NCBI GenBank assembly: GCA_038062295.1 | Contig: JBBTXL010000008.1 | Span: 1,430 to 65,429, forward strand | DNA from: Patescibacteria group bacterium | GTDB lineage: Bacteria; Patescibacteriota; Minisyncoccia; GWC2-36-17; WO2-46-25 | Reading direction: 5' to 3' | Length of the DNA: 64,000 bases | Shown: in pieces, positions 1 to 64,000 of the stretch | Numbering within the stretch: the first letter of the stretch is position 1 | Layout: each line of letters starts with the position of its first letter | The notes under the pieces: model-generated | Databases searched by the model: none | The model's input: only the letters and a program-made list of their open reading frames with translations | Told to the model about the DNA's origin: nothing | Translations under genes and position numbers: made by a program

Positions 1-1
1 G

Positions 2-1963
2 GTCAATACGGGCGCACTGACGATCTCGGTTGACCCGGCGTCTCCGACGGGCAATGTTGCAAAAGACTACATTGACCAGGAAATGGCGCGGTTCAAATTT
101 AAGGCATCGGGCGAAGGTGTGAAAGTATCTTCGTTGGCGGTTACCGCCACTACCGTTCCGGCGGCCTGGGGTGTGAACAACGTCAAGCTGTACTTGGATG
201 GCACACAGGTTGGCTCCACGAGCGATGTAAGCTCAGGAACGACCACGACATTCACGTTCGGTAACTCCTTCATTGTTCCTTCCGGCACGACCAAGACCTT
301 GGTTGTGAAGGGTGAAGTGAAGGCGGTCAGTGGTAGCTCGTATGCGGCAGGACACACGATCCAACTCATATTGAGTGCCGGTTCCGCGAACGCTCAGGGA
401 CAGGTTTCCTTGACGTCTATCAGCACGACTGCATCGAGCGGCAATACGCTGACGGTGCAGACAGGTACGTTGACGGCAACGCTGAACTCCGGCTTGAACA
501 ACGCAAGCTCCTCGCTCCCGACAGGTGTGCGGGGTGCAACGGCCGTGAAGATCGGTTCGTTCATTCTGACAGCCGGTTCGGGTGAGGCAGTGTCCGTAAG
601 CCAGATGGTGGTGAAGAACAGCGACGCGATTTACGCGTTGGGTGTTGACTTCCAGAACCTGAAGCTTATGAACGGCGCGAACCAAATCGGTAACCAGATC
701 GGTACGCTCTCAACGACCGCAAGCGCGACCTATACCTTTACGCCGTCCTCATCGATCACCATCAATGCAGGACAGCAGTATGTGGTGGATGTGTTTGCGG
801 ATGTCTTGACAGGCGCATCCAACTACTCGGGCGGCACAGGATACCCTTCAGCAGGTCTTTCCCAGGTTATCTGGGATGACGTGACGGCAACGGGTCTCTC
901 AACAAGCGGCTCCGCAGGGGTTACAACTGACGTTACCGGCCAAACGGTGTATGTTTCCGCGGGTGGTTCCTTGACGGTTGCAGCGGCGTCCGACATGCCG
1001 ATCGCGCAGAACCGCGCGATGGGTGAAACGGGCCAGACACTCGCAACATTCAAGTTCACCACGGGAGCTCCCGAAGCGGTGAACATCACGAAGATCATTG
1101 TGAGCGACACTATGGCGAGTACCGCATCTGCGGCGACCGGTTCCATCACGAACCTCTCGCTGTGGAAAGATGGCATACAAGTTGGCCCGACCGTAGCGTC
1201 TATGACGGCTAGCGGCACGCAGGATGTCATTGCGACATTCAACGGCTTGACGCTGAACTTGACGAGAGACACGGCAACCATTTTGACCCTGAAAGGCAAT
1301 ATCAACGGCTATCCGAACGCAGTGTCGGGCAGTACGCATACCTTCAAGGTGTATGGTCCGGCTGATGTAACGGCAACCGGCGCAACCGGCGGTAGCTCCA
1401 TTACCCCGACCATCGCGTCGGTGGCAGGGAATGCCCAGCGCGTCTTCCGCGCAGAGCTGACGGTGACCAACGCCATGTCCAACATGTCGGGTGGCCAGGG
1501 AACCGACCAGGTGATCGGCAAGTACCGCTTGACCAACACCTCGGCGGGGAACTACTCCATTACAGTGACCGACATTGACCTTGGTTTGACCACATCGATT
1601 GCTAACACCGAATCCGCCACAGCATCTCGGTATGTGACACTAAAGCGTGATTCCGCAAGCGGTACGACCATTGCAAAGAAAGCGTACAAAAATGCGAATT
1701 ACGGTGATATCACCAGCTGGACACCTGTTGGAACATACGACTTCACTGAACTTGCATTTGGTGCAACCACCATTGATGCTGCAGGTGGCACGGGATACGT
1801 AGATATCTATGTGCTTGCCGATACCAATGATGCGGATGCAACAGAGAGCATCTCTACGGCCATCGGTTCTGGCAGCAATGTTATCACATGGGCTGACGGC
1901 ATAACGGGCGGCATTACCACCGTTGACGGTATGCCGGTACCGGGCGCGAACATCACCTACTAA
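2..1963 (+). CDS. Thr/Ser/Gly-rich repetitive secreted surface protein, 5-prime partial (frame open to window edge); C-terminal ~480 aa paralogous to C-terminus of 18566..21523
   Basis: ORF track 83..1963; same frame has no stop codon back to nt 2; internal ~100-aa repeats (e.g. ...ITNLSLWKDGIQVGPT / ...VKLYLDGTQVGST); both paralogs end ...PGA(N/T)ITY; terminator hairpin follows. Confidence 0.8.
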   Translation, partial: VNTGALTISVDPASPTGNVAKDYIDQEMARFKFKASGEGVKVSSLAVTATTVPAAWGVNNVKLYLDGTQVGSTSDVSSGTTTTFTFGNSFIVPSGTTKTLVVKGEVKAVSGSSYAAGHTIQLILSAGSANAQGQVSLTSISTTASSGNTLTVQTGTLTATLNSGLNNASSSLPTGVRGATAVKIGSFILTAGSGEAVSVSQMVVKNSDAIYALGVDFQNLKLMNGANQIGNQIGTLSTTASATYTFTPSSSITINAGQQYVVDVFADVLTGASNYSGGTGYPSAGLSQVIWDDVTATGLSTSGSAGVTTDVTGQTVYVSAGGSLTVAAASDMPIAQNRAMGETGQTLATFKFTTGAPEAVNITKIIVSDTMASTASAATGSITNLSLWKDGIQVGPTVASMTASGTQDVIATFNGLTLNLTRDTATILTLKGNINGYPNAVSGSTHTFKVYGPADVTATGATGGSSITPTIASVAGNAQRVFRAELTVTNAMSNMSGGQGTDQVIGKYRLTNTSAGNYSITVTDIDLGLTTSIANTESATASRYVTLKRDSASGTTIAKKAYKNANYGDITSWTPVGTYDFTELAFGATTIDAAGGTGYVDIYVLADTNDADATESISTAIGSGSNVITWADGITGGITTVDGMPVPGANITY

Positions 1964-2006
1964 GGACTCAACCAGTTTGCTGCTTGTGACAGCGTAACTG
2001 AAGAAC

Positions 2007-2050
2007 CAAAAGCCCCAATGCTTTTAAGCAACGGGGCTTTTGGTTTTGTT
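2007..2050 (+). terminator. rho-independent terminator after surface-protein gene
   Basis: aaaaGCCCCaatgcttttaagcaacGGGGCttttggttttgttt: GC stem plus T-run. Confidence 0.5.
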
Positions 2051-2092
2051 TGTCTCGGAAAGTGGGACAAGCCATCAAGCCCGTAACGAATT

Positions 2093-4519
2093 ATGCATTT
2101 CTCGGACGATCGGATTAAAAATGCAAATAAAGTATCACGGCAACAGGATACGGGCAATTGTTTTTGGCGTTTGGTATGGTATAGTAGCGCAGTGATGATG
2201 CGTGAACATACTTTGGTAGGAATTATCAAATATGGCGTATACGCCGCTTTGTTTTTGCCGCTTGCGGTGCTCCCGTTATTTTTCTTCCCGTTTGCTACCA
2301 CGCGAGCGTTCGGGTTCCAGATTATCGTAGAGGTAGTGTTTGCGCTTTACATACTGCTTGCGGTGCGCAACTCCGTGTATCGCCCGAAAAAGACGCTCGT
2401 GTGGTATGCGCTCGAGGTTTATTTTTTCGTACTTACTGTTTCCACCCTGTTGAGTGTTGACATCTATCATAGTTTTTTCGGGAACTTTGAACGGATGTGG
2501 GGGCTGTTTTCACTACTGCATTTCCTACTATTTTTTGTGGTGCTGGTTGGCATATTCCGCACACGCGAAGAATGGGCGACATTACTGAAAGTCGCGCTCG
2601 CTGGGGGAGCGTTTGCGGTTGCGATCGGGCTGTTCCAGTTTTTTATGGCTCTCTTTTTTGCGGAGGGTGAGATCGCGCGCATTGCGGGGCCGATCGGCAA
2701 CCCCGCATTTTTCGCGGCGTATCTGTTGTTCCCGATGCTGTTTTCACTACTGTTCGTTCCAAGATGGATTTTACGAGGGACTACCGTTGCCGCGGCGGCG
2801 CTTTCGTTCCTTGCGCTGTGCACTGTTTTGTTGACGGCAACGCGCGGGGCGCTCCTCGCCATCGCGAGTGCCGTACTTGCGGGCACCACTCTTGCGCTCG
2901 TGCTGGTGCGCAACAACATCGCGCGCATCGGCGCGGGCATAGTATTGGTTGCGGCCGTTGCCGGCGCCGGCTCGCTGTTTGCATTCGGCTCGCTGTTTGA
3001 AAAGCCGGAGCGCCAGCCGCTCGAAGCGTATTTCCATGTTCCCGATGCAAGCGCCGCGGCACCAGCCGCACGCACGGGATTTCTCCAGCGCCTTGCGGAC
3101 TTTTCGCTTTATGACGCAACGACCCAGACACGTCTCATCACCTGGCGGTCGTCCCTGGATGCGTGGAAAGAATATCCGTTGTTCGGCGCGGGGCCGGAAA
3201 ATTTTATTCTTTCGTTCAACCGGAATTTTGACCCGGCGTTTTATTCCTCCGAACAGTATGAAATATGGTTTGACCGCTCGCACAACCAGTATATAGACAC
3301 GCTAGTTATGACGGGTGCGATCGGGCTCGCGGCGTACTTGTTTCTATTTATCGCGTGTGCACGGGCGGTGTTTTCGCTGTATCGCCAGCGGGCATTGGAT
3401 ATCCGGCATGTGTTCGTGTTTACGCTCTTTTTTGTGGCGTATGCCGCGCAGGATTTTTTCCTATTTGACTCGTTCGCACCGTTTCTGATGTTTTTGGTTG
3501 CTCTCGCATACCTGAATAGTTTTGTTCCCGAAGTGAAGGAAGGCGTTGCGGCGCCCGCGTTTACCCCGTCAAAAATACCAGGCATCGCCTTGCAGTCTGT
3601 TGCCGTAGCACTCGTGCCGGTGTTGTTCCTGTCATATTTCTTTACGTACCGGCCCGCAATGGCGGCGTACGGGCTTTCACAAGCCGAAAGCGGGAAATAC
3701 TCGCTTGATGCGGCGCTCGGCTTATATGATCGGGCGCTTTCCTGGAAAACATACGGGGATTTTGAAGTGAGGAGCCGTCTTGCGCTTGCCGTTGCGCGCG
3801 AAGTACAGGGGAAAAGGGAAGAAGAACTGTCTCCCGAGCGCGCCACGGCGTATCTGGATGCCGGTATTGCCGCGCTCAAGGAAAATATCGACCGCTCGCC
3901 CAAGGAGTATCTTCTGTATCGGTTACAGCTTTCGGATCTGTATAATCTTAAACTTTCGCGCACCGGCTTGGCGTCTCCTGAAATAGAGGATATTGTCCGG
4001 GAGTCTATCGCGCTTGCTCCCGGGCGCATGGAATTTGAATTCGCGCTCGCGCAGACGGAATTCTTGAAAGGAAACTTTACGGAAGCCATTGCTTTACTGG
4101 AACAAGCGTCGGTAAAAAATCCCGAACACCCCATCCCGTACTGGAAGATAGCGCAGAATTACTACTTCGCGTCTCAAGCCGAAAGCGACCCGGAAAAAAA
4201 AGCGGCAGTACGTGCGCAAGGAGTCCCATATTTTGAGAAAGCGTTGTGGCTCGGATATGATGTGCGGAATTACCAGGAGGTGCTGTGGGCGATGGAGTAT
4301 TACAACGACCGTAAAGACTACGAAAAGATCATGTATCTCAACAAGCTAGTATTGTCGCGCAATCCGCCGGACGCGTATTCCTACCATATGAACCTGGCTA
4401 TTGCGTACAAAGAACTTGGTATGAATACGCAGGCACGCGAGCATGCGCACGCAGTGGGGGAGTTGGAACCGTCCCTCCGGGAAGCTGTGGATAATTTTCT
4501 AAAAGAATTATCGCTATGA
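2093..4519 (+). CDS. O-antigen ligase-like (Wzy_C family) polytopic membrane protein with C-terminal TPR-like repeats, paralog 1 of 3 (true start may be the MMREHTLVG Met near 2195)
   Basis: many TM helices; motif RLITWRSSLDAWKEYPLFGAGPENF ... FDRSHNQYIDTL typical of the Wzy_C/O-antigen ligase loop; C-terminal soluble helical repeat region. Confidence 0.75.
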   Translation: MHFSDDRIKNANKVSRQQDTGNCFWRLVWYSSAVMMREHTLVGIIKYGVYAALFLPLAVLPLFFFPFATTRAFGFQIIVEVVFALYILLAVRNSVYRPKKTLVWYALEVYFFVLTVSTLLSVDIYHSFFGNFERMWGLFSLLHFLLFFVVLVGIFRTREEWATLLKVALAGGAFAVAIGLFQFFMALFFAEGEIARIAGPIGNPAFFAAYLLFPMLFSLLFVPRWILRGTTVAAAALSFLALCTVLLTATRGALLAIASAVLAGTTLALVLVRNNIARIGAGIVLVAAVAGAGSLFAFGSLFEKPERQPLEAYFHVPDASAAAPAARTGFLQRLADFSLYDATTQTRLITWRSSLDAWKEYPLFGAGPENFILSFNRNFDPAFYSSEQYEIWFDRSHNQYIDTLVMTGAIGLAAYLFLFIACARAVFSLYRQRALDIRHVFVFTLFFVAYAAQDFFLFDSFAPFLMFLVALAYLNSFVPEVKEGVAAPAFTPSKIPGIALQSVAVALVPVLFLSYFFTYRPAMAAYGLSQAESGKYSLDAALGLYDRALSWKTYGDFEVRSRLALAVAREVQGKREEELSPERATAYLDAGIAALKENIDRSPKEYLLYRLQLSDLYNLKLSRTGLASPEIEDIVRESIALAPGRMEFEFALAQTEFLKGNFTEAIALLEQASVKNPEHPIPYWKIAQNYYFASQAESDPEKKAAVRAQGVPYFEKALWLGYDVRNYQEVLWAMEYYNDRKDYEKIMYLNKLVLSRNPPDAYSYHMNLAIAYKELGMNTQAREHAHAVGELEPSLREAVDNFLKELSL

Positions 4520-6573
4520 TGCAGGGCGATATTATTCGGTCGTCCATGTTCTACCTTACGTGCGCGGCACTCATCACGCCGCTCGTATTTTCGGTATACT
4601 TCTACCCGACGCACGTCGCGCTCCAGACATTTCTCTTTCGCGGCATCGTGGACGTGATGCTCGCGCTGTGGCTTATCGGCATGGCGCGCGACCGGAGTTT
4701 TGTGCCGACGTTTTCATTGCCGGCGCTTGGCGTTGCTGTGTTCGTGTGTGCCGAATACGCGGCTGCCGCATTCGGGACGGGGTTTTCGCGTAGTTTTTTT
4801 TCTGACTACGAACGACACTGGGGACTGCTAACCATTTCGCATTTTGCCATATTCTTTTTCATTCTGGCGTCGGTATTTCGCGACGGGGTGACATGGCGGC
4901 GACTGTTTGCCGTGTCTGTTGGTGCTGGCGTTCTATGCGCTGCGTACGGTTTGTATCAGTTTTTTTTCACTCCCGATATCGGGCGCATTTATGGTACTAT
5001 CGGGAATCCGGCTTTTTTCTCTTCGTATTTGGTACTCAACGGGCTCGTCGCCATTTTTCTGTGTGTGACGGCGGCAAGCAGGAATGAAAAATTTTTGTGG
5101 GGCGCGGCCGCGATTTTTATCGTGGGTATCGCAATGCTTTCAGGGACTCGCGCGGCCTTCCTTGCCGTGTTGGTTGCGGCGGTGTTCGTGTGGGCGGGGT
5201 TTCTGTGGGGTAGTGCCGCATCACGCCGTGCGAAGCTTGTGACCGCCGGTGCGGGCGTGCTTGCGGCGGCTGCGGTCGGCGCGTTGTTCCTGTTCAATAA
5301 TGCGCCCTGGATAACAGGCAACGAGACGCTCGCGCGTCTCACCCATATTTCTGCGGCACAGGTGACGGGACAGACGCGTTTCTATGCGTGGCGCGCGACA
5401 TGGGATGGTTTCAAAGAACATCCGGTGCTTGGCGTCGGGCCCGAATATTTTGATACGGTGTTCAACAAACATTTCTCATCGGATTTTTACGCACTGGAAC
5501 GGTCGGAAACAGAATTTGACCGTGCGCACAATGTGTTCCTGGAGCAGTTGGCAACCGCAGGAGTGGTCGGCGCGGCTGCCTATGCATTCCTATTTCTGGC
5601 ATTTCTCGCGGCGTTGGTACATGCGGTTCGGCAGGGAACCGCGTCGCGTTTCGGCATGGCGGGGCTTTTGGCGGTTGCTGTTGCGTATTTAGTGCAGGGA
5701 ATGTTCAGCTTTGATTCATTTACAAACTTTCTGCCGCTGTTTTTGGTGTTTGCATATGCGGCCATACTGACACAACGTCCGGCGGGTGAGCGTGAAGCGG
5801 GCGCTCCGTCCGGCGGTGCGGTTATCGGGGCGGTATGCGTTGCCGCGGCGCTTTTGGTTTGGTACGGGAGCGTTCAGCCGGCGCGCGCCGACCGCGCATT
5901 ATCGGATCTCAACGCGGTGCGGGATACCCAAATGGAACTTGATGAAACAACGGCGGTGTCCGCGGCGATGGCCGCCCACAGCGCCGCTCTGGCGCATGAC
6001 AGACAGAGCGCTTCGGTGGCGACACCGCTGTTGGAACGGATCACGCGCGAGGCGTATCTGTACTTTGGCAGGAGCGCGCCGGACGACTTTGAGACAAATC
6101 TTCTGCCGTACGCGCTCCGTCAGGCCGCGGAGAATGTCCGCGCGCATCCGGAAGATTATTTCGCTTCCTACGATCTGGCGCTTGCGCATAACATCGCGTA
6201 TTTGGTCGCCGGCACAAACGATGCCGCTCTCGCCGCGACCGTTGCCCGCGCCGAAACGCTTGCTCCCGGCCGCGTGGAGCTGCAGTTTGCGTCCGCGCAG
6301 CGCTCGCTGCTGCAGTTGCGTTTTGACGACGCTATCGCACACGCGCAGAAGGGTATTGTCACCACTGCATGGTTCCCCGATTTTTACCATATCCTATTTT
6401 TAGCGTATAATTTCAAAGGGGATACGGACCGGGCGTTTGCCGCGGCGGAGAATGGCCTGGCGCATGGTATGCACCTTGCCGACCCGCGCGAGCTACTGTG
6501 GATGGCCGACCAATACCAGCGCCGCGGCATACTCGACAAAGCGGAAGCGTTTCGCATACAAGCAGGACAGTAA
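4516..6573 (+). CDS. O-antigen ligase-like (Wzy_C) membrane protein with C-terminal TPR-like domain, paralog 2
   Basis: ATGA overlap with upstream gene; motifs RFYAWRATWDGFKEHPVLGVGPEYF and FDRAHNVFLEQLATAG; polytopic N-terminal half. Confidence 0.75.
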   Translation: MMQGDIIRSSMFYLTCAALITPLVFSVYFYPTHVALQTFLFRGIVDVMLALWLIGMARDRSFVPTFSLPALGVAVFVCAEYAAAAFGTGFSRSFFSDYERHWGLLTISHFAIFFFILASVFRDGVTWRRLFAVSVGAGVLCAAYGLYQFFFTPDIGRIYGTIGNPAFFSSYLVLNGLVAIFLCVTAASRNEKFLWGAAAIFIVGIAMLSGTRAAFLAVLVAAVFVWAGFLWGSAASRRAKLVTAGAGVLAAAAVGALFLFNNAPWITGNETLARLTHISAAQVTGQTRFYAWRATWDGFKEHPVLGVGPEYFDTVFNKHFSSDFYALERSETEFDRAHNVFLEQLATAGVVGAAAYAFLFLAFLAALVHAVRQGTASRFGMAGLLAVAVAYLVQGMFSFDSFTNFLPLFLVFAYAAILTQRPAGEREAGAPSGGAVIGAVCVAAALLVWYGSVQPARADRALSDLNAVRDTQMELDETTAVSAAMAAHSAALAHDRQSASVATPLLERITREAYLYFGRSAPDDFETNLLPYALRQAAENVRAHPEDYFASYDLALAHNIAYLVAGTNDAALAATVARAETLAPGRVELQFASAQRSLLQLRFDDAIAHAQKGIVTTAWFPDFYHILFLAYNFKGDTDRAFAAAENGLAHGMHLADPRELLWMADQYQRRGILDKAEAFRIQAGQ

Positions 6574-6588
6574 TATCGTGAATATACC

Positions 6589-8739
6589 ATGACCAAGGAC
6601 AACGCACTTTCTTTCTATCTTCGGGCGACAAAATTTTTCATTGGGCTTTCGCTGTTTTCTCCGCTCGTATTGTCGGCCCTTTTTTATTTTCCCTACATCG
6701 TTCCCAAAACCATATTTTTTCAGGTTGCCGTCGAGCTGGCGCTGTTGTTGTGGGCGCTCCTGTGCGTGCTGGATGAAAAGTACCGTCCGAAATTCGACCG
6801 CATTGCCGTTGCCGTGAGCGCGTTCTTTGCCATATACGTCATTGCCGCGCTTTTGGGCGCAAACCCGCTACGGAGTTTTTTGGGAACGTACGAGCGGATG
6901 CTGTCGGTGGTGAATCTCGCGCATTTTATCGCACTGTTCTTCATTGCCCGCGCTGTCTTTGGTACGCCGCGGGAGTGGCTCATACTCCTCCGAACGTTTG
7001 TTGCGGTGAGTGTTGTGGTCAGTGTGTACGCGGTGGCACAGAAACTGGGGTGGGGGTCCTTGGTGTACCATGCGGGTATTGACCGGTTAGATTCCACCAT
7101 CGGGAACGCCGCATTCGTGGGGGGGTATCTTATCTTTGCTATTTTTTTTGCAGTGTTCCTCTTGGTGCGGGATGCGCACACGGCGATGCGCACGCTGTAC
7201 GCCGGTTGCATCGTTTTGAACCTCGCCATTCTGTATTTCACCGGTACGCGCGGCGCGGTGCTGGGTATGGCATGCGCGGTCGTGGTTTTGGTTGTGGGAT
7301 ACCTGTTCCGTCCCCGGACCGTCCCCGGTCTTTCCGCGCGGATGCTGGGGTGGGGGATGGGTGTATTATTCCTTGCAGGTGCGGTGGCGCTGGTTATCGG
7401 CGGAGGCGCGGAGAACGGTGCGCTTTCGTATCTCAAGCGATTCACCTCGGTTTCGCTTGCAGATACCACAGTGCAGACCCGTCTCCTTTCCGTGCAAACG
7501 AGCATGGCGGGATTTAAAGAGCGGCCGGTTCTCGGATGGGGGCCGGAAAACTACAATCTCGTGTTTGACAAGTATTATAACCCCAAGCTGTATCCGACGG
7601 AAAACTGGTTTGACCACGCGCATAACATCGTGTTTGACATCGTGACCACCACAGGCGTTGTCGGCGCGGCGGCATACCTATTTCTCATGTTCGTACTGCT
7701 GGCGGCCTGCATACGGCACGCGCGCGCAGGACCGGAATCGTACTGGCTCGGGGTGTTCGCGCTTGGGCTGCTGGCGGCGTACGGCGCCCAGAATTTGTTC
7801 GTGTTCGACAGTCTGGTGACCTACCTGCCGTTCTTTCTGTTTGCGGCGTTTGCCGCGAATGGTTTTCCGCTCGGACGCGATGCGCAGCTTTCCGACCGAC
7901 CGGAACGCGCAAAGCAATTTGCGAACCCCTCGGCGAAAGCCGCGCTCGCCCTGGTGCCGCTCGCCATGCTTCTTATTTATATGGTGAACGTGCGTCCCGC
8001 GGTCGCCGCGTACTACGCGGTTGTCGGGCTGACGACGAATCCCGCGCATGCCGACGACGCGATGAATTATTTTAAAAGATCCCTCGCATGGGGGAATTTC
8101 GGGGCGCACGAGATCCGCGGCAAGCTTGCGACATACGTGAGTGACCTCCTCGATAATACGCAGATGACCGATGAAGCGGCAAAAGGACGTCTTGCAACAT
8201 TTGTCGTCGCGGAAATGGAGAAAAATATCACCGAACAGCCGCTGGACTTCAGGAATTATTTATACTACGCAAGCTTTCTGAACGACTATGCCGAAGCACT
8301 CGCCTCGTACGGTGTTGCGGACCCCCTGGCGCGTGCCGACGAGGTATTGGCGGTAGCGCAGAAGTTAGGGCCGCACAAGCCCATTCTGCATCTTCAGTGG
8401 GCACAGGTGAAGGTTGCGCGGGGCGATGTTGCGGGTGCGGCACAACTCATGGAAGAAGCCGCAGTACTCCGTCCGGACATGGCGGAGTTCCCGTTGCGCG
8501 CTGGAGGTATGTTCCAGCAAGTAGGGGAGCGTGAAAAGGCTATGGCGTTTTTCAAGGATGTCAAAGAGAGGTTTGGCACGCAGTTGACAGCACAGCAGTT
8601 TGTGCAGCTTGCGGTCGGTTTGGCGAACGGCGGGGACAAAGAAGGGGCGATACAGGCCGCAAAAAAAGCGGTGGAGCTGGACCGGAATCTCTCGGCGGGT
8701 TACGAAGAGTTTGTTCGGAAAGTGAAGGAGATGCCATAG
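6589..8739 (+). CDS. O-antigen ligase-like (Wzy_C) membrane protein with C-terminal TPR-like domain, paralog 3
   Basis: motifs RLLSVQTSMAGFKERPVLGWGPENY and FDHAHNIVFDIVTTTG; same architecture as the two upstream genes. Confidence 0.8.
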   Translation: MTKDNALSFYLRATKFFIGLSLFSPLVLSALFYFPYIVPKTIFFQVAVELALLLWALLCVLDEKYRPKFDRIAVAVSAFFAIYVIAALLGANPLRSFLGTYERMLSVVNLAHFIALFFIARAVFGTPREWLILLRTFVAVSVVVSVYAVAQKLGWGSLVYHAGIDRLDSTIGNAAFVGGYLIFAIFFAVFLLVRDAHTAMRTLYAGCIVLNLAILYFTGTRGAVLGMACAVVVLVVGYLFRPRTVPGLSARMLGWGMGVLFLAGAVALVIGGGAENGALSYLKRFTSVSLADTTVQTRLLSVQTSMAGFKERPVLGWGPENYNLVFDKYYNPKLYPTENWFDHAHNIVFDIVTTTGVVGAAAYLFLMFVLLAACIRHARAGPESYWLGVFALGLLAAYGAQNLFVFDSLVTYLPFFLFAAFAANGFPLGRDAQLSDRPERAKQFANPSAKAALALVPLAMLLIYMVNVRPAVAAYYAVVGLTTNPAHADDAMNYFKRSLAWGNFGAHEIRGKLATYVSDLLDNTQMTDEAAKGRLATFVVAEMEKNITEQPLDFRNYLYYASFLNDYAEALASYGVADPLARADEVLAVAQKLGPHKPILHLQWAQVKVARGDVAGAAQLMEEAAVLRPDMAEFPLRAGGMFQQVGEREKAMAFFKDVKERFGTQLTAQQFVQLAVGLANGGDKEGAIQAAKKAVELDRNLSAGYEEFVRKVKEMP

Positions 8740-8750
8740 CCATTCATCCG

Positions 8751-8759
8751 TGGTATAAT
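8751..8759 (+). promoter_or_regulatory. candidate extended -10 promoter element (TGgTATAAT) upstream of 8771/8813 gene
   Basis: cgTGGTATAATat seen directly; no good -35. Confidence 0.3.
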
Positions 8760-8770
8760 ATATTCTCTGC

Positions 8771-9970
8771 ATGGCACTATCACCGGGAGAATCCGAGGTC
8801 ATATATAACACCATGAAACGGCGGCAAATGGTCGTGTGGTTTTTTCTGCTTGGCGTGGTCGGGCTTGGTATTGCCGTCGTCATGTATATTATATATCAGG
8901 TTATTGCGGGCGCCGGGGGAGGGACATCGCCGGGCGCCGGCACCGTTTCATCCCCACTTGCCGCGCCGTTGTCCGCTACCTCACCTCCCGCGGCTTCGCA
9001 GGCCGACGACCGGTATGTGTTGTACGGCGCGTTTTTTCCGGAAGACCAGCGGTATAAGATCTTCAAAGTATATTACCGGCAGTTCATACGGGAAGAAGTT
9101 TTTTCATTTCCATGGAAGAATGCCGCGGTCGCGCCGGGCATGGCGGCATACGGGGAACGCATTGGCATATTTCCGGCGCGGGATCGCGGATACTTTATTC
9201 GTCATGATGGCAGCAGGGAGGATATAAGCGTTTTTGTGCCGCCGGATGAACATGCCGCGCTTTCTCCCGACGGCAGCATGATGTTTTATTTCAAGTATCT
9301 CTCGTCTATCGGCAATCCGGCGCTTGCGATGCGCAGCATGGCGCAGGGAGAGGATGCGTATGTCTGGTCACCCACTGCGGCGGCATCCGCGTTGTGTGAA
9401 TTTGCGGGATGGTCTCCCGATGGCGCGAACGCATATTGCATCGCCCGCGAGGGCGGCACCGCAACCGTGCGCGCGTTTTCGGTCGCCAACCACACTGCAG
9501 CGGTTGTCGCGTCGGCGCGCGATGTCCGGGACGCTCGCTACTATCCGGCGTCCGGTTCTTTTGTCGTTGCGGCGAATGACAGGGTAAGCGTGACGGATAC
9601 GCAAACAAAGGAGGCACAAGAAGTTGTCCGCGCCCCGGAAGGGTTTTCCGTTGTGAATGCATTCCTTGCGCTCGACGGTTCGCGCGTGGTGTATACGGTC
9701 ATGTCATTGGACGGTGTTGCCGGACAGGTGAGAACGGTTTCTTCCGACGGTTTTGACGACCGTGTTCTTACCACCGGACACGGTACACGCGCCGTGTCCG
9801 TGTCTGGAGACGGAAGCATGGTGTTGTTCGAAGAAGATGACCGTACGAATGTGGCGCTGAAACATTATTTCATATCGGATGTTGAAAAGTTCTCGCCCCG
9901 CGAGCTGTACGCCGTTGACGCAACCGCACAGGATGCGCGATTTTTAGGGTGGTTTTCCACCCCGAAATAG
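8771..9970 (+). CDS. membrane-anchored protein with PD40/TolB-like beta-propeller repeats (likely start at Met 8813, MKRRQMVVWFFLLGVVGL)
   Basis: N-terminal TM helix; repeated SPDGS / WSPDGA / LDGSRVVY / SGDGSMVLF motifs typical of PD40 repeats. Confidence 0.6.
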   Translation: MALSPGESEVIYNTMKRRQMVVWFFLLGVVGLGIAVVMYIIYQVIAGAGGGTSPGAGTVSSPLAAPLSATSPPAASQADDRYVLYGAFFPEDQRYKIFKVYYRQFIREEVFSFPWKNAAVAPGMAAYGERIGIFPARDRGYFIRHDGSREDISVFVPPDEHAALSPDGSMMFYFKYLSSIGNPALAMRSMAQGEDAYVWSPTAAASALCEFAGWSPDGANAYCIAREGGTATVRAFSVANHTAAVVASARDVRDARYYPASGSFVVAANDRVSVTDTQTKEAQEVVRAPEGFSVVNAFLALDGSRVVYTVMSLDGVAGQVRTVSSDGFDDRVLTTGHGTRAVSVSGDGSMVLFEEDDRTNVALKHYFISDVEKFSPRELYAVDATAQDARFLGWFSTPK

Positions 9971-10029
9971 TATCCAAGGTGCACACAGGTTGCGGCTTCA
10001 GAATGTTTCACGTATAGTGTGCATACATT

Positions 10030-11880
10030 ATGGGCGGTCTCCCCTCTGAAGAAATAAAGTCCCGGCTTGATATCCACGACGTCATTGCGGGGTATATCCG
10101 CTTGCAAAAGCAGGGCGCGAATTGGCGTGCGCTGTGCCCGTTCCATAACGAGAAAACACCCTCGTTTTATGTGTCCGCCACGCGGCAAATGTGGCATTGT
10201 TTCGGATGCGGGGCCGGGGGCGATATGTTCACGTTCGTGATGAAAATGGAAGGACTTGAGTTTCCCGATGCGTTGCGCCTCCTCGCGAAAAAAGCGGGAG
10301 TTGTTCTGAAAGCGCAGGACCCAAAACTCGCGAGCGAGCGCGCCACGCTCCTTGCAATCTGTGCGCAGGCGGCGCGTTTTTTCCGTACAAATCTTGAGGA
10401 AGGGGAATCGGGCGCGGCGGCGCGCGCATATCTTTTAAGTCGCGGGCTTTCGCGCGCGACCATCGGAGAGTTTGGCTTGGGATATGCTCACGCCGGCTGG
10501 GATTCTTTGTTTCAGTTCCTTGCCATGAAAGGGTACGCGGCGGGCATGGGGGAAAAGGCGGGGCTTATCAACAAGAGCGAAAAGTCCGGCACGGCGAAGT
10601 ATTACGATAAATTCCGCGACCGCATCATGTTTCCCATCGCGGACCACAACGGCGACACCATCGCTTTTACCGGCCGTTATCTCACGCCGCGCGAAGGAGA
10701 AGGGAAGTATGTGAACAGTCCCCAAACGCTTCTGTATAACAAAAGTGCAGTGCTGTACGGCATGGACAAGGTAAAAATGGAAGCGAAAAAGAAGGATGTC
10801 ATCGTGCTCGTGGAAGGGCAAATGGACGTGATCATGGCGTGGCAGGACGGCGTAAAAAATGCGGTTGCGGTGTCGGGTACCGCATTCACGACGCAGCAGC
10901 TGAAACTTATCGCGCGCTACACCAAGAACATCACCATTCTGTTCGACGCCGACCCGGCGGGCGATAGTGCCACACGCAAAAGTATCGCGCTCGCGCATGC
11001 CGGAGGATTTTCAGTTCGCGTGGCGCGCATGCCCGAAAGCAAAGACCCGGCGGATCTTGTCGCCGCCCGGCCAGGGGAACTTGCAGGTGTTGTGGACGGG
11101 GCTGTTTCCGTCATGGACTTCTATTTTCAGATCGCCGCCGAACGGCACGACCCCAAGATGCTCGCGGGCAAAAAGGCCATCGGGGACCTGCTGCTGCCGC
11201 AGATAAAAAAGATCGCGAATAAGATAGAGTCGCATCACTGGCTGGAGCGCCTGTCGGTGATGCTGGGGGTAAAAATGGATTATTTGGAAGAGGAAATGCG
11301 CGTCGTGAAGGACGACGACGAACGCGCGTTTGCCGGAGACGAACAGCAGGGTAACAACAAGGACATACGCGCCGAAAAGACGGCGGTTGATAAGCTTCTG
11401 GAGCATATCATTGCGGTCTGCTCGGCCGTCCCGAACAAAGAGGAGGCGAAAGCGCTTGCCGCCTCTCTCGCACACTATGAGTTTCCCGCCATGATCGTTG
11501 ATGGCACTCCTACGGCTCGTGAATTGGTGAGTCCGGGCATGGCGGAACTGTTTACTTTTTTCTACCGGCATGGTACTATTGACCCGCTTTCAAAGGAAAT
11601 TTCAAAGGACGGGCTTGAGCAGGGTACCGCGGCGCTGCGGGAGATCCTGCTTGCCGCGGAACTTGGTTCGTACGAAAATCCCGCGCATGAGATCATATTC
11701 TGCGCACGGCGCATAGAACAGGAAATGTTGGATGCGGAATTACAAAAGCTCGAAGCGGCGCTGGCGGCCGCGGAGGCCGAGCGCGACCCGGTGCTTTCCG
11801 AACATCTGTTTCAGGAAGTACATGCGTTAAGCGCAAAGAAGATGAAGCTGTTTGCACCTTCACCACAACCGGCGGCATGA
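10030..11880 (+). CDS. dnaG: DNA primase DnaG
   Basis: CHC2 zinc finger [13 protein letters not shown]...[11 protein letters not shown]; Toprim [18 protein letters not shown]; followed by rpoD (MMS operon synteny). Confidence 0.9.
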
Positions 11881-13106
11881 AGAAAAAAGGCAACACCAAG
11901 CAGCTGAAAAAACGCGCACATCATCCGGCGCGTCATTTGGCGCATCCGGCCGCGAAAAAACAGGCTGTCGCGAAAGGAGCCCGCATTGGAGCATCGGAAC
12001 GAGGGAAGAAAAAAAGGGTGCTTTTGTTTGAAAAGCCGGTTGAGGAGCTTTTGGAACGCGGCAAGCTCCGCGGTTTTGTGACGTATTCGGAGATCTTACA
12101 TCTGCTGCCCAACATTGAAAAAGACATTGATGTCCTGGAACGCCTCTACGAGCGCTTAAGCGACGCCAACATCAACCTGGTGGATTCCAAGGACCTTTTG
12201 GAATTGCCGCAGCAGGATGAAGCGGCGCCCCCTCCCGCCAAAAAGAAGAAAAAATCGGAAACGTTCTCCGAAGATACCGCGCACGACTCGGTGCAGATCT
12301 ACTTGCGGGAGATCGGCCGTATCTCGTTATTGACCGGCGATGAAGAAAAAGAGCTCGCCAGAAAAATAGAGCAGGGGAATGAGGAAGCGAAAAAAAAGCT
12401 TACGGAAGCGAATTTGCGTTTGGTGGTCAGCATCGCTAAAAAATATATCGGCCGCAGCCCGCACCTCACGCTTTTGGACCTTATCCAGGAGGGGAACCTT
12501 GGTTTGTTCAAGGCCGTGGAAAAGTTTGATTATAAAAGGGGATACAAGTTTTCCACGTACGCGACGTGGTGGATCCGCCAGGCCATCACCCGGGCGCTTG
12601 CCGACCAGGCGCGCACTATCCGCATTCCCGTGCACATGGTGGAAACTATTTCACGCTTTACCCAGGTGAAGCGGCGGCTCTTGCAGGATTTGGGGCGCGA
12701 GCCGCTTGCCGAAGAAATAGCGGCGGAAATGGGTTTGGAGGTAGAAAAGGTTCGTCATATCATCAAGATCTCGCAGGAAACCATTTCACTTGAAACACCA
12801 CTGGGGGACGACAGCGAGGATTCAACACTCGGCGAATTTATTGAGGATGAAAAAGAGATCATGCCGTCGCAATCTGCCGCGCGCCGTCTTTTGAAAGATC
12901 AGATCCGTGAGATCATGGACGATTTAAACCCCCGCGAGCAAAAGATCCTTGCGATGCGTTTTGGTATTGAAGACGGCATTACGCATACCCTGGAGGAAGT
13001 GGGGAAAGAGTTTGGTGTCACGCGTGAGCGCATCCGCCAAATTGAAGCAAAAGCGCTTGAGAAGATCCGTACCCACCGGAAGATTCACAAGTTGGAAGGG
13101 TATTGA
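11877..13106 (+). CDS. rpoD: RNA polymerase primary sigma factor (sigma-70, RpoD)
   Basis: region 2 [40 protein letters not shown], region 3/4 motifs; 4-nt overlap with dnaG. Confidence 0.92.
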
Positions 13107-13152
13107 TTTTGCGCGCCGGCACCAGTATAGTGTCCGTGTTCTTTTTTTGTAT

Positions 13153-13224
13153 TCCGGGGTAGCGCAGCGGTAGCGCAGGCGACTGTTAATCGCTTGGTCG
13201 TGGGTTCGAATCCCACCCCCGGAG
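13153..13224 (+). tRNA. tRNA-Asn (anticodon GTT); no encoded CCA
   Basis: hand-folded cloverleaf: acceptor TCCGGGG/CCCCGGA, D-stem GCGC/GCGC, anticodon stem GGCGA/TCGCT with loop CTGTTAA, T-arm GTGGG-TTCGAAT-CCCAC. Confidence 0.85.
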
Positions 13225-14811
13225 CAACATAGGATTTTGAGAGTATAAATCGCTCATATCTGTATTAACCAAGCAATTTTTGAGAGGTTCTAACCTTTCG
13301 TACATCGCTTTTACCTCATGAGAGGCCTCTTTGATGAGTATGAGCGGTTTTTCTAGTGAGACATTGAGTATTCTGTCTTTTAGCGTGAGGTTCGAACCCA
13401 GAAACATGAGGATACCTTTTTTCACTTCAAGTGAGTCTGTTGTGTCAAAAGTTTTCTTTGCGGTCCGAGCAAACTCAAAATATTTTTCTGCTTGTTCAAG
13501 CCAATCATCTGCTCGTTGCCCAGTATCATCCATCAACATTTCTACGTGATGTTTTTCTTCTAAAAAAGCTGTTTTATTTTTCGCAAACTCCTCATCTGTT
13601 ATATCTCCACCCGCCCGCATACCAATAAGGTTATCAAGCTTTTTAAGCACCTTATCATACTCTTTTCGCTGACTACTGATTATTTGCGTTCTGCCGTGAG
13701 CTTCAACGACATTATTGCTTTTCAGCACATCCAGCGCCCACTCGCAAAAGTCATTAGGCAACTCAATTTCACCTAGAGTGCGGGAGATCTGTTTTTGCAG
13801 TCCCGTCTCTTCAATCGAGCTTTGTGAGCAGTCCGGATTTCTCCTTTTTGTGCAGTGATAGTAGGTGTAGAAATGCACATTGCCATTCTTTTGTCTTTTC
13901 ACTTTAGATTCAGCTGTTATCAAAGCGCCGCATTCTCCGCACATAATCGGACCACGAAAAGCAAAGTCATATTTCTTGGGTCGTGTTGTTGCCTTATTGC
14001 CAAGCAATACTTGTACCCGGTCAAACTCCTGTCTGGTGATCATCGGGGGATGGCCTCCTGTTTTCCAATTACCGCTTCCTCTTGGATATTCAAAATCACC
14101 ATAGTAGAAAGTATCATTTAAAATTCTATACACCGTACTCCGAGCTATCTTCTTGCCTTGTCTGCTTGTAAGATTCCACTCATCTCGTACAATTTGCCAC
14201 ACCTTATTTACCGTATGCCTACCCGTAAGCATAAGCTCAAACATCTTGCGGACCAAATCAAATCGCTCCGGATCCCTCAATATCTCTTTCTCTCCTTTCT
14301 TTTTCAACGGATTGTGCATATAGCCAAGCGTGGCATAGGTTGGATACCACCCTCTTTCCATTTTTGCTCTCAACCCTCGTTTGGTATCCACGCTCAAATC
14401 ACGGATAAACTGATTCGCCATGCCAAGCTCTACCGCCATCATAATCACATTATCTGCCGGGTAATAGCTTCGCCCGTATGTTTGAATGTGTTGGATTGCC
14501 CCTTGTTGCAACATCCAGCTTATCTGGCCGCCGTCAATTGGGTTACGAGCGAGGCGGTTGAGCTTCCAGCAAATAATCCCTTGAGCTTCACCTTTAAGGA
14601 TTCGCTCAAGCATCTTGTTGAAGATCTCTCTGCCGGGCCCCTTTGCGGACTTTGACTCAGTAAAAGTATCCACCACGTTTAATCCATGCTCTTCCGCCAG
14701 TCGTTTAAGCTCGGTGATTTGAGCATCAATGGATGCCATTTGCCGGTCCTCGCTTTCCGATGATTTCCGAGCATAGATGAAGTATTTGATTTTTGCTTTT
14801 TGTTCGTTCAT
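13186..14811 (-). CDS. large serine recombinase (integrase) of the integrated element; 3-prime end of ORF runs into the tRNA-Asn sequence; likely start MNEQKAK at 14811
   Basis: resolvase-type catalytic N-domain YARKSSESEDRQMASIDAQ; recombinase domain; zinc ribbon CGECGALITAESKVKRQKNGNVHFYTYYHC; C-terminal coiled-coil. Confidence 0.85.
   Translation of the reverse strand: MNEQKAKIKYFIYARKSSESEDRQMASIDAQITELKRLAEEHGLNVVDTFTESKSAKGPGREIFNKMLERILKGEAQGIICWKLNRLARNPIDGGQISWMLQQGAIQHIQTYGRSYYPADNVIMMAVELGMANQFIRDLSVDTKRGLRAKMERGWYPTYATLGYMHNPLKKKGEKEILRDPERFDLVRKMFELMLTGRHTVNKVWQIVRDEWNLTSRQGKKIARSTVYRILNDTFYYGDFEYPRGSGNWKTGGHPPMITRQEFDRVQVLLGNKATTRPKKYDFAFRGPIMCGECGALITAESKVKRQKNGNVHFYTYYHCTKRRNPDCSQSSIEETGLQKQISRTLGEIELPNDFCEWALDVLKSNNVVEAHGRTQIISSQRKEYDKVLKKLDNLIGMRAGGDITDEEFAKNKTAFLEEKHHVEMLMDDTGQRADDWLEQAEKYFEFARTAKKTFDTTDSLEVKKGILMFLGSNLTLKDRILNVSLEKPLILIKEASHEVKAMYERLEPLKNCLVNTDMSDLYSQNPMLLRGWDSNPRPSD
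13208..13223 (+). repeat. direct repeat copy 1 (tRNA-Asn 3-prime end, putative att core)
   Basis: GAATCCCACCCCCGGA, identical to 23601..23616. Confidence 0.6.
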
Positions 14812-14935
14812 ATAATCAAAAAGGGATAACCCCGTTGGACACAATCACCCTTGCGAGTTTTTGTAGGCGGAGTTACCCCTCTTTAAATGCAAAAAATCGC
14901 AAATCCCAGTAATTGTGTCCATGTTTATCATACCA

Positions 14936-15601
14936 CTACTTTTGCTTTACAGCAAACCGACCAAACCGCTTATTCAGCCGTGCGGCCATCATAATAAAAC
15001 CGGTCTCAAACTTCTCATTCAGCCGTATTACTCGTCTGTATTTTCTGGTTGGCTTACCCTTGTAATAATATCGCTTAACCTCTTTCTCTGCTTTTTCTAT
15101 GTCAGGGATTGATACAAACCCCTTGTATTTACCACCCTGCATTTGGGAGGCATAAGTAATTCCTCCACAGTGTCGGCAACCGAACCATTTGCCAATGCTG
15201 TAAATCACTCCAACTCTCCGCCCGCAGTATTGCCCATTTTTAGACAGGGGGCATATAAACCAGTATCGCACACCGCCATAATTGCAAGGAGTCATAGTAA
15301 GTTCAATCTTATAATCCATTTCTTCTTTTTCGCTGTTCCATCTGTCTGTATGAGTATAATATAACCTTGCATACGCTCTCTCATCCGGAGTGCCCCAATT
15401 ATCTCTGCTTACAGCAAACCCGATACTACTTTTATTCTCGCTATAGCCGTAAGTCCAAGTAATGCCACCAGATCGATGACTATAATCCTTGTGCAGATAG
15501 CCATGCTTTTTAAGCCAGAAGATACCTAAGCTGTTATTCTGTTCTGCTACACTTTTAGACATAAGCTTTTTCAATCTGCCGAAATCATTAAAGATGAGCA
15601 T
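14936..15601 (-). CDS. hypothetical Cys-rich (zinc-ribbon-like) protein, element-encoded
   Basis: ORF track; CNYGGVRYWFICP...CGRRVGVIYSIGKWFGCRHCGG cysteine pattern; AT-rich codon usage matching element. Confidence 0.5.
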   Translation of the reverse strand: MLIFNDFGRLKKLMSKSVAEQNNSLGIFWLKKHGYLHKDYSHRSGGITWTYGYSENKSSIGFAVSRDNWGTPDERAYARLYYTHTDRWNSEKEEMDYKIELTMTPCNYGGVRYWFICPLSKNGQYCGRRVGVIYSIGKWFGCRHCGGITYASQMQGGKYKGFVSIPDIEKAEKEVKRYYYKGKPTRKYRRVIRLNEKFETGFIMMAARLNKRFGRFAVKQK

Positions 15602-15787
15602 GGTCTTTAAACTTTAAAACCACCATTTTCATTCCCTCTTTGTTATTACTGTTATCATACTGCTTATCAGTATAAAATCCACCATTTCCCGCCATTTTTA
15701 TACAGATAATGTTTTCCATGTTTTTCCATGATATTTTATCTTGCACAACCCCCTCTTTATCAGGTCAATGAACTAAAGCGTATCGTC

Positions 15788-15888
15788 ATAGTTAACTGTT
15801 ACCTTATAGGAAATCTATCATGTAACATAATAGTACTATCATTAAGTTATTCTATATAGTTAACAATACTATAGATAATTAACTATAG
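15788..15888. promoter_or_regulatory. cluster of three ATAGTTAAC/TTAACTAT sites (two direct, one inverted) in intergenic region inside the element; candidate operator
   Basis: ATAGTTAAC at 15788..15796 and 15856..15864; inverted TTAACTAT at 15879..15886; flanked by palindromic CTATAG. Confidence 0.3.
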
Positions 15889-15890
15889 AG

Positions 15891-16217
15891 TCAGAGTGTT
15901 ATCTCTGGATCAATGCCAAGTCTCTTTCTGAAGTGTTCTTCACTTTGTTTGTAGTATTCCTCCCACACTTTCGTTTCTAACTGTTTCCAAAGCTCTTTAT
16001 CGGGAGCAAAGAAGATGGGGTGGTAACTGCCTCCGCCACCCTTGTACGATGGGGGAGTGAGCCATAATTTATCTCCTTTATAATTTGGATGCTGTGATTC
16101 CTGCACCCGGAAGCCCTTTACAACAAAATCTCCGAAATCAAGGGTGATAATCGCTTTTAATTTCTTCTCCTCGATAACTTTCACTTTCACGGTAATTTCA
16201 TCGATATTCATGGTCAT
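15891..16217 (-). CDS. SpoVG-like protein, element-encoded
   Basis: IDEITVKVKVIEEKKLKAIITLDFGDFVVKGFRVQESQH resembles the SpoVG N-terminal consensus (recalled from memory, not searched). Confidence 0.5.
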   Translation of the reverse strand: MTMNIDEITVKVKVIEEKKLKAIITLDFGDFVVKGFRVQESQHPNYKGDKLWLTPPSYKGGGGSYHPIFFAPDKELWKQLETKVWEEYYKQSEEHFRKRLGIDPEITL

Positions 16218-16269
16218 AGTAATATGGTGTTAGTTTATTAAATAAATGCGGTGGCGGGGCTATGCGAGC

Positions 16270-16497
16270 TTATTTTTGGTTGTCCCCGCGCATATTTGAG
16301 AGATGCCAGAGATGAGCCAAAATGCTTTTCTTGCTGGTTTTCTCATAATCCTCATTTTCGACGAGTTTGGAGAACCAGCGGTGTATCGTTTGTTTGCCAA
16401 ATCCTTCTCCTTTTAGCGCTTCAGCAAAACATGTGTAGGAACTCCAATATGGGTTTCTATCCCCAATGTTTTTGAACCGTCTTTCAAGTGATTTCAT
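16270..16497 (-). CDS. hypothetical small protein (element)
   Basis: ORF track only; same strand as neighbours. Confidence 0.3.
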   Translation of the reverse strand: MKSLERRFKNIGDRNPYWSSYTCFAEALKGEGFGKQTIHRWFSKLVENEDYEKTSKKSILAHLWHLSNMRGDNQK

Positions 16498-16509
16498 ATT
16501 TTTATCATG

Positions 16510-16737
16510 TTAGGTTTTGTTAAGTTTTTTATCCTTAGACGCGTAGTTACTTTTTAAGATTAGCTCTACGAATTCTGCCAACCTGATTCCTTTTACCAAT
16601 GCAGTTTCACGGTCCAATACCACGCCAAAATTCTTTCGGTAGATTTGAATGAAGGCATTGATTTGTTGATCCGTGATTCGCATCTTATTTATCGTGTAGT
16701 ATGTATCCTGCTTTTTAGTTCCCTTCTCGCATTCCAA
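16510..16737 (-). CDS. hypothetical small protein (element)
   Basis: ORF track only; overlaps alternative ORF 16689..16964. Confidence 0.3.
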   Translation of the reverse strand: MECEKGTKKQDTYYTINKMRITDQQINAFIQIYRKNFGVVLDRETALVKGIRLAEFVELILKSNYASKDKKLNKT

Positions 16738-16964
16738 AATCCCTTCGGTTCAACGGAAAGAGCGCCGGACCAGAATTGGCTTACGGCATTAGAAAGCTTT
16801 TCACTTTTCTTAAATACAAACCCGACCCTTGGGTGTTCTTTGGGGTCTCTGTTTATCGCCACAATAGGAAATTCCAGATATTGCAATGCTGAACACAGTG
16901 CTAGATCATAGAATTCTTCATGCTCCTCGCTGGGGAGGTACTTAAAATCATCTTTTTGTTTCAT
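16689..16964 (-). CDS. hypothetical small protein (element); overlaps previous call, only one may be real
   Basis: ORF track only. Confidence 0.25.
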   Translation of the reverse strand: MKQKDDFKYLPSEEHEEFYDLALCSALQYLEFPIVAINRDPKEHPRVGFVFKKSEKLSNAVSQFWSGALSVEPKGFWNARRELKSRIHTTR

Positions 16965-17017
16965 ATCATTTTTTTAGTTATTTTATTAATTGCGACCTTG
17001 ATGATTTTTTTAAAAAA

Positions 17018-17053
17018 TAAAAAAGTCATACTAATTACAGTATGACTTTTCTA
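17018..17053 (-). terminator. bidirectional intrinsic terminator (perfect 12-bp stem AAAAGTCATACT/AGTATGACTTTT) downstream of 17097..18035
   Basis: aaaaaataAAAAGTCATACTaattacAGTATGACTTTTctat; A-run on one side and T-run on the other. Confidence 0.5.
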
Positions 17054-17096
17054 TAAAATTTTGTTTGAATATTAGACTAAACCAGACTAAATCGGA

Positions 17097-18035
17097 CTAC
17101 TCTGGATTGTTTTTTATATGAGCAACCTCCAACTGCTTTAAAAATAGAGGTATTTTTACACCAATTTTTACTAAATCTTCTTTTGATATTTCGCCCCCAT
17201 TGTAAACCACCACAGACTTTCCTCTTTTAGGAAAGAAAGCTTTTAATATTTCGGCCTTAAAGCCAAGTTCATTAAGTATTTTTGTAAAGCTTTTATTCTT
17301 TCTTAGTGTATCAGGGATGTCTTGGTTTCTAATTTTTGTATTTTTTGGTTGCGAACGAACATATTCAAAAAATTCAAAGTTAATTCCTACAGCGTGTGGT
17401 TTTCCTATAAGGTATTCGTTAACCAGTATTTTTCGATCTTTAACTGAAATAACGAATTTTGATGGTTCTTGTTTTGTTTGTATTTCTTGAGCAGTTGATG
17501 GGTTAATTTTGAGCTTTTTATCAATCAAATCCTGCACTCGGCGCAATCCATCTAACGAACTTACTTTTAGAAAAACATAACTTTTCAACTCTTCTTTTGA
17601 TGGCAAATAATCGGGTAATTCATTTTCATCAAAAGCTGTAACGCTTGAAGGAAATACAACTCTTGTTCTCTGATACTCTTTTATTTGGTAGAGTAATTCT
17701 GCGTTTGTAACTTTGACACTGTCTACTCTATTCAGCACACCGCTTATATCGTCTGAATATACCTGCTCATTTTCAAACTTTTGTAAAGATATTTTGACCA
17801 CTTCTGTCAATCTATTAACGGGCTGAAGCTGTAAGAAATCAAGAGTAATCTTAATAACTTTTTGAGCAATTTTAAGATTTTCTTGAGTGAGTTTTTCCCA
17901 ATCAAAAATATCCGTATGTAAACTGGAGGGTTTTATCTTTTTCTCTCCATCTCTTTTGAAACCGTCCTCATAACGGCGAAACAGTTTATCAAACTTCGAC
18001 TGGACTATTTCTATGCGAAACAATTTATTACTCAT
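17097..18035 (-). CDS. hypothetical protein (element); start taken at MSNKLF with ATGAGTAA overlap of upstream stop
   Basis: ORF track 17097..18158; internal Met 42 forms overlapping stop/start with 18028..18261 ORF. Confidence 0.5.
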   Translation of the reverse strand: MSNKLFRIEIVQSKFDKLFRRYEDGFKRDGEKKIKPSSLHTDIFDWEKLTQENLKIAQKVIKITLDFLQLQPVNRLTEVVKISLQKFENEQVYSDDISGVLNRVDSVKVTNAELLYQIKEYQRTRVVFPSSVTAFDENELPDYLPSKEELKSYVFLKVSSLDGLRRVQDLIDKKLKINPSTAQEIQTKQEPSKFVISVKDRKILVNEYLIGKPHAVGINFEFFEYVRSQPKNTKIRNQDIPDTLRKNKSFTKILNELGFKAEILKAFFPKRGKSVVVYNGGEISKEDLVKIGVKIPLFLKQLEVAHIKNNPE

Positions 18036-18261
18036 ATTCCCATGTGCCACCTCTATTTTGTATTTTAATAGCACCCCATTCTTCCAGCTTCTCAAGTATT
18101 GCCGCCTTATCTGTGGCTGATGGAGAACTACCAGTGGTGTCAAAAAAACCAAAATCAACCCAATATAAAATTGGGTTGCCTTTTTTGGTATACAGCGACC
18201 TTTCCTTGATTTGTCTTAAAACATACCAGACATTCTGATTAAATTTTTCTTCTGGGGTCAT
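18028..18261 (-). CDS. hypothetical small protein (element)
   Basis: ORF track; translational coupling with downstream gene. Confidence 0.4.
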   Translation of the reverse strand: MTPEEKFNQNVWYVLRQIKERSLYTKKGNPILYWVDFGFFDTTGSSPSATDKAAILEKLEEWGAIKIQNRGGTWEYE

Positions 18262-18438
18262 AGTAATTTATGTTAATTTCATTGTAATTTACCTATATTC
18301 TACCATTTTTCAGCTATTTTTTCAACCTACTAAAACGTTGTGTATTTTTTGCAAATTTTAGTGGTTTATGGTATTTTATAAGCAATAATTAAGCATCGCC
18401 TAACCCTCGTGGTTTTACTACAAGGTATGGCAACAAAC

Positions 18439-18481
18439 ACGGTTCAGGTCATTAAGCTCCTAGTCAGAGCACCTGAACCGT
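18439..18481. promoter_or_regulatory. perfect 11-bp inverted repeat ACGGTTCAGGT...ACCTGAACCGT with 21-nt spacer in divergent intergenic region of the element
   Basis: seen directly; lies between the leftward operon and the rightward 18566 gene. Confidence 0.3.
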
Positions 18482-18565
18482 CATATCCGAAAGGGTATGG
18501 GTGTCGCAAGACATCGCTGGCTGGGAGCTTTGTGTCTATATTCCCACTAGCTTAGAATAATTACT

Positions 18566-21523
18566 ATGAAAATGAGAACACGATTTAGCAGGATAGCTAC
18601 TTTGACGGCATTAACCATTCTTTTGGCTGTGCCTGTTTTTGTTTTCACAGTACCATATTCATATGCGGCACAAAACATTGTTGATGGAGACTTGGTGACC
18701 GTTTCTCCTAATCCAGATATCTATATTGTCAAAATTATAGGTGTCAAAAAGTTTAAAAGGCTCATCCTCAATCCCGATATTTTCGATTCCTATGGGCATC
18801 TCAAATGGAGCAATGTAAAAATGATTGATCAGGCAACCCTTGATTTGTATAAATCTTCTGAACTTGTCATTGAAATCAATGCTGATGGGAGCATTGCCGA
18901 CCCCAAGGTATACAGAGTGGTTTCTTCGGCAAATAGCGATGTTGGCGAACGAAGCTGGTTGAATTTAACAGCTTCTGAATTTGAAGCCGCGGGGTATGAT
19001 TGGGATTCGCTTTATCATGTTAATCATAGAGAAGCATTACCTAGTTTTTACCCAACGAAAAATCCTCTCACATATCAGGATGTTTTAAAAATTAAACAAG
19101 CACCATCTCCATCTGTTCAGGTTGCATTCTCTATCGCGCTAGTTGCTCCGAATAAGATTCTGGCGGGATACGCTACTAATATTGTTATAAAAGGATTTGG
19201 TTTTAAGCAGGGCGCCAGAGTGGACTTTGGATCAGGAGCGACACAAGTACCCTACGGAGTTACGAACTCTGAGCAGATTACCGCACTTATTCCCGCAGGG
19301 ATGCCGCCGCTTACTTATAACCTTTCAATTACGAATCCTGACGGGCAGGTAGCAATTTTAAATGATGCATTAACCTTGCAAGCCTCAACCTCTCAAATTA
19401 TGAATGGTCTGACAACAAGTCAAGTATATGACCTTGTTAGTCCTTCTGTTGTGCAAATAACTAACAATTGTGATAGCTCTCTTGGTAGCGGTTTTGTTTT
19501 TGAAAATGGTGGATACATCTTAACCAATGAACACGTTGTACATGGATGCAGTGCTGTTGGAGTAAAGCTGAAAAGTGGTGTAAATCTTGTGGGAACCGTA
19601 CGTGGGACAGATGCGCTAAATGACGTAGCGGTAGTTAAAATCGACCAAAGTATTCCAACCTTGATTTTAGGTGATTCAAACCTATTTATTGATTCAACTG
19701 TATTTGTTGCCGGACATCCATCTGGTCTTACAAATGTAGTTGTTAATAGGGGTGTTATTAATTCTAGCGGACAACCATGTTTAACCTTTCCTTTGTCCTG
19801 TTCTGGCACTTGGAGTTATCTGACAACGCTTAAATTAGCAGAACATGGTAGTAGTGGAGGGGTTTTGGTGAATGATAAAGGAGAGATTGTTGGATTGCAT
19901 AGAGCAGGAACTGACTCTGTTTCTTTTGCAATACCGATAAATTTCATAAAAGGCATAATACCAACTTTAAAATCTGGAGTATCCACATACACCCCAACTC
20001 CCACACCCTCTCCAGTGCCTACATCCTCTCCAACTCCTGCAACAGTCGTCGCGTTGACTGTCACCAAAAATAGCGGTATGGCTGACGCGACCTCTTCATT
20101 GCCAACGGGCGTGAAGGGAGCGACAAACGTCAAGATCGGTTCATTCGTCTTGACTGCGGGTGCGGGCGAAGCGACATTAGTTAGCCAGATAGTCGTGAAG
20201 AACAGCGCAACCGCAGGATTGGCGTTGGGACATGACTTCCAGAACTTGACTTTGAAGAACGGTACCACCGTTATCGGTTCCCCAATCGGTTCATTGTCAA
20301 CAACGGCAAGCGCGACCTACACCCTTACGCCGTCCTCATCGATAACCATCAATGCGGGACAGCAGTATGTGGTTGACGTGTACGCGGACATCTTAACAGG
20401 ATCTGCAAATGCAGGTGTAGCGGCATATGTTGCAGTGGTATGGGACGATGTGACGGCAGTTGGGAATTCAACAAGCGCCACAGCAGGAGTGGCAACTGAT
20501 GTTATCGGACAAACAGTGTACATCTCAAATGGTGGTTCATTGGTAATCGCAGCGGCTTCAGATATGCCTGTTGCGCAGAACCGCTCAATGGGTCAGACTG
20601 GCCAAACCTTGGTGACATTCAAATTCACTACGGGCGCAAGTGAAGCAGTCAATGTTAGTAAAATCATTGTTACTAACACATTATCAGGTATCGCGATAGC
20701 GGCAACTGGCACTATCACGAACCTCGGATTGTTTAAACCTGACGGGACGCAGGTGGGTACCTACATTTATTATATGACAACGAATAGTGGTCAAGATGCT
20801 CTAGCGACATTCAATGGCCTTACCTTGAATCTTCCGAGAGACACGGCAACGGTCTTGACCTTGAAAGGTGATGTGAACGGCTACCCGAACGGAGTTTCAG
20901 GTAGTGCTCACACTTTCAAGATTGCTACTGTAGCTGATGTTACTGCAACCGGCGCAACCGGCGGAACAACGATTATGGCAAGCGGTCCTTCTATTACAGG
21001 AAACGCGCAGACTGTGTATCGTTCAGAGTTGACTGTAGCAAACGCTATGTCCAACTCCTCGGGTGGTCAGGGTACCGATCAGGTCATAGGTAAATACAGA
21101 TTTACCAATACTTCGGCCGGCAACTACACCATCGCGGTATCTGATATTAATCTTGGATTGACAGGTTCAATTATTAACACTAACGTATCGCGGTACGTTA
21201 CCTTGAAACGGGATTCCGTCAGCGGCGCGACTGTTGCCAAGAAAGTGTTTAAAAACACAAACCTCACAGATATAACAAGTTGGGATCTTTCAGGAACTGA
21301 TAGCAATGAAGTTGCATTCATTCCGTTCACGATTGATTCAGCGGGTGGTACTGGTTACGTTGATTTCTACATATTAGCAGACACTAATGACGCGGCATCA
21401 ACTAGAACCATTTCAACAACCCTTGGAGGTGGCAGTAATGTCATTACATGGGGAGATGGTGTCACAACAGGCATTACTTCGTTGGATAACAAGCCCATCC
21501 CAGGAGCGACCATTACCTACTAA
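18566..21523 (+). CDS. secreted trypsin-like (S1/HtrA-type) serine protease fused to Thr/Ser-rich repetitive surface domain; C-terminal ~480 aa paralogous to the gene at 2..1963
   Basis: signal peptide; protease triad context NEHVVHGC, LNDVAVVKID, EHGSSGGVLVNDKGEIVGLH; C-terminal region SLPTGVKGATNVKIGSFVLTAG...SSSITINAGQQYVVDV...GATITY matches first gene. Confidence 0.85.
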   Translation: MKMRTRFSRIATLTALTILLAVPVFVFTVPYSYAAQNIVDGDLVTVSPNPDIYIVKIIGVKKFKRLILNPDIFDSYGHLKWSNVKMIDQATLDLYKSSELVIEINADGSIADPKVYRVVSSANSDVGERSWLNLTASEFEAAGYDWDSLYHVNHREALPSFYPTKNPLTYQDVLKIKQAPSPSVQVAFSIALVAPNKILAGYATNIVIKGFGFKQGARVDFGSGATQVPYGVTNSEQITALIPAGMPPLTYNLSITNPDGQVAILNDALTLQASTSQIMNGLTTSQVYDLVSPSVVQITNNCDSSLGSGFVFENGGYILTNEHVVHGCSAVGVKLKSGVNLVGTVRGTDALNDVAVVKIDQSIPTLILGDSNLFIDSTVFVAGHPSGLTNVVVNRGVINSSGQPCLTFPLSCSGTWSYLTTLKLAEHGSSGGVLVNDKGEIVGLHRAGTDSVSFAIPINFIKGIIPTLKSGVSTYTPTPTPSPVPTSSPTPATVVALTVTKNSGMADATSSLPTGVKGATNVKIGSFVLTAGAGEATLVSQIVVKNSATAGLALGHDFQNLTLKNGTTVIGSPIGSLSTTASATYTLTPSSSITINAGQQYVVDVYADILTGSANAGVAAYVAVVWDDVTAVGNSTSATAGVATDVIGQTVYISNGGSLVIAAASDMPVAQNRSMGQTGQTLVTFKFTTGASEAVNVSKIIVTNTLSGIAIAATGTITNLGLFKPDGTQVGTYIYYMTTNSGQDALATFNGLTLNLPRDTATVLTLKGDVNGYPNGVSGSAHTFKIATVADVTATGATGGTTIMASGPSITGNAQTVYRSELTVANAMSNSSGGQGTDQVIGKYRFTNTSAGNYTIAVSDINLGLTGSIINTNVSRYVTLKRDSVSGATVAKKVFKNTNLTDITSWDLSGTDSNEVAFIPFTIDSAGGTGYVDFYILADTNDAASTRTISTTLGGGSNVITWGDGVTTGITSLDNKPIPGATITY

Positions 21524-21526
21524 ACC

Positions 21527-21778
21527 ATGAAAAAACTTATCGCCTCTACCGCATTTCTATTTTTATTCATAGCTCTGTTTTATTTTTCCAACCCGGCAGA
21601 AGCAGCCACAAGAACTAGAGGGTACTACAAACCAAGTACTGGTACTTATGTACAGCCGTATTACCGTTCCTCTTCGAACAGCTCAAGATGGGATAACTAT
21701 TCAACGCGAGGCAATTACAATCCCTACACGGGTAAAAAGGGTTATATCAGTCCTTACAAGAGTTATCGGTTTAGATAA
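21527..21778 (+). CDS. small secreted Tyr-rich protein (element)
   Basis: signal peptide MKKLIASTAFLFLFIALFYFSNPAEA then YYKPSTGTYVQPYYRSSS...NPYTGKKGYISPYKSY. Confidence 0.5.
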   Translation: MKKLIASTAFLFLFIALFYFSNPAEAATRTRGYYKPSTGTYVQPYYRSSSNSSRWDNYSTRGNYNPYTGKKGYISPYKSYRFR

Positions 21779-21780
21779 TT

Positions 21781-22131
21781 ATGATCAACAAACTCAACAA
21801 AGTTTTAATCTTATCATGGGCATTGCTTTTTTTAGCGATGCCTATTTTTGTCTCAGCCCATCGTTCCGGTTGTCATCGTTGGCACTCTTGCCCATCTGAT
21901 ACTGGTTCGTATGTCTGTGGTGATTTAGGGCATCCTTGCACGTACCCAACCTATCCCAAGTCTGGTGGTGTTATTTTGCCAGAGAGTGTTGCAACTTTAC
22001 CACAACAACCTCACAAGAAAACCAGTGAAACAGCAAGACAAAAACGGATCACCGTATTGAAAAAGCAGATTTCGGATTTGAGGTTAAAACTTCAGCAATT
22101 AGAGAGCCAACTCAAAGCGCTTGAACAATAA
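21781..22131 (+). CDS. small secreted Cys/His-rich protein with C-terminal coiled coil (element)
   Basis: signal peptide; HRSGCHRWHSCPSDTGSYVCGDLGHPC; C-terminal heptad-like KKQISDLRLKLQQLESQLKALEQ. Confidence 0.5.
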   Translation: MINKLNKVLILSWALLFLAMPIFVSAHRSGCHRWHSCPSDTGSYVCGDLGHPCTYPTYPKSGGVILPESVATLPQQPHKKTSETARQKRITVLKKQISDLRLKLQQLESQLKALEQ

Positions 22132-22212
22132 ATTAAATTGATGTAACAGATGAGTTCACCCGAGTCAAGATATTACGAGACTTTTAGCGGAGTTAGTTTT
22201 TAATCCAATAAT

Positions 22213-22386
22213 ATGGAAATAATAGGTTTAGGTCTAGTCATATTGGGACTTATTTGGACAGTAATCAGTTTTATTATCAAGGTTTTTGTCTATGCTGTTT
22301 ATTTTTTGCCATTTATTGGGTATAAGATATTAGATTTTTTAAGTTTATGGCCACACATTTGGCCACTTAACGGAGTTAGTTTTTAA
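22213..22386 (+). CDS. 57-aa small membrane protein (not in ORF track, below length cutoff)
   Basis: hand translation MEIIGLGLVILGLIWTVISFIIKVFVYAVYFLPFIGYKILDFLSLWPHIWPLNGVSF; ends inside a duplicated ~35-nt motif. Confidence 0.3.
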   Translation: MEIIGLGLVILGLIWTVISFIIKVFVYAVYFLPFIGYKILDFLSLWPHIWPLNGVSF

Positions 22387-22395
22387 CTTAATTAT

Positions 22396-22716
22396 ATGGG
22401 AAAATTTAAATTATCATTACCCATTACAATTTTATTAGCGAGTATTGTTTTAGGCGGCTTCTACTATGCGAGCGAAGCAAACAAACAAAAGTCTACTGAA
22501 AGACAACAGCGAGACGAACAGGTGGTCACCGAAAAAAACCTTTTCGACTTAAAATGGTGTTTAGCGACTGCAGAGGGTGATAGGAAGGATTTTCTAAGAT
22601 TAAACGGTCCTGATGGGCATATTGATGGCCGATATACTAATAATACAACTCTCATACAACAGGCTGAAAGACAAAAAAAGGAAGATGAGCAAAGGTGTTA
22701 TCAGTTATACAAATAA
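22396..22716 (+). CDS. small secreted protein (element)
   Basis: signal peptide MGKFKLSLPITILLASIVLGGFYYASEA; preceded by the duplicated ~35-nt motif. Confidence 0.45.
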   Translation: MGKFKLSLPITILLASIVLGGFYYASEANKQKSTERQQRDEQVVTEKNLFDLKWCLATAEGDRKDFLRLNGPDGHIDGRYTNNTTLIQQAERQKKEDEQRCYQLYK

Positions 22717-22852
22717 TTTATTTCAAAACCAAAAATGCAACCAGGACCTTGGATAGATGCAAACATCTTCGATCCTGATAGCAACGAATTTATTGATGAG
22801 GGGCTGGATGAAGATGATGCTGTTGAATTTGCTGATGAGCTATAAATAGTGA

Positions 22853-23305
22853 GTGGCAGGGTGGGGTAAAAAGGCGTATAGTGAAGTTATGCAAAATGGG
22901 TTAAAAGATAAATGGGTTGAATTTCGTGAGCAACTTGATGCTTTGGGCTACTTGATAGGGGCTGTATTGGTTGTAGGCGCAATTATTTGGGGTATCTATA
23001 GCTTGTTCGGCTGGGGTGAACGAGAAGGTGTAGTGAAGTTTGACGATTGCAGGCAAATGGTAACTCTGAAACCAGATACTTTCCAAAAATACTTCAAATC
23101 CTTTACTTGTATGTATAGGAGAACCGAAAGTGGGAGGATAATGTCGGGTGAGTGTGTCCATATTGATACTGCGGGTACACTGTTTTCAAGCAGTAATGAA
23201 TGTGATACCGCTTATATCTATGAGAAAGAGCAGGAGGGGAGTTGCACGGACCCCAAATATCCATATCTGGGTTACGATGATATGTGTCACACCAACCTGC
23301 AATGA
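22853..23305 (+). CDS. membrane-anchored Cys-rich hypothetical protein (element)
   Basis: ORF track; TM helix LGYLIGAVLVVGAIIWGIYSLFGW; six Cys in C-terminal half. Confidence 0.45.
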   Translation: MAGWGKKAYSEVMQNGLKDKWVEFREQLDALGYLIGAVLVVGAIIWGIYSLFGWGEREGVVKFDDCRQMVTLKPDTFQKYFKSFTCMYRRTESGRIMSGECVHIDTAGTLFSSSNECDTAYIYEKEQEGSCTDPKYPYLGYDDMCHTNLQ

Positions 23306-23501
23306 TACTTTTGAAACAATGAGTAGTTTGATGGGGGTCAGAAGCTCATCGCAAATGAAGGATATTTGAAATGAAACTCACTTTTGCCTTGTAGGAGAAC
23401 AGTTCTAACTTCATCCAGTGCGCGGAGCATCGAAATAAAAAATGTCCCTTTATGGGGTATTTTTTATTTCTGATATTTTAGGAAGTGGGATTCGAAGGGT
23501 A

Positions 23502-23535
23502 TTTCAAAAACAGAAACTGCTTTCTGTTTTTGAAA
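23502..23535. repeat. perfect 15-bp inverted repeat TTTCAAAAACAGAAA-ctgc-TTTCTGTTTTTGAAA ~70 nt inside the right direct repeat
   Basis: seen directly. Confidence 0.4.
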
Positions 23536-23600
23536 ACCCGGGCTCTGGAGGAGTATATTTTTCTTGTGCATATATGCACGAAAAATATGCGGGGGAAGAG

Positions 23601-23616
23601 GAATCCCACCCCCGGA
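23601..23616 (+). repeat. direct repeat copy 2 (putative attR core)
   Basis: GAATCCCACCCCCGGA identical to tRNA-Asn 3-prime end. Confidence 0.6.
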
Positions 23617-23725
23617 ACGCTTGACAAATAGCACAGAAATGTGCTTTATTTGTTTTAGAAAGTTTTCCGAAAAAGAAAACTGCATTCACAACTAAATAGG
23701 GAAGCGAGGAAAGGAGGGATGAAAA

Positions 23726-24307
23726 GTGAACGCTCTGGTCTTGGCTGGCAGTATACTTGGCATCTTAACGTACATTCCGCTGTGGAAGGGGATTAGGTCG
23801 GGTGAGGTGAACCAAAATCTATTCACCTGGATTCTGTGGGTGGCGGTGGACTTCGTTATCGCCGCGTCAGTCATTACGCAGGGCGGGAACTTTTTACTCC
23901 CGGTTGCCTATACGGTGGGGAGCGCGATAACGGCGTTTTTTATCTTCGCGTCGGAGAGCAGGGCTTCTTGGACATGGATTGAGACGGTGGTTGCGCTGCT
24001 TGTTGTAGCAAGTATGGGTGTGTGGGTTTACTCTGGCAGTAAGCTCGCCACCATCGCGAGCACCACGGCAATGATTATCGCGGGAATACCACAGCTTGTT
24101 GATGCGTGGAAGAAGCCCCGGGAAATGCCGATGCCGGTGTTCGTGAGCTACTTTATTGCCAATAGTCTCTCTGCGGCTGGCGGTAAAAACTGGTCCATTG
24201 AAGAGAGGTTTTTCCCGGTAGCATTGGCTTTTTACTGTGTGGCAATAATTTTCTGTTCGGCTCGCCGATTTTGGTTGAAAAGCGCGGTCGACGGGGTGGT
24301 GCATTAA
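23726..24307 (+). CDS. polytopic membrane protein, function unknown
   Basis: ORF track; ~6 predicted TM helices; GC content host-like. Confidence 0.55.
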   Translation: MNALVLAGSILGILTYIPLWKGIRSGEVNQNLFTWILWVAVDFVIAASVITQGGNFLLPVAYTVGSAITAFFIFASESRASWTWIETVVALLVVASMGVWVYSGSKLATIASTTAMIIAGIPQLVDAWKKPREMPMPVFVSYFIANSLSAAGGKNWSIEERFFPVALAFYCVAIIFCSARRFWLKSAVDGVVH

Positions 24308-24456
24308 GTAGTTGGGGATGGGAGAGTAAAACCGACCCGCCCCCCCCCAAAACACTCCGCCCCAATCGCCAAAGAACCCTTATGGTGCTTGGAGGCTAAA
24401 AATTCACGACCTGCATGGGAAAGTCACTGACTGTTTTCTTGATGTGATTTATATTC

Positions 24457-24786
24457 GTGCAGTTAGATCAGGATAGCTTTTTTAACAATCGAATATTGAC
24501 CAAAGAGGAGGATGACATGAACAAGAAGGTTATTGAAATGAACATTAACGATTTTGTCACTGTACGTCTCAGTTCGGAAGGCGTCAGGACCTACGAGGAT
24601 TATTTTAGCACACTGGCAAAGCGGTTGGGACGTCGAAAGGAAGATATTTATATCAAACTTGATCGGCGCCGCGGCGGGCGGGTGGAATTTCCGCTATGGA
24701 GACTGATGGAGATATTTGGTCCGAAGATTTATCATGGTGGACCAATCTTTTTCCTCAACAGCACCGTACGAATCGTTCAAAAGTGA
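24457..24786 (+). CDS. hypothetical protein (probable start at Met 24517, MNKKVIEMN)
   Basis: ORF track; low-GC region. Confidence 0.35.
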   Translation: MQLDQDSFFNNRILTKEEDDMNKKVIEMNINDFVTVRLSSEGVRTYEDYFSTLAKRLGRRKEDIYIKLDRRRGGRVEFPLWRLMEIFGPKIYHGGPIFFLNSTVRIVQK

Positions 24787-25635
24787 CCCTGGAAAAGTCC
24801 CGCGCCTAAACAGCCGGGGCTTTCTTTTATCAGGTAAGTTCCCCATCGTCCCATAAGGCGTGCCGATTTTCTTAGCCAACTCCATGCAGCTATGGTAATA
24901 TTTTTGTATGAATAAAAGGAGAGTGTTATACTCCGTTCTCGCAATAGTATTCGGGGCATGTATTGTTGCATACGGAGGGATTGATGATAGCCCCGGAGGT
25001 CAGCTACTCGGACTCCTGGTAGTTATCATCGGTATTGTAGGCGTGATAAAAAGCAAGAAGAAAATCCTCCTCTGATTTCTTTCCGGAAGATTTTAGTATC
25101 GTTGGTATTTTGATGCGGTGGAACATGAATATCATTCAGAATTACCATCACGCAACCGCATTGCCCTCAAAAAACCGGAAGCATATTTGAAACAATAACA
25201 TTCTTGACATCATAATTCGTACAGGGGCGGGGAAAACGGTGGTTTTCTTTTCCGGCGGTATCTGGTACACTCAAGGCATCATTAACTTATAGAACACACA
25301 TCTATGGCAAAAAGACGCACGGGGATAGATAAACATAAAAAATCGCATTCCCACAAAACCAAGAAGCGGTTGGAAATAAAGAGACTGATGCTCGAAGCCA
25401 AGGCACGCAGAAGAAAGCGTACATAGATACTCCTACGCTGTTCTATGGTATCATGACGGTAGATTCGTACCATTGGCTATCGTATGCGCATACTATCAAG
25501 ACAGTTTTTGACAAGAGCGTTACCATGTGTTGTGCTTTTGTTGTTTTTTGTGTTCGCGGTAGGGCTTTCCTACGCCGAGGAAAATAAGGATCCGGGCAGT
25601 TAACCCCCACTTCTCAAGCACGAGGTGTTTTTATC

Positions 25636-26748
25636 ATGCGCGATTTGTGCGCGATTCTTGCGCGATTCCCAGGAGAGCGCTATACTGGGAATATGTTCGA
25701 ACCGAAATACAATCTTACCAACTCGATCGTCCAGGCGCTTACCTCCATCGCCGAATCAAAAGCGGTCATCGAGCGCGCAAAGATCCTGCCGCAACAGGAG
25801 GTGCGGCTTCGGCGCCAGGCGTTGGTGAGGATGACGCACAGCTCGACGGCGATCGAGGGCAACCGGCTGAACGCCGGGGAAGTGGAGGCGCTTATGGCGC
25901 ACAAAAAAGTGGATGCTCCCGAACGGGAGATTCATGAGGTCAAAAATTATCTCGCGGCGCTGCGTTTTATAGAGAAATGCGTCGTAGCCGGCCGGCCAAT
26001 CAATGAAAAAGCGTTGTTGCGTATCCACGCGCTGGTAACGGCCCACACGCTTCCCAAAGAACAGAGCGGGAGATACAGAAAGGGGCTGGTGTATGTCGTG
26101 AAGCGGCGTGTTGGTTTTCCGAACGAGGTGGTATACACCGCCCCGGATGCGAGAAAAGTCCCACAGCTGTGCAGGAACATGTTGGTGTGGCTGAAAGAAA
26201 GCGCGGGACACAATATTAATCCGGTCATTGTCGCCGGCATTGTGCACCAGGAACTGGCTGCGATCCACCCCTTTACCGATGGAAACGGAAGGACGGCGCG
26301 TGCGTTCGCGACCCTGGCTCTGTACCAGCGCGGATACGATTTTCGGCGCTTGTTCGCATTGGAAGATCACTATAACCGTGATCGTCCCGCGTATTATGCG
26401 GCGATTAACATCGGAAAAAATTACGAAACAAGAATGGTCGATTTCACGCCGTGGCTCGAGTATTTTGTGGATGGTTTTCAGGAAGAGATTGATAACGTCA
26501 GGAGGCAGGTGATATCCCTTTCCCAAAAGAAGTTGAGCAACCGGGTTGATACCAGGGTGTTTCTACAGAAAGAACAGATCGAGATATTGGAGCTTCTTGA
26601 CCGGGTTGGGAGAGTAACCGCACAGGATATTATGGGCGTTCTCAAGTGTCCCAAAAGAACCGCCCAGCTCCATCTTCAGAAATTGAAAAAACTCGGGTTG
26701 CTCGGACAGGTGGGAAAAGGGCGCGCCTCTGCATATGTGATGAAGTAA
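25636..26748 (+). CDS. Fic/DOC family protein with C-terminal winged-helix domain
   Basis: canonical Fic motif HPFTDGNGRTARAF; C-terminal wHTH-like LLDRVGRVTAQDIMGVL...KLGLLGQVGKGRASAYV. Confidence 0.8.
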   Translation: MRDLCAILARFPGERYTGNMFEPKYNLTNSIVQALTSIAESKAVIERAKILPQQEVRLRRQALVRMTHSSTAIEGNRLNAGEVEALMAHKKVDAPEREIHEVKNYLAALRFIEKCVVAGRPINEKALLRIHALVTAHTLPKEQSGRYRKGLVYVVKRRVGFPNEVVYTAPDARKVPQLCRNMLVWLKESAGHNINPVIVAGIVHQELAAIHPFTDGNGRTARAFATLALYQRGYDFRRLFALEDHYNRDRPAYYAAINIGKNYETRMVDFTPWLEYFVDGFQEEIDNVRRQVISLSQKKLSNRVDTRVFLQKEQIEILELLDRVGRVTAQDIMGVLKCPKRTAQLHLQKLKKLGLLGQVGKGRASAYVMK

Positions 26749-26794
26749 AATGCTTCCTTGCGGTCATGAACAAAACATAGGATAATAAAAGCAT

Positions 26795-27262
26795 ATGGCG
26801 ACCTATACAAAACAAGATATTCTCCGGTTTTTGAAAGAACAGAGCTTTATGACGCTTGCGACGGTTTCGCCCGACGGCGCGCCGCATGTCGTGGTGCTTT
26901 TGTACGCGGTTGACGACGATCTTTCGATATACTTTATGACACACGAGGATTCCCGCAAGGCGGCAAATTTGAGCGCCAGCAACACGGTCAGTCTGGTCGT
27001 GTGGGAGCATAAAAAGATGTCAGTGCAGATCGAGGGAACGGCCGAGGCCATCACGGACGAACAAAAGAAAGATGCGGTACTCGGAGCGCTGGCTGAAGCC
27101 GGAGCGAAACGTGAAGATTTTTGGCCGCCCATCTTTCGGATCAGGGGGGGAGCGTACGCCGTGTTCCGGATCAAGCCGAATCGGATACGTTGCCTGGACC
27201 TGGCGGGCGACCACATGAACGAATACCATACCCCCTTTACCGACCTTGATATTTCCGTATGA
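26795..27262 (+). CDS. pyridoxamine 5-prime-phosphate oxidase-like FMN-binding protein
   Basis: split-barrel pattern LRFLKEQSFMTLATVSPDGAPHVVVLLYAVDDDLSIYFMTHEDSRKAANL. Confidence 0.65.
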   Translation: MATYTKQDILRFLKEQSFMTLATVSPDGAPHVVVLLYAVDDDLSIYFMTHEDSRKAANLSASNTVSLVVWEHKKMSVQIEGTAEAITDEQKKDAVLGALAEAGAKREDFWPPIFRIRGGAYAVFRIKPNRIRCLDLAGDHMNEYHTPFTDLDISV

Positions 27263-27663
27263 GCGGAGCGCACAAGCTGAAGATGTTGGTGGTTGAGGAC
27301 GACCCATTCCTCATAAAGTTCTACAAGGCGAAGCTTGAGAAGAGAAATTTTGTCGTTTTTTGCTCTCCCGACGGAGGGCGCGCTTTGAGTGTAGCACAGG
27401 AAGAAAAGCCGGATCTGGTGTTGCTTGACATCGGCTTGCCGGGGAAAAGCGGATTTGACGTGTTAAAAGAACTCAAAGCACATGCGGAAACAAGAGAGAT
27501 TCCCGTCTTCCTGGTGACGAAATCCGCAGAAGAACGAGACCGAAAAAAAGGCGAAGAGCTCGGGGCGGAGGAGTATATTGTGAAGATGGAAGCAAGCTTT
27601 AACGACATGATGCAAAGAATAACGGAATACTTTGAAACATCTCCCGCAAAAAAGCAAGATTAA
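27259..27663 (+). CDS. stand-alone response regulator receiver (CheY-like REC) domain protein
   Basis: KMLVVEDDPFL...PDLVLLDIGLPGKSGFDVLKELK; phospho-acceptor Asp context LLDIGLP; ATGA overlap with upstream gene. Confidence 0.8.
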   Translation: MSGAHKLKMLVVEDDPFLIKFYKAKLEKRNFVVFCSPDGGRALSVAQEEKPDLVLLDIGLPGKSGFDVLKELKAHAETREIPVFLVTKSAEERDRKKGEELGAEEYIVKMEASFNDMMQRITEYFETSPAKKQD

Positions 27664-27724
27664 TACTGTTCCTTTTTCTTCTCAGCCGTAGTATACTGAA
27701 GTTGTCTGCTTAGATAAGGTATCC

Positions 27725-28420
27725 ATGGAAGAAGCTTTATTTACCGTCCTGAAAATCGTTAACTTTATCCTCACTGCTGTTGTGGTCGTGTGGGGGTGGC
27801 GTATGTTTCCGGATATGCGGCTGCGGATGCAGTTTGGCCTGATGTTTTTGTTCTTTTTCCTTTCCACCATACTCTTTGGCGAAGAAGGAGGACGGAACGA
27901 ATGGACTCGTCATACACTTTTTTATGCCGGAGAAATCTTCTTTTATCTGTTTCTGGTAAATCTTATTAAGCGGTACTACCGTGAAGATAAACCTCTGGGG
28001 TCGGGGTTTGTGACGACCACCGGAACATATGCCGCCGCAGCGGGAGGGCCGGCGCTGGTATCGGGCAGCGACGGCATTTCCTGGGTCACGGGCATGTATG
28101 AGTTTCTGACCGAACAGGGATTGCAGCACCTGCTCACGCTTCCGCTCATCATTATCATCATTTACAGCATTGATGTCCGATGGACGAACATGTCCAAAAC
28201 CCTGCGCGGCGTGGTGAACCCGTTTGTTATTGCCGTCATTGGCCTGGTGGCTGCCCATGTTTTTGAATTCATCATTGAAAGCCAGGGGTTCCTGCCGATC
28301 CTGGACGGCGAACCGGTCGAATATATTGAATTTGGGTGCTATTACTTCGGACTTATCTTTTTTGCCGCCGGTATGTACCGGCTAAAGCGGTTTATCTCGG
28401 TGCAGCAAATCGCCGCTTGA
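27725..28420 (+). CDS. hypothetical polytopic membrane protein
   Basis: ORF track; several TM helices. Confidence 0.5.
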   Translation: MEEALFTVLKIVNFILTAVVVVWGWRMFPDMRLRMQFGLMFLFFFLSTILFGEEGGRNEWTRHTLFYAGEIFFYLFLVNLIKRYYREDKPLGSGFVTTTGTYAAAAGGPALVSGSDGISWVTGMYEFLTEQGLQHLLTLPLIIIIIYSIDVRWTNMSKTLRGVVNPFVIAVIGLVAAHVFEFIIESQGFLPILDGEPVEYIEFGCYYFGLIFFAAGMYRLKRFISVQQIAA

Positions 28421-28450
28421 CAGGGCGGTTCGGCGCATATCGGTTCTTAC

Positions 28451-31156
28451 ATGGGAAATCAGTGGTATGCAAAAACCTCGCAGGAGGTTTTTGACGCATT
28501 ACAAACGAACGAACACGGGCTGATGAAAGAAGAGGCGGCGCGCCGCCTCGCGGAGCACGGCCCCAATAAACTGCCGGAAGCAAAAGCAGACGGGCATTTC
28601 GTCGTGTTCCTGCGGCAGTTCCAAAGCCCGCTCATCTATGTGCTGCTCGCGGCCGCTGCAGTGGTGTTTGCTATGGGGGAAGTTGCGGACGGCTCCATCA
28701 TTCTCGCCGTACTGGTGTTCAATGCGCTCGTTGGCGTGCTACAGGAAGGAAAAGCGCAAAGCACGCTGCGCGCGCTGAAAACAATGGTGGCGACGACGGC
28801 AACGGTTGTGCGCGACGGGGAAGAATGCATCATCCCCGATACCGAAGCGGTGCTCGGCGATATATTGGTCTTGCAGGAGGGTGAAAAGATTCCGGCGGAT
28901 GCACGCGTTATTGTTTCCCAAAATCTGAAAGTTGACGAAGCGGTGCTGACGGGGGAGTCCAAGCCGGTGCATAAAATGAACGGAGTGCTTGAGCCGGCGG
29001 ATCTGTCGCCGGCGGAGCAGCACAACATTGTGTTCAAGGGAACACATATCGTGGCCGGCAACGGCAGGGCGATCGTGGTTGCAGTGGGCGTGGAAACGCA
29101 TGTCGGAACCATATCGCAGGCGCTCGCGACGATCGATACGGAAATTCCCTTAAAAGGCGATATTCGCTTTTTGTCCCGCGCGGTCATTTCCGTCGTGGCG
29201 GTCTTTGGCGTTTCGCTTTTTATGGTCGGCATTGCGCTCGGAAAAACAGCGCGGGAGATGTTCACCACCATCGTGTCGCTTTCGGTATCCGTCATTCCCG
29301 AAGGGCTGCCTATCGTGCTGACGCTGATATTAGCAGGTGGGGTGTGGCGGATGAGCAAGCGCAATGCGCTCGTGAAAAAATTGCAGGCGGTAGAGGCGCT
29401 TGGGCAGGCGCGCGTCATTGCGGTAGACAAAACCGGAACTATCACCAAGAACGAAATGACCGTGCGTGAGGCGTATGTGGACGGAAAGACGTTTGCCGTG
29501 AGCGGTGTCGGGTATGAACCGGACGGCGAGGTGACGTTGGATGGGGGAGTGGTGGACCCACCCAATCATCCGGAGCTGTTGGTTGCCGGCAAGATTGCCG
29601 CGTTCTGTGCCGGTGCGCGTGTGGTGTTTCAAGAAGACACCCGGCGCTGGCGTGTCGCGGGCGACCCGACGGAAGCGGCGCTGTTGGTATTTTCCCGGAA
29701 GCTGGGGTACCACAAGGACGATCTGGAACGGGAGTCGCCGCTGGTTGGCGAGATCCCGTTTGACTACCGGCTGAAATATCACGCGACGGTTCATGCGGGC
29801 GACGCTGAACAGATGTGTGCGGTGGTGGGCGCGCCCGAAGTCATCCTGGGTCTTTCCGAGAACGTGTGGCGTGGCGGAAAAATAGACCCGTTGTCTGCGG
29901 AAGAAAAGCGGGAGCTGGAGTCGGTGTTTATCCGTATGTCCGAGGGCGGACTGCGGGTTGTGGCGCTGGCGGAGCGCCGGTTTGCGCCGCGCGTTTCCGC
30001 CGAAGGCGCGCAGCTTCCCCCCGAGCCGTTCGGGAGCGGGGAAGTGGTGTCGCTTGCCTTCGTCGGGTTTCTGGGTATACAGGATGCGTTAAGGCCGGAA
30101 GTCAAGGATGCGTTAGAGCGCGCCGTTTCCGCCGGCATGCGGGTGGTGATGATCACGGGCGACCACACCGTGACGGCGCATGCCATCGCCAAAGAGGCGG
30201 GTATCTGGCGTGAGGGTGATACCATCCTGACCGGGAGCCACATTGACGCGCTGTCCGACGTGCAACTCGAAACGTTGCTGGCGCACACATCGGTGTTCGC
30301 GCGTGTTACTCCCGAACACAAGCTCCGTATCATCCGGGCGTTCAAAGCGCGCAAGGAGATCATCGCGATGACGGGCGACGGAGTGAACGACGCGCCGTCC
30401 TTGGTGGCCGCCGACCTCGGCGTTGCCATGGGGGGCATCGGCACGGAAGTTGCGAAAGAAGCGGCGGATATTGTTTTACTGGACGACAACTTTGGCAGTA
30501 TTGTATCGGCGGTGGAGGAAGGGCGAAGCATTTATAAGACCATCAAAAAGGTTATTTTGTATCTTTTTTCCACGAGCGTCGGCGAGGTACTTGCCATCAC
30601 CGGCGCGTTGTTGTTGGGTTATCCGTTGCCGCTGTTAGCCGCGCAGATCATCTGGCTCAATTTTGTAACCGACGGATTTTTGGACGTGGCGCTTGCGATG
30701 GAACCGAAGGAAAAAGGGCTGCTGTCGGGGTCGTTCGTCAGGCCGAAACGCTTTATGGTGGACGCGCTGATGGCGCGGCGCATCGTGCTCATGGCGCTGC
30801 CCATGATGGTCGGTACGCTGTTGTTATTCCAGAATTTTATTGCCGACGACATGACGAAAGCATGGACCATCGCGCTCACGACGCTTGCCGTGTTTCAATG
30901 GTTCAATGCCTGGAACTGCCGCTCGGAGCGCGAGTCGCTGTTTGCCGTGAGCCCGTTCACGAACCCGTATCTCATCGGCGCGACGGCGGTCGTTATCGTG
31001 CTGCAGCTGCTTGCGGTGTACCATCCCGCGTTTCAGGCATTCTTGCACACGACGCCACTTTCGCTCGCGGAGTGGCTCGTTATCATCCCCGTCGCGTTCT
31101 CCATTGTTATCGTGGAAGAGGTAAGAAAGTTCTTTTTCCGCAGGACGGCGGCATAG
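28451..31156 (+). CDS. cation-transporting P-type ATPase (type II, Ca2+/Mg2+-like)
   Basis: DKTGTITKNEM phosphorylation motif; MITGDHTVTAHAIA; TGDGVNDAPSLVAADLGVAMG hinge. Confidence 0.9.
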   Translation: MGNQWYAKTSQEVFDALQTNEHGLMKEEAARRLAEHGPNKLPEAKADGHFVVFLRQFQSPLIYVLLAAAAVVFAMGEVADGSIILAVLVFNALVGVLQEGKAQSTLRALKTMVATTATVVRDGEECIIPDTEAVLGDILVLQEGEKIPADARVIVSQNLKVDEAVLTGESKPVHKMNGVLEPADLSPAEQHNIVFKGTHIVAGNGRAIVVAVGVETHVGTISQALATIDTEIPLKGDIRFLSRAVISVVAVFGVSLFMVGIALGKTAREMFTTIVSLSVSVIPEGLPIVLTLILAGGVWRMSKRNALVKKLQAVEALGQARVIAVDKTGTITKNEMTVREAYVDGKTFAVSGVGYEPDGEVTLDGGVVDPPNHPELLVAGKIAAFCAGARVVFQEDTRRWRVAGDPTEAALLVFSRKLGYHKDDLERESPLVGEIPFDYRLKYHATVHAGDAEQMCAVVGAPEVILGLSENVWRGGKIDPLSAEEKRELESVFIRMSEGGLRVVALAERRFAPRVSAEGAQLPPEPFGSGEVVSLAFVGFLGIQDALRPEVKDALERAVSAGMRVVMITGDHTVTAHAIAKEAGIWREGDTILTGSHIDALSDVQLETLLAHTSVFARVTPEHKLRIIRAFKARKEIIAMTGDGVNDAPSLVAADLGVAMGGIGTEVAKEAADIVLLDDNFGSIVSAVEEGRSIYKTIKKVILYLFSTSVGEVLAITGALLLGYPLPLLAAQIIWLNFVTDGFLDVALAMEPKEKGLLSGSFVRPKRFMVDALMARRIVLMALPMMVGTLLLFQNFIADDMTKAWTIALTTLAVFQWFNAWNCRSERESLFAVSPFTNPYLIGATAVVIVLQLLAVYHPAFQAFLHTTPLSLAEWLVIIPVAFSIVIVEEVRKFFFRRTAA

Positions 31157-31508
31157 CAGTGCACCTTTCCCACAGAATCTTGACGGAACAAAAAAAGTAT
31201 GATACTATTGCAATGCTGAAAACGGCATTGTTTTCTTTAACAGACGAATACAAACTAAGGAAAGGGGGTGTGTCGTGCGCACTAAGAGAGGAGAAGGACA
31301 AAATAAATTCCTGCCGCCGTTTGATAGAAAAAAGGCGGAAAAGCTTCATAGTATTCTTATACAGCTGATTGGATCCCCCTATTCTTTCAGGCGCGTAATA
31401 AGTGCGCTGGAAGATATACTGCACAGGCCTTCCTGTATCAGAAAATGTGACGTTGTTTTACAAAAAGAGATTTTCGATGCGATAGAAAAACTTTAAACGG
31501 AGGTGTCC

Positions 31509-31697
31509 ATGGAAAAAATCGCGCACGATGTTCGGGAGGACGGCGACCGCTACGAACGACTCACCTGCCACTCGCCGCAGTGCGGTGAGGCGGCCGTTGT
31601 CCGCCAGCCCCACATGGGGGAGGGGCAGTGGGAAAGGGCTCGGCAAGACTTTCTCACAGAACACCCTGTAGCATTGGTGGTAGTGGGGTGTGAATAA
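31509..31697 (+). CDS. small hypothetical protein with 4 Cys (Zn-ribbon-like), good RBS and terminator
   Basis: GGAGGTG 5 nt before ATG; CHSPQCGE...VVVGCE; terminator hairpin immediately downstream. Confidence 0.4.
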   Translation: MEKIAHDVREDGDRYERLTCHSPQCGEAAVVRQPHMGEGQWERARQDFLTEHPVALVVVGCE

Positions 31698-31707
31698 TAA
31701 ACGCCCC

Positions 31708-31736
31708 AAAGCCCGACGAAATCAGTCGGGCTTTTT
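31708..31736 (+). terminator. rho-independent terminator
   Basis: aaaGCCCGACgaaatcaGTCGGGCttttt. Confidence 0.55.
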
Positions 31737-31788
31737 CATTTGACATATTGCCTAGAGATGCCATAGTTGGGGTGAAAGGAGGTGCGCC

Positions 31789-32343
31789 GTGGAAGAACCA
31801 CAGACGCAGGAAATGCCGGAAATACGGGAAACACGAGAAGAAAAGGTCCTTCATAATGCGGTAGTGGTCCTTTTATTCCGCGCCGGGAAAATTCTCCTGG
31901 CACTCAAGACCAAAAAGATCGGAGCCGGTTTTTTGAACGGCTACGGCGGCGGCATTGAGGAGTTGGAAACGCCCCGTCAGACAGCAGTACGGGAACTTGC
32001 GGAGGAGGTTGGTCTCGACGTTGCATCAGAACACTTGATGAAAGTCGGCGACCTATATTTTCTCAACACCATGTTGAACGGTGAAACGTTTGAGTGCCGC
32101 GTACGTATCTATTGCTCATGGAAATGGGCAGGGGAGCCGCGTGAGACCGAAACCATGAAACAACCGACTTGGTTCCCGATGCGGGAAATGCCGTACGAGC
32201 GGATGATGCCTGCCGACCGTATTTGGTTTCCCATTGTTCTTTCGGGAAAAAAAGTAAGGGGGAAGTTCCCTTACGGCCCGTTCCAGCAAGAGCTGATTGG
32301 AGATTATGTCATCGAGGAAGTAGAATCGTTCCTCGAAGACTAA
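31789..32343 (+). CDS. NUDIX hydrolase (GTG start, RBS AAAGGAGG)
   Basis: Nudix box GGGIEELETPRQTAVRELAEEVGL. Confidence 0.8.
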   Translation: MEEPQTQEMPEIRETREEKVLHNAVVVLLFRAGKILLALKTKKIGAGFLNGYGGGIEELETPRQTAVRELAEEVGLDVASEHLMKVGDLYFLNTMLNGETFECRVRIYCSWKWAGEPRETETMKQPTWFPMREMPYERMMPADRIWFPIVLSGKKVRGKFPYGPFQQELIGDYVIEEVESFLED

Positions 32344-32412
32344 CGTCCCGATGTTGTATCGGGGCGTTTTTTTTGTTGTGACGCGGTTGATTTCGTCATA
32401 TAATACAGTGAG

Positions 32413-33573
32413 ATGAGCAGATCAGCTGTCATAAAGATTCTATTAGTCGTTGTCGTGCTTGGTGCGGTCTATGTTGCCGCAACGAGCGAACCGCGCGTGA
32501 GCCGGTCGCTGCCTGCGGCCGTTGCGCCGGTAACGGACGGCATTAACGCTGTGAAAGAACCGGAAGCGAAAGTCCCTCCCGTATCCGTCGTTGCCGACCA
32601 TTTGGAAATTCCCTGGAGCATGGTGTTTCTGCCCGGTGGCAGCATGTTGTTTACCGAGCGTGCGGGCGCGGTGCGCCTTATTCCGGTTGGGGGGACGCTT
32701 ATGGAAGAACCTGTGGCGCGCATTGCGGGGGTGAAGCACATCGGCGAAGGAGGATTGTTGGGCATCGCGTTGCATCCGAACTTTGCGGAGAATAACTTCG
32801 TCTATTTGTATTACACGTATAGTGATTCCGGCAACAACACGCTCAATCGCGTGTCACGCTTCACCTTTGGGTACGGCGCGTTCTCCAGCGAGCGCATTGT
32901 GGTAGATGCTATTCCCGGAGCGTCGAACCACAACGGCGGGCGGCTCGCGTTCGGTCCCGACGGTTTTTTGTATATTACGACGGGAGACGCACAGGAACCG
33001 TCGCAAGCGCAAAACACCCAGTCGCTTGCGGGAAAAATTCTGCGGGTGACCGATGAGGGGAAAGCGGCGCCGGGGAACACGTTTGAAAACAGGGTGTATT
33101 CGTACGGGCATCGCAATCCGCAGGGGCTTGCGTGGGACGCAGAGGGGCAGTTGTGGGCAACGGAGCATGGCCGCTCGGGCGTATTGTCGGGGTATGATGA
33201 GCTGAACAAAATAGAACGGGGGAGAAATTACGGATGGCCGGTCATCCAGGGCAACGAAACGGCGGAAGGCATGGAACGGCCGGTGCTGCACTCGGGCGCG
33301 ACCAAGACCTGGGCGCCCGGGGGCATGGCGTTTGCGGACAATGCGCTCTATTTTGCGGGCTTGCGGGGTACCGCGCTGTATGAAGTGCGCGTTTCCGGCG
33401 CGTCGGTGATGTTCTCGGAATATTTTAAAAATGAGTTCGGCCGGCTGCGGGATGCAGTGTGGGGGCCCGACGGATTTTTGTACATCGCAACCAGCAATCG
33501 CGACGGCAGGGGAGAACCCATATCGGAAGACGACCGGATACTAAAAATAGATATCAAACAGCTTGGGAAGTAG
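32413..33573 (+). CDS. PQQ-dependent sugar dehydrogenase (soluble glucose/sorbosone dehydrogenase family), secreted or membrane-anchored
   Basis: GLLGIALHPNF, NHNGGRLAFGPDGFLYITTGD, YSYGHRNPQGLAWDAEGQLWATEHG motifs. Confidence 0.8.
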   Translation: MSRSAVIKILLVVVVLGAVYVAATSEPRVSRSLPAAVAPVTDGINAVKEPEAKVPPVSVVADHLEIPWSMVFLPGGSMLFTERAGAVRLIPVGGTLMEEPVARIAGVKHIGEGGLLGIALHPNFAENNFVYLYYTYSDSGNNTLNRVSRFTFGYGAFSSERIVVDAIPGASNHNGGRLAFGPDGFLYITTGDAQEPSQAQNTQSLAGKILRVTDEGKAAPGNTFENRVYSYGHRNPQGLAWDAEGQLWATEHGRSGVLSGYDELNKIERGRNYGWPVIQGNETAEGMERPVLHSGATKTWAPGGMAFADNALYFAGLRGTALYEVRVSGASVMFSEYFKNEFGRLRDAVWGPDGFLYIATSNRDGRGEPISEDDRILKIDIKQLGK

Positions 33574-33576
33574 CGT

Positions 33577-34623
33577 ATGCGCGGGTTTCTTTCTATTTTT
33601 TTGGTCGCATCCGTTACGGTGATTCTCACCTTCGCTCTCGGCGCCGCATTCCATATGCGGGTACCGGTTTCCATGTCTGTGCCGGAACAGCAGGAAGTGG
33701 AGGCATTATCCGAACCAACGCACCCACTGCAAATTGCCGCACTGCGCGCGGGTATATACCCGGGAAGCAACATTACGGTTGAGCGGACGCTTGAAAAGGG
33801 GAGCAACTATTCTCGGCAGGTCGTTTCGTATCAGTCGGATGGACTGAAAATATACGCACTTCTAACGGTGCCGAACGGTATCGCGCCTGAAGGCGGCTGG
33901 CCGGTTATTATTTTCAACCACGGTTACATTCCGCCCAAACAGTACAAAACAACGGAGCGCTATGTCGCGTATGTGGATGGGTTTGCAAAAGCCGGCTATA
34001 TCGTATTGAAGCCCGACTACCGCGGCCACGGCGACTCGGAAGGGGAGCCGGAGGGGGCGTACTATTCCCCGGCGTATACGGTGGATGTGCTGAACGCCGT
34101 CGCATCCATGAAGAAATTCCCGGGAGCAAACCCGGAAAAGCTTGGCATGTGGGGGCATTCCATGGGTGGCCACATCACGTTGCGGGTCATGGTTGTTTCC
34201 AGAGATGTAAAAGCAGGAGTGATATGGGGAGGGGTGGTCGGTTCGTACCAAGACATGATGGAGCGCTGGCACCGCCGCACGCCGTGGCAGCCGTCGGAGC
34301 GCGAGAGCAACTTAGCGCGCCGCCCGACGCGAGCGGAACTGATAGAAACCTTCGGCGACTTTGAAAGCAATCCTGACTTTTGGAAATCCATTTCGCCGAT
34401 AGACCATGTTGTGGATATTTCAGGGCCTGTAGCGTTGCACCACGGCCTTGCGGATGAATCGGTGCCGTGGGAGTTCTCGCAGATCTTACGCGATGCGCTT
34501 ACAGCGGCGGGCAAAACGGTGCAATATTACACCTACACGGGCGCCGACCACAATCTTTCGGGCGCCGCGTTCGCGCCTGCCATGCGCCGCTCGGTTGAAT
34601 TTTTTGACAAGTATGTAAAGTAA
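33577..34623 (+). CDS. alpha/beta hydrolase (prolyl oligopeptidase S9 / dienelactone hydrolase-like), secreted
   Basis: nucleophile elbow WGHSMGGH; C-terminal HGLADESVPW (His/Asp region). Confidence 0.8.
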   Translation: MRGFLSIFLVASVTVILTFALGAAFHMRVPVSMSVPEQQEVEALSEPTHPLQIAALRAGIYPGSNITVERTLEKGSNYSRQVVSYQSDGLKIYALLTVPNGIAPEGGWPVIIFNHGYIPPKQYKTTERYVAYVDGFAKAGYIVLKPDYRGHGDSEGEPEGAYYSPAYTVDVLNAVASMKKFPGANPEKLGMWGHSMGGHITLRVMVVSRDVKAGVIWGGVVGSYQDMMERWHRRTPWQPSERESNLARRPTRAELIETFGDFESNPDFWKSISPIDHVVDISGPVALHHGLADESVPWEFSQILRDALTAAGKTVQYYTYTGADHNLSGAAFAPAMRRSVEFFDKYVK

Positions 34624-34654
34624 AACACCCGCCAAGTTTTCTGAACGGGTGTTT

Positions 34655-34882
34655 TTATTCTATGCGAGTGCTCTTTCTTTTCGCGTTCACGCGCCGCGCA
34701 TATTCAGGTGGCAATGGGGATATGCGGTTTCCGATAATAACATGATCTATAATATTCCCGCACGAAGGACACCGCCAGTAGTACTTTATTTTTTCACCCG
34801 ATTCGTTCGCTGTCTCGTTGTCGTGGTAGAGCATGATGCTCTTGCATCGAGTGCAGTCCATACCATTCGGAGTTGTTCCCAT
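34655..34882 (-). CDS. small zinc-ribbon protein, divergent from sigma factor gene
   Basis: CTRCKS...CPSCGN four-Cys pattern. Confidence 0.5.
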   Translation of the reverse strand: MGTTPNGMDCTRCKSIMLYHDNETANESGEKIKYYWRCPSCGNIIDHVIIGNRISPLPPEYARRVNAKRKSTRIE

Positions 34883-35095
34883 AGGCGCCTCCCCAGGTTG
34901 TTAAATATCCGATTTTTATTCTTGTTTTGTATCATATCTCTTACGTTTCGTCAATAATCATGGTATAATCATGGTGGTAACATTTCTCTTGAGTGCTGCA
35001 TTGTAAAGAGTACCACAAGGTCGCAGTATCCATTTTAAATTAAGCAGGAGGAGGGGTGTAATATATCAAAATACAGCACCCCTCCTCCCCCAGTA

Positions 35096-35692
35096 ATGTT
35101 TGTGCGCGCATCACAGATACCGAAAGACCTTGCCGAACAAAGCGATGAAAAGTTGCTTGCGGCGTCACGCGAAACGCCGGCGGTTTTCTCGGTATTGGTG
35201 AGCCGGTATCAGGAGGCGTTTTTGCGCAAGGGAAGGAGTATCCTCGCGAGGCAGGAAGACGCGGAAGATGCCGTGCAAGAGTCGTTCGTGAAGATCTACA
35301 TCAACGCTCATACCTTTACGCCGCGGGAAGGGGCATCGTTCAAATCATGGGCGTATCGCATTCTTTTAAATGAATGCTTCGCACGGTACCGGCGTATGAA
35401 AACAGAGCGGGAGTTTGCAAGCGGGGTTGACCAGGAGATGCTGGCGTTTCTCCCCGATGAGCGCATGGTGCGCGAACGCACGCAGGCGCTTGACGCCGAC
35501 TATGTACTCTCGCTGTTATCGCGGATCCCGGAGGTGTTCCGGCAGGTGCTGACACTGCATTTTTTAAAAGACAAGTCACAGCGGGATATTGCCCGGGAAC
35601 TCGGTATTTCCGAAGGCGCCGTACGCACGCGGGTGCACCGCGCAAAAGAAGCGCTCCAAAAAGAGCGCGAACGATTGGAATGTATCACATAA
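35096..35692 (+). CDS. ECF-type sigma-70 family RNA polymerase sigma factor
   Basis: region 2-like EDAVQESFVKIY; region 4 HTH RDIARELGISEGAVRTRVHRAKEALQ. Confidence 0.75.
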   Translation: MFVRASQIPKDLAEQSDEKLLAASRETPAVFSVLVSRYQEAFLRKGRSILARQEDAEDAVQESFVKIYINAHTFTPREGASFKSWAYRILLNECFARYRRMKTEREFASGVDQEMLAFLPDERMVRERTQALDADYVLSLLSRIPEVFRQVLTLHFLKDKSQRDIARELGISEGAVRTRVHRAKEALQKERERLECIT

Positions 35693-35696
35693 TATT

Positions 35697-36047
35697 ATGA
35701 CTGAAGAACAATTGCATCGCATCATCATGCGAAGGGTGTATGCTGTATTTTTTCTGCGGGAGCTTGCTTCGTCGTTGTGGGTGAAAGCGGCGGCGCTCGC
35801 GGTGTTGGTTGCCGCAAGCGCACTCGTAGTGTCGGTTGCTGACGTCTTCGCCAATATGCCGGGCGTGAACGAGCCGGCTGCGCTCTACGGCTTTTTCACC
35901 TACGCGTTTTTACAAACCGAGTACGCCGTGCAGGCGCTGGCGCTTGGTATTGCGGTGCTTACCGCCTTCATCGGCAGGGAAGTGGCGGTGCGTGCGGTAC
36001 GGCAGAGCCGGCATATTCCACTCGCGTTTGCCCGCATGCGGCATTAA
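35697..36047 (+). CDS. small membrane protein downstream of ECF sigma (candidate anti-sigma factor)
   Basis: starts 5 nt after sigma stop; MTEEQLHRIIMRRVYAVFFLRELASSLWVKAAALAVLVAASALV TM segments. Confidence 0.45.
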   Translation: MTEEQLHRIIMRRVYAVFFLRELASSLWVKAAALAVLVAASALVVSVADVFANMPGVNEPAALYGFFTYAFLQTEYAVQALALGIAVLTAFIGREVAVRAVRQSRHIPLAFARMRH

Positions 36048-36145
36048 TCTTTTTCAAAGACAGAAAAAAGCCCATCCCGATGATTTTTCGGAATGGGCTT
36101 TTTAGGGTTTTTTTCGTGACGGTTGGCGTTGTGTCAAGACGGGCG

Positions 36146-37183
36146 TCACGGTTTTTTGACAGAAGGAGGAGGTAATCCCGGCATATGTTCAACCAGCGTT
36201 TCCCATATCTCCTTAGTCCCCAATTTGTTGCATGCGGACGTGTATAGCTGGGAAATCCTGCTCTCTGTGACCCCGAGCACTTTCCCGGTTTCTTTCATGG
36301 TGCGCGGCGGACCGGAAAAACCACAGTATAGGTCAAGAACCCGCCGTTCGCTCGGTGAGAGCTTGGGGTGGGTGCGAAGCCGGTGTACTGCCGCTTCGAA
36401 TTCGACGTTCGCCATGTCATCGAAGGCGGTAGTAGTATCAGTAGGAATGAAGCGATACAGGTTCTCTCCCTCTCCGCTTTCCATCTCTTGAAGTTCGTCA
36501 AGAGAAACAGCGGGTTTCCGGATTCTCACAATGGCAAGTACTTCGTAGACCTTGTCAACCGGCATATCGATGCAGGCGGCAATATCCTCAATGGCGGGCT
36601 CTGTTTCGCGTTCGGTCCACAGCAGGCGTTGCGCGCGTTCTATTTTTGCCAATGCTTCGAGGACACTGCGCGGCAACGGCGAGGAACTGCGGATAACGTC
36701 CAGTATGGTGCCCCGAATGCGATACTCCAGATAGGTGGTGAGTGCGGTACCCCGTTCTTTGTCAAAACGGCGCACCGTCTCATTTGCTTCCAGAAAACAC
36801 TCCTGGAGAACATCATTATGGTCAATGGCGGGGTCAAGGATCGCGCGCTGGAGCGTTCGCCTATTGCCTCCGAACACCATCTTTTTCACTAACTGCAGGT
36901 GAGCATCCGTCAATAACCATCCATTGCCGGAAGCGCCGGGTTCGGGCGGCAGTATCTCATGAGAGTTAGTGATTCCGATCAGGTCTTCCACCTCTTGTAT
37001 CGTTTTTAATGCATCATCTTTTTTGCATACGGTACGGAGCTCCCGAAGCAAGTCCTCCCGGGTCCTGCCAGAAAGGTCCGCGACGGTTAAAACGCCGATA
37101 CCCCACAAACGCATGAGGGAGGTATCGGAAAGCCCCAGTGTTTCAATGCTGGCATGCATCTCAACGGCATCTCCTTGTTCCAT
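36146..37183 (-). CDS. sigma-70 family sigma factor (group 3 / FliA-SigF-like) with N-terminal helix-hairpin-helix domain resembling RNAP alpha-CTD
   Basis: regions 2-4 (RRVLDLYCGFSGPPRTMKETGKVLGVTESRISQLYTSACNKL); N-terminal LGLSDTSLMRLWGIGVLTVADL...EDLL. Confidence 0.75.
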   Translation of the reverse strand: MEQGDAVEMHASIETLGLSDTSLMRLWGIGVLTVADLSGRTREDLLRELRTVCKKDDALKTIQEVEDLIGITNSHEILPPEPGASGNGWLLTDAHLQLVKKMVFGGNRRTLQRAILDPAIDHNDVLQECFLEANETVRRFDKERGTALTTYLEYRIRGTILDVIRSSSPLPRSVLEALAKIERAQRLLWTERETEPAIEDIAACIDMPVDKVYEVLAIVRIRKPAVSLDELQEMESGEGENLYRFIPTDTTTAFDDMANVEFEAAVHRLRTHPKLSPSERRVLDLYCGFSGPPRTMKETGKVLGVTESRISQLYTSACNKLGTKEIWETLVEHMPGLPPPSVKKP

Positions 37184-37297
37184 GCGTTCCTCCTTTCAGA
37201 AGGGTATGAACTTGTTAAAGGCCGGTATCCCGCATTGACTTTCATGCGGTAATACTGTAGTACACCATTTAGAAGCTCTTTACAAGAGGGAAAGGGG

Positions 37298-38188
37298 GTG
37301 TGTGTTATGGTGCGCGGAGCGCAGAAAGAAAAGGATGGTATCGGCAAGGATGGGCCGTATTGCCAGATCGCGAAGAATCGCATATCCGCGAAACATTGCG
37401 GAAAGATCCAGGGGCAGGAAGGTTGTTTCGGTTGTGCGGCGCCGACCCGGCGGTGCGAAAGTTGTGAGGAACACATGGTTGAAATTCCCGAGGTCGGCAT
37501 GTGTACGCAGTGTTGCAAGCGGGAACTCGCGCAAGAGGAGCGCGAGGAAAAGAAGCGGAAAGAACCGCTGGAGGACCCCTGCAAGCTCTGCATGAAACGG
37601 CCGCGCCGTTTCAAGCGGTCCAGGCTGTGTCTGCGGTGCCATCATGAACGGTATGCCGCAGGAGATTTCTCCATGTCGTTGCCGGCGGACGTTCGGAAAA
37701 AGCCGTTCCCTCAAAAACGCGGCAGAAAGAAGCGGGAATTTGACCTTGTAACAGCCATCGCAGAAGCTGAACAGGGCATTCTCTCGGGCGGCATTACTAC
37801 GGTTACCCAGTTGTACCGGCGCCTGCGTCAACCAAAAGACAAAAAATACTGGGAGTTGGTGTTGCGGAAGTTTCAGAAAAAGGGACTCGCACAAGAACCC
37901 AAAAGTCGGGGCGGGCGGTGGAAGCTCCTTGTTCCGGAACAGTTTCAGAAACAAAAGAAGAAGCGGGGGAACCGGGTTCCCATGCCGTCCACGACAGTGG
38001 CGTTGACATCGAGACTTCTCTGGATGACGCGGAATTTTTTTGAAAGCGGCGGTGCGCCAGTAGCGATACTCCAAGAGGCGGTTCGCGAGCTCAAAAAGTT
38101 CCGGCACATGAAAAAAGTGCTCGCTCGCCAAATGCGCGAGTGGGACAAGAAGGGATTTCTCACGGATAAAAAGCAAAAAGGAGTATGA
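37298..38188 (+). CDS. hypothetical Cys-rich (multiple CxxC) and Lys/Arg-rich protein
   Basis: CGKIQGQEGCFGC, CESCEEH, CTQCC, CKLCMKRP...CLRCHH; RBS GGAAAGGGGGTG; chosen over antisense ORF 37280..38176. Confidence 0.45.
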   Translation: MCVMVRGAQKEKDGIGKDGPYCQIAKNRISAKHCGKIQGQEGCFGCAAPTRRCESCEEHMVEIPEVGMCTQCCKRELAQEEREEKKRKEPLEDPCKLCMKRPRRFKRSRLCLRCHHERYAAGDFSMSLPADVRKKPFPQKRGRKKREFDLVTAIAEAEQGILSGGITTVTQLYRRLRQPKDKKYWELVLRKFQKKGLAQEPKSRGGRWKLLVPEQFQKQKKKRGNRVPMPSTTVALTSRLLWMTRNFFESGGAPVAILQEAVRELKKFRHMKKVLARQMREWDKKGFLTDKKQKGV

Positions 38189-38195
38189 TCAATGA

Positions 38196-39125
38196 TCATA
38201 CTCCTTTTTTCGTCGGCATTTCGCCGTCGAGGATTTGTTGTGCCTTGCGTAGGGTCTTGATGAACAGCCCGACCTGATTGAGGAGCCGTTCCTTATCCTT
38301 TGACTCCCGGAGCGAGGAGAAGTCAAAGTTCGAAATTTTTGTATGAGTCTGCGCAAGAAAAGCCGCCATATGTCTTGTGTTTTTCACACCGTTGTTCGCG
38401 GAGTGCCGCTCTCTGCCGTTGCTTTTGGGGTGCATAAGTTGCTGTGCGCGCCCTTTGATCTCGGAGGGTGTGAGCTTCAATTCCATTGCGCGATGAGCCA
38501 TCGGTATCTGGTGTTCCCGGGGAAGTTTTAATATCTCCGTGGCCTTCCAGAGGTCGAGCGACTTGTTGTTCATGAACGGATGCAGTTCGTCAGGAAGTTT
38601 CAATAAACGGATCCTGCCAACAACAAAAGAAACGCTCTTGCCGACACTGTCAGCAACCTTTTGGTTATTGTTTTTATTTCGCGACAGCATCCGATCTAAG
38701 GCATGTGCTTCTTCCATGATGGTCAGACTCTCGCTCTGCAGGTTTTCAATGAGCGCGAGATCCTCCGCCTGTTCGTCGGTTACGTTGTCAATAAGGGAAG
38801 GTATCCGCGCTAATCCGAGCGTTTTAAATGACCGCCATCGTCGCTCGCCGAATATCAGCTCATACTCACCGGGTTCTTCGAGGAGTTCGCGAACGCTGAT
38901 GGGTTGCCGAAGTCCGTGTGCTTTGATGGACGCCGCCAGCTCTTCCATCCGTTGCTGGTTAAAATAGGTGCGCGGCTGGAAGCGGTTCGGCCGTATCCTG
39001 TTCACCGGAAGCTGGACAATTTGTTCCTTTTTCAGTGCCATATCCCCCTCCTTGGGTGTGTTATGCGGTTGGTAATGTGCAACAGTGAATTCTGTCACGG
39101 TACTATGCGCACATGCGCGTGTCAA
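38196..39125 (-). CDS. ParB-like nuclease / partition-family DNA-binding protein (no parA nearby)
   Basis: ParB N-domain VNRIRPNRFQPRTYFNQQRMEELAASIKAHGLRQPISVREL...LIFGERRWRS; RBS AAGGAGGGGG. Confidence 0.75.
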   Translation of the reverse strand: MTRACAHSTVTEFTVAHYQPHNTPKEGDMALKKEQIVQLPVNRIRPNRFQPRTYFNQQRMEELAASIKAHGLRQPISVRELLEEPGEYELIFGERRWRSFKTLGLARIPSLIDNVTDEQAEDLALIENLQSESLTIMEEAHALDRMLSRNKNNNQKVADSVGKSVSFVVGRIRLLKLPDELHPFMNNKSLDLWKATEILKLPREHQIPMAHRAMELKLTPSEIKGRAQQLMHPKSNGRERHSANNGVKNTRHMAAFLAQTHTKISNFDFSSLRESKDKERLLNQVGLFIKTLRKAQQILDGEMPTKKGV

Positions 39126-39606
39126 TTATGACAACAGAAAACCGGAGGGGAATGTTTCCCTCCGGTTTGGCCCGCATCGCGTTGGGCGCGGGGGTTATGT
39201 CCATAAGCTTTCAAGTTCCCGGTGGTGTTCCCATAACACCTCCTTTGCCCGGTGGGTGAATAAAAGTGCAATAGCCGCAAGCGTACACCGCGTTGCGCGT
39301 TGTGTCAAGATGTGGCATGAAAGTTGCGGAAAAGCTGTTTCTATTGTTGTGGATAAGATGGGGGAGAAAACGGGTTGACGCGCCGCGCGCATGATGACAC
39401 AATGGGGGCGGATAATTTATATACGGTAACTCTCTCGTCGGGAAAACCGAGATGACACCTCGGAATGACACCACACACAACTTGTGCGCATGCGTGCCTT
39501 TCCCGTGATGGGTGATTATCAAGCCCCTTTTTGGCGTGTGCCGGGAAGGGGATTATTATTTTTTGTAACCATAATCATTAATCTTTATTCGGTAATCTAA
39601 AACAGT

Positions 39607-40905
39607 ATGAAAAAAGTTCTCTTATCTCTCGGTGCGGTGGCGATGGTGCTGGTTGCGCTCCCCATGTTCTCCGCATTCGAGGCGCATGTTATTAACGTAA
39701 CGGCAAAGATAGAAAATGCTTTGTCGGTTCCGGTGAGCGAAATAGATTTCGGCACCGTGTTCCCGCAGGAAAAGCTGGACAAGCAGTTCGACGTTTCCCT
39801 TTCCCAATCGTTCAAGGATGAGGATAGAGTGGACGACGTGGAATATTACATTCGGCAGAAGCCCAAGTGCTGGGACGGCAACGAAACAACGCCGACCTTC
39901 GGGCGTGTGACGGAAGACGCACAGGGGAACTTTGTATGCGTGGATGAAGGGTTCACCATGCTCCCCATTTTATGCCCGTATCTTTCAAAGCATGAATTGA
40001 CGACCGACGGTACGCAACAGGAAAACGACACGGGTATCAACGCGTTCCACGGCCTACCTGGCAGTTGGACGCTCGCAACCACGCTCGCCACACAGGTAAC
40101 AGGGCGGCTTGCAAAGTCCGTGCAGGACTTTACGGACACCTGGAATGTAGATCTGCGCGTGCCATGCTTTGGTGGCCACTGTGCGCAAGACTGGGATGAT
40201 TTCGTACAGAACTCAAACCCAGCAGACTTAGAAATTGACCCGTCCGCATACATCCAGCCACAGGAAAACGAGCATAAATTGTTCGGCTGTGATCTGTGGG
40301 TAGAGGTGTATCGCATCAGTCTTGCAGGCGGCCCGCCCATCGGGTGCGAGGACGAGCTGGATTTGATGCTCGTGCTTGACCGCTCGGGGAGTATTGGGGA
40401 TACGAATATGGGCGTATTGCAAACTGCCGCAAAAGCATTTGTGGACGCACTAGGACTTGGTACGCCGGGTCCGCACGCGGGCATGGTGAGTTTTGCAAGC
40501 GGCGCCTCGCTGGATGTGCATCTGACGGATGATGCTGTGGCGGTAAAAGCAGCGATCGATTTGTTGGTTTCTTCCGGCCTTACGGCGCTTGGCGACGGCA
40601 TCAATACCGCAAAGACAGAGCTAGACAACCCCGGCGACGGCCACGATCGTCTGGATGCGGGTTCTCCCGACTACATGGTTATTATCACCGACGGCGCGCC
40701 CAACACAGGTGCGGATTCCGCAACCGCAGCGGCTGCGGCAAAAGCGGCCGGTATCACTATCTATGTGGTAGGGGTAGGCACGACGGGTGGCACGGAAACA
40801 TTCTTACGCGATACTATCGCAACCTCGCCCGCACACTACTTCAGCATCGCAAATTACGATGATCTGCAGGCGCTCCTAAGCGGATTGGTAAACTGTCCCG
40901 CATAA
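39607..40905 (+). CDS. secreted protein: conserved post-signal-peptide domain (FEAHVINVTAKIEN...) fused to C-terminal vWA/MIDAS domain; cluster member 1
   Basis: signal peptide MKKVLLSLGAVAMVLVALPMFSA; conserved Cys framework; vWA motifs DLMLVLDRSGSIG, GLTALGDGI, VIITDGAPN. Confidence 0.85.
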   Translation: MKKVLLSLGAVAMVLVALPMFSAFEAHVINVTAKIENALSVPVSEIDFGTVFPQEKLDKQFDVSLSQSFKDEDRVDDVEYYIRQKPKCWDGNETTPTFGRVTEDAQGNFVCVDEGFTMLPILCPYLSKHELTTDGTQQENDTGINAFHGLPGSWTLATTLATQVTGRLAKSVQDFTDTWNVDLRVPCFGGHCAQDWDDFVQNSNPADLEIDPSAYIQPQENEHKLFGCDLWVEVYRISLAGGPPIGCEDELDLMLVLDRSGSIGDTNMGVLQTAAKAFVDALGLGTPGPHAGMVSFASGASLDVHLTDDAVAVKAAIDLLVSSGLTALGDGINTAKTELDNPGDGHDRLDAGSPDYMVIITDGAPNTGADSATAAAAAKAAGITIYVVGVGTTGGTETFLRDTIATSPAHYFSIANYDDLQALLSGLVNCPA

Positions 40906-40908
40906 CGG

Positions 40909-42255
40909 ATGAAAAGAACATTCACCACAATTCTTTCGCTGGGCGCCATGCTCGTCATGGTGCCCATGCTTGCCGCCTACGAGGCGCATGTGTTGAATGT
41001 TATCGCGCAAATTGAGAATGGGGGAGACATCATCGTCACGCCGGGCGACCCGGTGGATTTCGGCACGGTGTTCCCCCAGGAGAAACTGGACAAACAGTTT
41101 GAGATCGCACTCTCGCAGACGTTCATCAACGATCCACAATACGACCTCTTGGAATATTCCGTCACGCAGGAACCCAAATGCTGGAACGGCAACGAGCAAG
41201 CTCCCGTGTTCGGGGAAGCGCAAATCGTGAACAACCAGTTCGTCTGTATTGACCAGGGTTTTACCTTCCTTCCTATTCTGTGTCCGTATCTCTCAAAACA
41301 TGAGCTCACGGGCGACGCGACGGGCGATACGGAGCCGGGCGAAACCCCGGGCGACCCCGTGGATGAAAACGACGGGCCGGGCATCCTCGCGTTTCATGGC
41401 GTGATAGATGTGAATGCTTGGAGCCCGCTCGTTGCTTCCTCCACCATGGAAGTCGGTGCGCTTAAAAAAACAGCCGAAGACCTTGCCGATACCTGGAATA
41501 TTGATCTCAAAGTACCGTGTTTCACGGGCCACTGCGCGCAGGACTGGGAGGACTATGTCAAAGGCATCAACCCGCAGGCAAATCCGGACGACTACATCCA
41601 GCCCCTGGAAAACGAGCACAAGCTGTTTGGCTGTAACATCCGCATCTCGGTGACCGGTAAGCCCTCTACGGTTGGTTGTCAGGGTAAGGTTGACCTCATG
41701 CTCGTACTTGACCGCTCGGGGAGTATTGACTTCACGGAGCTTGGACAACTCAAAACTGCGGCAAATGCTTTTGTGGATGCGCTTGCGCCGTCTGCAAGTA
41801 GTGTACATATTGGCCAATCAAGCTTTGCAACAACCGGCTCGCTTGATTTGCATCTTACCGACAACGCAACATCAACACATGCGGCAATTAACGCACTTAT
41901 TGCGGTCGGGCAGACCAACCTGAAATCCGGTATAGACTTTGCAAAAACGGAACTGAACAACCCCGGCGACGGGCATGACCGCACGGATGGTGACTCGCCC
42001 GACAAGATGGTTATCATCACCGACGGTGCGCCGAACAGACCGATTCCGGCAATTACCGCAGACGATGTAGCAGCAGCATCAGCAGATGCTGCGCGCGCTG
42101 CTGGTATTGAAATTTTTGCACTTGGCGTTGGGGTTTCTGCATCAACTGAAACATTTTTGAAAACCGAAATTGCCGATGATGCCGCGCATTACTATTCCGT
42201 GCTGAACTACGCGGATCTGCAAGCCGCGCTGGAACTGCTTGCCGAATGTGACTGA
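40909..42255 (+). CDS. secreted protein, same N-domain plus vWA domain; cluster member 2
   Basis: AAYEAHVLNVIAQIEN...; DLMLVLDRSGSID, VIITDGAPN; 3-nt spacing from upstream gene. Confidence 0.85.
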   Translation: MKRTFTTILSLGAMLVMVPMLAAYEAHVLNVIAQIENGGDIIVTPGDPVDFGTVFPQEKLDKQFEIALSQTFINDPQYDLLEYSVTQEPKCWNGNEQAPVFGEAQIVNNQFVCIDQGFTFLPILCPYLSKHELTGDATGDTEPGETPGDPVDENDGPGILAFHGVIDVNAWSPLVASSTMEVGALKKTAEDLADTWNIDLKVPCFTGHCAQDWEDYVKGINPQANPDDYIQPLENEHKLFGCNIRISVTGKPSTVGCQGKVDLMLVLDRSGSIDFTELGQLKTAANAFVDALAPSASSVHIGQSSFATTGSLDLHLTDNATSTHAAINALIAVGQTNLKSGIDFAKTELNNPGDGHDRTDGDSPDKMVIITDGAPNRPIPAITADDVAAASADAARAAGIEIFALGVGVSASTETFLKTEIADDAAHYYSVLNYADLQAALELLAECD

Positions 42256-42417
42256 TTGCACACACTCCCATCTTTTGGCGCAAGCGAAAAGATGGGAGTG
42301 GCCACAATCCACCCTTCGCCTCTTTCGGGGCCGCTCGACGCCTAAAGAAGTGAGGGGATGATACGCAATGGCCAGGTCGATCATCCTTAATTAGCATTAA
42401 ACAAAGATTATACGCAT

Positions 42418-43332
42418 ATGAAAAAAGTTTTACTTTCACTGGGAGCTGTTGCCTTCGTATTGGTCGCGCTCCCGATGTTCTCGGCATTTGAGGCGCATGT
42501 TATCAACGTGGTCGCAAAGATCGAGAATGCGCTTTCGGTGGATACGCGACCGATCAACTTCGGCACGGTATTCCCGCAGGAAGAACTTGAACGGCCGTTG
42601 GCGGTTCAACTTTCGCAGTCGTTTGTGGATGAGGAAAATGCCGATGATGTTCGGTACATTATTCGCCAGAAGCCGAAGTGCGGTGTAACAACCGACAATG
42701 GAACTGTATTGGTCGGCCCAACCTGGACCGGTCACGTTGTACCAACACTGGATGACCCGCAAACCACAGATGTTGATGAAAGCAAGGGTGGCACAGCTTA
42801 CACGATTGACTGTGAAAAGGATAAGCCTGCTAACTTGGAGGAAGCAACCTATGGCTTACTGCCGATGCTTTGTCAGTATATCTCGAAGCACCCGGTAGCG
42901 GCTTGCGCTGATGGGTTGGATAATGATAACGATCAGGCAATCGACGGACAGGATGTGGATTGTGCAGGCGCGACAGATGACAACGAAGGATTGCCAGGGT
43001 CTCAACCAGAAGGCGATGATGGAAGTCTGAATTCGTTCCATCAGCCGTTTTCGGTGAGTAATTCGACGGTGCAATGGAATGATGTTCATGGTCTTCTTGC
43101 AAAGTCGCTGAGCGACCGTGCAGATCTGTGGACGATTGACCTTGCGGTGCCATGCTTTGGCGGATACTGCGCACAGGATTGGGCAGACTTTGTGCACGGC
43201 ATCAATCCGGATGCAGACCCGAATGCATACACCCAGTCAATTGACAACGAACACAAGATTTTCGGTTGCAATCTCTGGATTGAAGTGACCGAAGTGAGTC
43301 GTGTTGATACAAACCCGACTGACAACCAATAG
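42418..43332 (+). CDS. secreted protein, same N-domain only (no vWA) with acidic insertion; cluster member 3
   Basis: MKKVLLSLGAVAFVLVALPMFSAFEAHVINVVAKIEN; conserved Cys framework ...VPCFGGYCAQDW...HKIFGCNLWIEV. Confidence 0.8.
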   Translation: MKKVLLSLGAVAFVLVALPMFSAFEAHVINVVAKIENALSVDTRPINFGTVFPQEELERPLAVQLSQSFVDEENADDVRYIIRQKPKCGVTTDNGTVLVGPTWTGHVVPTLDDPQTTDVDESKGGTAYTIDCEKDKPANLEEATYGLLPMLCQYISKHPVAACADGLDNDNDQAIDGQDVDCAGATDDNEGLPGSQPEGDDGSLNSFHQPFSVSNSTVQWNDVHGLLAKSLSDRADLWTIDLAVPCFGGYCAQDWADFVHGINPDADPNAYTQSIDNEHKIFGCNLWIEVTEVSRVDTNPTDNQ

Positions 43333-43420
43333 TTTGAGCTAATCTCTGAATCTCTCCGGCGGTTGCTTGTGACAACGGCCGGAGGATTGAGTGATTATTA
43401 ATTCATAAGAGGGAAAACTT

Positions 43421-43909
43421 ATGGAAAACCAATTGTACGAAGTTCAGCAAGAAACCGCTCCGCAAACGCCCGAAAAAAAGGGCTGGTGGGGAGCGCTCAA
43501 AGTGTGGGAAAAGATAGTCACCATCGTGCTTGCGCTTGTGGTGCTGTTTGCGTTTTATATCGCGCTTGACGCGAATAAATACCAAGCGACGGTGCATGTG
43601 ATAGAAGGCGAGGGGAAAGTGGGTATCAACCCCACCACCGAGCGCCTGGACTTTGGCGACCTTTCGCGTGGGACTTCCGCCGTGCGCCGCGTAACGGTGA
43701 CAAACGGCACGGCAATGCCGATGTATGTGATGGTGTGGAAAACGGGCAAAGTAAGCGAGCTGATGGACGAGAATAAAAATTACTTCACGCTCGCGCCGGG
43801 GAACGAGGAACGCCTTGAATTCACCATTTACATGCCTGCGTCGGCACAGATCGGTGCGACGCTGGATGGCCGTGTGTATTTGCTAAAAATCCCTACGTTC
43901 GGACTGTAA
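43421..43909 (+). CDS. small membrane-anchored member of the same family (N-terminal cytoplasmic tail plus TM, then ...ATVHVIEGEG... domain); cluster member 4
   Basis: LDFGDLSRGTSAVRRVTVTNGT parallels IDFGTVFPQEKLDKQFDVSLSQ of the larger members. Confidence 0.65.
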   Translation: MENQLYEVQQETAPQTPEKKGWWGALKVWEKIVTIVLALVVLFAFYIALDANKYQATVHVIEGEGKVGINPTTERLDFGDLSRGTSAVRRVTVTNGTAMPMYVMVWKTGKVSELMDENKNYFTLAPGNEERLEFTIYMPASAQIGATLDGRVYLLKIPTFGL

Positions 43910-43920
43910 CGCCCAACGCT

Positions 43921-44469
43921 ATGCTTCCCAACCCGCTTATCATTCCTTCGGGACCGCCGCAACGGAGCGCACCGGAACTGCAACAGGCGTCGGAGCGGGA
44001 ACCCGCGCCGGAGGGAAAGAAAAAAAGACCCTTCTGGAGAAAGGCGGTGAATGTCGTTGCATATATAGTCATTATCGGGGGTATTACATTCGGCTTGCCC
44101 AAAGCGCTTGCGTGGGCGCTGGATACGCCCTACCCCATGGCGACCATCACCTCGGGCTCCATGTGGCCTGCGCTCAAAGAGGGCGATTTGGTGTTCATAC
44201 AAGGCATCAAAAGCAAAAGCGACATGAGTATCGGCGATGTGGTGGTGTATCGCAACAAGGAGAATGGCACATTCGTCATTCACCGTGTGGTCGCGATGGG
44301 CGAGAAAACATTTACCACCAAGGGCGACGCCAACTTCTCGAAAGACGACCCGGTGCGGTATGAGGACGCGGTGGGCAAGGCCTACGAACTGGGGGGGTAC
44401 TACGCCCGCATTCCGTACTTGGGCATTATTACCGTGTATGCCAGCAAGCAACTAAACCATCAGCCATGA
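43921..44469 (+). CDS. SipW/Sec11-type (archaeal/ER-type) signal peptidase I
   Basis: N-terminal TM; SGSMWP (Ser box), VIHRVV (His box), TKGDAN (GDNN-like box); ~180 aa with no bacterial LepB Lys box. Confidence 0.75.
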   Translation: MLPNPLIIPSGPPQRSAPELQQASEREPAPEGKKKRPFWRKAVNVVAYIVIIGGITFGLPKALAWALDTPYPMATITSGSMWPALKEGDLVFIQGIKSKSDMSIGDVVVYRNKENGTFVIHRVVAMGEKTFTTKGDANFSKDDPVRYEDAVGKAYELGGYYARIPYLGIITVYASKQLNHQP

Positions 44470-45479
44470 AATTGTTTCCCGTCATTGTTTTTTTCGCACT
44501 TGCGTTCGCGCTCGTGAACTCCGGAATATTTCTTGGAGCGTTTGAAGCGCATGTGCTGAACGTGACGGCCGTGATAGACGACAACCCGCCGCTGTGCGAT
44601 GCGCGCTCGCTGGGGTATTGGAAGAACCACGAGGGATGTTTTAAGGGGAAAGGGGAGAGTATCTGGACGGACGAGATACACCAGGTAACTACGGAATTTG
44701 CGGGGATATTTTACGATATTACGGGAGAGCAAATTTGCAAGGCGGTGTGGATCTCTTCTTGCCCGTCGGGCAACGACCCGGATGCGCGAAGATGCAAGGC
44801 GCGTGCGATGGCGCTTGCCGTGGAGTTGAACCTTGTGTCGGGGCGTTTGCAATTGGACGCTCTGCTTGCGGGAGCGGACGACGGTTCCTCGGCCTTTGAC
44901 CATCTGGGGCTGACGGGGGCCTCCACCATCCGGCAGGCGATGATGATGATAGAAATTATCATCGGCACGCCGTCCTCCACGAGCCAACAGCTCAAAGACG
45001 CGGCGTATGTCGCCGAGCGCATATACACGTTCTATGAGTCGGAAAATCCGGATGCGCCGCGCTGTGTGTATGTCCCGCCGCCGCCCAAAGACGATTGCGA
45101 CAAAGACGGGCATCATAGCGGGAACGATTTTGGGACCGGCACGGAGCAGTTTCTTATCACTACCGGCGGCAGCCACGACGACGGGAAAGAATGCGATGAT
45201 GATACAAAAAACGATGACGACAACCATCACGACTGGTGGGACTTGCTGTCATATCCGGGTGACAATGATTTCAACAGCCAGGACAACCATGAAACCGGCG
45301 ACACAGACAGGGGAGAGCGCGGCGAGCGCGGTTCACACGACAACAACGGGACAACAACGGATGTATTCAATGCCACAACAACCGCCGATGTGTTGAACGG
45401 AACTTCAACGATAGATACCCTTGGTGGTACCGGTGACGATGACGGCCGCAAAGAACGCGGAGACAGGGAAGACCGCTGA
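44466..45479 (+). CDS. secreted protein with the same post-signal motif (FEAHVLNVTAVID) and a long Asp/His/Gly-rich acidic C-terminal tail; cluster member 5
   Basis: ATGA overlap with sipW-like gene; signal peptide; C-terminal DDGKECDDDTKNDDDNHHDWW...GDDDGRKERGDREDR. Confidence 0.7.
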   Translation: MKLFPVIVFFALAFALVNSGIFLGAFEAHVLNVTAVIDDNPPLCDARSLGYWKNHEGCFKGKGESIWTDEIHQVTTEFAGIFYDITGEQICKAVWISSCPSGNDPDARRCKARAMALAVELNLVSGRLQLDALLAGADDGSSAFDHLGLTGASTIRQAMMMIEIIIGTPSSTSQQLKDAAYVAERIYTFYESENPDAPRCVYVPPPPKDDCDKDGHHSGNDFGTGTEQFLITTGGSHDDGKECDDDTKNDDDNHHDWWDLLSYPGDNDFNSQDNHETGDTDRGERGERGSHDNNGTTTDVFNATTTADVLNGTSTIDTLGGTGDDDGRKERGDREDR

Positions 45480-45491
45480 CGTTAGCGCACG

Positions 45492-46472
45492 CTAGATATG
45501 CTTTTGCTGCTCCATTTCGCGGAGCAGTTTTTGCATTGCATCCATCTGGTCGGGGTCGTGGATGGAAATTGCGCACGCGGACGGGTTGAGTTTTTTCAGT
45601 ATGGTGAGTCTCTTTTTTTGTTCTTTGGGTACCAGGAGATCGCTCTTACTCAAGAAAAGGTATTCTTTTTTTTGAAGGAGCTTTGGGTGATATGCGCCAA
45701 GCTCCGTGCGGATGGTTTTGTAATCGCGCGCGGGGTTGTCCGACTCTGCCGATACGAAGTGAAACAGGGTTTTGGTGCGTTCAATATGCCGCAGAAATTT
45801 TACGCCCAAACCTTTGCCCACCGATGCGCCTTCAATAATGCCCGGAATGTCGGCGAGCACCAGGTCGCCATGTACGCCTAAATTCGGTTCCAGCGTGGTG
45901 AAAGGGTAGTTGGCTACCTTGCTTCTGGCTTTGGTGAGCTCGTTGAGCATGCTCGATTTGCCGGCGTTGGGGAGGCCGATAAGTCCGATGTCGGCGATGA
46001 GTTTGAGTTCCAGGCGCAGGGTGAAGCGCTCGCCTTCCCGCCCGCGTTCACATTGTTTGGGTGAGGTGTTGATGGACGAACGGAACAAAAAATTTCCTTT
46101 TCCGCCGCCGCCGCCCCGCGCCATGGGGATGCGCTCGCCGATGGCGGTAATTTCCGCACGGTCGCTGGTGGTGAGACTATGGATAACGGTGCCAACGGGA
46201 ATTTTGATAATAAGGTCTGCGCCGTCGGTGCCGTCGTTGCACTGGATGCGGCCGTGCTTGCCGTTCTCGGCTTTCAGAACTTTTTTAAACCGGAACTGCG
46301 AAAGGGCGGACAGGTTGGAAATACCTTCCATGTACACACTGCCGCCTTTGCCGCCGGTGCCGCCGGTGGGGCCGAGTGCCAGCAGGTTCTTTTGAAACGA
46401 TACTTTGCCGTCTCCGCCGTTGCCCGCGATTATTTCTATAGTGACATCGTCTATTAACATGGAGCGGAGCAT
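45492..46472 (-). CDS. obg: GTPase Obg
   Basis: Gly-rich Obg fold GNGGDGKVSF...GGTGGKGGSV; G1 GLIGLPNAGKSS; G2 FTTLEPNLGV. Confidence 0.9.
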   Translation of the reverse strand: MLRSMLIDDVTIEIIAGNGGDGKVSFQKNLLALGPTGGTGGKGGSVYMEGISNLSALSQFRFKKVLKAENGKHGRIQCNDGTDGADLIIKIPVGTVIHSLTTSDRAEITAIGERIPMARGGGGGKGNFLFRSSINTSPKQCERGREGERFTLRLELKLIADIGLIGLPNAGKSSMLNELTKARSKVANYPFTTLEPNLGVHGDLVLADIPGIIEGASVGKGLGVKFLRHIERTKTLFHFVSAESDNPARDYKTIRTELGAYHPKLLQKKEYLFLSKSDLLVPKEQKKRLTILKKLNPSACAISIHDPDQMDAMQKLLREMEQQKHI

Positions 46473-46552
46473 ACCGCATATTGCGAAAAAAAGAAAGATG
46501 TGGTATTTTGAAGCTATTGGTATGGCACAAACTTTCTAACAGGAGGTGTGTC

Positions 46553-46753
46553 ATGGGGCAGGTTCATGATAAGAAGAAAAGCGGCAGCACACAGGGAGGC
46601 GGAGGGTCTGTTCCTGCCGCAAACCCCGAGGTTACTGCCAAGGGGAAAAAGCTCAAGGAGGATGTGAATAATCTCCTTGACGAGATTGATGATGTTCTTG
46701 AAGAGAACGCCGAAGAGTTCGTCAAGAACTATATTCAGAAAGGGGGAGAATGA
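46553..46753 (+). CDS. pup: prokaryotic ubiquitin-like protein Pup (GGE C-terminus); longer ORF from 46481 probably not used
   Basis: C-terminal LLDEIDDVLEENAEEFVKNYIQKGGE matches Pup consensus; N-terminal Gly/Ser-rich disordered region; RBS AGGAGG 6 nt upstream. Confidence 0.7.
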   Translation: MGQVHDKKKSGSTQGGGGSVPAANPEVTAKGKKLKEDVNNLLDEIDDVLEENAEEFVKNYIQKGGE

Positions 46754-46946
46754 ACTTTATTTGCACACTGTGAAAGGCGGTACCAATTCTATTTCGGTAT
46801 CCGCCTTTTCTTTTTGTTTTGGGGGGTCTTGACTTTTATTTTCAGTGTGCTATACTGCCTCAGTAAGTAGGGGTGTTCCATCTTTCGTATTTTCGTAAGA
46901 GAAAACAGGTCGTCCTACTGGTTATTTATTTAACGTTATAGTTTGT

Positions 46947-47249
46947 ATGGCAAAAAGATTGTTTGTGGGCGGTATCTCATGGGGTACTACCCAGGACGTC
47001 CTGAAGGATACATTCTCGCAGGCGGGCACCGTGGTATCGGCGACGATCATCACGGACAAGATCTCGGGTCGCTCCAAAGGTTTCGGATTCGTTGAAATGT
47101 CAACGGATGAGGAAGCCGATGCAGCGGTTGCGATGCTCAACGGCAAAGAAATTGACGGGCGCGCCATTGTGGTGAATGAAGCCCGGCCGATGGAAAGCCG
47201 TCCGCCGCGCAGAGATTTCGGTGGCGGTGACCGCCGTCCGAGATACTAA
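46947..47249 (+). CDS. RRM-type RNA-binding protein with Gly/Arg-rich tail
   Basis: RNP-2 LFVGGISW and RNP-1 KGFGFVEM. Confidence 0.85.
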   Translation: MAKRLFVGGISWGTTQDVLKDTFSQAGTVVSATIITDKISGRSKGFGFVEMSTDEEADAAVAMLNGKEIDGRAIVVNEARPMESRPPRRDFGGGDRRPRY

Positions 47250-47312
47250 TCTCGCATTCAGGAAAACCAGCCGCGTTCGCGCGGCTGGTTTTAGTTTTGG
47301 TATACTACCCCT

Positions 47313-47540
47313 ATGAGAATTACAGTGAAAGCCAAGCCCAATGCGCGCGCGGAATCTGTCGTGAAAAAAGACGGTATGTTTCATGTCGCCGTGAAGGCGC
47401 CGGCAACGGAAGGGAAGGCGAACATCGCTGTTGCCCGCGCGCTCGCGAACTATTTTGATATTGCGCCTTCGCGCATCCGCCTTATTTCTGGCGCGCGGAG
47501 GAAGGTGAAGGTGTTTGAGTTATCCACAGCCCCCCTTTGA
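47313..47540 (+). CDS. DUF167/YggU-family protein
   Basis: ITVKAKPNARAESV...VAVKAPATEGKANIAVARALANYF. Confidence 0.65.
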   Translation: MRITVKAKPNARAESVVKKDGMFHVAVKAPATEGKANIAVARALANYFDIAPSRIRLISGARRKVKVFELSTAPL

Positions 47541-47584
47541 CAAAAAACCGCCGGGGGAGTACACTCAAAAAACGTTCAAATTTT

Positions 47585-47860
47585 CTTGCTCTTTTTATAA
47601 GTTTATAAAGATGGGTCTTGGTGCTAGCGAAGTACGATTCTCCTAATCGGGAAAAGTCTCCTCAGTTCTTGCAGAGCTGTGACCATTCCCTTGGGGTAAC
47701 TCAAGGAAACGTGTTGTCAGTTCTCACAGAATTGATGTACCTAATGTGTCTTCGGACACTTTAGGGAAAGCGAAACCAAAGCCCTGTTAAAGAAGTCCGG
47801 GTTAGACGAAATCGATAATATCGATTAGTCTACCCGGCTTTTTTACTTTTATACACATAT
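47585..47860 (+). ncRNA. candidate structured RNA / long leader ending in strong terminator (unidentified)
   Basis: 340-nt non-coding gap; GTGTC-TTCG-GACAC tetraloop hairpin at 47746..47759; long terminator hairpin with internal ATCGAT palindrome. Confidence 0.2.
47796..47845 (+). terminator. rho-independent terminator
   Basis: GTCCGGGTtAGAC-loop-GTCTACCCGGC followed by TTTTTT. Confidence 0.55.
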
Positions 47861-47881
47861 GGAACATGCTACGATACATCC

Positions 47882-48298
47882 ATGTGGATTCTCTATGCAT
47901 TATTATCGGCGGTGTTTGCGGCGGGAGTTGCCGTACTGGGCAAGATCGGTTTGAGCCATGTTGACTCAACGCTTGCAACCACGGTGCGCGCCGTCGTGAT
48001 GGCGGTGTTTCTCGTTATCGTATCTATTGCGCTGGGGAAAAGCGGATTGCTTTCGTCTATTAACAGTAAGGCGTTCGCGTTTATCGTCGCATCGGGCATT
48101 GCCGGCGCGCTCTCATGGCTGTTCTACTTTTTTGCGCTTGCGCATGGCCCCGCGTCGGCTGTTGCCGCGCTGGATAGATTGAGTGTGGTGTTCGTGCTCG
48201 TGCTTGCCATTCTCTTTTTAGGCGAGCAGTTGACGTTGAAAACGGGCGCGGGTGCGCTTTTGATAACCATCGGCGCCATACTCATGGCGTTTCGATAA
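47882..48298 (+). CDS. EamA-like (DMT superfamily) small 4-TM transporter
   Basis: four TM helices; GEQLTLKTGAGALLITIGAILMAF typical EamA C-terminus. Confidence 0.7.
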   Translation: MWILYALLSAVFAAGVAVLGKIGLSHVDSTLATTVRAVVMAVFLVIVSIALGKSGLLSSINSKAFAFIVASGIAGALSWLFYFFALAHGPASAVAALDRLSVVFVLVLAILFLGEQLTLKTGAGALLITIGAILMAFR

Positions 48299-48888
48299 TG
48301 AAGCGTCCTTCACCTTCGTTTTTTGCCCGACCGACACTTTTGGTCGCGCGCGGTTTGCTGGGGAAATATCTCGTGGTAAAACACGGCCGCCGTGCTGTGG
48401 CAGGAAAAATAGTGGAAACGGAAGCGTATATCGGGGAGGATGACCTGGCCTGTCACGCCTCACGCGGGAGAACCCATCGGACAGAAACGTTGTATGCCGC
48501 GCCGGGCACCGTGTATGTGTATCTTATTTATGGGATGTATTGCTGTCTGAACTTTGTGACGGAGAAAAAGGATTTTCCCGCCGCCGTACTTATCCGCGCC
48601 GTGGAGCCCTTCGACGTTACTCAGGGTAAACCCTTCGGTGATAGTCAGGGCATGCCGCCCCTCACGAATGGTCCCGGTAAATTATGCAAAGCGTTCGGCA
48701 TTGGCCGAAGTATGAACGGGGAGAGTATTTCAGGAACCAAGCTTTGGATAGAAGATAGGGGAGTGCGCATTGCGCGCAAGGATATCATTGCCGCGCCCCG
48801 CATCGGGGTTGACTACGCCGGCCATTCCCGGCACCACCCCTGGCGGTTTTACGTAAGGGGAAGTAGCTTCGTTTCCCGCAATCGCTAA
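48298..48888 (+). CDS. mpg: DNA-3-methyladenine glycosylase (Mpg/AAG family)
   Basis: VETEAYIGEDDLACHASRGRTHRTETLYAAPGTVYVYLIYGMYCCLNFVTE...AVLIRAVEP. Confidence 0.8.
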   Translation: MKRPSPSFFARPTLLVARGLLGKYLVVKHGRRAVAGKIVETEAYIGEDDLACHASRGRTHRTETLYAAPGTVYVYLIYGMYCCLNFVTEKKDFPAAVLIRAVEPFDVTQGKPFGDSQGMPPLTNGPGKLCKAFGIGRSMNGESISGTKLWIEDRGVRIARKDIIAAPRIGVDYAGHSRHHPWRFYVRGSSFVSRNR

Positions 48889-48959
48889 CAATAAAATCCC
48901 GTTTTTCAAATTGTACATGAAAAACCCTATAGTGCATTTCGTATACGATTTATGGTAGT

Positions 48960-49526
48960 ATGTCTGATATGCGTGGGAAACGGTTGGGGCCGATGGCACA
49001 AAAAATATTACTGCTTTTGGAGGCGGGGGTTGTTTTGGGTTTGACGAGCAGACCAGACCAGTATTTTCGCGTACTCAAGCAAACAAGCGCGGCGTGGCGC
49101 ATCATCAACAAAGAAAGTCTTCACCGGGGGATTAAGCGTCTTCATCACTCCCAATTGGTTATTTGTGAGAGAAAGGGCGACGGGACGGTGCTTCTCTCGA
49201 TCAGCAACCTTGGGACAAAGAAGACGCTTCAATATCATGTGCGTGACATGAAACTCCCAAGAGTTGTCCGGTGGGATGGCTCATGGCGTATCGTGATTTT
49301 TGATATTCCGGAGAAGCTTAAGCAGGGGAGAAGGGCGTTTTCCGAAAAACTGCGAGAACTCGGTTTTTATGCGCTTCAGAAGAGTGTTTTTGTTTTTCCG
49401 TATCCTTGCAAGAAAGAGATGGACATTCTTGTTGAGTATTTTGAATTGCAGCCGTATGTTAGGCTCATTGAGGCACAGAAAATAGACAATGCATCATATT
49501 TGAAACGGCATTTCAAGATCACCTAA
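48960..49526 (+). CDS. PaaX-family-like transcriptional regulator (wHTH plus PaaX_C domain)
   Basis: WDGSWRIVIFDIPEKLKQGRRAFSEKLRELGFYALQKSVFVFP matches PaaX C-domain pattern. Confidence 0.5.
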   Translation: MSDMRGKRLGPMAQKILLLLEAGVVLGLTSRPDQYFRVLKQTSAAWRIINKESLHRGIKRLHHSQLVICERKGDGTVLLSISNLGTKKTLQYHVRDMKLPRVVRWDGSWRIVIFDIPEKLKQGRRAFSEKLRELGFYALQKSVFVFPYPCKKEMDILVEYFELQPYVRLIEAQKIDNASYLKRHFKIT

Positions 49527-49607
49527 TTGTATATGAATTACACTATAGTGTAGTTCGTGTACAATTGGTGGTGCGGGAGAATTGCGAAAAATCCTCTAAA
49601 ATGAAGA

Positions 49608-49645
49608 ACCTCTCTGTATTGCAGAGAGGTCTTTGTGTTTTTATC
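49608..49645 (+). terminator. rho-independent terminator after PaaX-like gene
   Basis: ACCTCTCTG-tattg-CAGAGAGGT then TCTTTGTGTTTTTAT. Confidence 0.5.
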
Positions 49646-49721
49646 GGATGCCCTGTAGCCGATCGAGGTTGCGGCGTATCATTTCGATATCCACCACGCC
49701 GGGTGGGCTGTGTTCCATTTC

Positions 49722-49865
49722 TTACAGGATTCTGGCGCGTTCCCGCTCCCGCGCGCGGCGAGTGAGCTGTTCGGCTTTTGTATCAAGCCATTTCAGCCAT
49801 TTTTCGGGGAAAGTGAAGATGCAAACAACAAGTCCTACGATTTCCACCAACGTTAAAAGATCCAT
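49722..49865 (-). CDS. 47-aa small membrane protein (hand-found, below ORF-track cutoff)
   Basis: strong RBS AAAGGAGGTAACC-ATG; MDLLTLVEIVGLVVCIFTFPEKWLKWLDTKAEQLTRRAREREERARIL. Confidence 0.3.
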   Translation of the reverse strand: MDLLTLVEIVGLVVCIFTFPEKWLKWLDTKAEQLTRRARERERARIL

Positions 49866-49955
49866 GGTTACCTCCTTTGGCGGCGTTTCGGTATACCAAG
49901 AGCGTACCGTGGTTTTGCTGTTTTATCAAGAATTTATTTGTGATACACTGGATGC

Positions 49956-51107
49956 ATGTTAAAGCTCATCCATACGGCGGACGTGCATATCGGCGTGAAA
50001 TTCGGGGCGTTCGGGAAGCGCGCCGAGGAACAGCGCAAAGCGCTCCGCGATGCTCTCGCAAAGATAGCCGACCGTGCCGTGTCGGAGCGGGCGCAACTGC
50101 TGCTGATCGCGGGCGACCTGTTTGACTCAAATTTTCCTTCATACGACTCCGTCGGGTTTGTGAAAACGCAATTTAAAAAGCTCAATGACGCGGGAGTGTA
50201 TGTTGCCATTGTGCCCGGCACGCATGACTGTTTGAGCGGCGACTCCATTTACAAGCGCGAGCATTTCGCGGCGCAGTTTCCACGCGTGCATGTATTCGAT
50301 GATCCGGCGATAACAACAAAAGAATTTCCGGATATTGATACGACGGTATACGCAAAAGCGAACGTATCCAACAAGTCTTCCGAGAGCCCCGTGGCATTCC
50401 TTGCGAGCGCGGTGAAAAGCGCAGCAACAAAGTATACAGTGGCGATGGCGCATGGGTCGGTGCAGATAGAAGGGAAGTCCGCGCGCGACGATATGCCGAT
50501 AGAACCAAAGGATATTGAGCGCTCGGGCGTTCAGTACCTGGCGCTTGGGCACTGGCACGGGTGCCAGGATTTTTCCGCCAAGGGCGTTGTGGCATGGTAC
50601 TCCGGTTCTCCCGAAGTTACCTATCAGGAAGGGAAGGGCGGTATCGGACAGGGGTATGCGTTGTCGGTGGAAATTACGGAGGACGGCGGCGCACAGGTGA
50701 CGCCGCTGAAAATATCGCAAAAAGAAGTCGCAGAGATCCGTCTGGATATGCAGGTGACAGAAACCATGGAGCAGGCATATTTCGAACTGGAGCAGCGCGC
50801 CAGCCCAAACCGCATCGCCGTCGTGACGTTCGCCGGTGTAGCGCCCGCAGGCGTTTTTATAGACCCCGAAAAAATAGAGCGCGACTTTGCCGACGCGTTT
50901 TTCAGCATTACGGTCAGCGACGAAACGGTGTCGGCGGAGGAAGAGATCACCGAGCTCAACTACCCCGAGGAGCTGGTGATCGGCCAGTTCGTACGCATCA
51001 TGCAACAGCGCATCACAAACGCGAAAGACCCTGCGGAACGCCAACGGATGACCGAGGCGCTTCACCTGGGCGTTGCGGAACTGGAAGGGAAAAATATTCT
51101 GGGGTAA
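49956..51107 (+). CDS. sbcD: DNA repair exonuclease SbcD/Mre11 (calcineurin-like phosphoesterase)
   Basis: LIHTADVHIG; LLLIAGDLFD; GHWHG. Confidence 0.85.
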   Translation: MLKLIHTADVHIGVKFGAFGKRAEEQRKALRDALAKIADRAVSERAQLLLIAGDLFDSNFPSYDSVGFVKTQFKKLNDAGVYVAIVPGTHDCLSGDSIYKREHFAAQFPRVHVFDDPAITTKEFPDIDTTVYAKANVSNKSSESPVAFLASAVKSAATKYTVAMAHGSVQIEGKSARDDMPIEPKDIERSGVQYLALGHWHGCQDFSAKGVVAWYSGSPEVTYQEGKGGIGQGYALSVEITEDGGAQVTPLKISQKEVAEIRLDMQVTETMEQAYFELEQRASPNRIAVVTFAGVAPAGVFIDPEKIERDFADAFFSITVSDETVSAEEEITELNYPEELVIGQFVRIMQQRITNAKDPAERQRMTEALHLGVAELEGKNILG

Positions 51108-51112
51108 AGAGC

Positions 51113-53191
51113 ATGTTCATTACTTCTATTTCACTCCATAATTTTAAAAAATTCGCGTCATTTTCCGCGAAGTTCACGGGTGATTTCACCGTGGTGAAGG
51201 GACCGAACGAGCAGGGGAAATCAACGCTGCTTTTCGCGTTGTTGGCCGGGTTGTTCTACGACCCCAAAAAAAGCAATAAGGATATTCTGGCGCTCAAATC
51301 GTGGCAGTCGGACCGGATGTACGATATTACGCTCGAGTTCGAGCATAACGGCGAACAGTACGCGCTCGTAAAGAATTTTGAGACAAAAGAGGGTTCGCTG
51401 GAAAACCTGACGACCAAAGAACGGTGGATGACGCATGGCGATGTGGCCAAGCAGTTGTTTGCGCTGGGCGCGCTTCGTTCGCTGGCGTTATTCGAGCGTA
51501 CGGCGTGCGTGCGGCATGATGCGTTGGCGGGTGTTGCGGAGGGAAAAAAGGAAATATCGCGGACGCTCGAAGAGCTGATGACCGCATCGGGCGAGCATGT
51601 GAGCGCGGACAAAGTGATCGCGACGATCGACAACGAACTGACCGCGCTGCAAAAAGGCATGCGGGGAACCGCAAAAACACCCGGTCTTCTCGTACAACTC
51701 GAAACGGAGATCGCGGAACTCGCCGCCAAGCGCCAGGCCATTGAGGAAGAGCTTTCGCGCGCCTCGGCTGCCGCGGCGCACTATGCCGAGCGCGACCGGG
51801 TGCATGGGGCCGTTGCGGCAAAATGTGCCGCCGTACGCGGTCAGCACGAACGCAATGCCGTATATTTCAAAACAACCGAAGAACTGAAACAGCTGACGAC
51901 GCAGTTTGATACGCTGAATGCCGATGTGCTTGTCGTCCAGGATGTTGCCGCAAAAAAAGAGTATATCACGCGCGAATTGGAGCATCTGCGCATCCTGCCC
52001 TCGGTGGACATGAACGCTCTGTATGCGCTCCGCGAACAGCTGGCCGTCAGAAAAGAAAAGCTCGCATACGCGACGGCGGAAAAAAAGGAAATGAGCACGG
52101 GGCATCGCATGCGGCTCGCGCATATCAAACCGGTGCACGCGGCGGTTTCCCTGGTGCTGTTGGGAGCGGGGCTTCTGGGATTTTTTGACCCGCGATTGTT
52201 TATCTTTCTGGGTTTGTTTGTTATTGCCGCGTCGTACAGTTTCATTCTGCGCAAAGGCATTACGGTGCATACTCGCGCCGCGGTGGATACGGATGCGGAG
52301 CGCCTGGAGCACGAGATCGCGGTCATGGAGAAACAGCTGGCGCAGACGTTTGCCGTATACGGCGTTACGAACGAAAAGGAGCTGTTGGAAAAGGTGAAAA
52401 AGTATAACGCGCTCGGGCAGGAGCACGCAAAACTGGAGAGCAAGGAGGAGGGAATCCTGCGCGGAAAAACGCTCGCGGCGCTCATTCAGGAAAAGAACGA
52501 GTGCGCGCGCCGCGTTGCTGTTGCGGAGTCAACAATTTCTGCCGAGGAGCGCGTGCATCCCCCCGCTCCTGGAGACCAGCGGATGCTGGAAGTTTCTCTG
52601 CGGGCGCTTGAACAGGAGGCGGCGCAGGGTGAAAAAGAGCTGCGCGATGCCGGTGCCGCCCTTGCGGCGCGCGCCAGCCGCGAGGATTTTGCGCGGTGCG
52701 AGGAGGCACTCGAGATGAAACGCCGGAGCAAGGAAAACGCCGAACGCAAGCTCGCGACGCTCATGGAGCTCAAAGATGCGCTTGCGGAGGCGCAGAAAAA
52801 GACCATTGCGGCGTCCCGTGCGCAGATAGAGTCGTACCTGGAAAAATATCTTGCCGCCGTGACCGACGGACGCTACCGGCGGGTGCGGGTGAACGATGAC
52901 CTGTCGTTCGTGGTGTGGTCCGATGAAAAAAACGACATGATCGTGCCCGAGGACCACTTGTCCCGCGGCACCATCGACCAGTTTTATCTGATCGCACGGC
53001 TCGCCGTGTTGTCACTGCTCAACAAGGGTACAAAGTCGCTGTTGCCGTTGGACGACCCGTTTCATGCGTTCGATGCCGTTCGCAGGGAACGGGCGCGCAG
53101 GATCCTCACGGATGCGACAAGCGCGTTCCAGGTTATTTTATTCACCCACTCGTCCGATTACGACACATGGGGTAATGTTATTGAAATATGA
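51113..53191 (+). CDS. sbcC: SbcC/Rad50-like ATPase (short form); start set at MFITSISLHNFKK, 5 nt after sbcD stop
   Basis: Walker A GPNEQGKST; long coiled-coil; C-terminal LLPLDDPFHAFD Walker B/D-loop; ORF-track N-terminal extension 50561.. is antisense/overlap artefact. Confidence 0.8.
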   Translation: MFITSISLHNFKKFASFSAKFTGDFTVVKGPNEQGKSTLLFALLAGLFYDPKKSNKDILALKSWQSDRMYDITLEFEHNGEQYALVKNFETKEGSLENLTTKERWMTHGDVAKQLFALGALRSLALFERTACVRHDALAGVAEGKKEISRTLEELMTASGEHVSADKVIATIDNELTALQKGMRGTAKTPGLLVQLETEIAELAAKRQAIEEELSRASAAAAHYAERDRVHGAVAAKCAAVRGQHERNAVYFKTTEELKQLTTQFDTLNADVLVVQDVAAKKEYITRELEHLRILPSVDMNALYALREQLAVRKEKLAYATAEKKEMSTGHRMRLAHIKPVHAAVSLVLLGAGLLGFFDPRLFIFLGLFVIAASYSFILRKGITVHTRAAVDTDAERLEHEIAVMEKQLAQTFAVYGVTNEKELLEKVKKYNALGQEHAKLESKEEGILRGKTLAALIQEKNECARRVAVAESTISAEERVHPPAPGDQRMLEVSLRALEQEAAQGEKELRDAGAALAARASREDFARCEEALEMKRRSKENAERKLATLMELKDALAEAQKKTIAASRAQIESYLEKYLAAVTDGRYRRVRVNDDLSFVVWSDEKNDMIVPEDHLSRGTIDQFYLIARLAVLSLLNKGTKSLLPLDDPFHAFDAVRRERARRILTDATSAFQVILFTHSSDYDTWGNVIEI

Positions 53192-53583
53192 AGCGCGCAG
53201 CAGGCCGCATTGCGGCGGTGTGGGGGAATATCCGTGACTCGTATGATTTTCTGTTCGACGGATATATTCTTTCCATGATCGGCGCGACCGGTGCACTTCA
53301 CCTTGGGCTGTGGTACTACCTTAACACGAACGCGGGTCCTCCCGAAGCGTTCATTCCATTGCACTTTACCTATGCGTTCGGCGTTGACCTGATCGGCCGC
53401 GCCGCAGAAATGTATTATGTCGCATATTGGGCGATCGCATTCTCCATCGTGAACATTCTGTGCGCCCGATTCGCATACCGGTACGATATTCTGGCGGCAT
53501 ACTTTCTTGCTTCCGCTCTGCCGCTCGTTCATGGTATAATGCTTTTTGAAAGCATATTGGTTATGAATGCAGGCGTCGTATAA
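53188..53583 (+). CDS. hypothetical small membrane protein
   Basis: ORF track; TM helices; overlaps sbcC stop (ATGA). Confidence 0.45.
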   Translation: MKRAAGRIAAVWGNIRDSYDFLFDGYILSMIGATGALHLGLWYYLNTNAGPPEAFIPLHFTYAFGVDLIGRAAEMYYVAYWAIAFSIVNILCARFAYRYDILAAYFLASALPLVHGIMLFESILVMNAGVV

Positions 53584-55862
53584 TGCCACAGTCTCTCAAT
53601 ACTATTCTCTTTGCTCTTATTTTTATGGTGTGTGTCGGGCTGGTTGCCGGATACTTTTTTGTCACGCGCACTGGGGAACAGCCACCCGGACAGACGACGC
53701 AGCAACAGCCCCCGGCGTCGCTCACGGAAGCGCTTGCCAAAAGTGGCCTGAAAAAATTTGCGAGCGTGGATGAGGTCAAGGCGTTTCTGAAAGAACACAA
53801 CCAGGACATCCAGTATGGTTTTGGTGGTGAACGGCAGGCGCTGGGGATGGGAGCGGTCAAGCAGGATGTTTCTGCCGGCGCGCCTCTTTCGAGCGCGGGG
53901 ATCGGTTCGGCTCCCACAGCGCGCCCCGAAAGCGGCGGGGGAGGTAGCGACGATTTTTCACGCACCAACATCCAAGTGGAAGGCGTGGATGAAGCCGATA
54001 TTGTAAAAACCGACGGGAAATATGCTTACGCGATCTCCGGCGTCTCCGTGTTCATCATTGACGCGTATCCCGCGGAGCAGGCCAACATCGTCGGGCGCAT
54101 TGAACTGCCGTCGCCCGCGACCAATCTTTATATTAACGGCGACCGGCTTGCGGTGTACGGCTATGACCAGCAGTTTGTCATCCAGGAGGAACGCATGATG
54201 CTGTATCCGGAGATCTGGCCGCGGCCGTATAACCAATTCACGTTTTTCAAGGTGTACGATATTTCCGACAAAGCAAACCCGCGCCAGGTACGCGACATGA
54301 GCTTTGAAGGATATTTCAACGACTCGCGCATGGTGGGAGACTTTGTATATTTCATCACCACGAAGCAGCAGTACGGGTATGACGATACGGTGGTGCCGTT
54401 GCCGGTGATAATGCAAAACGGCGCGCCGCTCCCATTTGCAAAAGATGTGTACTATTTTGACATGCCGTACCGTTCGCAGAGCTTCGTGACAGTTGCTGCC
54501 ATCAACACGCAGGACAAGGACGCACCCATCACAAGCGAAGTGTACCTGATGGATGCCGGGCAGAACGTGTATATGTCCGAGAGTAATCTGTATATCGTAT
54601 CCACGCGGTATGTGGACGAATATCAGCTGGCGATGGATGTGACCAAAGAGGTGGTAACGCCGCGGCTTGGCGCGAAAGAGCGGGATACGATCGCAAAGAT
54701 ACAAGCAACCGATGTTGCCGTACTCACGCAATGGGAGAAAGAGCAGAAGATCATGAACGTGTTCCAGCGTTTCGTGATAGGGCTTACGGAATCCGAACGG
54801 ATGACGCTTGAAAAAGAAACGGAAAATAAGCTCAAAGAGCGTTACGCGGCCATCGCCAAAGAGCTTGAAAAGACGGTCATTCATAGGATCGCCGTGAGTA
54901 ACGGCATACTTTCACATACGGCGGTGGGTGAAGTGCCCGGCCATGTGCTCAATCAGTTTTCCATGGACGAGCACGATGGATATTTCCGTATTGCCACCAC
55001 CAAGAGCCGCAACTGGGCGCCCTACATTGAAGAGTCGCAGCGCGAACCGTACAGTAATCTATATGTGCTTGATGGCTCATTGAAGGTAGTTGGAAAACTG
55101 GAAGAACTTGCGCCCGGCGAACGCATTTATTCGGCACGGTTCATGCAGGCGCGCGCGTACCTGGTGACGTTCCAGCAGACCGATCCGCTGTTTGTTATTG
55201 ACGTGAGCGATCCGGCTGCGCCTAAGGTATTAGGCGAACTCAAAATTCCCGGGTTTTCAAACTATTTGCACCCGTACGACGACACGACGCTTATCGGCAT
55301 CGGCAGGGATACGGAAGCGCGTCCCGACGGGGGAGTCATCACCAAGGGGCTAAAGATCTCGCTGTTTGACGTGGCGAATGTTGCGCAGCCGTCCGAGGTG
55401 GCAAGCTACAAAACAGGCGGGCAGTGGAGCAGCTCCTTGGCGGAGTATGACCACAAGGCATTCTTGTTTTCCAAAGATAAAAATTTGCTGGTTATTCCCG
55501 CAACGCTTGCCGAGGAAAACAACAACAACCCGTTCATCGGTGCGCTGGTGTTTGATATCGGCAAAACTTCACTCGCGCTCAAAGGGAGGGTGGCACACCC
55601 GCAAAAGCAGACCGACGGATACTCATACGAAGAGGCCATCACGCGCAGTTTCTATATTGAAAATGGGCTGTACACGCTTTCCAATGCGATGCTTGGCATC
55701 AATAATCTTGCCGACCTCACGCTCATAAAAAATATCTCCTTCCCGCAACAAGTACAGACCGGCAGTAGCGGGGGCGGGTCTGTGCCGCCAGGCAAGCCCA
55801 TCCCGCTCATGATGCCCGGGGTCACCGAACCCTCATTTGAGCCATCCCTCCTGATGGAGTAG
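53583..55862 (+). CDS. membrane-anchored/secreted large beta-propeller-domain protein
   Basis: N-terminal TM; Gln/Pro linker; long beta-rich domain; C-terminal Ser/Gly/Pro tail. Confidence 0.65.
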   Translation: MPQSLNTILFALIFMVCVGLVAGYFFVTRTGEQPPGQTTQQQPPASLTEALAKSGLKKFASVDEVKAFLKEHNQDIQYGFGGERQALGMGAVKQDVSAGAPLSSAGIGSAPTARPESGGGGSDDFSRTNIQVEGVDEADIVKTDGKYAYAISGVSVFIIDAYPAEQANIVGRIELPSPATNLYINGDRLAVYGYDQQFVIQEERMMLYPEIWPRPYNQFTFFKVYDISDKANPRQVRDMSFEGYFNDSRMVGDFVYFITTKQQYGYDDTVVPLPVIMQNGAPLPFAKDVYYFDMPYRSQSFVTVAAINTQDKDAPITSEVYLMDAGQNVYMSESNLYIVSTRYVDEYQLAMDVTKEVVTPRLGAKERDTIAKIQATDVAVLTQWEKEQKIMNVFQRFVIGLTESERMTLEKETENKLKERYAAIAKELEKTVIHRIAVSNGILSHTAVGEVPGHVLNQFSMDEHDGYFRIATTKSRNWAPYIEESQREPYSNLYVLDGSLKVVGKLEELAPGERIYSARFMQARAYLVTFQQTDPLFVIDVSDPAAPKVLGELKIPGFSNYLHPYDDTTLIGIGRDTEARPDGGVITKGLKISLFDVANVAQPSEVASYKTGGQWSSSLAEYDHKAFLFSKDKNLLVIPATLAEENNNNPFIGALVFDIGKTSLALKGRVAHPQKQTDGYSYEEAITRSFYIENGLYTLSNAMLGINNLADLTLIKNISFPQQVQTGSSGGGSVPPGKPIPLMMPGVTEPSFEPSLLME

Positions 55863-55866
55863 GGTA

Positions 55867-55895
55867 TTGACATCATTGCCGCTCGCCTATACTAT
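55867..55895 (+). promoter_or_regulatory. candidate sigma-70 promoter of groESL (TTGACA-N17-TACTAT)
   Basis: ggTATTGACAtcattgccgctcgcctaTACTATgg. Confidence 0.4.
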
Positions 55896-55898
55896 GGA

Positions 55899-55925
55899 TT
55901 AGCACTCGTAGCGTTACAGTGCTAA
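55899..55925 (+). promoter_or_regulatory. CIRCE element (HrcA operator) upstream of groES
   Basis: TTAGCACTC-gtagcgtta-CAGTGCTAA vs consensus TTAGCACTC-N9-GAGTGCTAA. Confidence 0.75.
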
Positions 55926-55959
55926 TTTTAATTTTATAAATCATTAACTTTTTATTAGT

Positions 55960-57899
<1,940 letters not shown>

Positions 57900-57922
57900 G
57901 AGCACCAAAAACTTTTTTAAAC

Positions 57923-57955
57923 AAAACCCTTTCCGTCGGAGGGTTTTGTTTTTTA
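57923..57955 (+). terminator. rho-independent terminator after groEL
   Basis: AAAACCCTTTCCGtcGGAGGGTTTTGTTTTTT. Confidence 0.6.
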
Positions 57956-57959
57956 TGAT

Positions 57960-58901
57960 ATGATGCAAGTAATGCGGCAAAATGTTTCGTTACGAAATTT
58001 AAATACATATGGCGTCGGCGGGAGTGCGGCATACTTTACCGAAGCGCGGACAGGAGATGAAATGCGTTTGGCGGTTATGTTTGCGCGGGAAAAAGGGCTG
58101 CGGTATTTCATACTTGGCGGGGGAACGAACACGCTAGTTTCAGATGAAGGATTTTCCGGCGTTGTCATCCGCGCGATGCCCGGCGCCATAGCGGTGGAGG
58201 GGAATATGCTCGTGTCTGACGCCGGCGTTCCAATGGGTGTGCTGGTGCAAAAAGCAAAAACACTCTCGCTTACGGGGCTCGAGTGGGCAGCGGGATTGCC
58301 GGGGACGCTGGGCGGCGCCGTTTTTGGCAATGCCGGTTCGTGTGGCAAAGAAACCAAGGATGTTGTTGCCGAAGTGCGCGTGTATGACCCCGAACGCGGC
58401 GTGTTTTTAACCATCCCCCGGGACGCGTGTGCGTTTGCGTACCGCTCGAGCATGTTCAAATCGAACGGGAGCATTATTGTCGGCGCCACGCTTGCGCTTA
58501 CCCCCGGTAATCCCGAGGAGATCGCTGTGCGCATGCAGGAAAATATGCGTTTCCGCGCGTCGCATCAACCGCTTTCCGGCCGCTCCGAAGGATGTGTGTT
58601 CAAGAATGTGGAACTTGCGCACTCGCCCGAGGGCAGGGAATTGGTTTCGCGTGACGAGTGCTGTGGGCAGTTTCGCGATGCGGCATTTCTCCCCGCGGGT
58701 TTTTTGATAGACCGCGCCGGTTTGAAAGGTTGTGCCGTTGGCGGCGCACAGGTGAGCGAACGGCACGCGAATTTTGTGGTGAACGGCGGCGCAACGGCGC
58801 GTGACATTAGGGAATTGATCACCCATGTCAAAAGAACAGTAGAGGATACATACGGCGTTGCGCTTGTGGAAGAGATCCGCATGCTCCGGAACTATGAATA
58901 G
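57960..58901 (+). CDS. murB: UDP-N-acetylenolpyruvoylglucosamine reductase MurB
   Basis: FAD-binding LNTYGVGGSAAYF...ILGGGTNTLVSDEGF; C-terminal catalytic region. Confidence 0.85.
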   Translation: MMQVMRQNVSLRNLNTYGVGGSAAYFTEARTGDEMRLAVMFAREKGLRYFILGGGTNTLVSDEGFSGVVIRAMPGAIAVEGNMLVSDAGVPMGVLVQKAKTLSLTGLEWAAGLPGTLGGAVFGNAGSCGKETKDVVAEVRVYDPERGVFLTIPRDACAFAYRSSMFKSNGSIIVGATLALTPGNPEEIAVRMQENMRFRASHQPLSGRSEGCVFKNVELAHSPEGRELVSRDECCGQFRDAAFLPAGFLIDRAGLKGCAVGGAQVSERHANFVVNGGATARDIRELITHVKRTVEDTYGVALVEEIRMLRNYE

Positions 58902-59131
58902 TATTACAAAAGATTATGAATGTATTACAGATGAGTTATCCACAGTTATTTTCATTGCACATTGGTGTATACTATAGGTAGATCGTTGCAGTTAAAATAA
59001 ATAGGAGGTCGCCTATTTATCATAAATAAAAATACCTTCGTTTTGTCGGACTCCTAAGCTGGCAAAACAGATACTTATGGCAAAGAAAAAGAAGGCGGCA
59101 AAAAAGAAGAAGAGATAGTTTTTTCTTCTTA

Positions 59132-59165
59132 CATGATCCCTCGGAAACGAGGGGTCATGTTTTTT
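59132..59165 (+). terminator. strong intrinsic terminator (12-bp stem, GAAA loop, T6) immediately after a 13-codon poly-Lys mini-ORF
   Basis: CATGATCCCTCG-GAAA-CGAGGGGTCATG-TTTTTT. Confidence 0.6.
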
Positions 59166-59220
59166 ATCCCACTGTACAATATCGTTTTTTTACGATATAT
59201 TGGAGATAACTTCTCTCCCC

Positions 59221-59640
59221 ATGAAAATAGACATCAAAACGACACACATAGACCTCACTCCCGCACTGACCGAGTTTATTGAGGAAAAGATAGGGTCCCT
59301 TGATAAGTTCATGCCGCGACATTTTGCTCCGCCGGCCGGCGGACACGGCAGCGGGCAGGAAACGATACAGGCGTTTGTGGAGATCGCCCGTACGACGACG
59401 CATCATCGTCATGGCGGGGTGTTTCGTGCCGAGGTGAACATGAAAGTCGGTGGCCGCGTTATTCGCGCTGCGCAAGAGGGCCAGGACATACGCGCGGCGA
59501 TCGACGGCGTGCGCGAGGAGTTAAAGCTGGAGCTGCAGAAAGAGAAAGGCATTTCGGAGTCAAAATTTCGCAAGGGAGCGCGTGCGCTCAAACGGCTGAC
59601 CTCCATTTCTCCCATGGCGTGGTTTCGCAAAGAAAAGTAA
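59221..59640 (+). CDS. hpf: ribosome hibernation promoting factor (HPF/RaiA, short form)
   Basis: MKIDIKTTHIDLTPALTEFIEEKIGSLDKF. Confidence 0.85.
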   Translation: MKIDIKTTHIDLTPALTEFIEEKIGSLDKFMPRHFAPPAGGHGSGQETIQAFVEIARTTTHHRHGGVFRAEVNMKVGGRVIRAAQEGQDIRAAIDGVREELKLELQKEKGISESKFRKGARALKRLTSISPMAWFRKEK

Positions 59641-59649
59641 AAGAGTTCT

Positions 59650-62292
<2,643 letters not shown>

Positions 62293-62329
62293 CATCTCGC
62301 AATCCTGAGCTTGTCGAAGGGTAAACGCT

Positions 62330-62965
62330 GTGGGCTTTTGGAGACAGAAGGGCACAAAAATTAACTGCACAAAAGTGAAAATGAATTCTCAAAAGTTTAT
62401 AAATTTATTTGCAATAATCATCGCGCTTGGTCTTATCGGATTTTCTTTTTACTTCTCTAAAGAGAAAAATTACTCCATTGCCCCTGAAAGTGCTTTGGCC
62501 TCCCGTTTTAATGAATTCAGCCAGAAAGGGAATTCAACTTGTTCAGGAGTTTTTAAAGACTCCATAATGGGAATGACCAATGGAGACCACATTAAGGGAT
62601 CATGTTGCTCTCCGATGAGTATGCATAGATATGAGGAACAGGTGGAGGGTTTAAAAAAGTATGCGGATATACCCGAAATACCCCCCGATCCGTACGATGT
62701 CGATGCGGCTCTCGCAAAAGAATTGCTTGCGTATTATGATTTCCAGTTAGCTCCCGAGGAACAGGCGGCATATGACTATGCTATGAAGCATTCTCACGAA
62801 AATGGTCCGTGTTGTTGTAAGTGTTGGCGCTGGTATGTGTATGGCGGTTTGGCAAAGAAACTGATCAACGAACGGGGATTTGCTGGAGAACAAATTATAG
62901 ATGTATGGAATCTTTCCGACGGCTGTGGTGGCGAAGGAGAACATGTGCAAGAGCACCACATGTAA
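62330..62965 (+). CDS. hypothetical membrane-anchored Cys-rich protein (probable start Met 62381, MNSQKF)
   Basis: ORF track; TM LFAIIIALGLIGFSFYF; lower GC than upstream genes. Confidence 0.45.
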   Translation: MGFWRQKGTKINCTKVKMNSQKFINLFAIIIALGLIGFSFYFSKEKNYSIAPESALASRFNEFSQKGNSTCSGVFKDSIMGMTNGDHIKGSCCSPMSMHRYEEQVEGLKKYADIPEIPPDPYDVDAALAKELLAYYDFQLAPEEQAAYDYAMKHSHENGPCCCKCWRWYVYGGLAKKLINERGFAGEQIIDVWNLSDGCGGEGEHVQEHHM

Positions 62966-63092
62966 TTTTTTCAAAATGTTTAGACTTACTGATTTCCCAT
63001 CCGCATCGCCTATCAAGAAGTGTCATGGTAAATAATATAACAGAGGAAGTGAAGAGAAAAGGATTGCAGATTATTTCTCTTGAGTAGAGTAT

Positions 63093-63305
63093 ATGGAAAA
63101 TAAAATCAAACTCGGAAAATATCAACATTTCAAAGGTCACGACGTAAAAGTATTTGGCGTGGCAAAGCACAGCGAAGACCCGGAGCAGGAATTCGTCGTG
63201 TATGAGCATGACGGGCAACTATGGGTACGGCCGTTCGCGATGTTTTTAGAGGATGTGGAAGTAAACGGACAAAAGGTTCCGCGATTCAAATATGTCGGAG
63301 AGTAA
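63093..63305 (+). CDS. DUF1653-like small protein
   Basis: YQHFKGHDVKVFGVAKHSEDPEQEFVVYEHDGQLWVRPFAMF pattern recalled for DUF1653. Confidence 0.55.
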   Translation: MENKIKLGKYQHFKGHDVKVFGVAKHSEDPEQEFVVYEHDGQLWVRPFAMFLEDVEVNGQKVPRFKYVGE

Positions 63306-63729
63306 CAAAACAATCAAATTTTACGAAAAAGAGTATTACCTGCTGTCTAATTTTTCGGCGCATAAGGTGGTTTTCAAAGACAGAGAGTACATGACCGCGG
63401 AACACGCGTACCAGGCGGCGAAATTTGAGGACGAGCATCTCAAGGAAAAAATAAAGAATGCGCCCAGTGCCCGTCTCGCAAAGCATTACGGGCAGACAAA
63501 AACAGGAAGGAAAGGGCATCGCGACAAAGCAGCAACAATGAAAGAAATCTTGCGCGCAAAGCTTTTCCAACACGATGATGTGAAAGAAATGCTTGTAAAG
63601 TCAGGGAATGTTATTCTGGAAGAAAACAGCCCAACCGACTCCTTTTGGGGCACGGGCGAAGATGGTACCGGTGAAAATATGATGGGGAAGCTGTGGATGG
63701 AATTGCGGGAAGAAATGAGAAATAAATAA
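63292..63729 (+). CDS. NADAR (YbiA-like, DUF1768) domain protein
   Basis: FYEKEYYLLSNFSAHKVVFKDREYMTAEHAYQAAKF ... SFWGTGEDGTGENMMGKLWMELRE. Confidence 0.7.
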   Translation: MSESNKTIKFYEKEYYLLSNFSAHKVVFKDREYMTAEHAYQAAKFEDEHLKEKIKNAPSARLAKHYGQTKTGRKGHRDKAATMKEILRAKLFQHDDVKEMLVKSGNVILEENSPTDSFWGTGEDGTGENMMGKLWMELREEMRNK

Positions 63730-63730
63730 T

Positions 63731-64000
63731 ATGCCTGCGCAAAAGATCAGTTTAGAGAATGCAAAACAAAACAAGCTATTTTATTTCGTCGCCAATGTGG
63801 TGGTGTACCGCGAAAGTGACGGCAGATGTCTTATCCTCAAGCGCGACGAGCGGGAGAAAGTGCACCCGGGGCGGTATGGCGTGCCGGGCGGGAAACTGGA
63901 GTGGGAGCAGTTTGATATTGCGCATCCCACTCGCGTGAACGGCGATGTACTGGATTTTGAAGATGCGGTAGAGGATTTATTGGTGCGGGAAGCAAGGGAA
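63731..64000 (+). CDS. NUDIX hydrolase, 3-prime partial (runs off window)
   Basis: Nudix box start GGKLEWEQ...EDLLVREARE; 2-nt gap after NADAR gene. Confidence 0.6.
   Translation, partial: MPAQKISLENAKQNKLFYFVANVVVYRESDGRCLILKRDEREKVHPGRYGVPGGKLEWEQFDIAHPTRVNGDVLDFEDAVEDLLVREARE

Follow-up and report, generated by a model that had tools for sequence, protein, structure and literature searches.

Three tandem Wzy_C-TPR proteins encoded beside a Ser/Thr-rich surface protein are candidate O-oligosaccharyltransferases of a Patescibacteria bacterium

Organization of the locus

The 64-kb stretch of DNA analysed here (the window) belongs to a Patescibacteria MAG and contains three consecutive genes, designated W1, W2 and W3, downstream of the 3′ part of a gene for a large secreted protein, SP (Table 1). 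The products contain a Wzy_C domain (PF04932), scoring 69.4 bits (E=3.9e-19) in W1, 75.7 bits (E=4.2e-21) in W2 and 71.5 bits in W3 in a Pfam search, all above the curated gathering threshold of 31.7 bits. The first-pass annotation of three consecutive Wzy_C plus TPR genes was thus confirmed at exactly these positions, with 69–76 bits each for Wzy_C; the Wzy_C loop motifs it quoted were also found, with Arg, Asp and His residues that do not vary among 43 members of the family. The stop codon of W1 and the start of W2 overlap by 4 nt. The true start of W1 is possibly near position 2195, because its ortholog from Candidatus Azambacteria has 761 aa; this group also holds the nearest relatives of W3 (50–55 % identity), which itself matches an NCBI protein of a Patescibacteria MAG without any difference. 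The existing annotation of the W proteins is 'O-antigen ligase family protein'. A label as bicarbonate transporter IctB (TIGR00947) was rejected, the best score being 66.9 bits against an NCBIfam cut-off of 366 bits.

The C-terminal TPR matches of W1 were below threshold in the Pfam search, and the C-terminus of W2 reached at best E=0.22 against consensus TPR. A profile of the family matched TPR with E~1e-109, and the predicted structure of W3 shows helices over residues 485–714 in the TPR region. The TPRs of OGT were among the best TPR matches, and there were weak matches to PgaA, PrsT and BcsC. Neither PglL_A nor Wzy_C_2 had a Pfam match at E<=0.01 in W1, W2 or W3.

The gene following W3 may belong to the W1–W3 operon. 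Its product is found at the same position before DnaG, with 37 % identity, in the Azambacteria locus only, and it was therefore rejected as a conserved partner. The rest of the window is of housekeeping character, with genes for DnaG, RpoD, ParB, Obg, SbcCD, GroEL, MurB and SecA. It also includes a low-GC island at a tRNA-Asn gene, a probable integrated mobile element, and a cluster with two VWA-domain proteins that may be a secreted-fibre operon with its own signal peptidase.

Table 1. Position of the features in the window and in related loci
Locus	Feature	Position	Strand	Description
Window	SP, 3′ part	2..1963	+	653 codons; secreted Thr/Ser-rich surface protein, 1147 aa in full; candidate glycan acceptor
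Window	Terminator-like hairpin	~2002..2055	+	15-bp stem then U-run, between SP and W1; coordinates approximate
Window	W1	2093..4519	+	808 aa; Wzy_C (WaaL-fold) membrane domain and C-terminal TPR domain
Window	W2	4516..6573	+	685 aa; Wzy_C membrane domain and degenerate TPR-like C-terminal domain
Window	W3	6589..8739	+	716 aa; Wzy_C membrane domain (13 TM) and external TPR domain (predicted), residues ~471–716
Window	Downstream protein	8771..9970	+	380–399 aa; one N-terminal TM segment, weak TolB-like beta-propeller signal
Window	tRNA-Asn	13153..13225		Overlapped by 3′ end of the recombinase ORF
Window	Large serine recombinase ORF	13186..14844	-
Window	Region with tRNA-Asn, recombinase ORF and low-GC island	13153..24500		GC falls from ~0.56 to 0.36–0.41 for about 10 kb
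Window	Trypsin_2-domain protein	18566..21523		985 aa, within the low-GC island
Window	ECF sigma gene and downstream ORF	35096..36047		116-aa ORF; far from SP gene
Window	VWA cluster	39607..45479		Two tandem VWA-domain proteins (432 and 448 aa), 304- and 162-aa ORFs, S26 signal-peptidase-like protein, 337-aa ORF
Window	S26 signal-peptidase-like protein	43921..44469		Within the VWA cluster
Window	PaaX_M/Cas2-like domain protein	48960..49526		188 aa
Window	MurB and SecA	57960..62292		Adjacent to each other, 50 kb from W1–W3
L001	~235–263-aa protein	4800..5591		Directly upstream of SP gene, upstream of the window
L086	~235–263-aa protein	6277..7059		Directly upstream of SP gene
L004	~235–263-aa protein	3849..4556		Directly upstream of SP gene
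L087	ECF sigma and small protein	6584..7829		Directly upstream of SP homolog; small protein with DUF5667
L088	ECF sigma and small protein	5917..7748		Directly upstream of SP homolog
L089	ECF sigma and small protein	6426..7793		Directly upstream of SP homolog
L087	Wzy_C protein without TPR	1698..3053		451 aa

The surface protein SP and its separation from W1

The SP reading frame is open from position 2 and is thus cut by the window edge, the start of the gene lying ~1.5 kb upstream. The complete protein, examined on contig CAYICE010000003.1, has a signal peptide, a Thr/Pro linker, 23 % S+T and no Cys. An AF2 model (pLDDT 84.9) consists of a small N-terminal domain, the Thr/Pro linker, which is disordered, and a chain of beta-sandwich modules; although these modules are repeated in the model, self-BLAST detected no internal repeats at E<1e-3. 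Since a fold search returned only generic Ig-like or macroglobulin-like chains, with no S-layer match, we do not call SP an S-layer protein. The SP family comprises >324 proteins from across the Patescibacteria, some of which carry PG_binding_1, and in most homologs the linker is rich in Thr, Pro, Ser, Ala and Gly.

The 129-nt spacer between SP and W1 (1964–2092) folds with -53.3 kcal/mol (z=-5.37), and none of 200 shuffled sequences folded as well. Direct folding revealed the terminator-like hairpin in it, which a consensus terminator scan had missed because the stem encloses more than the 8-nt loop limit of that scan. This suggests that W1–W3 probably form their own transcription unit, making their co-transcription with SP doubtful. 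Directly upstream of the SP gene lies a gene for a protein of ~235–263 aa that is conserved in two lineages, with 37.5 % identity in locus L004 and by position alone in L086. Judged by eye from the sequence, its C-terminus resembles a DeoR-type winged helix; it has no Pfam match. It may regulate the SP gene.

Fold, catalytic residues and topology of W1–W3

Searched alone against the PDB, W3 retrieved only TPR proteins, and its membrane-domain relatives of known structure were reached with a family profile. Built from the membrane domain alone, this profile (A5) matched WaaL of Cupriavidus metallidurans (7TPG) with E 2.5e-13 and entry 9RMK, 'Oligosaccharyltransferase', with E 2.3e-12 over ~255 positions. 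We found no paper on 9RMK in the literature and take it to be Neisseria PglL from its length and the His at residue 349, presumably the catalytic His of N. meningitidis PglL. The alignment to 9RMK thus includes homology to a characterised O-oligosaccharyltransferase (O-OTase) with its catalytic His, since the invariant His of the family, H345 in W3, aligns with H349. The W3 residues R221, R298 and H345, which are the candidate catalytic residues, are invariant in 43 and in 28 sequences and align with R191, R265 and H313, respectively, of 7TPG. The proteins are polytopic, with a large external loop after TM9, and have two conserved Arg and one conserved His on the external face, as in the WaaL-type GT-C(B) fold. 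In WaaL and PglS, such Arg residues are assigned to pyrophosphate binding and the corresponding His is assigned the part of catalytic base; for PglS, these roles were proposed by comparison with WaaL (PMC12800693).

An hhalign comparison of the family profile with E. coli K-12 WaaL gave a probability of 86 % over 310 columns, whereas neither WbbH, the O16 polymerase of E. coli (0.5 %), nor the ECA polymerase WzyE (0.2 %) showed any similarity; these were the two polymerases covered, and Wzy proteins are very diverse. Neither Wzx nor Wzz was found in the 64-kb window. These results support the assignment of W1–W3 to the WaaL/O-OTase side of the Wzy_C superfamily, unlike the two polymerases tested, and so do not bear out the clustering with polymerases that the first-pass annotation had named as a possible outcome against its proposal.

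The short loops predicted as cytoplasmic contained on average 13.0 Lys+Arg, versus 3.3 in the external ones (43 sequences), which supports an N-in topology with 13 TM helices. The Wzy_C loop, whose orientation it had been proposed to check, and, because of the extra 13th helix, also the TPR domain are thus predicted to be external.

Linkage to Ser/Thr-rich secreted proteins

In reference genomes, a scan identified 551 relatives. Of the best 80, nearly all carry a Patescibacteria label, and three, labelled Gammaproteobacteria or Lysobacteraceae, are probably from mis-binned contigs. In 83 non-redundant loci, we looked for neighbours with at least 20 % S+T and a hydrophobic N-terminus. Such Ser/Thr-rich secreted products were encoded by 27 of the 277 genes situated up to two positions from a Wzy_C-TPR gene, versus 9 of 582 genes at a greater distance in these loci (odds ratio 6.9, p=9e-8). 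They include four recurrent families: the SP family (27–44 % identity), upstream of Wzy_C-TPR genes in loci L004, L007, L008, L070 and L013; an LTD/beta-helix family, beside Wzy_C-TPR genes in five loci; and two families of small secreted proteins, found in eight and nine loci. No homolog of the LTD/beta-helix protein was found by tblastn in the window. An SP-family gene was present in all five multi-copy loci with enough flanking sequence, versus 8 of 53 single-copy loci (p=2.8e-4). In a reverse test starting from distant SP homologs, chosen arbitrarily on long contigs, a Wzy_C-TPR gene followed at a distance of one to three genes in three of the four cases.

The association of a Ser/Thr-rich surface protein with these enzymes, as first noted for this locus, therefore holds statistically and recurs in distant lineages, but the hairpin separates SP from W1, and the linkage may be partly inherited synteny among related genomes. 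The single-copy form of most Paceibacteria is situated within a few genes of downstream murB (23 loci) and secA (32 of 83 loci) genes. O-OTases have been speculated to act near the Sec translocon (PMC12800693).

Glycan pathway genes

No glycosyltransferase, initiating transferase or flippase gene was found in the 64-kb window, and the neighbourhood search for such genes proposed with the first-pass annotation yielded only a GalU-like nucleotidyltransferase gene outside it, a few genes upstream of the SP gene on the contig; a GalU-like gene is also the sole glycan-synthesis gene of the Azambacteria SP locus. The genes of an Und-P pathway must therefore lie elsewhere in this genome. When the Pfam domains of up to three genes flanking the Wzy_C-TPR family genes on either side were counted, they included Bac_transf initiating transferases (11 upstream and four downstream), seven Wzx-type flippases, ABC transporters, GT1, GT2 and GT4 glycosyltransferases, dehydratases, epimerases, DegT and NeuB, which, judged from their domains, are parts of an Und-P-linked glycan pathway.

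In three loci with distant SP homologs (L087–L089), glycan-synthesis genes are close by, and a gene for an ECF sigma factor lies upstream. The combination of surface-protein gene, transferase and glycan-synthesis genes is complete in L087 and L088 and partial in L089. The glycan cluster of L087 encodes both a 735-aa Wzy_C-TPR protein and a Wzy_C protein without TPR (Table 1), suggesting a split between transferase and polymerase roles, with the TPR-less gene as the polymerase.

Divergence of the paralogs

The identity among W1, W2 and W3 is only 28–31 %, below that to their respective orthologs from a single Azambacteria genome (53 % for W1; 42 % for W2, ortholog L002 W695; 51 % for W3). Each paralog thus has its own Azambacteria ortholog, indicating that the triplication is old. 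In that genome the W1 ortholog follows the SP ortholog, and those of W2 and W3 follow an LTD/beta-helix protein. Identity among the paralogs is highest in the catalytic loop (39–45 %) and lowest in the TPR domain (19–27 %), a divergence that fits different acceptor specificities. The earlier suggestion that the paralogs differ in specificity is thus compatible with ancient copies most divergent in their TPR domains, which falls short of proof. In a neighbour-joining tree, W1 and W2 fall in divergent clades in which nearly all copies are SP-linked, whereas W3 is nearer the common single-copy form; we take this tree only as a hint, because it has no support values and its branches are long.

Comparison with known systems

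By architecture, W1–W3 most resemble WsfB of Paenibacillus alvei and WsaB of Geobacillus stearothermophilus, predicted S-layer O-OTases of slg clusters, and as surface-protein O-OTases they would correspond to these in genomic setting too; the Geobacillus cluster adjoins the S-layer gene. Like W1–W3, these enzymes combine Wzy_C and TPR in a monoderm host, although the comparison is by described architecture only and the TPR domain of W2 is degenerate. The C-terminal TPR motif is part of WsfB itself, whereas in the case of WsaB a separate TPR protein, WsaA, is encoded upstream (PMC2943079). The slg clusters also resemble loci L087–L089 in combining a surface-protein gene, a transferase and glycan-synthesis genes, but differ from the window, which has three ancient tandem paralogs and no glycan-synthesis genes at the locus. 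The protein encoded next to W1–W3, SP, is a 1147-aa chain of predicted beta-sandwich modules.

The PglL/PglS/TfpO enzymes of Gram-negative bacteria share with W1–W3 the profile match to 9RMK with its catalytic His aligned, as well as an extracytoplasmic C-terminal domain after the 13th TM helix. In W1–W3, however, this domain is a TPR superhelix of ~250 aa, PglL_A and Wzy_C_2 are undetected, and the host is a monoderm CPR bacterium. From WaaL (7TPG/7TPJ of C. metallidurans; E. coli K-12) they differ by an identity of ~19 % and by the extra 13th TM helix and external TPR domain. Patescibacteria are regarded as monoderm and without LPS, so that the lipid A-core acceptor of WaaL would be absent; a true LPS O-antigen ligase role, already doubted in the first-pass annotation, is therefore unlikely in this host. 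TMTC1-4, other TPR-bearing membrane glycosyltransferases and OGT likewise have TPRs fused to a glycosyltransferase, presumably for the recruitment of protein acceptors. They are unrelated to W1–W3 in catalytic fold and in donor, and the analogy is one of architecture only. A literature search identified nothing relevant on O-antigen ligases, S-layers or glycosylation in CPR/Patescibacteria.

Probable function of W1–W3

With the domain content, fold, conserved residues, predicted topology and gene linkage established, we favour, with moderate confidence, the interpretation that W1–W3 are outward-acting en bloc glycan transferases of the WaaL/PglL type, most likely surface-protein O-OTases. From these features we infer a lipid donor, a protein acceptor, a role for the TPR domain and a division of labour. 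In the cytoplasm, a glycan would be built on undecaprenyl phosphate; once flipped to the outside, it would be transferred by the external TM9–TM10 loop with R221 and R298, binding the pyrophosphate, and H345, as catalytic base, to hydroxyl groups of Ser/Thr in surface proteins exported by Sec. Recruitment of the acceptor would fall to the external C-terminal TPR domain. The prime candidate acceptor would be the adjacent SP, perhaps at its disordered linker, and the specificity for acceptor or glycan probably differs among the three ancient paralogs. Counting against surface-protein O-OTases are the lack of pathway genes in the window, the hairpin, the possible synteny, the occurrence of TPR domains in polysaccharide export and the undetected PglL_A and Wzy_C_2. 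The surface-protein O-glycosylation module initially proposed is thus partly supported: the fold on the WaaL/O-OTase side, the predicted outward topology and the gene linkage speak for it, while the glycosyltransferase and flippase of a module are missing from the window and the hairpin follows SP.

The same fold and catalytic residues fit equally well ligases whose acceptor for the lipid-linked glycan is some component of the monoderm envelope other than protein, for example peptidoglycan, a glycolipid anchor or a secondary cell-wall polymer, with the TPR domain handling polysaccharide or docking onto wall-synthesis proteins. The position of the widespread Paceibacteria single-copy form beside murB and secA is as compatible with a general cell-wall role, PgaA, PrsT and BcsC, which handle polysaccharides, have TPR domains as well, and the peptidoglycan-binding domains of some SP relatives could mean that the linkage reflects a shared wall context. 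Nevertheless, ligation to such acceptors leaves unexplained both the enrichment of four unrelated Ser/Thr-rich secreted families and the way in which multi-copy loci track the SP family. In monoderm bacteria, glycans are ligated to peptidoglycan by LCP enzymes, and we know of no Wzy_C-family enzyme with this activity. We regard a non-protein acceptor as the main alternative, though an unlikely one.

A function as Wzy-type polymerases, extending an Und-PP-linked repeat unit for capsule or cell-wall polysaccharide, appears quite improbable. The Pfam family Wzy_C does include polymerases, and Wzx-type flippases and initiating transferases are frequent neighbours of the family, but the profile aligned with WaaL and the oligosaccharyltransferase instead of the two polymerases compared, the invariant His of the HN motif is a ligase/OTase signature, no chain-length regulator was seen, and in L087 polymerization would fall to the separate TPR-less gene. 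Finally, O-OTases specific to type IV pilins, of the TfpO/PilO type, belong to the same superfamily, such pilins are common in CPR bacteria and the Pseudomonas OTase gene adjoins its pilin gene, but we rejected this role as very improbable, since no prepilin motif occurs in the six frames of the window, only one of the 27 enriched neighbours (L083, 227 aa) has a prepilin-like N-terminus and the conserved neighbours are large beta-sandwich or beta-helix proteins.

Returning to surface-protein O-OTases, W1–W3 would represent a predicted CPR counterpart of Gram-positive S-layer glycosylation. Since both the enzyme class and the S-layer-type arrangement have Gram-positive precedents, this would extend known biology without a new mechanism. 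A more speculative extension, which we put forward as an unlikely proposal, is a conserved Patescibacteria system of diversified TPR-bearing O-OTase paralogs, each matched through its TPR domain to one class of giant surface protein and possibly acting close to Sec; the candidate classes would be the SP beta-sandwich family, the LTD/beta-helix family and the two small secreted families.

Most CPR/Patescibacteria have not been cultured; these bacteria live in attachment to other cells, and their surface is almost uncharacterised. The 'O-antigen ligase' label carried by these proteins is misleading in a phylum regarded as lacking LPS, and would be corrected by our interpretation. If our interpretation is true, it names a widespread family of wall-associated surface proteins of ~1100–1370 aa, now annotated as hypothetical, together with the enzymes that probably glycosylate them, and it provides a genomic rule for predicting glycoproteins, namely a Wzy_C-TPR gene beside that of a Ser/Thr-rich secreted protein. 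TPR-bearing O-OTases, possibly with distinct acceptor specificities, could also interest glycoengineering. Should the matching of paralogs to surface proteins through their TPR domains be true as well, the glycan coat of these ultra-small episymbionts would in effect follow an enzyme-to-substrate code, and this would bear on their attachment to the host.

Follow-up and report, generated by a model that had tools for sequence, protein, structure and literature searches.

For tyrosine-integrase islands, classes of sublocation within the tRNA gene were reportedly distinguished by Williams in 2002. The archaeal integrases of the SSV1 type are also tyrosine recombinases, and their gene is split into two large parts by integration at a tRNA. 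Among serine recombinases, the small enzyme of phiRSM was shown experimentally to integrate at the 3′ 13 bp of a tRNA-Ser gene (PMC4471427). In the part of the account of Prochlorococcus tycheposons, or cryptic tRNA-associated elements, considered here, 27 of 937 carry a large serine recombinase (LSR) and most use tyrosine recombinases. For the LI integrase, the outer motif is shifted by +5 between the attachment sites and the inner motif is fixed (PMC3783163). The pairing of a tRNA 3′ end with an LSR, called unusual in the first-pass annotation of the present locus, is indeed rare in the literature. It is not unprecedented, given phiRSM, some tycheposon-like elements and, in Patescibacteria, the clade of the LSR described here, for which this pairing is the rule.

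The window, i.e. the whole 64,000-nucleotide stretch analysed, comes from an uncultured, Azambacteria-like groundwater Patescibacteria genome. It contains a low-GC island (40.5% at 13226–23428 versus 55.2% at 1–13152 and 53.4% at 28001–64000), about 14 points below the host; the AT-rich contrast noted previously is borne out, with flanks of about 54% rather than ~60% GC. The island is bounded by attL and attR with the common core CGGAGCA, and the LSR lies at the tRNA-proximal end. ARAGORN finds a single tRNA in the whole window, tRNA-Asn(GTT). In all probability, the island is an integrative element of ~10.2 kb core to core (13220 to 23423), which would have entered by attP × attB site-specific recombination catalysed by its own LSR. 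The earlier proposal of a low-GC element integrated at the tRNA-Asn 3′ end, with the LSR as its only recombinase, is supported. The LSR is the sole recombinase of the interval: a scan of the 14 largest non-nested ORFs (13186–23305, almost the whole interval) found no tyrosine recombinase (Phage_integrase). Capsid, terminase, tail and lysis genes are absent, the only PHROG matches being the integrase and one family of unknown function, and the LSR family has one match in 2.9 million viral contigs. The island is without phage or conjugation genes.

Table 1. Features of the island and its boundaries (positions in the window)
Feature	Position	Strand	Evidence
tRNA-Asn (GTT), putative integration target; T-arm plus 3′ acceptor strand as predicted bacterial (B) half-site	13153..13225	+	ARAGORN; Rfam RF00005, 71 bits
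Large serine recombinase (integrase), 552-aa ORF	13186..14844	-	Pfam, PHROG, alignments
B arm GGTTCGAATCCCACCCC	13203..13219	+	Geometry common to 48 related loci
attL copy of 7-bp common core CGGAGCA	13220..13226	+	Exact identity attL/attR
P′ arm (ACATAGGATTTTGAGAGTATAAATCGC...), family-conserved	13227..13255	+	Consensus A...T.GGA.TTTG.G.GTA; alignments
221-aa Cys-rich protein of unknown function	14936..15601	-	tblastn
SpoVG-like protein, conserved LSR-side module	15891..16217	-	PF04026, E 3e-9
75-aa conserved module protein	16270..16497	-	Homologues in 7 related loci
DUF5659-like protein, conserved module	16689..16964	-	PF18903, 22.3 bits, below 23.6 cut-off
Two ORFs of unknown function, 353 aa (312 aa in source record) and 77 aa	17097..18261	-	ORF translation
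LOOT RNA (Rfam RF03000)	18397..18515	+	73.6 bits vs gathering score 46.4
985-aa predicted secreted protein, trypsin/HtrA-like protease domain, cargo	18566..21523	+	PF13365 (Trypsin_2), E 6e-21
Four small ORFs (83, 116, 106, 150 aa), cargo	21527..23305	+	Translations
attR P arm AACAGTTCTAACTTCATCCAGTGCG	23398..23422	+	Family motif search; alignments
attR copy of common core CGGAGCA; predicted right end of LSR element	23423..23429	+	Exact common core
Spacer of 171 nt, 39% GC, three hairpins, attR core to second 16-mer	23430..23600	.	GC and hairpin analysis
Long hairpin then T-run, directly after attR core	23432..23470	+	Hairpin analysis
Second 16-mer copy	23601..23616	+	Followed by AC (tRNA has GC), then terminator-like hairpin 23630-23645

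The LSR ORF is intact and comprises Resolvase, Recombinase and Zn_ribbon_recom domains (Pfam). The catalytic domain (PF00239, E 2.7e-18) occupies residues 22–165; PF07508 (E 1e-9) is followed by the zinc ribbon PF13408 (E 1e-6). In the 28 homologues of alignment A1, R26, S28 and S29, as well as C302, C305, C331 and C339, are invariant. The protein matches a PHROG integrase family (E 1.6e-59) and aligns with the SPbeta integrase (9dxh) over residues 24–435, including the stretch 355–435, and also with the TP901-1 integrase. The likely start is the ATG at 14811 (M12, an invariant column). At least 120 clusters of homologues were retrieved; among the matches listed, all are at least 56% identical to the window LSR, and the few clusters with a source name belong to Patescibacteria/CPR lineages. 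The window LSR belongs to a big, apparently undescribed group of large serine integrases, which seem to use the universal tRNA T-arm as a landing mark.

The LSR gene had been described as abutting the tRNA on the opposite strand; the gene and its strand are correct, and abutting understates the relation, as the last 40 nt, stop codon included, lie inside the tRNA-Asn gene. The final 10 residues, GWDSNPRPSD, and the stop codon come from the tRNA gene. Near-identical LSRs diverge only past 'LLR', having either tRNA-derived or P-arm-derived tails, and the ORF of the reconstructed window attP has a P-arm-type tail. Next to the closest LSR (L174, 94% identical), the flank is of a third type, AAAAGTTTGCGAAGGTTTCAATTC|GGGAGC, and matches neither of the two spacings described below.

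The B arm has an attB-type spacing, with the first G of GGTTC at 23 nt from the core end; its ATCC (GGA read outward) is 7–10 nt from the core. The attL core is made up of the last acceptor-stem bases, the discriminator G and two further bases; the P′ arm beyond it encodes, on the opposite strand, an integrase C-terminus ...DLYSQNPML. The attR core is preceded by the family P arm AGTTCTAAC-N13. Here the base matching the first G of GGTTC is the A of AGTTC, 28 nt from the core end (attP-type, +5), and ATCC is at the same core distance as in the tRNA. In reverse reading this arm encodes an alternative integrase tail, ...ALDEVRTV..., and it is identical at 26 of 27 nt (96%) to a site in L018, an LSR-less relic carrying the family site. 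The canonical P arm plus CGGAGC, at 23401–23428, has one match in the window versus 0.03 expected by chance. The predicted attP of the window LSR is ...AACAGTTCTAACTTCATCCAGTGCGCGGAGCAACATAGGATTTTGAGAG... and the predicted attB is ...GGTTCGAATCCCACCCCCGGAGC plus downstream sequence; the B′ side has no recognisable motif. Taken alone, the window attP has no significant dyad symmetry, its maximum being reached in 1885 of 2000 shuffles. The long hairpin after the attR core fits the tRNA terminator of the pre-insertion site, and similar hairpins follow the unoccupied tRNA-Asn genes of relatives.

The same arrangement recurs among about 84 loci carrying LSR homologues. In 48 of them, the 3′ end of the LSR gene overlaps a convergent tRNA gene whose GGTTC is at 23 nt from the core end; tRNA-Asn predominates, and the remainder include His, Ala, Gln, Trp, Ser and Met. 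Another 17 loci have tRNA-less P-core-P′ junctions with the P-arm GGTTC at 28 nt. GGA occupies outward positions 7–9 in the B, P and P′ arms. Sites of the family share only short cores of 6–8 bp, the outer (ZD) motif being 5 bp nearer the centre in attB and the inner (RD) motif fixed. By this computational comparison, the spacings of 23 and 28 nt correspond to the +5-bp offset between attP and attB that is known from serine integrases. Four more elements were delimited alike, with 6–8 bp cores: L007 (6.5 kb), L115 (11.1 kb), L028 (8.7 kb) and L178 (7.8 kb). At the ends of related elements no repeat of 12 nt or more was found, and the core is at the extreme tRNA 3′ end (CGGAGC). Genes flanking closely related LSRs vary from locus to locus (rpoD, S30AE, pyruvate kinase).

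These sites, their geometry, the family pattern and the core exchange in a relative can be read from the sequences themselves, and they suggest the following course of integration. The partners would be the element attP (P arm, CGGAGC, P′ arm), overlapping the integrase 3′ end, and an attB built from the T-arm of tRNA-Asn, its 3′ acceptor strand and the sequence downstream of the tRNA gene. On this proposal, the integrase would read the same motifs on both: the inner GGA/TCC is equidistant from the core, and the outer GGTTCGAA of the tRNA is 5 bp nearer to it than that of the P arm. Serine integrases distinguish attB from attP by such an offset of the outer motif. Exchange would occur inside the 6-bp core CGGAGC, at about tRNA positions 70–75, where breakpoints in the relative L178/L181 map; the exact crossover dinucleotide is probably GA. 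Only the last few tRNA bases would then be replaced, by identical ones, and the tRNA would remain intact. Because attP lies inside the gene, integration would also swap the C-terminal tail of the integrase: the free form would lose its last 27 codons (...LLR-ALDEVRTVLLQG...) in exchange for 10 codons from the tRNA antisense strand (...LLR-GWDSNPRPSD). The LSR protein presumably recognises these DNA motifs, and the window copy may well be active at present.

Neither a strain-level empty site nor a circular junction was found for the window element; all contigs with the window flanks, from at least three Hainich and other samples, carry it integrated. In related species (L013, L016, L027 and others), rpoD is followed by tRNA-Asn and a terminator, and no LSR is present. 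Downstream of rpoD–tRNA-Asn the genes are not syntenic between the window and these relatives, so the pre-insertion sequence is not directly readable. One relative, with an LSR 61% identical to the window LSR, is found in two arrangements. In one sample its 7,764-bp element (99.98–100% identical) is inserted at tRNA-Asn, and in another it lies inside a 16,816-bp contig (L178, L181). The latter contig has a 72-nt terminal overlap, and the element is joined at the core, with identity breakpoints within CGGAGC. At the sequence level, this pair constitutes direct evidence for core exchange in a relative. A long tandem array, if collapsed, could in principle also yield such a 'circular' contig.

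The right boundary needs revision. As previously claimed, the tRNA-Asn 3′ end is repeated exactly 10.4 kb away: GAATCCCACCCCCGGA occurs twice in the window, at 13208–13223 and 23601–23616, both on the + strand, where shuffling predicts 0.02 matches and two were never obtained in 100 shuffles. Extended by two bases, the repeat is identical at 17 of 18 positions (GGAgC vs GGAaC). The claim that this 16-nt repeat is the recombination site and right boundary is not supported, as relatives use a 6–8 bp core and the canonical right-end site is at 23401–23428. The right end of the LSR element thus lies about 188 bp inside the earlier end at 23616, and the second 16-mer copy is 172 nt past the attR core. 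This copy is probably the right-end scar of an older element, pushed outward as the present one inserted beside the tRNA, and the spacer is probably what remains of that earlier occupant. Alternatively, though this is unlikely, the copy could be a remnant of a tandem tRNA-Asn gene or tRNA-like pseudogene already downstream. Additional tRNA-Asn copies or fragments occur a short way downstream in some relatives (L033, L050, L084), GGGGG-AAGAGGAAT-CCCAC resembles a degenerate T-arm, and a terminator-like hairpin follows the copy. Against a tRNA remnant, nothing recognisable as a 5′ tRNA part precedes the fragment, the spacer has an element-like GC content, tandem accretion at the tRNA is documented within the LSR family, and precisely such a right-end repeat, of 19 nt and 7.4 kb apart, occurs at the distant LSR locus L091 (24% identity).

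The L091 repeat is also consistent with a reading in which the 16-mer itself is the common core of attL and attR, with crossover inside it (e.g. in the T-loop), an end at 23616 and a replacement copy of the tRNA 3′ part carried by the element, as in tyrosine-integrase islands. The 16-mer is exact, is far above chance and spans the T-loop centre to the last acceptor-stem base. This reading is nevertheless very improbable: the canonical P arm and core fall inside the element so bounded, translation across them gives the conserved alternative integrase tail, relatives lack long terminal repeats, the L178/L181 breakpoints are in CGGAGC, and GCGGGGGAAGAG, left of the second copy, lacks the GGTTCKAAC motif at attP distance. 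There is equally little to recommend a fixed, immobile remnant with a domesticated or inactive recombinase and a family pattern from ancient vertical inheritance beside tRNA genes: the window element is seen only integrated and LSR-less relics such as L018 persist, but the LSR ORF, P arm, core and P′ arm are all intact, the GC content departs from that of the host, flanking genes differ among closely related LSRs, and a family element occurs in two arrangements.

The site-specific element favoured here consists of a conserved integrase-side module (DUF5659-like, 75-aa, SpoVG-like and 221-aa Cys-rich proteins and the LSR), a LOOT RNA and variable secreted cargo. The 221-aa protein, directly upstream of the LSR, is kept in 12 related loci and has no match in Pfam, PHROG or NCBIfam. 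It is a candidate accessory factor, and a role as recombination directionality factor (RDF) would be speculation; no RDF candidate was found beyond the conserved neighbours of the LSR. SpoVG-like homologues are present in L094, L007, L166 and L118, and PF18903 genes occur at the matching position in L007, L174, L175 and L178; the 353-aa and 77-aa ORFs are not conserved among the related loci examined. The LOOT RNA precedes the protease ORF by 50 nt, where the divergently oriented module and cargo meet. Its motif is also found in 10 related LSR loci, and this orphan RNA is a recurrent component of these elements. The 985-aa protein resembles a signal peptide at its N-terminus, and its C-terminal region is long and rich in Thr, Ser and Gly; its NCBIfam HtrA-type matches are all under cut-off. 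The four small cargo ORFs have signal-peptide or transmembrane-like N-termini, are Tyr- or Cys-rich and have no family matches (Pfam, PHROG, NCBIfam). The first-pass description of the cargo (a SpoVG-like gene, small hypotheticals, a secreted protease/surface fusion and small secreted Cys- or Tyr-rich proteins) agrees with these results, the small ORFs having hydrophobic N-termini.

The window LSR shares the order of resolvase catalytic domain, recombinase domain and zinc ribbon with the Listeria A118/LI, SPbeta SprA, TP901-1, Bxb1 and phiC31 integrases, and full-length homology with those of SPbeta and TP901-1; it is, however, at most 25% identical to any characterised LSR. As with known serine integrases, the common core is short, attP adjoins int, and the outer motif is 5 bp inward in attB with the inner one fixed. 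In contrast to them, the family targets tRNA genes and not protein-coding genes, its attP is inside the 3′ end of the int ORF so that the C-terminal tail changes on integration, and its carriers are small non-phage Patescibacteria islands. Islander/TIGER-type tyrosine-integrase islands are similar in tRNA 3′ insertion, an intact tRNA, an integrase beside it, foreign composition and tandem stacking, but their enzymes are unrelated and their identity blocks comprise tens of bases instead of 6–8 bp. The phiRSM integrase likewise is a serine recombinase acting at a tRNA gene 3′ end; this resolvase-type enzyme of a proteobacterial filamentous inovirus lacks the recombinase and zinc-ribbon domains and uses a longer core. 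As in SSV1, attP is within the integrase gene and integration alters it, although here the exchange is confined to the last 10–27 codons and leaves the catalytic body whole. Tycheposons, as far as the portion of their description considered here goes, are also small non-phage cargo elements at tRNA genes of streamlined genomes; they belong to another phylum, and that portion describes no att geometry for their LSR elements.

The low-GC insert at the 3′ end of tRNA-Asn begins with a large serine recombinase (LSR) gene on the opposite strand, as the first-pass annotation had recognised. The gene product carries Resolvase, Recombinase and Zn_ribbon_recom domains and matches a PHROG integrase family (E = 1.6e-59). 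Its residues 24–435 align with the SPbeta integrase (PDB 9dxh), and it aligns with the TP901-1 integrase over 82% of the length at about 24% identity. The final 40 nt of the ORF, stop codon included, fall within the tRNA gene, and no tyrosine recombinase was found in the interval. At least 120 clusters of LSR homologues exist, those listed all being at least 56% identical; the few of these that name a source are labelled as Patescibacteria or CPR lineages. The RpoD encoded beside the element has its best relatives (80–84% identical) in genomes labelled as Candidatus Azambacteria and other Patescibacteria. The insert had been described as AT-rich between flanks of about 60% GC; the contrast is real, with 40.5% GC in the interval, but the flanks are nearer 54% (55.2% on the left, which contains dnaG–rpoD, and 53.4% on the distal right). 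A 4.4-kb region of intermediate GC (48.7%), perhaps DNA acquired earlier, follows the island; its products are a 193-aa membrane protein, a PNPOx-like protein, a response regulator and an HTH-containing Fic/DOC protein.

The association with tRNA genes extends to the whole family. In about 48 of 84 related loci, obtained via family alignment or exact look-up, the 3′ end of the LSR gene overlaps a convergent tRNA gene by 21–38 nt. The target is mostly tRNA-Asn, others including tRNA-His, -Ala, -Gln, -Trp, -Ser and -Met; at least eight tRNA species are targeted among the relatives, with a T-arm-like arm kept throughout. Eight seemingly tRNA-less loci have a tRNA-Asn gene whose anticodon loop contains an insertion, a type of gene that ARAGORN misses. 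In locus L100 the insertion is a group I intron, and the other seven (L102, L106, L110, L116, L126, L127 and L141) have similar intron-like sequences, with another in L120; the split genes still carry elements at their 3′ ends. The host neighbours of closely related LSRs differ (rpoD in the window, a ribosome hibernation factor in L007, pyruvate kinase in L175), so the association is with the tRNA rather than with the chromosomal neighbourhood.

Many elements have a GC-rich hairpin with a T-run immediately beyond the tRNA end, antisense to the part of the gene that encodes the integrase C-terminus. Examples are found in L108, L111 and L117 (GGACTTTGGGCATATATTTCGCCCAAAGTCCTTTTATTT) and also in L095, L099, L100, L115, L126, L127, L130, L137, L141, L166 and L171. 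The stems vary in sequence by locus with pairing retained, and the structure looks like a tRNA terminator supplied by the element. Many metagenome contigs (L102, L107, L114, L138, L149, L164, L174, L127) end 0–100 nt from the LSR 3′ end or att site, as is expected if one element is joined to several different partners within a sample and assemblies branch there. In L135, tandem tRNA 3′ fragments (..GGTTCGAGTCCTATTCCCTGC.. and ..AGTTCGAGTCTCGTTCCCTCCGC) lie directly past the LSR 3′ end, before the LSR junction, which suggests repeated insertion at one site. A second copy of the first ~14 tRNA-Asn bases (ATTCCGCGGTAGC), about 115 nt upstream of the gene in L175, may have been left by another kind of element, one that targets the 5′ side.

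The boundary of the element was first placed at an exact 16-nt repeat of the tRNA 3′ end. This repeat is genuine: it has exactly two copies in the window, against a mean of 0.02 matches in shuffled sequence and two matches in none of 100 shuffles, and extension by the next two bases gives 17/18 matches. As the common core of the family it fails, a comparable repeat being present in one distant locus (L091) among 35 related loci. Long tRNA-derived repeats (at least 12 nt exact, or 16 nt with at most two mismatches) were found among these loci only in the window and L091, the LSR of which is only 24% identical to that of the window.

Two loci without a tRNA, L117 and L112, have LSR 3′ regions near-identical to those of tRNA-adjacent loci. 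The identity breaks inside the last tRNA bases, at CGGAGC in the Asn group and at AGGCACCCC in the His group, and to the left of the breakpoints a T-arm-like motif lies 5 nt further out. A crossover in the T-loop within the 16-mer, the first model, prompted by the start position of the repeat, was dropped because of these breakpoints and because a canonical attR was found. With loci anchored on the protein frame, the distance from the first G of GGTTC to the core end is 23 nt in 48 loci with a real tRNA and 28 nt in 17 tRNA-less loci. Outward from the core, the consensus is GGGGNN-GGA-TTCGAACC for the B (tRNA-side) arm, CGNANT-GGA-CGAAG-TTCGAACC for the element-side P arm and A...T.-GGA-.TTTG.G.GTA for the opposite element-side arm, P′; the B′ arm has no recognisable motif. 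This geometry is the arrangement established for the Listeria LI integrase, in which the inner motif keeps its distance and the outer motif of attB lies 5 bp closer to the centre than that of attP (PMC3783163). In the resulting testable model, the site would have a 6-bp core, and its outer recognition motif would be GGTTCGAA of the T-arm, shifted by +5 bp between attB and attP. In L174, L118 and L166, the LSR is followed by a conserved non-tRNA flank, AAAAGTTTGCGAAGGTTT(C/T)AATTC abutting GGGAGC, which has no Rfam match and a motif spacing that fits neither attB nor attP. This flank is common to L118 and L166 over more than 100 nt; the LSR of L174 is the closest to that of the window (94% identical).

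The motif RGTTCKAAC-N13-CGGAGC has one match in the 64 kb of the window, against 0.03 expected. The P-arm site there is 26/27 nt (96%) identical to that of a close relative, L018, where a matching P arm and core lie 1.6 kb downstream of tRNA-Asn with no recombinase gene between; the L018 locus is the remnant of a related element that lost its LSR by deletion. A search of 23380–23700 against the other loci returned only 27-nt P-arm matches, in L018 and L123. The left and right sites (attL and attR) share an exact core, CGGAGCA, at a core-to-core distance of 10,203 bp, and the LSR, P, core and P′ sequences of this copy are all intact. Dyad symmetry was weak for sites based on the 16-mer; for the canonical attP it lacked significance, as 1885 of 2000 shuffled sequences did equally well. 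The putative crossover dinucleotide, the central GA of CGGAGC, is therefore deduced from the common core and the geometry of the sites, not from the symmetry statistics of a single site. All mechanistic statements on the element rest on sequence comparison.

Positions of features in the window and in related loci
Feature	Source	Position or size	Strand	Remark
tRNA-Asn(GTT)	window	13153–13225	+	sole tRNA gene of the window (tRNA scan; Rfam agrees)
LSR ORF	window	13186–14844	−	
Exact 16-mer	window	13208–13223; 23601–23616		GAATCCCACCCCCGGA
Shared core (attL; attR)	window	13220–13226; 23423–23429		CGGAGCA
RGTTCKAAC-N13-CGGAGC	window	23401–23428		
Rebuilt attP	window	23428 joined to 13226		model junction GAACAGTTCTAACTTCATCCAGTGCGCGGAGCAACATAGGATTTTGAGAGTATAAATCG
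Model attB	window			model junction GGTCGTGGGTTCGAATCCCACCCCCGGAGCATCGAAATAAAAAATGTCCCTTTATGGGG
P′-arm hairpin	window	13233–13262		weak
Spacer	window	23430–23600		39% GC
Intermediate-GC region	window	23617–28000		
LOOT RNA	window	18397–18515	+	Rfam RF03000
LOOT RNA	L118	6908–7039		
LOOT RNA	L122	7367–7488		
LOOT RNA	L175	335–452		
LOOT RNA	L130	4960–5084		
LOOT RNA	L174	384–506		
LOOT RNA	L094	1802–1919		
LOOT RNA	L007	7712–7832		
LOOT RNA	L093	381–498		
LOOT RNA	L103	117–235		
LOOT RNA	L129	3645–3771		
Element	L007	6.5 kb		core GCGGAGC; closed by P arm and last tRNA bases
Element	L115	11.1 kb		core CTCGGAGC; closed by P arm and last tRNA bases
Element	L028	8.7 kb		core CGGAGC; closed by P arm and last tRNA bases
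Element	L178	7.8 kb		core CGGAGC; closed by P arm and last tRNA bases
LSR-less relic	L018	9034–10665		
Group I intron in tRNA-Asn	L100	11630–11915	−	RF00028, 84 bits; Rfam
Intron-like sequence	L120	12495–12739		
Copy of tRNA-Asn 5′ bases	L175	5836–5851		minus strand view
Non-tRNA flank	L174	7222–7262		
Defence-type genes	L147	13008–15195; 16529–20197		

Evidence of mobility comes from two related loci. In L178, a 7,764-bp element occupies tRNA-Asn on its own. L181 comes from a different sample of the study that yielded L178. It is a contig of 16,888 nt whose ends overlap exactly over 72 nt, which argues for a circle of 16,816 bp or perhaps an extended tandem array; none of the loci subjected to the terminal-overlap test before L181 was circular. 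L181 combines the L178 element (99.98–100% identical) with another element, of 9,052 bp, that has an LSR too, and is a circular-looking co-integrate of two different LSR elements. Both of its junctions are P-core-P′, with identity breakpoints in CGGAGC. Judged by their sequences, these loci show that the family is mobile and that exchange takes place at the core. A P-core-P′ junction may mark a true attP site or the joint of two stacked elements, so the 17 tRNA-less loci with such junctions are not counted as free forms. Besides its LSR, the second L181 element encodes a tyrosine integrase with an HTH_17 excisionase-like gene, an NYN nuclease, a Trypsin_2 protein and several zinc-ribbon proteins. 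Look-ups by exact protein, made with RpoD, the 193-aa protein encoded downstream and the LSR cluster, returned only integrated copies of the window element, with no strain-level empty site or attP form. The window sequence was traced to contig CAYICE010000003.1 of assembly GCA_964361915.1 and is also present in Hainich H51 groundwater assemblies. A genome scan with RpoD found unoccupied tRNA-Asn sites in relatives, with downstream synteny lost.

The second copy of the 16-mer lies 172 nt beyond the attR core, behind a spacer with three hairpins. Terminator-like hairpins follow within 3–14 nt after both the attR core and this copy, as they also follow unoccupied tRNA-Asn genes of relatives, which points to two nested contexts of tRNA end and terminator. 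The right end of L091, which has a distinct LSR, carries a 19-nt tRNA repeat after a purine-rich stretch, as in the window, and stacking of elements on the tRNA-proximal side is consistent with the arrangement in L181. The second copy is therefore probably the scar of an older occupant; the main alternative is a decayed tandem tRNA copy. The discriminator (the base after GGA) is G in 19/19 aligned tRNA-Asn genes of relatives and A in the relic, as expected of an unselected remnant.

Rebuilding attP lengthens the LSR ORF from 552 to 569 aa and gives it a tail, ...LLR-ALDEVRTVLLQGKSEFHFKYPSFAMSF, in agreement with the non-tRNA tails of database homologues, for example LLRLLDDVRTCLMG, LLRGLDDVRTCIMS and LLRLYDKIRTYF. 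Among the homologues, many stop at ...LLRG and others run on with xDSNxRP, the translated antisense of the tRNA T-arm; near-identical LSRs inside single 90%-identity clusters carry either kind of tail, switching directly after LLR. Integration would therefore swap the last 27 codons for 10 from the tRNA antisense. With attP inside the integrase gene, the two states would thus make two different proteins: the predicted free-state tail is the conserved ...LLRxLD(D/E)VRT..., and the integrated form would have a tRNA-antisense tail or an early stop. It is improbable that the exchange is functional, as a built-in state sensor biasing integration versus excision and supplementing or replacing a separate directionality factor. 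If it were, the tail sensor and T-arm recognition would constitute a self-regulating integrase platform, retargetable to almost any tRNA by a few core bases.

The cargo agrees with the first annotation. A SpoVG-like protein is encoded, a 985-aa protein predicted to be secreted has a domain of the trypsin/HtrA type, and small ORFs have hydrophobic N-termini. Other loci have a recurrent module on the LSR strand, composed of DUF5659-like, 75-aa, SpoVG-like and 221-aa Cys-rich proteins and the LSR; the secreted-protein cargo did not recur in the other loci compared. The 221-aa, 353-aa and small ORFs had no match in Pfam, PHROGs or NCBIfam. LOOT RNA was detected in 11 of 27 sources scanned and is recurrent in LSR elements, nearly always on the strand opposite the LSR and 3–6.4 kb from the LSR start. 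In four checked sources, a cargo gene starts 33–95 nt downstream of it. It resembles a leader or regulatory RNA, placed where the conserved module borders on the cargo; no paper on its function was found, and this orphan RNA gains a genomic home. In L147, defence-type genes, namely a CBASS-like pair (SMODS, SAVED-HNH), an IrrE-type peptidase and a large DNA methylase, lie next to the P-core-P′ junction of a 47%-identical LSR, so some relatives sit in or carry defence islands. A phage origin was rejected: PHROGs, a viral contig scan and tblastn against phages yielded only distant integrases. The element has no phage or conjugation genes, and its LSR family hardly occurs among 2.9 million viral contigs.

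By its domains, homology and site geometry, the system would be classed as a large serine recombinase element, and not as a tyrosine-integrase island or a prophage. It would provide a mobile vehicle for secreted-protein genes in symbiotic, genome-reduced bacteria with poorly known gene-transfer routes. Large-cargo genome engineering relies mainly on serine integrases, which are generally considered to avoid tRNA genes. The pairing of a serine recombinase with a tRNA, called unusual in the first-pass annotation, is so in part. According to one survey, serine integrases are not known to target tRNA genes, 14 of 297 candidates having been found that need proof (PMC7192596). Against this, the small serine recombinase of phiRSM integrates at tRNA-Ser, LSRs are present in a few tycheposon-like elements, and in the present clade the pairing is the rule. 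Full-text literature searches returned nothing on serine recombinases of Patescibacteria at tRNAs. The enzyme family and its chemistry are familiar; the clade-wide tRNA 3′-end target, the T-arm as a half-site and attP inside the integrase gene appear to be new features. A large CPR clade of LSRs is regularly located at tRNA 3′ ends, with its sites modelled from sequence comparison alone. If confirmed, it would offer natural landing sites in any organism and be a clear instance of two unrelated integrase families converging on tRNA symmetry.

Follow-up and report, generated by a model that had tools for sequence, protein, structure and literature searches.

Here we describe a 64,000-nucleotide stretch of DNA (referred to as the window) from an Azambacteria-like member of the Patescibacteria, an ultra-small groundwater bacterium. 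It contains the 3' part of a long surface-protein gene of the host (2..1963, forward strand) and an integrative island of 10.4 kb (13208..23616), the cargo of which includes an open reading frame (18566..21523, forward strand) that encodes a predicted secreted protease fused to a homologue of the C-terminal tail of the host protein.

Host surface-protein gene and integrative island

The host gene is truncated by the start of the window, and the translation of its 653 codons is a 100% match to the protein P0121. The full host protein has 1129 aa (partial) to 1147 aa (the call on NCBI contig CAYICE010000003.1) and consists of a signal peptide, an N-terminal module (N-module), a PT linker and six beta-sandwich domains of ~160 aa. 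The host copy of the three-domain tail is located at 470..1960 (forward strand; aa 157-653 of the window frame) and has a G + C content of 0.63 at 4-fold degenerate sites. Variation among the long proteins peaks in the tail (46-60% in domain C versus 70-78% over most of the two-thirds towards the N-terminus), which is probably their distal part. Gene 2..1963 had 0 matches to Pfam or NCBIfam, and Pfam matched no SLH, CWB2 or similar anchoring module in either the long protein or the island protein; PG_binding_1 is present in homologues that are more distantly related to the long protein. The long gene is immediately followed by three tandem genes of Wzy_C (O-antigen-ligase-like) membrane proteins (2093..8739, forward strand; Pfam), the first with TPR repeats. 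This order is conserved across relatives, with at least one Wzy_C or Wzy-like gene 3' of the long gene at loci L003, L010, L006 and L021, and three at L003. The designation as a surface-layer gene, given by an earlier reading of the sequence alone (the sequence-only reading), is plausible.

The island is integrated into a tRNA-Asn(GTT) gene (13153..13225, forward strand; ARAGORN). The left att core (13208-13223), within the 3' end of the tRNA gene, is a 16-nt exact direct repeat (GAATCCCACCCCCGGA); its second copy, the right att core (23601..23616, forward strand), duplicates the tRNA-Asn 3' end. By our own arithmetic, the chance expectation for such a 16-nt repeat in 19.5 kb is about 0.04. 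The stop codon of a large serine recombinase gene, the integrase (13186..14844, reverse strand; Pfam Resolvase, Recombinase and Zn_ribbon_recom; PHROG 95 integrase, E = 1.6e-59), overlaps the 3' end of tRNA-Asn; a 16-bp core at a tRNA gene is more typical of tyrosine than of serine integrases. The other leftward genes (14936..18158, reverse strand; Pfam, PHROGs, PADLOC) comprise a 221-aa ORF, a SpoVG-like gene (15891..16217), three small ORFs (one DUF5659-like) and a 353-aa ORF, and the region 16120-16972 is syntenic with locus L001 (62-75% aa). The rightward genes (21527..23305, forward strand) encode small, mostly signal-peptide-bearing proteins of 83, 116, 57, 106 and 150 aa. The genes flanking the fusion are syntenic with L001 and L002, and the 83-aa gene, which matches phrog_29674, is kept beside the fusion gene at both loci (tblastx about 86% aa).

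The G + C content at third codon positions (GC3) is 0.29-0.46 inside the island and 0.60-0.71 outside, with host-type values returning from the ORF at 23726; at 4-fold sites, island genes have a G + C content of 0.41 versus 0.72 in the flanks. The integrase beside the tRNA gene, the direct repeat at the far end and this shift in composition identify a tRNA-targeting island, and the earlier assignment of gene 18566..21523 to a mobile element was borne out on the same grounds. The empty site would read ...GGTTCGAATCCCACCCCCGGA followed by ACGCTTGACAAATAGC, and the circular attP junction would join 23560-23600 to 13224-13260; in look-ups with both flanking proteins, all contigs that carry the exact flanks and are long enough also carry island genes. 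Capsid, portal, terminase and tail genes gave 0 structural PHROG or Pfam matches in the island, and a search of IMG/VR with the whole fusion protein yielded 0 relatives. PADLOC detected no defence system; the protease domain has a weak match to RT-Protease_XI (E = 1e-10) with no RT present, and the remaining island proteins had no PADLOC match. A promoter and terminator scan revealed no enrichment over shuffles.

The island-borne protease fusion

The fusion protein consists of a signal peptide, the N-module, an IPT domain, an HtrA-type protease without PDZ, a PT linker and the three-domain beta-sandwich tail, in this order. It shares with the long-protein family the succession of signal peptide and N-module and a C-terminal three-domain tail ending in G-A-x-[IV]-T-Y. 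Missing are the central three beta-sandwich repeats, the place of which is occupied by the IPT domain and the protease, and the position upstream of Wzy_C genes.

The predicted Sec-type signal peptide (18566..18667, forward strand; aa 1-34, ending in SYA before AQ) was read by eye. It is followed by the N-module (18668..19135, forward strand; core aa 38-156), an alpha/beta domain found at the N- or C-terminus of many secreted proteins of Patescibacteria, for which Pfam has no family and PDB no matching fold; its core is 36% identical to that of the host protein P0121 and 36-42% to the long-protein family. The IPT/TIG-like Ig domain (19136..19420, forward strand; aa 191-285) is 76-82% identical to those of P0002, P0003 and P0004; PF01833 is recorded for P0003 and P0006-8.

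The protease domain (19421..20005, forward strand) is of the S1C (HtrA/HhoA/DegQ-like) type. It matches Pfam Trypsin_2 over aa 307-444 (76.2 bits versus a cutoff of 27.6) and the PDB entries of HhoA, HTRA1 and DegQ (E 5e-25 to 1e-15), and the motifs of the catalytic triad are intact and in order: TNEH(323)V, ND(353)VAV and GSS(430)GG, with the catalytic codons at 19532-19534 (H323), 19622-19624 (D353) and 19853-19855 (S430). Pfam matched no PDZ domain in the fusion, and the NCBIfam equivalogs for HtrA, DegP, DegQ and DegS all scored far below cutoff (e.g. 104 versus 450 bits). By fold profile and triad, the island protein is an S1C-type serine peptidase with predicted activity. Like HtrA, DegP and HhoA (MEROPS S1C), it has a homologous protease domain (HhoA, E = 5e-25) with intact His-Asp-Ser motifs; unlike these proteins, it lacks PDZ, and the protease is embedded between surface-protein modules. 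The predicted Sec signal peptide, the Trypsin_2 match and the intact triad uphold the description of the N-terminal half as a secreted trypsin-like protease. The presence of a protease in the chromosomal copy, which had been considered impossible to check, could be examined in the full-length long protein P0121, where the domain is absent according to Pfam, NCBIfam and sequence inspection.

The head of the fusion is a mosaic: N-module and IPT domain are 70-82% identical to those of P0002 and P0003, whereas the protease domain is 62% identical to that of P0010 but only 41-44% to those of P0002-4. The gene is under purifying selection (dN/dS 0.12-0.16). A Pro/Thr/Ser linker (20006..20053, forward strand; composition P31 S19 T19 V19) forms the junction of head and tail, and homology to the long proteins begins at aa 496/497. 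The tail (20054..21523, forward strand) comprises the domains A (20054-20545), B (20546-21040) and C (21041-21520), followed by the stop codon, and its homologues are the final three domains of the long proteins. A PDB sequence search with the tail profile gave 0 matches at E <= 1, and structure matches were limited to generic beta-sandwiches.

Comparison of the tails in the window and among relatives

The tails of the island and host proteins are the only two copies detected in the window by tblastn. BLASTP of ORF 18566..21520 against the frame 2..1960 aligned island aa 497-985 (489 residues) with window-frame aa 157-653 (342/499 identities, 69%; 80% positives; 12 gap positions; E = 0), and blastn returned one collinear HSP (20085..21523 versus 501..1963, 67.5% over 1478 nt); for the host tail at 470..1960, the nucleotide identity to the island tail is 67.6%. 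Because BLASTP statistics are composition-adjusted, the match is not an effect of Thr/Ser low complexity, and the homology of the shared C-terminal module claimed in the sequence-only reading holds at 69% aa identity; the alignment, which had been called residue-for-residue, is nearly so, being collinear but interrupted by four small indels. The earlier hand count of 75 of 87 identical nucleotides between 728..814 and 20315..20401 is exact; the patch (86%) is the best-conserved one and unrepresentative of the whole alignment. Since it is likewise conserved between the host gene and its orthologue P0122 (0.80), it represents a constrained core, and a conversion tract was ruled out by this equal conservation (80%).

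The window copies are saturated at synonymous sites (pS = 0.69, dS about 1.95), and no homology between them was seen beyond the stop codon. The island tail is most closely related to the long protein of Ca. Azambacteria RIFCSPHIGHO2_02_FULL_52_12 (L005/L010), with 78% aa identity, 76% nt identity and a dS of 0.95 versus L010, compared with about 69-70% aa identity to its own host; in the sub-region aa 826-900, the island tail is 77% identical to its own host versus 69% to L010. At 4-fold sites, the G + C content of the island tail (0.40) equals that of the other island genes (0.41, p = 0.88) and differs from that of the host tail (0.63, p = 6e-8), and the head of the fusion is unusually AT-rich (0.29). 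Raw GC3 along the fusion gene is 0.24 in the protease and rises to 0.53 in tail domain A; this step was dropped as a sign of a recently host-derived tail, since the 4-fold-site value of the tail is that of the island. The comparison of GC3 along 18566..21523 that had been proposed as a check, once restricted to 4-fold sites, returned an island-like tail composition. The tail exchange in this window is ancient, and among the lineages sampled, the closest to the donor is an L010-like Azambacteria rather than the present host. The description of the island tail as a close paralog that had recently recombined with this host gene is not supported, given the saturated divergence, the island-type composition of the tail and the closer relationship to L010. 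With such a donor lineage, the tail was probably already part of the element on its arrival, or came from a relative that has not been sampled.

Three or four fusions with this tail are known, on short contigs. In neighbour-joining trees with few taxa, three protease fusions (P0001, P0002 and P0004) are each closest to a different long-protein group: the tail of P0001 falls into a clade with L010/P0122/P0121 and that of P0002 into a clade with P0130/L021/L020/L019 (100% bootstrap each), and that of P0004 is 80% identical to L015/P0123, with a placement support of only 32-67%. The fused tails are only 54-63% identical to each other, and the head-linker-tail breakpoint is the same in all three proteins; P0003 has a different domain set (Z-B-C). 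Between P0002 and L021, dS by thirds is 1.24, 0.55 and 0.07. The P0002 locus, L004, includes a 450-nt tract (3098-3546) that is 97-100% DNA-identical to a long gene, and the homology extends beyond the stop codon to a truncated fragment of a Wzy-like gene, a flank from the locus of that long gene. This fragment of the long gene's neighbour points to a transfer from host to fusion, although the direction is not strictly resolved. Recurrent tail replacement by recombination with resident long surface-protein genes is supported by these sequence comparisons for this family; each fusion would carry the tail of a particular long-protein lineage because tails were repeatedly replaced. The cassette exchange envisaged in the sequence-only reading does occur between fusions and long genes in the family, but is not recent in the window pair. 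The same kind of fusion is indeed present in relatives (P0002 and P0004) but not among GTDB genomes, where the search returned long proteins only. To extend the comparison to other tail types, the tail of P0010 was searched and gave two short fragments, and P0018, a distant family member, is chromosomal and not element-borne. No description of the protein family or the element was found in the literature.

It is scarcely credible that the window copies are the donor-recipient pair of a recent cassette exchange between the element and this host gene. Their collinearity over 489 aa, the 86% DNA identity of the local patch and the slightly greater similarity of aa 826-900 to the resident host are outweighed by the saturated synonymous sites, the equal conservation of the patch between host and P0122, the island-like 4-fold-site composition of the tail, the overall proximity of L010, and the end of homology at the stop codon. 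Plain ancient paralogy, that is, one old fusion with no later exchange and a similarity without function beyond that of shared beta-sandwich spacers, would agree with the common breakpoint of P0001, P0002 and P0004, with the saturated divergence between the window copies and with the domain shuffling that is common among secreted proteins of Patescibacteria. We consider it unlikely, given that the fused tails are polyphyletic (100% bootstrap for two of three placements), that domain C of P0002 is 97-100% identical to that of a long gene and is accompanied by the flank of this gene, and that the tail is under purifying selection.

If the tail belonged to a cassette reservoir for antigenic variation, DNA would flow from the element to the host, in the manner of Campylobacter fetus sap or pilS-type systems. 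Points in its favour are that no other part of the long proteins varies as much as the tail, that recombination between both gene types is documented, and that the direction of transfer in L004 is not fully settled, but the fusion is a complete ORF for a predicted secreted protein with an intact triad and a dN/dS of about 0.12-0.16, each locus has one extra copy without a silent-cassette array or an invertible or conserved recombination box, and the truncated neighbour fragment in L004 points to the opposite direction; this makes such a reservoir quite improbable. Very improbable is a role as a phage or virion component, a receptor-binding protein or depolymerase in which the host-like domain docks and the protease breaches the surface. 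The integrase is of the phage type, and the protease region and the 83-aa gene match phrog_11383 and phrog_29674, respectively, both without assigned function; however, the island comprises only 10.4 kb without capsid, portal, terminase or tail matches, IMG/VR contains 0 relatives, and the protein has a predicted Sec signal peptide and an N-module that also occurs in many cellular secreted proteins. Fold matches among viral structures (BFVD) did not exceed a TM score of 0.24 and lend no specific support to the receptor-binding module that had been suggested.

Proposed role of the fusion protein

The reading that we favour, and regard as fairly likely from the sequence data, is that of a mosaic HtrA-like surface protease that is carried as island cargo and brought to the location of the long protein by a borrowed, repeatedly swapped tail. 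The N-module would hold the protein at the cell wall, and the tail would direct the protease to the assembly or ligand engaged by the long protein's own tail. Proteolytic activity would thereby be placed within or beside the host surface array, as with S-layer-associated proteases, and recurrent tail swaps may result from selection for a continued match with the local long protein. A strict model in which the tail must match the host is weakened by the identity of the island tail to its own host (70%) versus L010 (78%).

The principle, a mobile-element enzyme that borrows a host surface-targeting module, has precedents in pneumococcal lysins and clostridial Cwp proteins. In Clostridioides difficile, Cwp84 processes SlpA, and the surface protease and the major array protein share a non-catalytic targeting module that brings the protease to the array (PMC4973711). 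The island protease and the long protein likewise share non-catalytic modules. However, Cwp84 is a cysteine protease whose gene is chromosomal and belongs to the S-layer locus, and its shared module is CWB2, whereas the protein described here is a serine protease of the S1C type, is encoded on an integrative island, and shares the N-module and three beta-sandwich domains without a CWB2 or SLH match in Pfam. Pneumococcal prophage lysins share a choline-binding module with the host protein LytA, and recombination yields chimeras with host flanking DNA after the stop codon (PMC8637289). The island protein resembles them as a mobile-element enzyme with a putative C-terminal surface-targeting module that has a homologue in a host protein, and the L004 locus, with flanking DNA past the stop codon, has the same pattern as the lysin/LytA chimeras. 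The lytA pairs are recent, with high DNA identity, and their enzymes are murein hydrolases for lysis; by contrast, synonymous sites in the window pair have reached saturation, and a protease is encoded by an element that cannot be recognised as a phage. The cohesin-type and Ig-like beta-sandwich modules of cellulosomal scaffoldins and fibrillar adhesins are also among the closest known systems.

More tentatively, and by analogy with phage tail-fibre swapping, the tail may be a specificity module that recombination keeps matched to the main surface protein of the current host, using the tip of the host's own surface protein, so that the protease is inserted into or aimed at the surface array. 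If so, the protease could remodel the array for element transfer, competitor exclusion or a change in how the episymbiont attaches to its partner, and the tail of the long protein would form a tip that self-associates or binds a ligand and by which surface types of Patescibacteria are defined.

The cell-surface biology and mobile elements of the Patescibacteria (CPR), most lineages of which are uncultured, are almost unknown. This locus identifies a conserved candidate major surface protein of ~1150 aa adjoining Wzy-like genes, and also reveals a widespread, uncharacterised N-terminal module, a small tRNA-integrating island and a protease family with a putative targeting tail that is exchanged time and again with the surface-protein gene of the host. 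If the tail acts as a lineage-specific targeting module, it would allow surface types and the matching of elements and hosts in the CPR to be traced from sequence.

Shared tail and its two carriers

The island ORF at 18566..21523 (+) encodes a protein of 985 aa (P0001), whose C-terminal region is collinear with the 5'-truncated ORF of the host surface-protein gene ending at 1963. Island aa 497-985 matched window-frame aa 157-653 of the host ORF with 342/499 identical residues (69%), 80% positives and four small indels (BLASTP with composition-adjusted statistics, E = 0), and at the DNA level the two copies of this tail, a beta-sandwich region of three domains (A, B and C), gave a single HSP of 1478 nt with 67.5% identity. 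The similarity is therefore real and not due to low-complexity Thr/Ser composition, the objection that the sequence-only reading had itself raised; its alignment of the two C-termini holds, and its hand count of 75/87 identical nt (728..814 versus 20315..20401) is exact, although 'close' paralog is too strong a term for this moderate similarity. A third tail copy was not found within the window (tblastn). In NCBI, an 'S1C family serine protease' from a Patescibacteria MAG has exactly the sequence of the island protein (100% identity), and the window matches contig CAYICE010000003.1 of GCA_964361915.1, from the same population as the Hainich groundwater (Hain_*) assemblies.

Judged by its sequence features, the island protein is probably exported. 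A signal peptide, recognised by eye at aa 1-34, is followed by an N-terminal module (core aa 38-156), an IPT/TIG-like domain (aa 191-285), an HtrA/HhoA/DegQ-like protease domain (aa 286-480; Pfam Trypsin_2, 76 bits; PDB matches to E = 5e-25) with the catalytic triad H323/D353/S430, a Pro/Thr/Ser linker (aa 481-496) and the tail of 489 aa, in agreement with the predicted secreted trypsin-like protease in the N-terminal half. A PDZ domain, as in canonical HtrA, is missing, and every NCBIfam model for HtrA scored far below its cutoff. The part preceding the linker (head) is a mosaic: the N-module and IPT domain are 70-82% identical to those of two other head-tail fusions (P0002 and P0003), whereas the protease is 62% identical to that of P0010 and only 41-44% to those of P0002, P0003 and P0004. 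The gene is intact and under purifying selection (dN/dS 0.12-0.16).

The full host protein (P0121; 1129 aa, partial; 1147 aa in the gene call of the NCBI contig) consists of a signal peptide, an N-module, a PT linker and six beta-sandwich domains, the last three forming the tail; a protease domain was not found in it. The N-modules are 36% identical, so that the two proteins are alike at both ends and unlike in the middle. Azambacteria and related MAGs encode orthologues of ~1140-1170 aa, and the tail is the least conserved part of these long proteins (domain C, 46-60% versus 70-78% over most of the N-terminal two-thirds). An insertion of 6-12 aa in domain C (alignment columns ~441-460; island aa ~905-915) is present in the long proteins L010 (where it contains two Cys), L015, P0123, P0126, L016 and L006, and missing from the fused tails of P0001 and P0004 and from the host protein and its orthologue P0122.

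In every locus examined, the long gene lies upstream of genes for Wzy_C-type (O-antigen-ligase-like) membrane proteins, some with TPR repeats (window 2093-8739; L003, the P0122 locus, 8115-17942; L021 6691-9042); the window and L003 each have three such genes in tandem. This adjacency suggests glycosylation or polymer attachment tied to the long protein. PG_binding_1 is found at the N-terminus of more distant homologues; together with the Wzy_C context, this fits a major surface protein that is associated with the wall, is possibly glycosylated and might act in an S-layer. A stand-alone Trypsin_2 protease gene (239 aa; L003 1241-1960), ~2.5 kb upstream of the long gene, suggests a chromosomal tie of an S1 protease to the long surface protein.

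Putative mobile island and its cargo

The proposal that the fusion gene is element-borne is well supported. A tRNA-Asn (13153-13225) marks the boundary of a putative mobile island of low GC with a large serine recombinase (13186..14844; Pfam Resolvase/Recombinase/Zn-ribbon; PHROG 95 integrase) and a perfect 16-nt direct repeat that matches the tRNA 3' end (13208-13223 and 23601-23616); GC3 is 0.29-0.46 in island genes versus 0.60-0.71 in host genes and returns to the host level at ORF 23726. The recombinase ORF and the tRNA share 40 nt (13186-13225), at the stop-codon (3') end of the former and the 3' end of the latter. For a serine integrase, an att repeat of 16 bp derived from a tRNA is uncommon; tyrosine integrases show this pattern more typically. 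Phage structural genes were not found in the island (PHROG/Pfam scans), nor was a defence-system match, relatives of the island protein in IMG/VR, or an empty integration site when contigs with the flanking proteins were looked up.

Immediately 3' of the fusion gene lies a gene for a secreted Tyr/Ser/Arg/Pro-rich protein of 83 aa (21527-21778), which is conserved (~86% aa) at L001 5690-5948 and L002 2739-2997, matches phrog_29674 and may work together with the protease. The island also carries a SpoVG-family gene (15891-16217; Pfam E = 3e-9), which is unexpected in an integrative element of small size, and a 36-nt direct repeat (83% identity; 22184-22219 and 22367-22402) spanning the starts of adjacent ORFs of 57 and 106 aa, which appears to represent duplicated 5' regions of small secreted-protein genes. 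A gene for a Fic/DOC-family protein that has an HTH at its C-terminus (25636-26748) lies just beyond the island, where GC is intermediate (24-28 kb).

Age and origin of the island tail

Synonymous sites are saturated between the two window copies (nt identity 0.676, dS ~1.95, pS 0.69, dN 0.228). The closest relative of the island tail, at 77-78% aa identity, is the long protein of Ca. Azambacteria RIFCSPHIGHO2_02_FULL_52_12 (L005/L010; present also on a 649-kb JGI contig), with nt identity 0.762, dS 0.95 and dN 0.148, versus 0.704, 1.36 and 0.207 between the host and L010 tails. The Wzy-like neighbour genes of the L010 organism are only 52% identical to those of the present host, indicating separate lineages. 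GC at 4-fold sites is 0.40 in the island tail and 0.41 elsewhere in the island, versus 0.63 in the host copy (p = 6e-8) and 0.72 in host genes. Therefore, the island tail split from the L010 lineage after the latter had parted from the present host, and the window copies are cousins.

A donor-recipient relationship between them was rejected because of this saturation and the greater proximity of L010. The raw GC3 step within the island gene might be read as the sign of a host-derived tail, but it arises because the head, and most of all the protease (0.21), is unusually AT-rich, and the 4-fold GC of the tail equals that of the rest of the island. Similarly, the 78-80% patch containing the 87-nt match could be taken for a conversion tract, but the host gene and P0122 are just as conserved there, and the patch reflects constraint instead. 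The observation of the sequence-only reading is thus confirmed and its interpretation partly supported: an element-borne gene, a tail homologous to that of the host and recombination within the family stand, whereas a recent exchange with this host does not.

Tail exchange and its proposed role

The head and tail are combined in only three other proteins among 5.8 billion (P0002, P0003 and P0004), and a metagenome scan yielded no further fusions, adding long proteins only. The fused tails are mutually just 54-63% identical and form no clade in neighbour-joining trees: that of P0001 groups with L010, P0122 and P0121 (100% bootstrap), that of P0002 with P0130, L021, L020 and L019 (100% bootstrap; 85-86% identity), and that of P0004 is nearest to L015 and P0123 (80% identity; placement bootstrap only 32-67%). 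These three proteins have a common head-tail breakpoint (aa 497 in P0001, 489-497 in P0002, 324-345 in P0004), which points to homologous tail replacement inside an existing fusion rather than to independent fusions. The tail of P0003 (L001 2738-5671) lacks A and instead joins the long-protein domain that lies before it to B and C, so that the sites of recombination differ from one fusion to another.

In the clearest case, the P0002 locus (L004), a fusion gene has recently recombined with the locus of a long gene. Compared with the long gene L021 of the same JGI sample, aa identity rises from 73% (A) to 87% (B) and 97-100% (C), and dS falls from 1.24 to 0.55 and 0.07. DNA identity to L020/L021 is 97-100% at L004 3098-3546, and beyond the stop codon the homology takes in the intergenic region plus ~134 codons from the start of the Wzy-like neighbour gene, ending before a HEPN/NTase pair. 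Recombination as a process of this family is well supported. Across L004 3098-4248, the 3' tract that is 97-100% identical to L021/L020 is followed by a truncated Wzy-like copy and then by the HEPN/NTase toxin-antitoxin genes.

We propose that the N-module would tether both proteins at the wall, with the tail as a distal, lineage-specific end for self-association or ligand binding, and that a protease with the same tail would be delivered to the same place; recurrent tail replacement would keep it compatible with the resident long protein. Strict matching of the tail to the host long protein is a narrower possibility, but the island tail fits L010 better than its own host, and P0018, a distant fusion, is encoded on the chromosome next to a type IV pilus operon. 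The nearest functional analogue is Cwp84/SlpA of C. difficile, in which a surface protease and the S-layer protein that it matures carry the same anchoring module (PMC4973711). The nearest evolutionary analogue of the exchange is the pneumococcal prophage lysin and host lytA, whose shared C-terminal targeting module recombines, with host flank after the chimeric gene (PMC8637289). The island protein lies outside both families: CWB2, SLH and choline-binding repeats are all missing from it. The locus presents a phenomenon of a known kind in uncharacterised protein modules of a poorly known phylum.

What the first reader, a model, noticed from the sequence alone, without database searches (positions are those of the whole stretch)
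39607..45479. Six-gene SipW-type signal peptidase plus secreted fibre/adhesin-like cluster with vWA-tipped subunits
The cluster is five same-strand genes for secreted or membrane-anchored proteins, two of them carrying full vWA/MIDAS domains, with a dedicated ER/archaeal-type signal peptidase I gene embedded among them and translationally coupled to the fifth. The peptidase has the SGSM, HRV and KGDAN boxes and lacks the bacterial LepB Lys box. This organization parallels the tapA-sipW-tasA arrangement of Bacillus, where SipW processes the matrix-fibre proteins. Here the cargo is a different family with a Cys framework and optional vWA adhesin domains, so it may be an undescribed SipW-dependent surface fibre or adhesin system in a CPR-like bacterium. 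A short stretch of the N-domain (IDFGTVFPQEKLDKQFDVS) loosely resembles the TasA/camelysin region SNLKPGDKLTKDFQFEN, but that is inference only.
Basis: partly seen in the sequence, partly recalled or inferred. Interest (0 to 1): 0.85.

Follow-up and report, generated by a model that had tools for sequence, protein, structure and literature searches.

The report
Patescibacterial adhesin cluster with dedicated peptidase
This is a six-gene cluster, conserved across Parcubacteria-type ultra-small bacteria and so far undescribed, in which a Sec11/SipW-type signal peptidase sits beside secreted proteins that share one near-invariant N-terminal tag, so it is probably a modular surface adhesin or fibre system resembling TasA/SipW but built from a different protein family.

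Summary
Six same-strand genes lie at 39607-45479. Two are vWA-tipped subunits (g1, g2) and one is a bare subunit (g3). g4 is a membrane-anchored Ig-like protein. g5 is an ER/archaeal-type signal peptidase I; it passes TIGR02228 and its best solved relatives are SEC11A/C. Its stop codon overlaps the start of g6.

g1, g2, g3 and g6 carry the motif A-[FY]-EAHV-[IL]-NV-x-A-x-I directly after the signal-peptide hydrophobic core. The ~240-aa subunit domain has no Pfam or NCBIfam match and no significant solved-structure match. It is found almost only in Patescibacteria (608 clusters at 50% identity). It carries interchangeable C-terminal binding domains, including SpaA_2, vWA, LTD, PA14 and lectin-like domains.

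Synteny is near-absolute. In 59 of 60 informative genomic loci the subunit genes are followed by g4 then g5. In 20 of 20 informative loci found through the peptidase, g4 lies directly upstream.

TasA homology is not supported: no PF12389 or TIGR04088 hit, hhalign probability 8%, Foldseek E = 1.4. The organisation still parallels tapA-sipW-tasA, sipW-bsaABC and archaeal Tafi.

Assembly into a fibre by N-terminal strand donation is plausible but untested. I rate this a new variant of a known kind, interest about 0.68.

The parts
39607..40905 (+). g1: tipped subunit. Signal peptide (1-22), AFEAHVINVTAKIENAL motif (23-39), ~210-aa Cys-framework N-domain, C-terminal vWA/MIDAS domain (aa 252-423).
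   Evidence: ORF; VWA 6.4e-24; N-domain 57% identical to g2 and g3; 49% identical over its full length to the VWA-tipped protein of L001.
40909..42255 (+). g2: second vWA-tipped subunit (motif AYEAHVLNVIAQIEN; VWA at aa 262-439). It starts 3 nt after the g1 stop.
42418..43332 (+). g3: bare subunit, N-domain only, with an acidic double-disulfide insertion. It is the candidate shaft subunit.
43421..43909 (+). g4: N-in single-pass membrane protein. It has a variable cytoplasmic tail, a TM helix at 28-50, an invariant LDANKY, and a complete MSP/PapD-like Ig domain. It is always found directly upstream of the peptidase. Candidate roles are membrane anchor, assembly partner or peptidase accessory subunit.
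43921..44469 (+). g5: ER/archaeal-type (S26B, Sec11/SipW-like) signal peptidase I. One N-terminal TM (aa ~41-62), catalytic Ser80 (SGSM), His121 (IHRV) and Asp136 (KGDAN).
   Evidence: TIGR02228 at 95 bits, above the 51.85 cutoff; SEC11A/C at ~1e-9 with the catalytic motifs aligned; homologs in L001 and L003 also pass TIGR02228.
44466..45479 (+). g6: the same signal peptide and AFEAHVLNVTAVID motif, followed by an unrelated ~170-aa six-Cys domain and an acidic low-complexity tail. Its start overlaps the g5 stop. It is TapA-like in logic: it has the tag, and therefore the putative donor strand, but not the subunit body.
   Evidence: 50 homologs, all unnamed or 'hypothetical' and Patescibacteria where the source is named. 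Alignment. No Pfam, NCBIfam or PDB match. In other loci this position holds other bodies (LTD or Fn3_assoc-like) that carry the same motif.
39531..39559 (+). Weak sigma-70-like promoter match in the 480-bp gap upstream of g1.
   Evidence: The count of such matches is not above the shuffled expectation, so this is only a candidate.
45506..45528 (+). Terminator-like hairpin plus T-run, 27 nt after the g6 stop.
   Evidence: consensus scan only.

Best explanation
The cluster encodes a cell-surface adhesin system specific to Patescibacteria, and it has its own processing enzyme.

Shown:
- g5 is a Sec11/SipW-type signal peptidase I.
- g1, g2, g3 and g6 are Sec substrates that carry a near-invariant tag, A-[FY]-E-A-H-V-[IV]-N-V-x-A-x-I-E-N, immediately after the hydrophobic core.
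- g1-g3 share a new Cys-framework beta-sandwich domain. Across the family this domain is fused to interchangeable binding domains.
- g4 is a membrane-anchored Ig-like protein that is always paired with the peptidase.

Inferred:
- g5 cleaves just before or within the A-A/S-F of the tag. By analogy with A|AFND in TasA and A|AFHD in TapA, cleavage would fall near S22|A23.
- This would expose an amphipathic N-terminal beta-strand.
- That strand would insert into the sandwich of a neighbouring subunit (donor-strand complementation). The result would be a short heteropolymer of bare shaft subunits (g3) and vWA-bearing subunits (g1, g2).
- g6 has the strand but not the subunit body, so it would act like TapA as a one-ended nucleator or cap.
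- g4 would tether or chaperone the assembly at the membrane, or serve as the peptidase's accessory subunit.
- The likely biological role is attachment of these ultra-small, probably episymbiotic cells to host cells or surfaces.
For: - Peptidase type.
- Tag: within the 64-kb window it occurs only in g1, g2, g3 and g6. A23-L39 is almost entirely invariant in 53 homologs that are otherwise 54-67% identical.
- The same tag sits on at least three unrelated mature bodies, always in these clusters. A census found 180 tagged ORFs: 146 with the N-domain and the rest with g6-like, LTD/Fn3_assoc-like or other bodies.
- Synteny from the subunit side: 59 of 77 loci have g4 and g5 downstream; 17 of the other 18 are truncated, leaving one true exception.
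- Synteny from the peptidase side: g4 lies directly upstream in 20 of 20 informative loci, and N-domain genes are present in 10 of 11 loci with at least 2.1 kb upstream.
- A separate LepB-type peptidase lies next to the cluster in L073.
- Modular adhesin tips: SpaA_2 in 18, VWA in 14, MopE-like in 10 and LTD in 6 of the 89 long members scanned, plus PA14, Laminin_G_3, DUF642, beta-helix, MAM and CBM domains.
- Bare and tipped paralogs co-occur in 20 of 38 loci.
- In the AF2 monomer of g3 the tag segment is not built into the sandwich.
- Some loci hold a compact N-domain paralog that has an ordinary signal peptide and lacks the AFEAHVINVTA segment while keeping the downstream I-x-x-x-L-S-V part of the tag. 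A strand-exchange polymer would need such an end subunit.
- Experimentally characterised precedents: TapA shares TasA's donor-strand sequence and nucleates fibres, and tapA and sipW overlap stop to start (PMC9674648, PMC10151520). The sipW-bsaA-bsaB-bsaC operon includes a vWA protein (PMC11580942). The Tafi system has the TafD peptidase with its partner TafG (PMC11821415, PMC12337348).
Against: - There is no direct evidence of cleavage or polymerisation.
- In g4 the equivalent strand (52-61) folds in cis into its own Ig domain, so the subunits' strand might do the same.
- The tag contains invariant polar residues (E25, H27, N30, E36, N37). This is unusual for a purely hydrophobic donor strand.
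- The residues at -1 and -3 around the proposed cleavage site are not canonical.
- One locus (L040) has subunit genes with no adjacent g4-g5.
Confidence: 0.55

Rival explanations
1. The proteins are monomeric tagged adhesins and do not form a fibre. Each is an independent secreted or surface-held adhesin. The conserved tag is only the recognition and cleavage determinant for the dedicated peptidase, and it also forms the first strand of each Ig-like domain in cis. g4 is an accessory subunit of the peptidase, as SPC22/23 is for SEC11 and TafG is for TafD. It may also act as a docking site that holds the cleaved proteins on the membrane.
For: - In g4 the homologous strand is modelled in cis with high confidence.
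- The spacing between the strand and the xDFGxV motif is similar in g4 and in the subunits.
- g4-g5 adjacency is invariant, as expected for a two-subunit enzyme.
- 12 of 38 loci have only tipped subunits.
Against: - A bare subunit with no binding domain (g3 type) is present in 26 of 38 loci and has no obvious role as a monomeric adhesin.
- The AF2 model of g3 does not place the tag strand in cis.
- Some N-domain paralogs lack the AFEAHVINVTA segment. They evidently fold without it, so that segment is not needed in cis.
- The tag is carried by unrelated bodies.
Confidence: 0.3
2. The subunits are highly diverged members of the TasA/camelysin (Peptidase_M73) jelly-roll family, and the cluster is a direct ortholog of tapA-sipW-tasA.
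For: - The pattern around the cleavage site (A-A-F-x) and the following ~40 residues align loosely with TasA. hhalign gives a pairwise E of 0.004 but a probability of only 8%.
- PF12389 homologs are reported in some Patescibacteria (PMC9245690).
Against: - No PF12389 or TIGR04088 hit.
- The family profile finds no PDB sequence, including TasA, AbpA and CanX, at E<=10.
- Foldseek against the TasA fibre gives E = 1.4 and TM 0.21-0.26.
- The best fold matches are ASH/PapD-like Ig folds, not jelly-rolls.
- g5 fails the SipW equivalog cutoff.
Confidence: 0.07
3. g5 is simply the organism's housekeeping signal peptidase, and its position next to secreted-protein genes is incidental.
For: The window itself contains no other S26 gene (searches cover only part of the genome).
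Against: - Linkage to g4 and to the tagged proteins is near-absolute in both search directions.
- A canonical LepB-type gene (SM...KRVIG...GDNR..S.DSR) lies 2.3 kb from the cluster in L073.
- The tag is restricted to cluster proteins.
Confidence: 0.05

Closest known systems
tapA-sipW-tasA of Bacillus subtilis (TasA fibres)
   Same: - A dedicated ER/archaeal-type signal peptidase is embedded among its substrates.
- The peptidase gene overlaps a neighbouring substrate gene stop to start.
- Substrates have A|AF right at the mature N-terminus.
- An accessory protein (TapA; here g6) shares the N-terminal segment of the major subunit but has a different body (PMC9674648, PMC10151520).
   Different: - The subunit is not a detectable TasA/Peptidase_M73 member.
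- It has a six-Cys framework and C-terminal adhesin domains.
- There is an extra, obligatory membrane-anchored Ig-like protein (g4).
- The peptidase is short, with a single TM, and scores below the SipW equivalog cutoff.
sipW-bsaA-bsaB-bsaC of Clostridium perfringens
   Same: It combines a SipW-type peptidase, two paralogous fibre subunits and a vWA-domain protein in one operon. Donor-strand exchange from a disordered N-terminal segment has been proposed for it (PMC11580942).
   Different: - There the vWA protein (BsaC) is separate; here vWA is fused to the subunit domain.
- BsaA and BsaB are TasA-like; the present family is not.
- An N-E-K isopeptide lock is shown for BsaA and is untested here.
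Tafi (Tat-fimbriae) of haloarchaea: TafA/C/E/F with TafD peptidase and TafG
   Same: - A strand-donation filament that depends on a dedicated S26 peptidase encoded in the locus.
- The peptidase is paired with a conserved partner protein.
- Structural components vary between loci while the enzymatic ones are conserved (PMC11821415, PMC12337348).
   Different: - Tafi subunits use Tat signals; here the signals are Sec-type with no twin arginine.
- TafD has four TMs and TafG is DUF5305; g4 gave no DUF5305 hit.
- Tafi is archaeal, and there is no detectable sequence relationship.
Chaperone-usher pili (Fim/Pap)
   Same: - Ig-like subunits are joined by an N-terminal extension.
- The system includes adhesin-bearing subunits and end subunits that lack one of the two interaction elements.
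   Different: - There is no outer membrane and no usher.
- g4 has one Ig domain and is membrane-anchored, whereas CU chaperones are soluble two-domain proteins.
- The fold similarity is only at the level of generic Ig-like sandwiches.
Eukaryotic signal peptidase complex (SEC11 with SPC22/23)
   Same: g5's closest solved relatives are SEC11A and SEC11C. SEC11 works with a single-pass membrane partner that has a lumenal beta-sandwich; this is my recollection of entry 7P2P. That topology matches g4.

Membership tests
ER/archaeal-type signal peptidase I (S26B; TIGR02228 sigpep_I_arch) | Scores above the curated family cutoff | tested here: met
   95 bits against a cutoff of 51.85. Homologs in L001 and L003 score 83.3 and 87.0 bits.
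ER/archaeal-type signal peptidase I (S26B; TIGR02228 sigpep_I_arch) | Ser/His (plus Asp) catalytic residues, with His in place of the LepB catalytic Lys | tested here: met
   The alignment to SEC11A puts SGSM, IHRV and KGDAN in register with SGSMEP, VHRV and KGDNN. The bacterial-type model TIGR02227 scores 46.1, below its cutoff of 47.
SipW (NF046067 equivalog, Bacillus) | Scores above the equivalog cutoff | tested here: not met
   54.7 bits against a cutoff of 190. g5 is SipW-like in type but is not a SipW ortholog.
TasA/camelysin (Pfam PF12389 Peptidase_M73) | Sequence match to the family profile | tested here: not met
   No hit at E<=1 for g1-g4 or g6. None of the 89 long family members scanned matched it. 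The family profile finds no PDB sequence.
TasA/camelysin (Pfam PF12389 Peptidase_M73) | Jelly-roll fold similar to TasA or AbpA | tested here: inconclusive
TasA/camelysin (Pfam PF12389 Peptidase_M73) | SipW-cognate class signal peptide (TIGR04088) | tested here: not met
   No hit for the full proteins at E<=1 or for the N-terminal 67-76-aa fragments at E<=10.
Donor-strand-complemented filament (functional class) | The N-terminal strand of one subunit completes the sheet of the next | not testable with these tools
There are only indirect indications: the tag is unplaced in the monomer model and tag-less paralogs exist.
von Willebrand factor A domain | PF00092 match above cutoff and a complete MIDAS motif (DxSxS...T...D) | tested here: met
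   g1 scores 85.5 bits and g2 66 bits against a cutoff of 23.8. DRSGS, a Thr (GLTALG in g1, GQTNLK in g2) and IITDGAPN can be read in the translations.
Sortase-assembled Gram-positive pili | C-terminal LPXTG sorting signal and a sortase gene in the locus | tested here: not met
   The C-termini read ...LVNCPA...LAECD and ...NPTDNQ, with no LPXTG and no terminal TM. No sortase was found among the cluster ORFs.
Chaperone-usher pili | Two-domain periplasmic PapD-type chaperone plus an outer-membrane usher | tested here: not met
   g4 is a single Ig domain on a TM anchor. No usher-like ORF is present in the cluster.
Tafi (haloarchaeal Tat-fimbriae) | Tat signal on the subunits, and a TafG (DUF5305) partner for the peptidase | tested here: not met
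   The n-regions are MKK or MKR with no twin arginine. g4 has no DUF5305 hit.

The most novel reading that the evidence does not exclude
The cluster builds a previously unrecognised class of bacterial surface filament that is restricted to Patescibacteria. It would be a chaperone- and usher-free pilus assembled by strand exchange and made of a new Cys-framework Ig-like pilin. Growth at the membrane would be triggered by a Sec11-like peptidase working with a membrane-anchored PapD-like partner (g4). The invariant polar residues of the tag (E25, H27, N30, E36, N37) might form a covalent or metal-dependent lock. Swappable adhesin tips (vWA, SpaA_2, PA14, lectin-like) would determine which host cell a Parcubacteria episymbiont attaches to.
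Probability: 0.35. Interest if true: 0.85.

Novelty: new variant of a known kind. Interest (0 to 1): 0.68.

Why it matters
Parcubacteria and related Patescibacteria are abundant, almost entirely uncultured, and thought to live attached to other microbes. Apart from type IV pili in Saccharibacteria, the molecules that mediate attachment are largely unknown. This cluster is conserved across many candidate lineages (Ryan-, Wildermuth-, Giovannoni-, Doudna-, Uhr-, Azam-, Vogel- and Harrisonbacteria). It diversifies mainly in its binding domains, which is the pattern expected of a host-recognition device.

It would also extend the emerging group of fibre systems that have their own S26B signal peptidase (TasA, BsaA, Tafi) to a new phylum and a new subunit fold.

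Finally, it defines a recognisable N-terminal sorting tag (AFEAHVxNVxAxIEN). That tag could be used to list the substrates in any genome.

Tried and rejected
- Pfam, NCBIfam and PHROGs scans of all six proteins found nothing for the N-domain, g4 or g6 beyond weak Ig-like hints.
- Scanning only the N-terminal 67-76 residues for the SipW-cognate signal model TIGR04088 gave no hit.
- Profile searches of PDB sequences with the N-domain, g4 and g6 alignments found nothing significant.
- Foldseek of the g3 model against the PDB found nothing below E = 0.17. The afdb50 library was unavailable.
- hhalign of the N-domain against the g4 family gave probability 0.3%. Against TasA, using a sequence I recalled from memory, it gave 8%. 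I do not claim homology from either result.
- The Peptidase_S24 gene upstream of the cluster in L001 looked like a possible second signal peptidase, but it is LexA.
- I considered class III (prepilin) signals and rejected them because the tag lies after the hydrophobic core, not before it.
- I considered a sortase pilus and rejected it because there is no LPXTG motif and no sortase.
- I considered thioester motifs around CAQDW and rejected them because the spacing does not fit. This rests on my own knowledge of those motifs.

Full report
**What is there.**
The region 39607-45479 holds six ORFs on the + strand. Opposite-strand genes bound it: parB on one side and obg on the other. The spacing is tight. 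g1 and g2 are 3 nt apart, g4 and g5 are 11 nt apart, and g5 and g6 overlap by 4 nt.

- g1 and g2 end in complete vWA domains (PF00092, E = 6e-24 and 6e-18). The MIDAS residues are readable in the translations.
- g5 is a signal peptidase I of the ER/archaeal type. It scores 95 bits on TIGR02228 (cutoff 51.85). It falls below the cutoffs of the bacterial model TIGR02227 and of the Bacillus SipW equivalog (54.7 against 190 bits).
- The closest solved relatives of g5 are human SEC11A and SEC11C (about 1e-9), with SGSM, HRV and KGDxN aligned to the catalytic Ser, His and Asp motifs. S. aureus SpsB reaches only 0.077.

**The shared element.**
g1, g2 and g3 share a ~240-aa N-terminal domain at 57% identity. 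g6 shares only the signal peptide and the next ~15 residues. g4 shares neither.

What unites g1, g2, g3 and g6 is the segment A-[FY]-EAHV-[IL]-NV-x-A-x-I-[ED], which follows the hydrophobic core directly. Within the 64-kb window it occurs in these four proteins only. In an alignment of g3 with 52 homologs that are 54-67% identical overall, positions A23-L39 are almost all invariant. Six cysteines are invariant as well.

**The family.**
- g3 has 1162 homologs at E<=1e-3 in the 90% clustered database. They are unnamed or 'hypothetical', and where the source is named it is Patescibacteria. One exact match is MAG protein AAB581_00620.
- An exhaustive profile search of 1.8 billion representatives finds only 608 clusters (468 at E<=1e-10). 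The family is therefore lineage-restricted and does not merge into a large known family.
- The N-domain has no Pfam or NCBIfam model.
- Of the 89 longer members scanned, the C-terminal parts carry SpaA_2 (18 members), VWA (14), MopE-like disulfide repeats (10) and LTD (6). Others carry beta-helix, DUF642, ice-binding-like, Laminin_G_3, PA14, MAM or CBM domains. None matches Peptidase_M73.

This is the architecture of a constant stalk or assembly module with exchangeable binding heads.

**Synteny.**
A scan of one genome per species returned 109 relatives in 76 loci. Nearly all are Patescibacteria MAGs: Ryan-, Wildermuth-, Giovannoni-, Doudna-, Uhr-, Azam-, Vogel- and Harrisonbacteria and Paceibacteria. 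A few bins carry other labels.

- Together with the loci fetched earlier, there are 77 distinct loci with an N-domain gene. Of these, 59 have a g4 homolog followed by a g5 homolog downstream on the same strand. The median gap between the two matches is 34 nt.
- Of the other 18 loci, 17 end less than 1.8 kb after the last subunit gene. Only L040 is a genuine exception.
- In the reverse direction, 24 metagenomic loci were retrieved through g5. All 20 with at least 290 nt upstream have g4 directly upstream. Ten of the 11 with at least 2.1 kb upstream have N-domain genes.
- A typical locus has 1-5 subunit genes, often one or more tipped plus one or two bare. Bare and tipped types co-occur in 20 of 38 loci. 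These are followed by g4, then g5, then one protein that carries the same tag on a different body.
- That last position holds the g6 family in about a third of loci. Elsewhere it holds LTD/Fn3_assoc-like or other bodies.
- Some loci add a compact N-domain paralog with an ordinary AxA signal peptide. It lacks the AFEAHVINVTA segment but keeps the downstream I-x-x-x-L-S-V part of the tag.

**Is g5 a dedicated enzyme?**
In L073 a canonical LepB-type gene lies 2.3 kb from the cluster. Its SM, KRVIG and GDNR..S.DSR boxes can be read directly (the SipS query was recalled from memory, but the boxes are visible in the ORF). At least one genome therefore has both peptidase types. Combined with the linkage data, this makes g5 a cluster-specific enzyme and not the housekeeping one. 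I could not check the whole genome that the window comes from.

**Structures.**
- The AF2 model of g3 (pLDDT 82.5, pTM 0.75) is a beta-sandwich with low-confidence acidic insertions. Residues 23-38, the tag, are not assigned to any strand.
- Archaeal strand-donation fibre proteins score lower but over long stretches: DUF1102 tube 6.4, CanX 5.9, AbpA 5.7. TasA is not in the top 60.
- Foldseek finds nothing below E = 0.17, and the TasA fibre scores E = 1.4.
- The segment of g4 after its TM helix (A-L-D-A-N-K-Y-Q-A-T-V-H-V-I-E-G) is colinear in pattern with the tag. hhalign nevertheless sees no significant relationship between the two families.

**Relation to TasA.**
Its probability is only 8%. 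Every formal membership test for TasA/camelysin fails or is inconclusive. I therefore do not file the subunits under TasA.

The working logic does match three experimentally studied systems:
- **tapA-sipW-tasA.** TasA polymerises through its N-terminal strand. TapA shares that strand's sequence and nucleates the fibre. tapA and sipW overlap stop to start (PMC9674648, PMC10151520).
- **sipW-bsaA-bsaB-bsaC.** This C. perfringens operon includes a vWA protein, and strand exchange locked by an isopeptide bond is proposed for it (PMC11580942).
- **Haloarchaeal Tafi.** The locus-encoded peptidase TafD is required for processing and is paired with TafG (PMC11821415, PMC12337348).

**Mechanism and confidence.**
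I hold with high confidence (about 0.85) that this is a dedicated-peptidase and cognate-substrate system in which the tag is the shared determinant.

I hold with moderate confidence (about 0.45) that cleavage frees the tag as a donor strand and that the subunits form a heteropolymer. In that model g6-type proteins act as strand-only end pieces, and g4 acts as anchor, chaperone or peptidase partner.

The main rival (about 0.3) is that the proteins are monomeric adhesins, the tag serves only for recognition and as a cis strand, and g4 is a peptidase accessory subunit. The cis placement of the strand in g4 and the invariant polar residues in the tag favour caution. The bare subunits, the paralogs lacking the AFEAHVINVTA segment, the occurrence of the tag on unrelated bodies and the unplaced tag in the g3 model favour the polymer model.

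**Novelty.**
I found no paper that describes this cluster. No family model exists for the N-domain, g4 or g6. The general kind of system, a fibre or adhesin operon with its own S26B peptidase, is known. I therefore rate this as a new variant of a known kind. Its interest lies mainly in what it could say about host attachment in Parcubacteria.

Noticed in passing
window 13153-24000: A low-GC island (36-41% against ~55% in the flanks) begins at a tRNA gene (13153-13224). Next to the tRNA is a large serine recombinase ORF (13186-14844, - strand; Resolvase, Recombinase and Zn_ribbon_recom domains). This is probably an integrated mobile element.
   Followed up: partly
window 18397-18515 (+) and 18566-21523 (+): A LOOT RNA (Rfam RF03000, 73.6 bits against a gathering score of 46.4) lies immediately upstream of a 985-aa protein with a Trypsin_2 domain. 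Both sit inside the low-GC island.
   Followed up: no
window 2093-8739 (+): Three tandem large membrane proteins each carry a Wzy_C/O-antigen-ligase domain. Two of them also show sub-threshold TPR matches. They could be glycosyltransfer or ligase enzymes acting on surface proteins, but no link to the cluster was tested.
   Followed up: no
L001 15167-17119, L003 15412-16488, L040 1882-2985: These loci carry compact N-domain paralogs with an ordinary AxA signal peptide and no AFEAHVINVTA segment. In L001 and L003 they lie downstream of the peptidase. They are candidate 'donor-less' end subunits. The window has no such gene.
   Followed up: partly
window 39673-39723 (g1 tag) and the equivalent positions in g2, g3 and g6: The tag contains invariant polar residues (E25, H27, N30, E36, N37) and, in most family members, an N-V-T sequon. 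These might serve a covalent lock (compare the BsaA N-E-K isopeptide, PMC11580942), metal binding or glycosylation. This remains unexplained.
   Followed up: no
L040 (Uhrbacteria MAG) 1735-9071: This is the only informative locus where subunit genes are not followed by g4-g5. A 1440-aa protein follows instead.
   Followed up: partly
window 37280-38188: Two nearly coextensive ORFs lie on opposite strands (298 aa on - and 296 aa on +) between a sigma-factor gene and parB. The + strand product is basic and Cys-rich. Which of the two is the real gene was not resolved.
   Followed up: no
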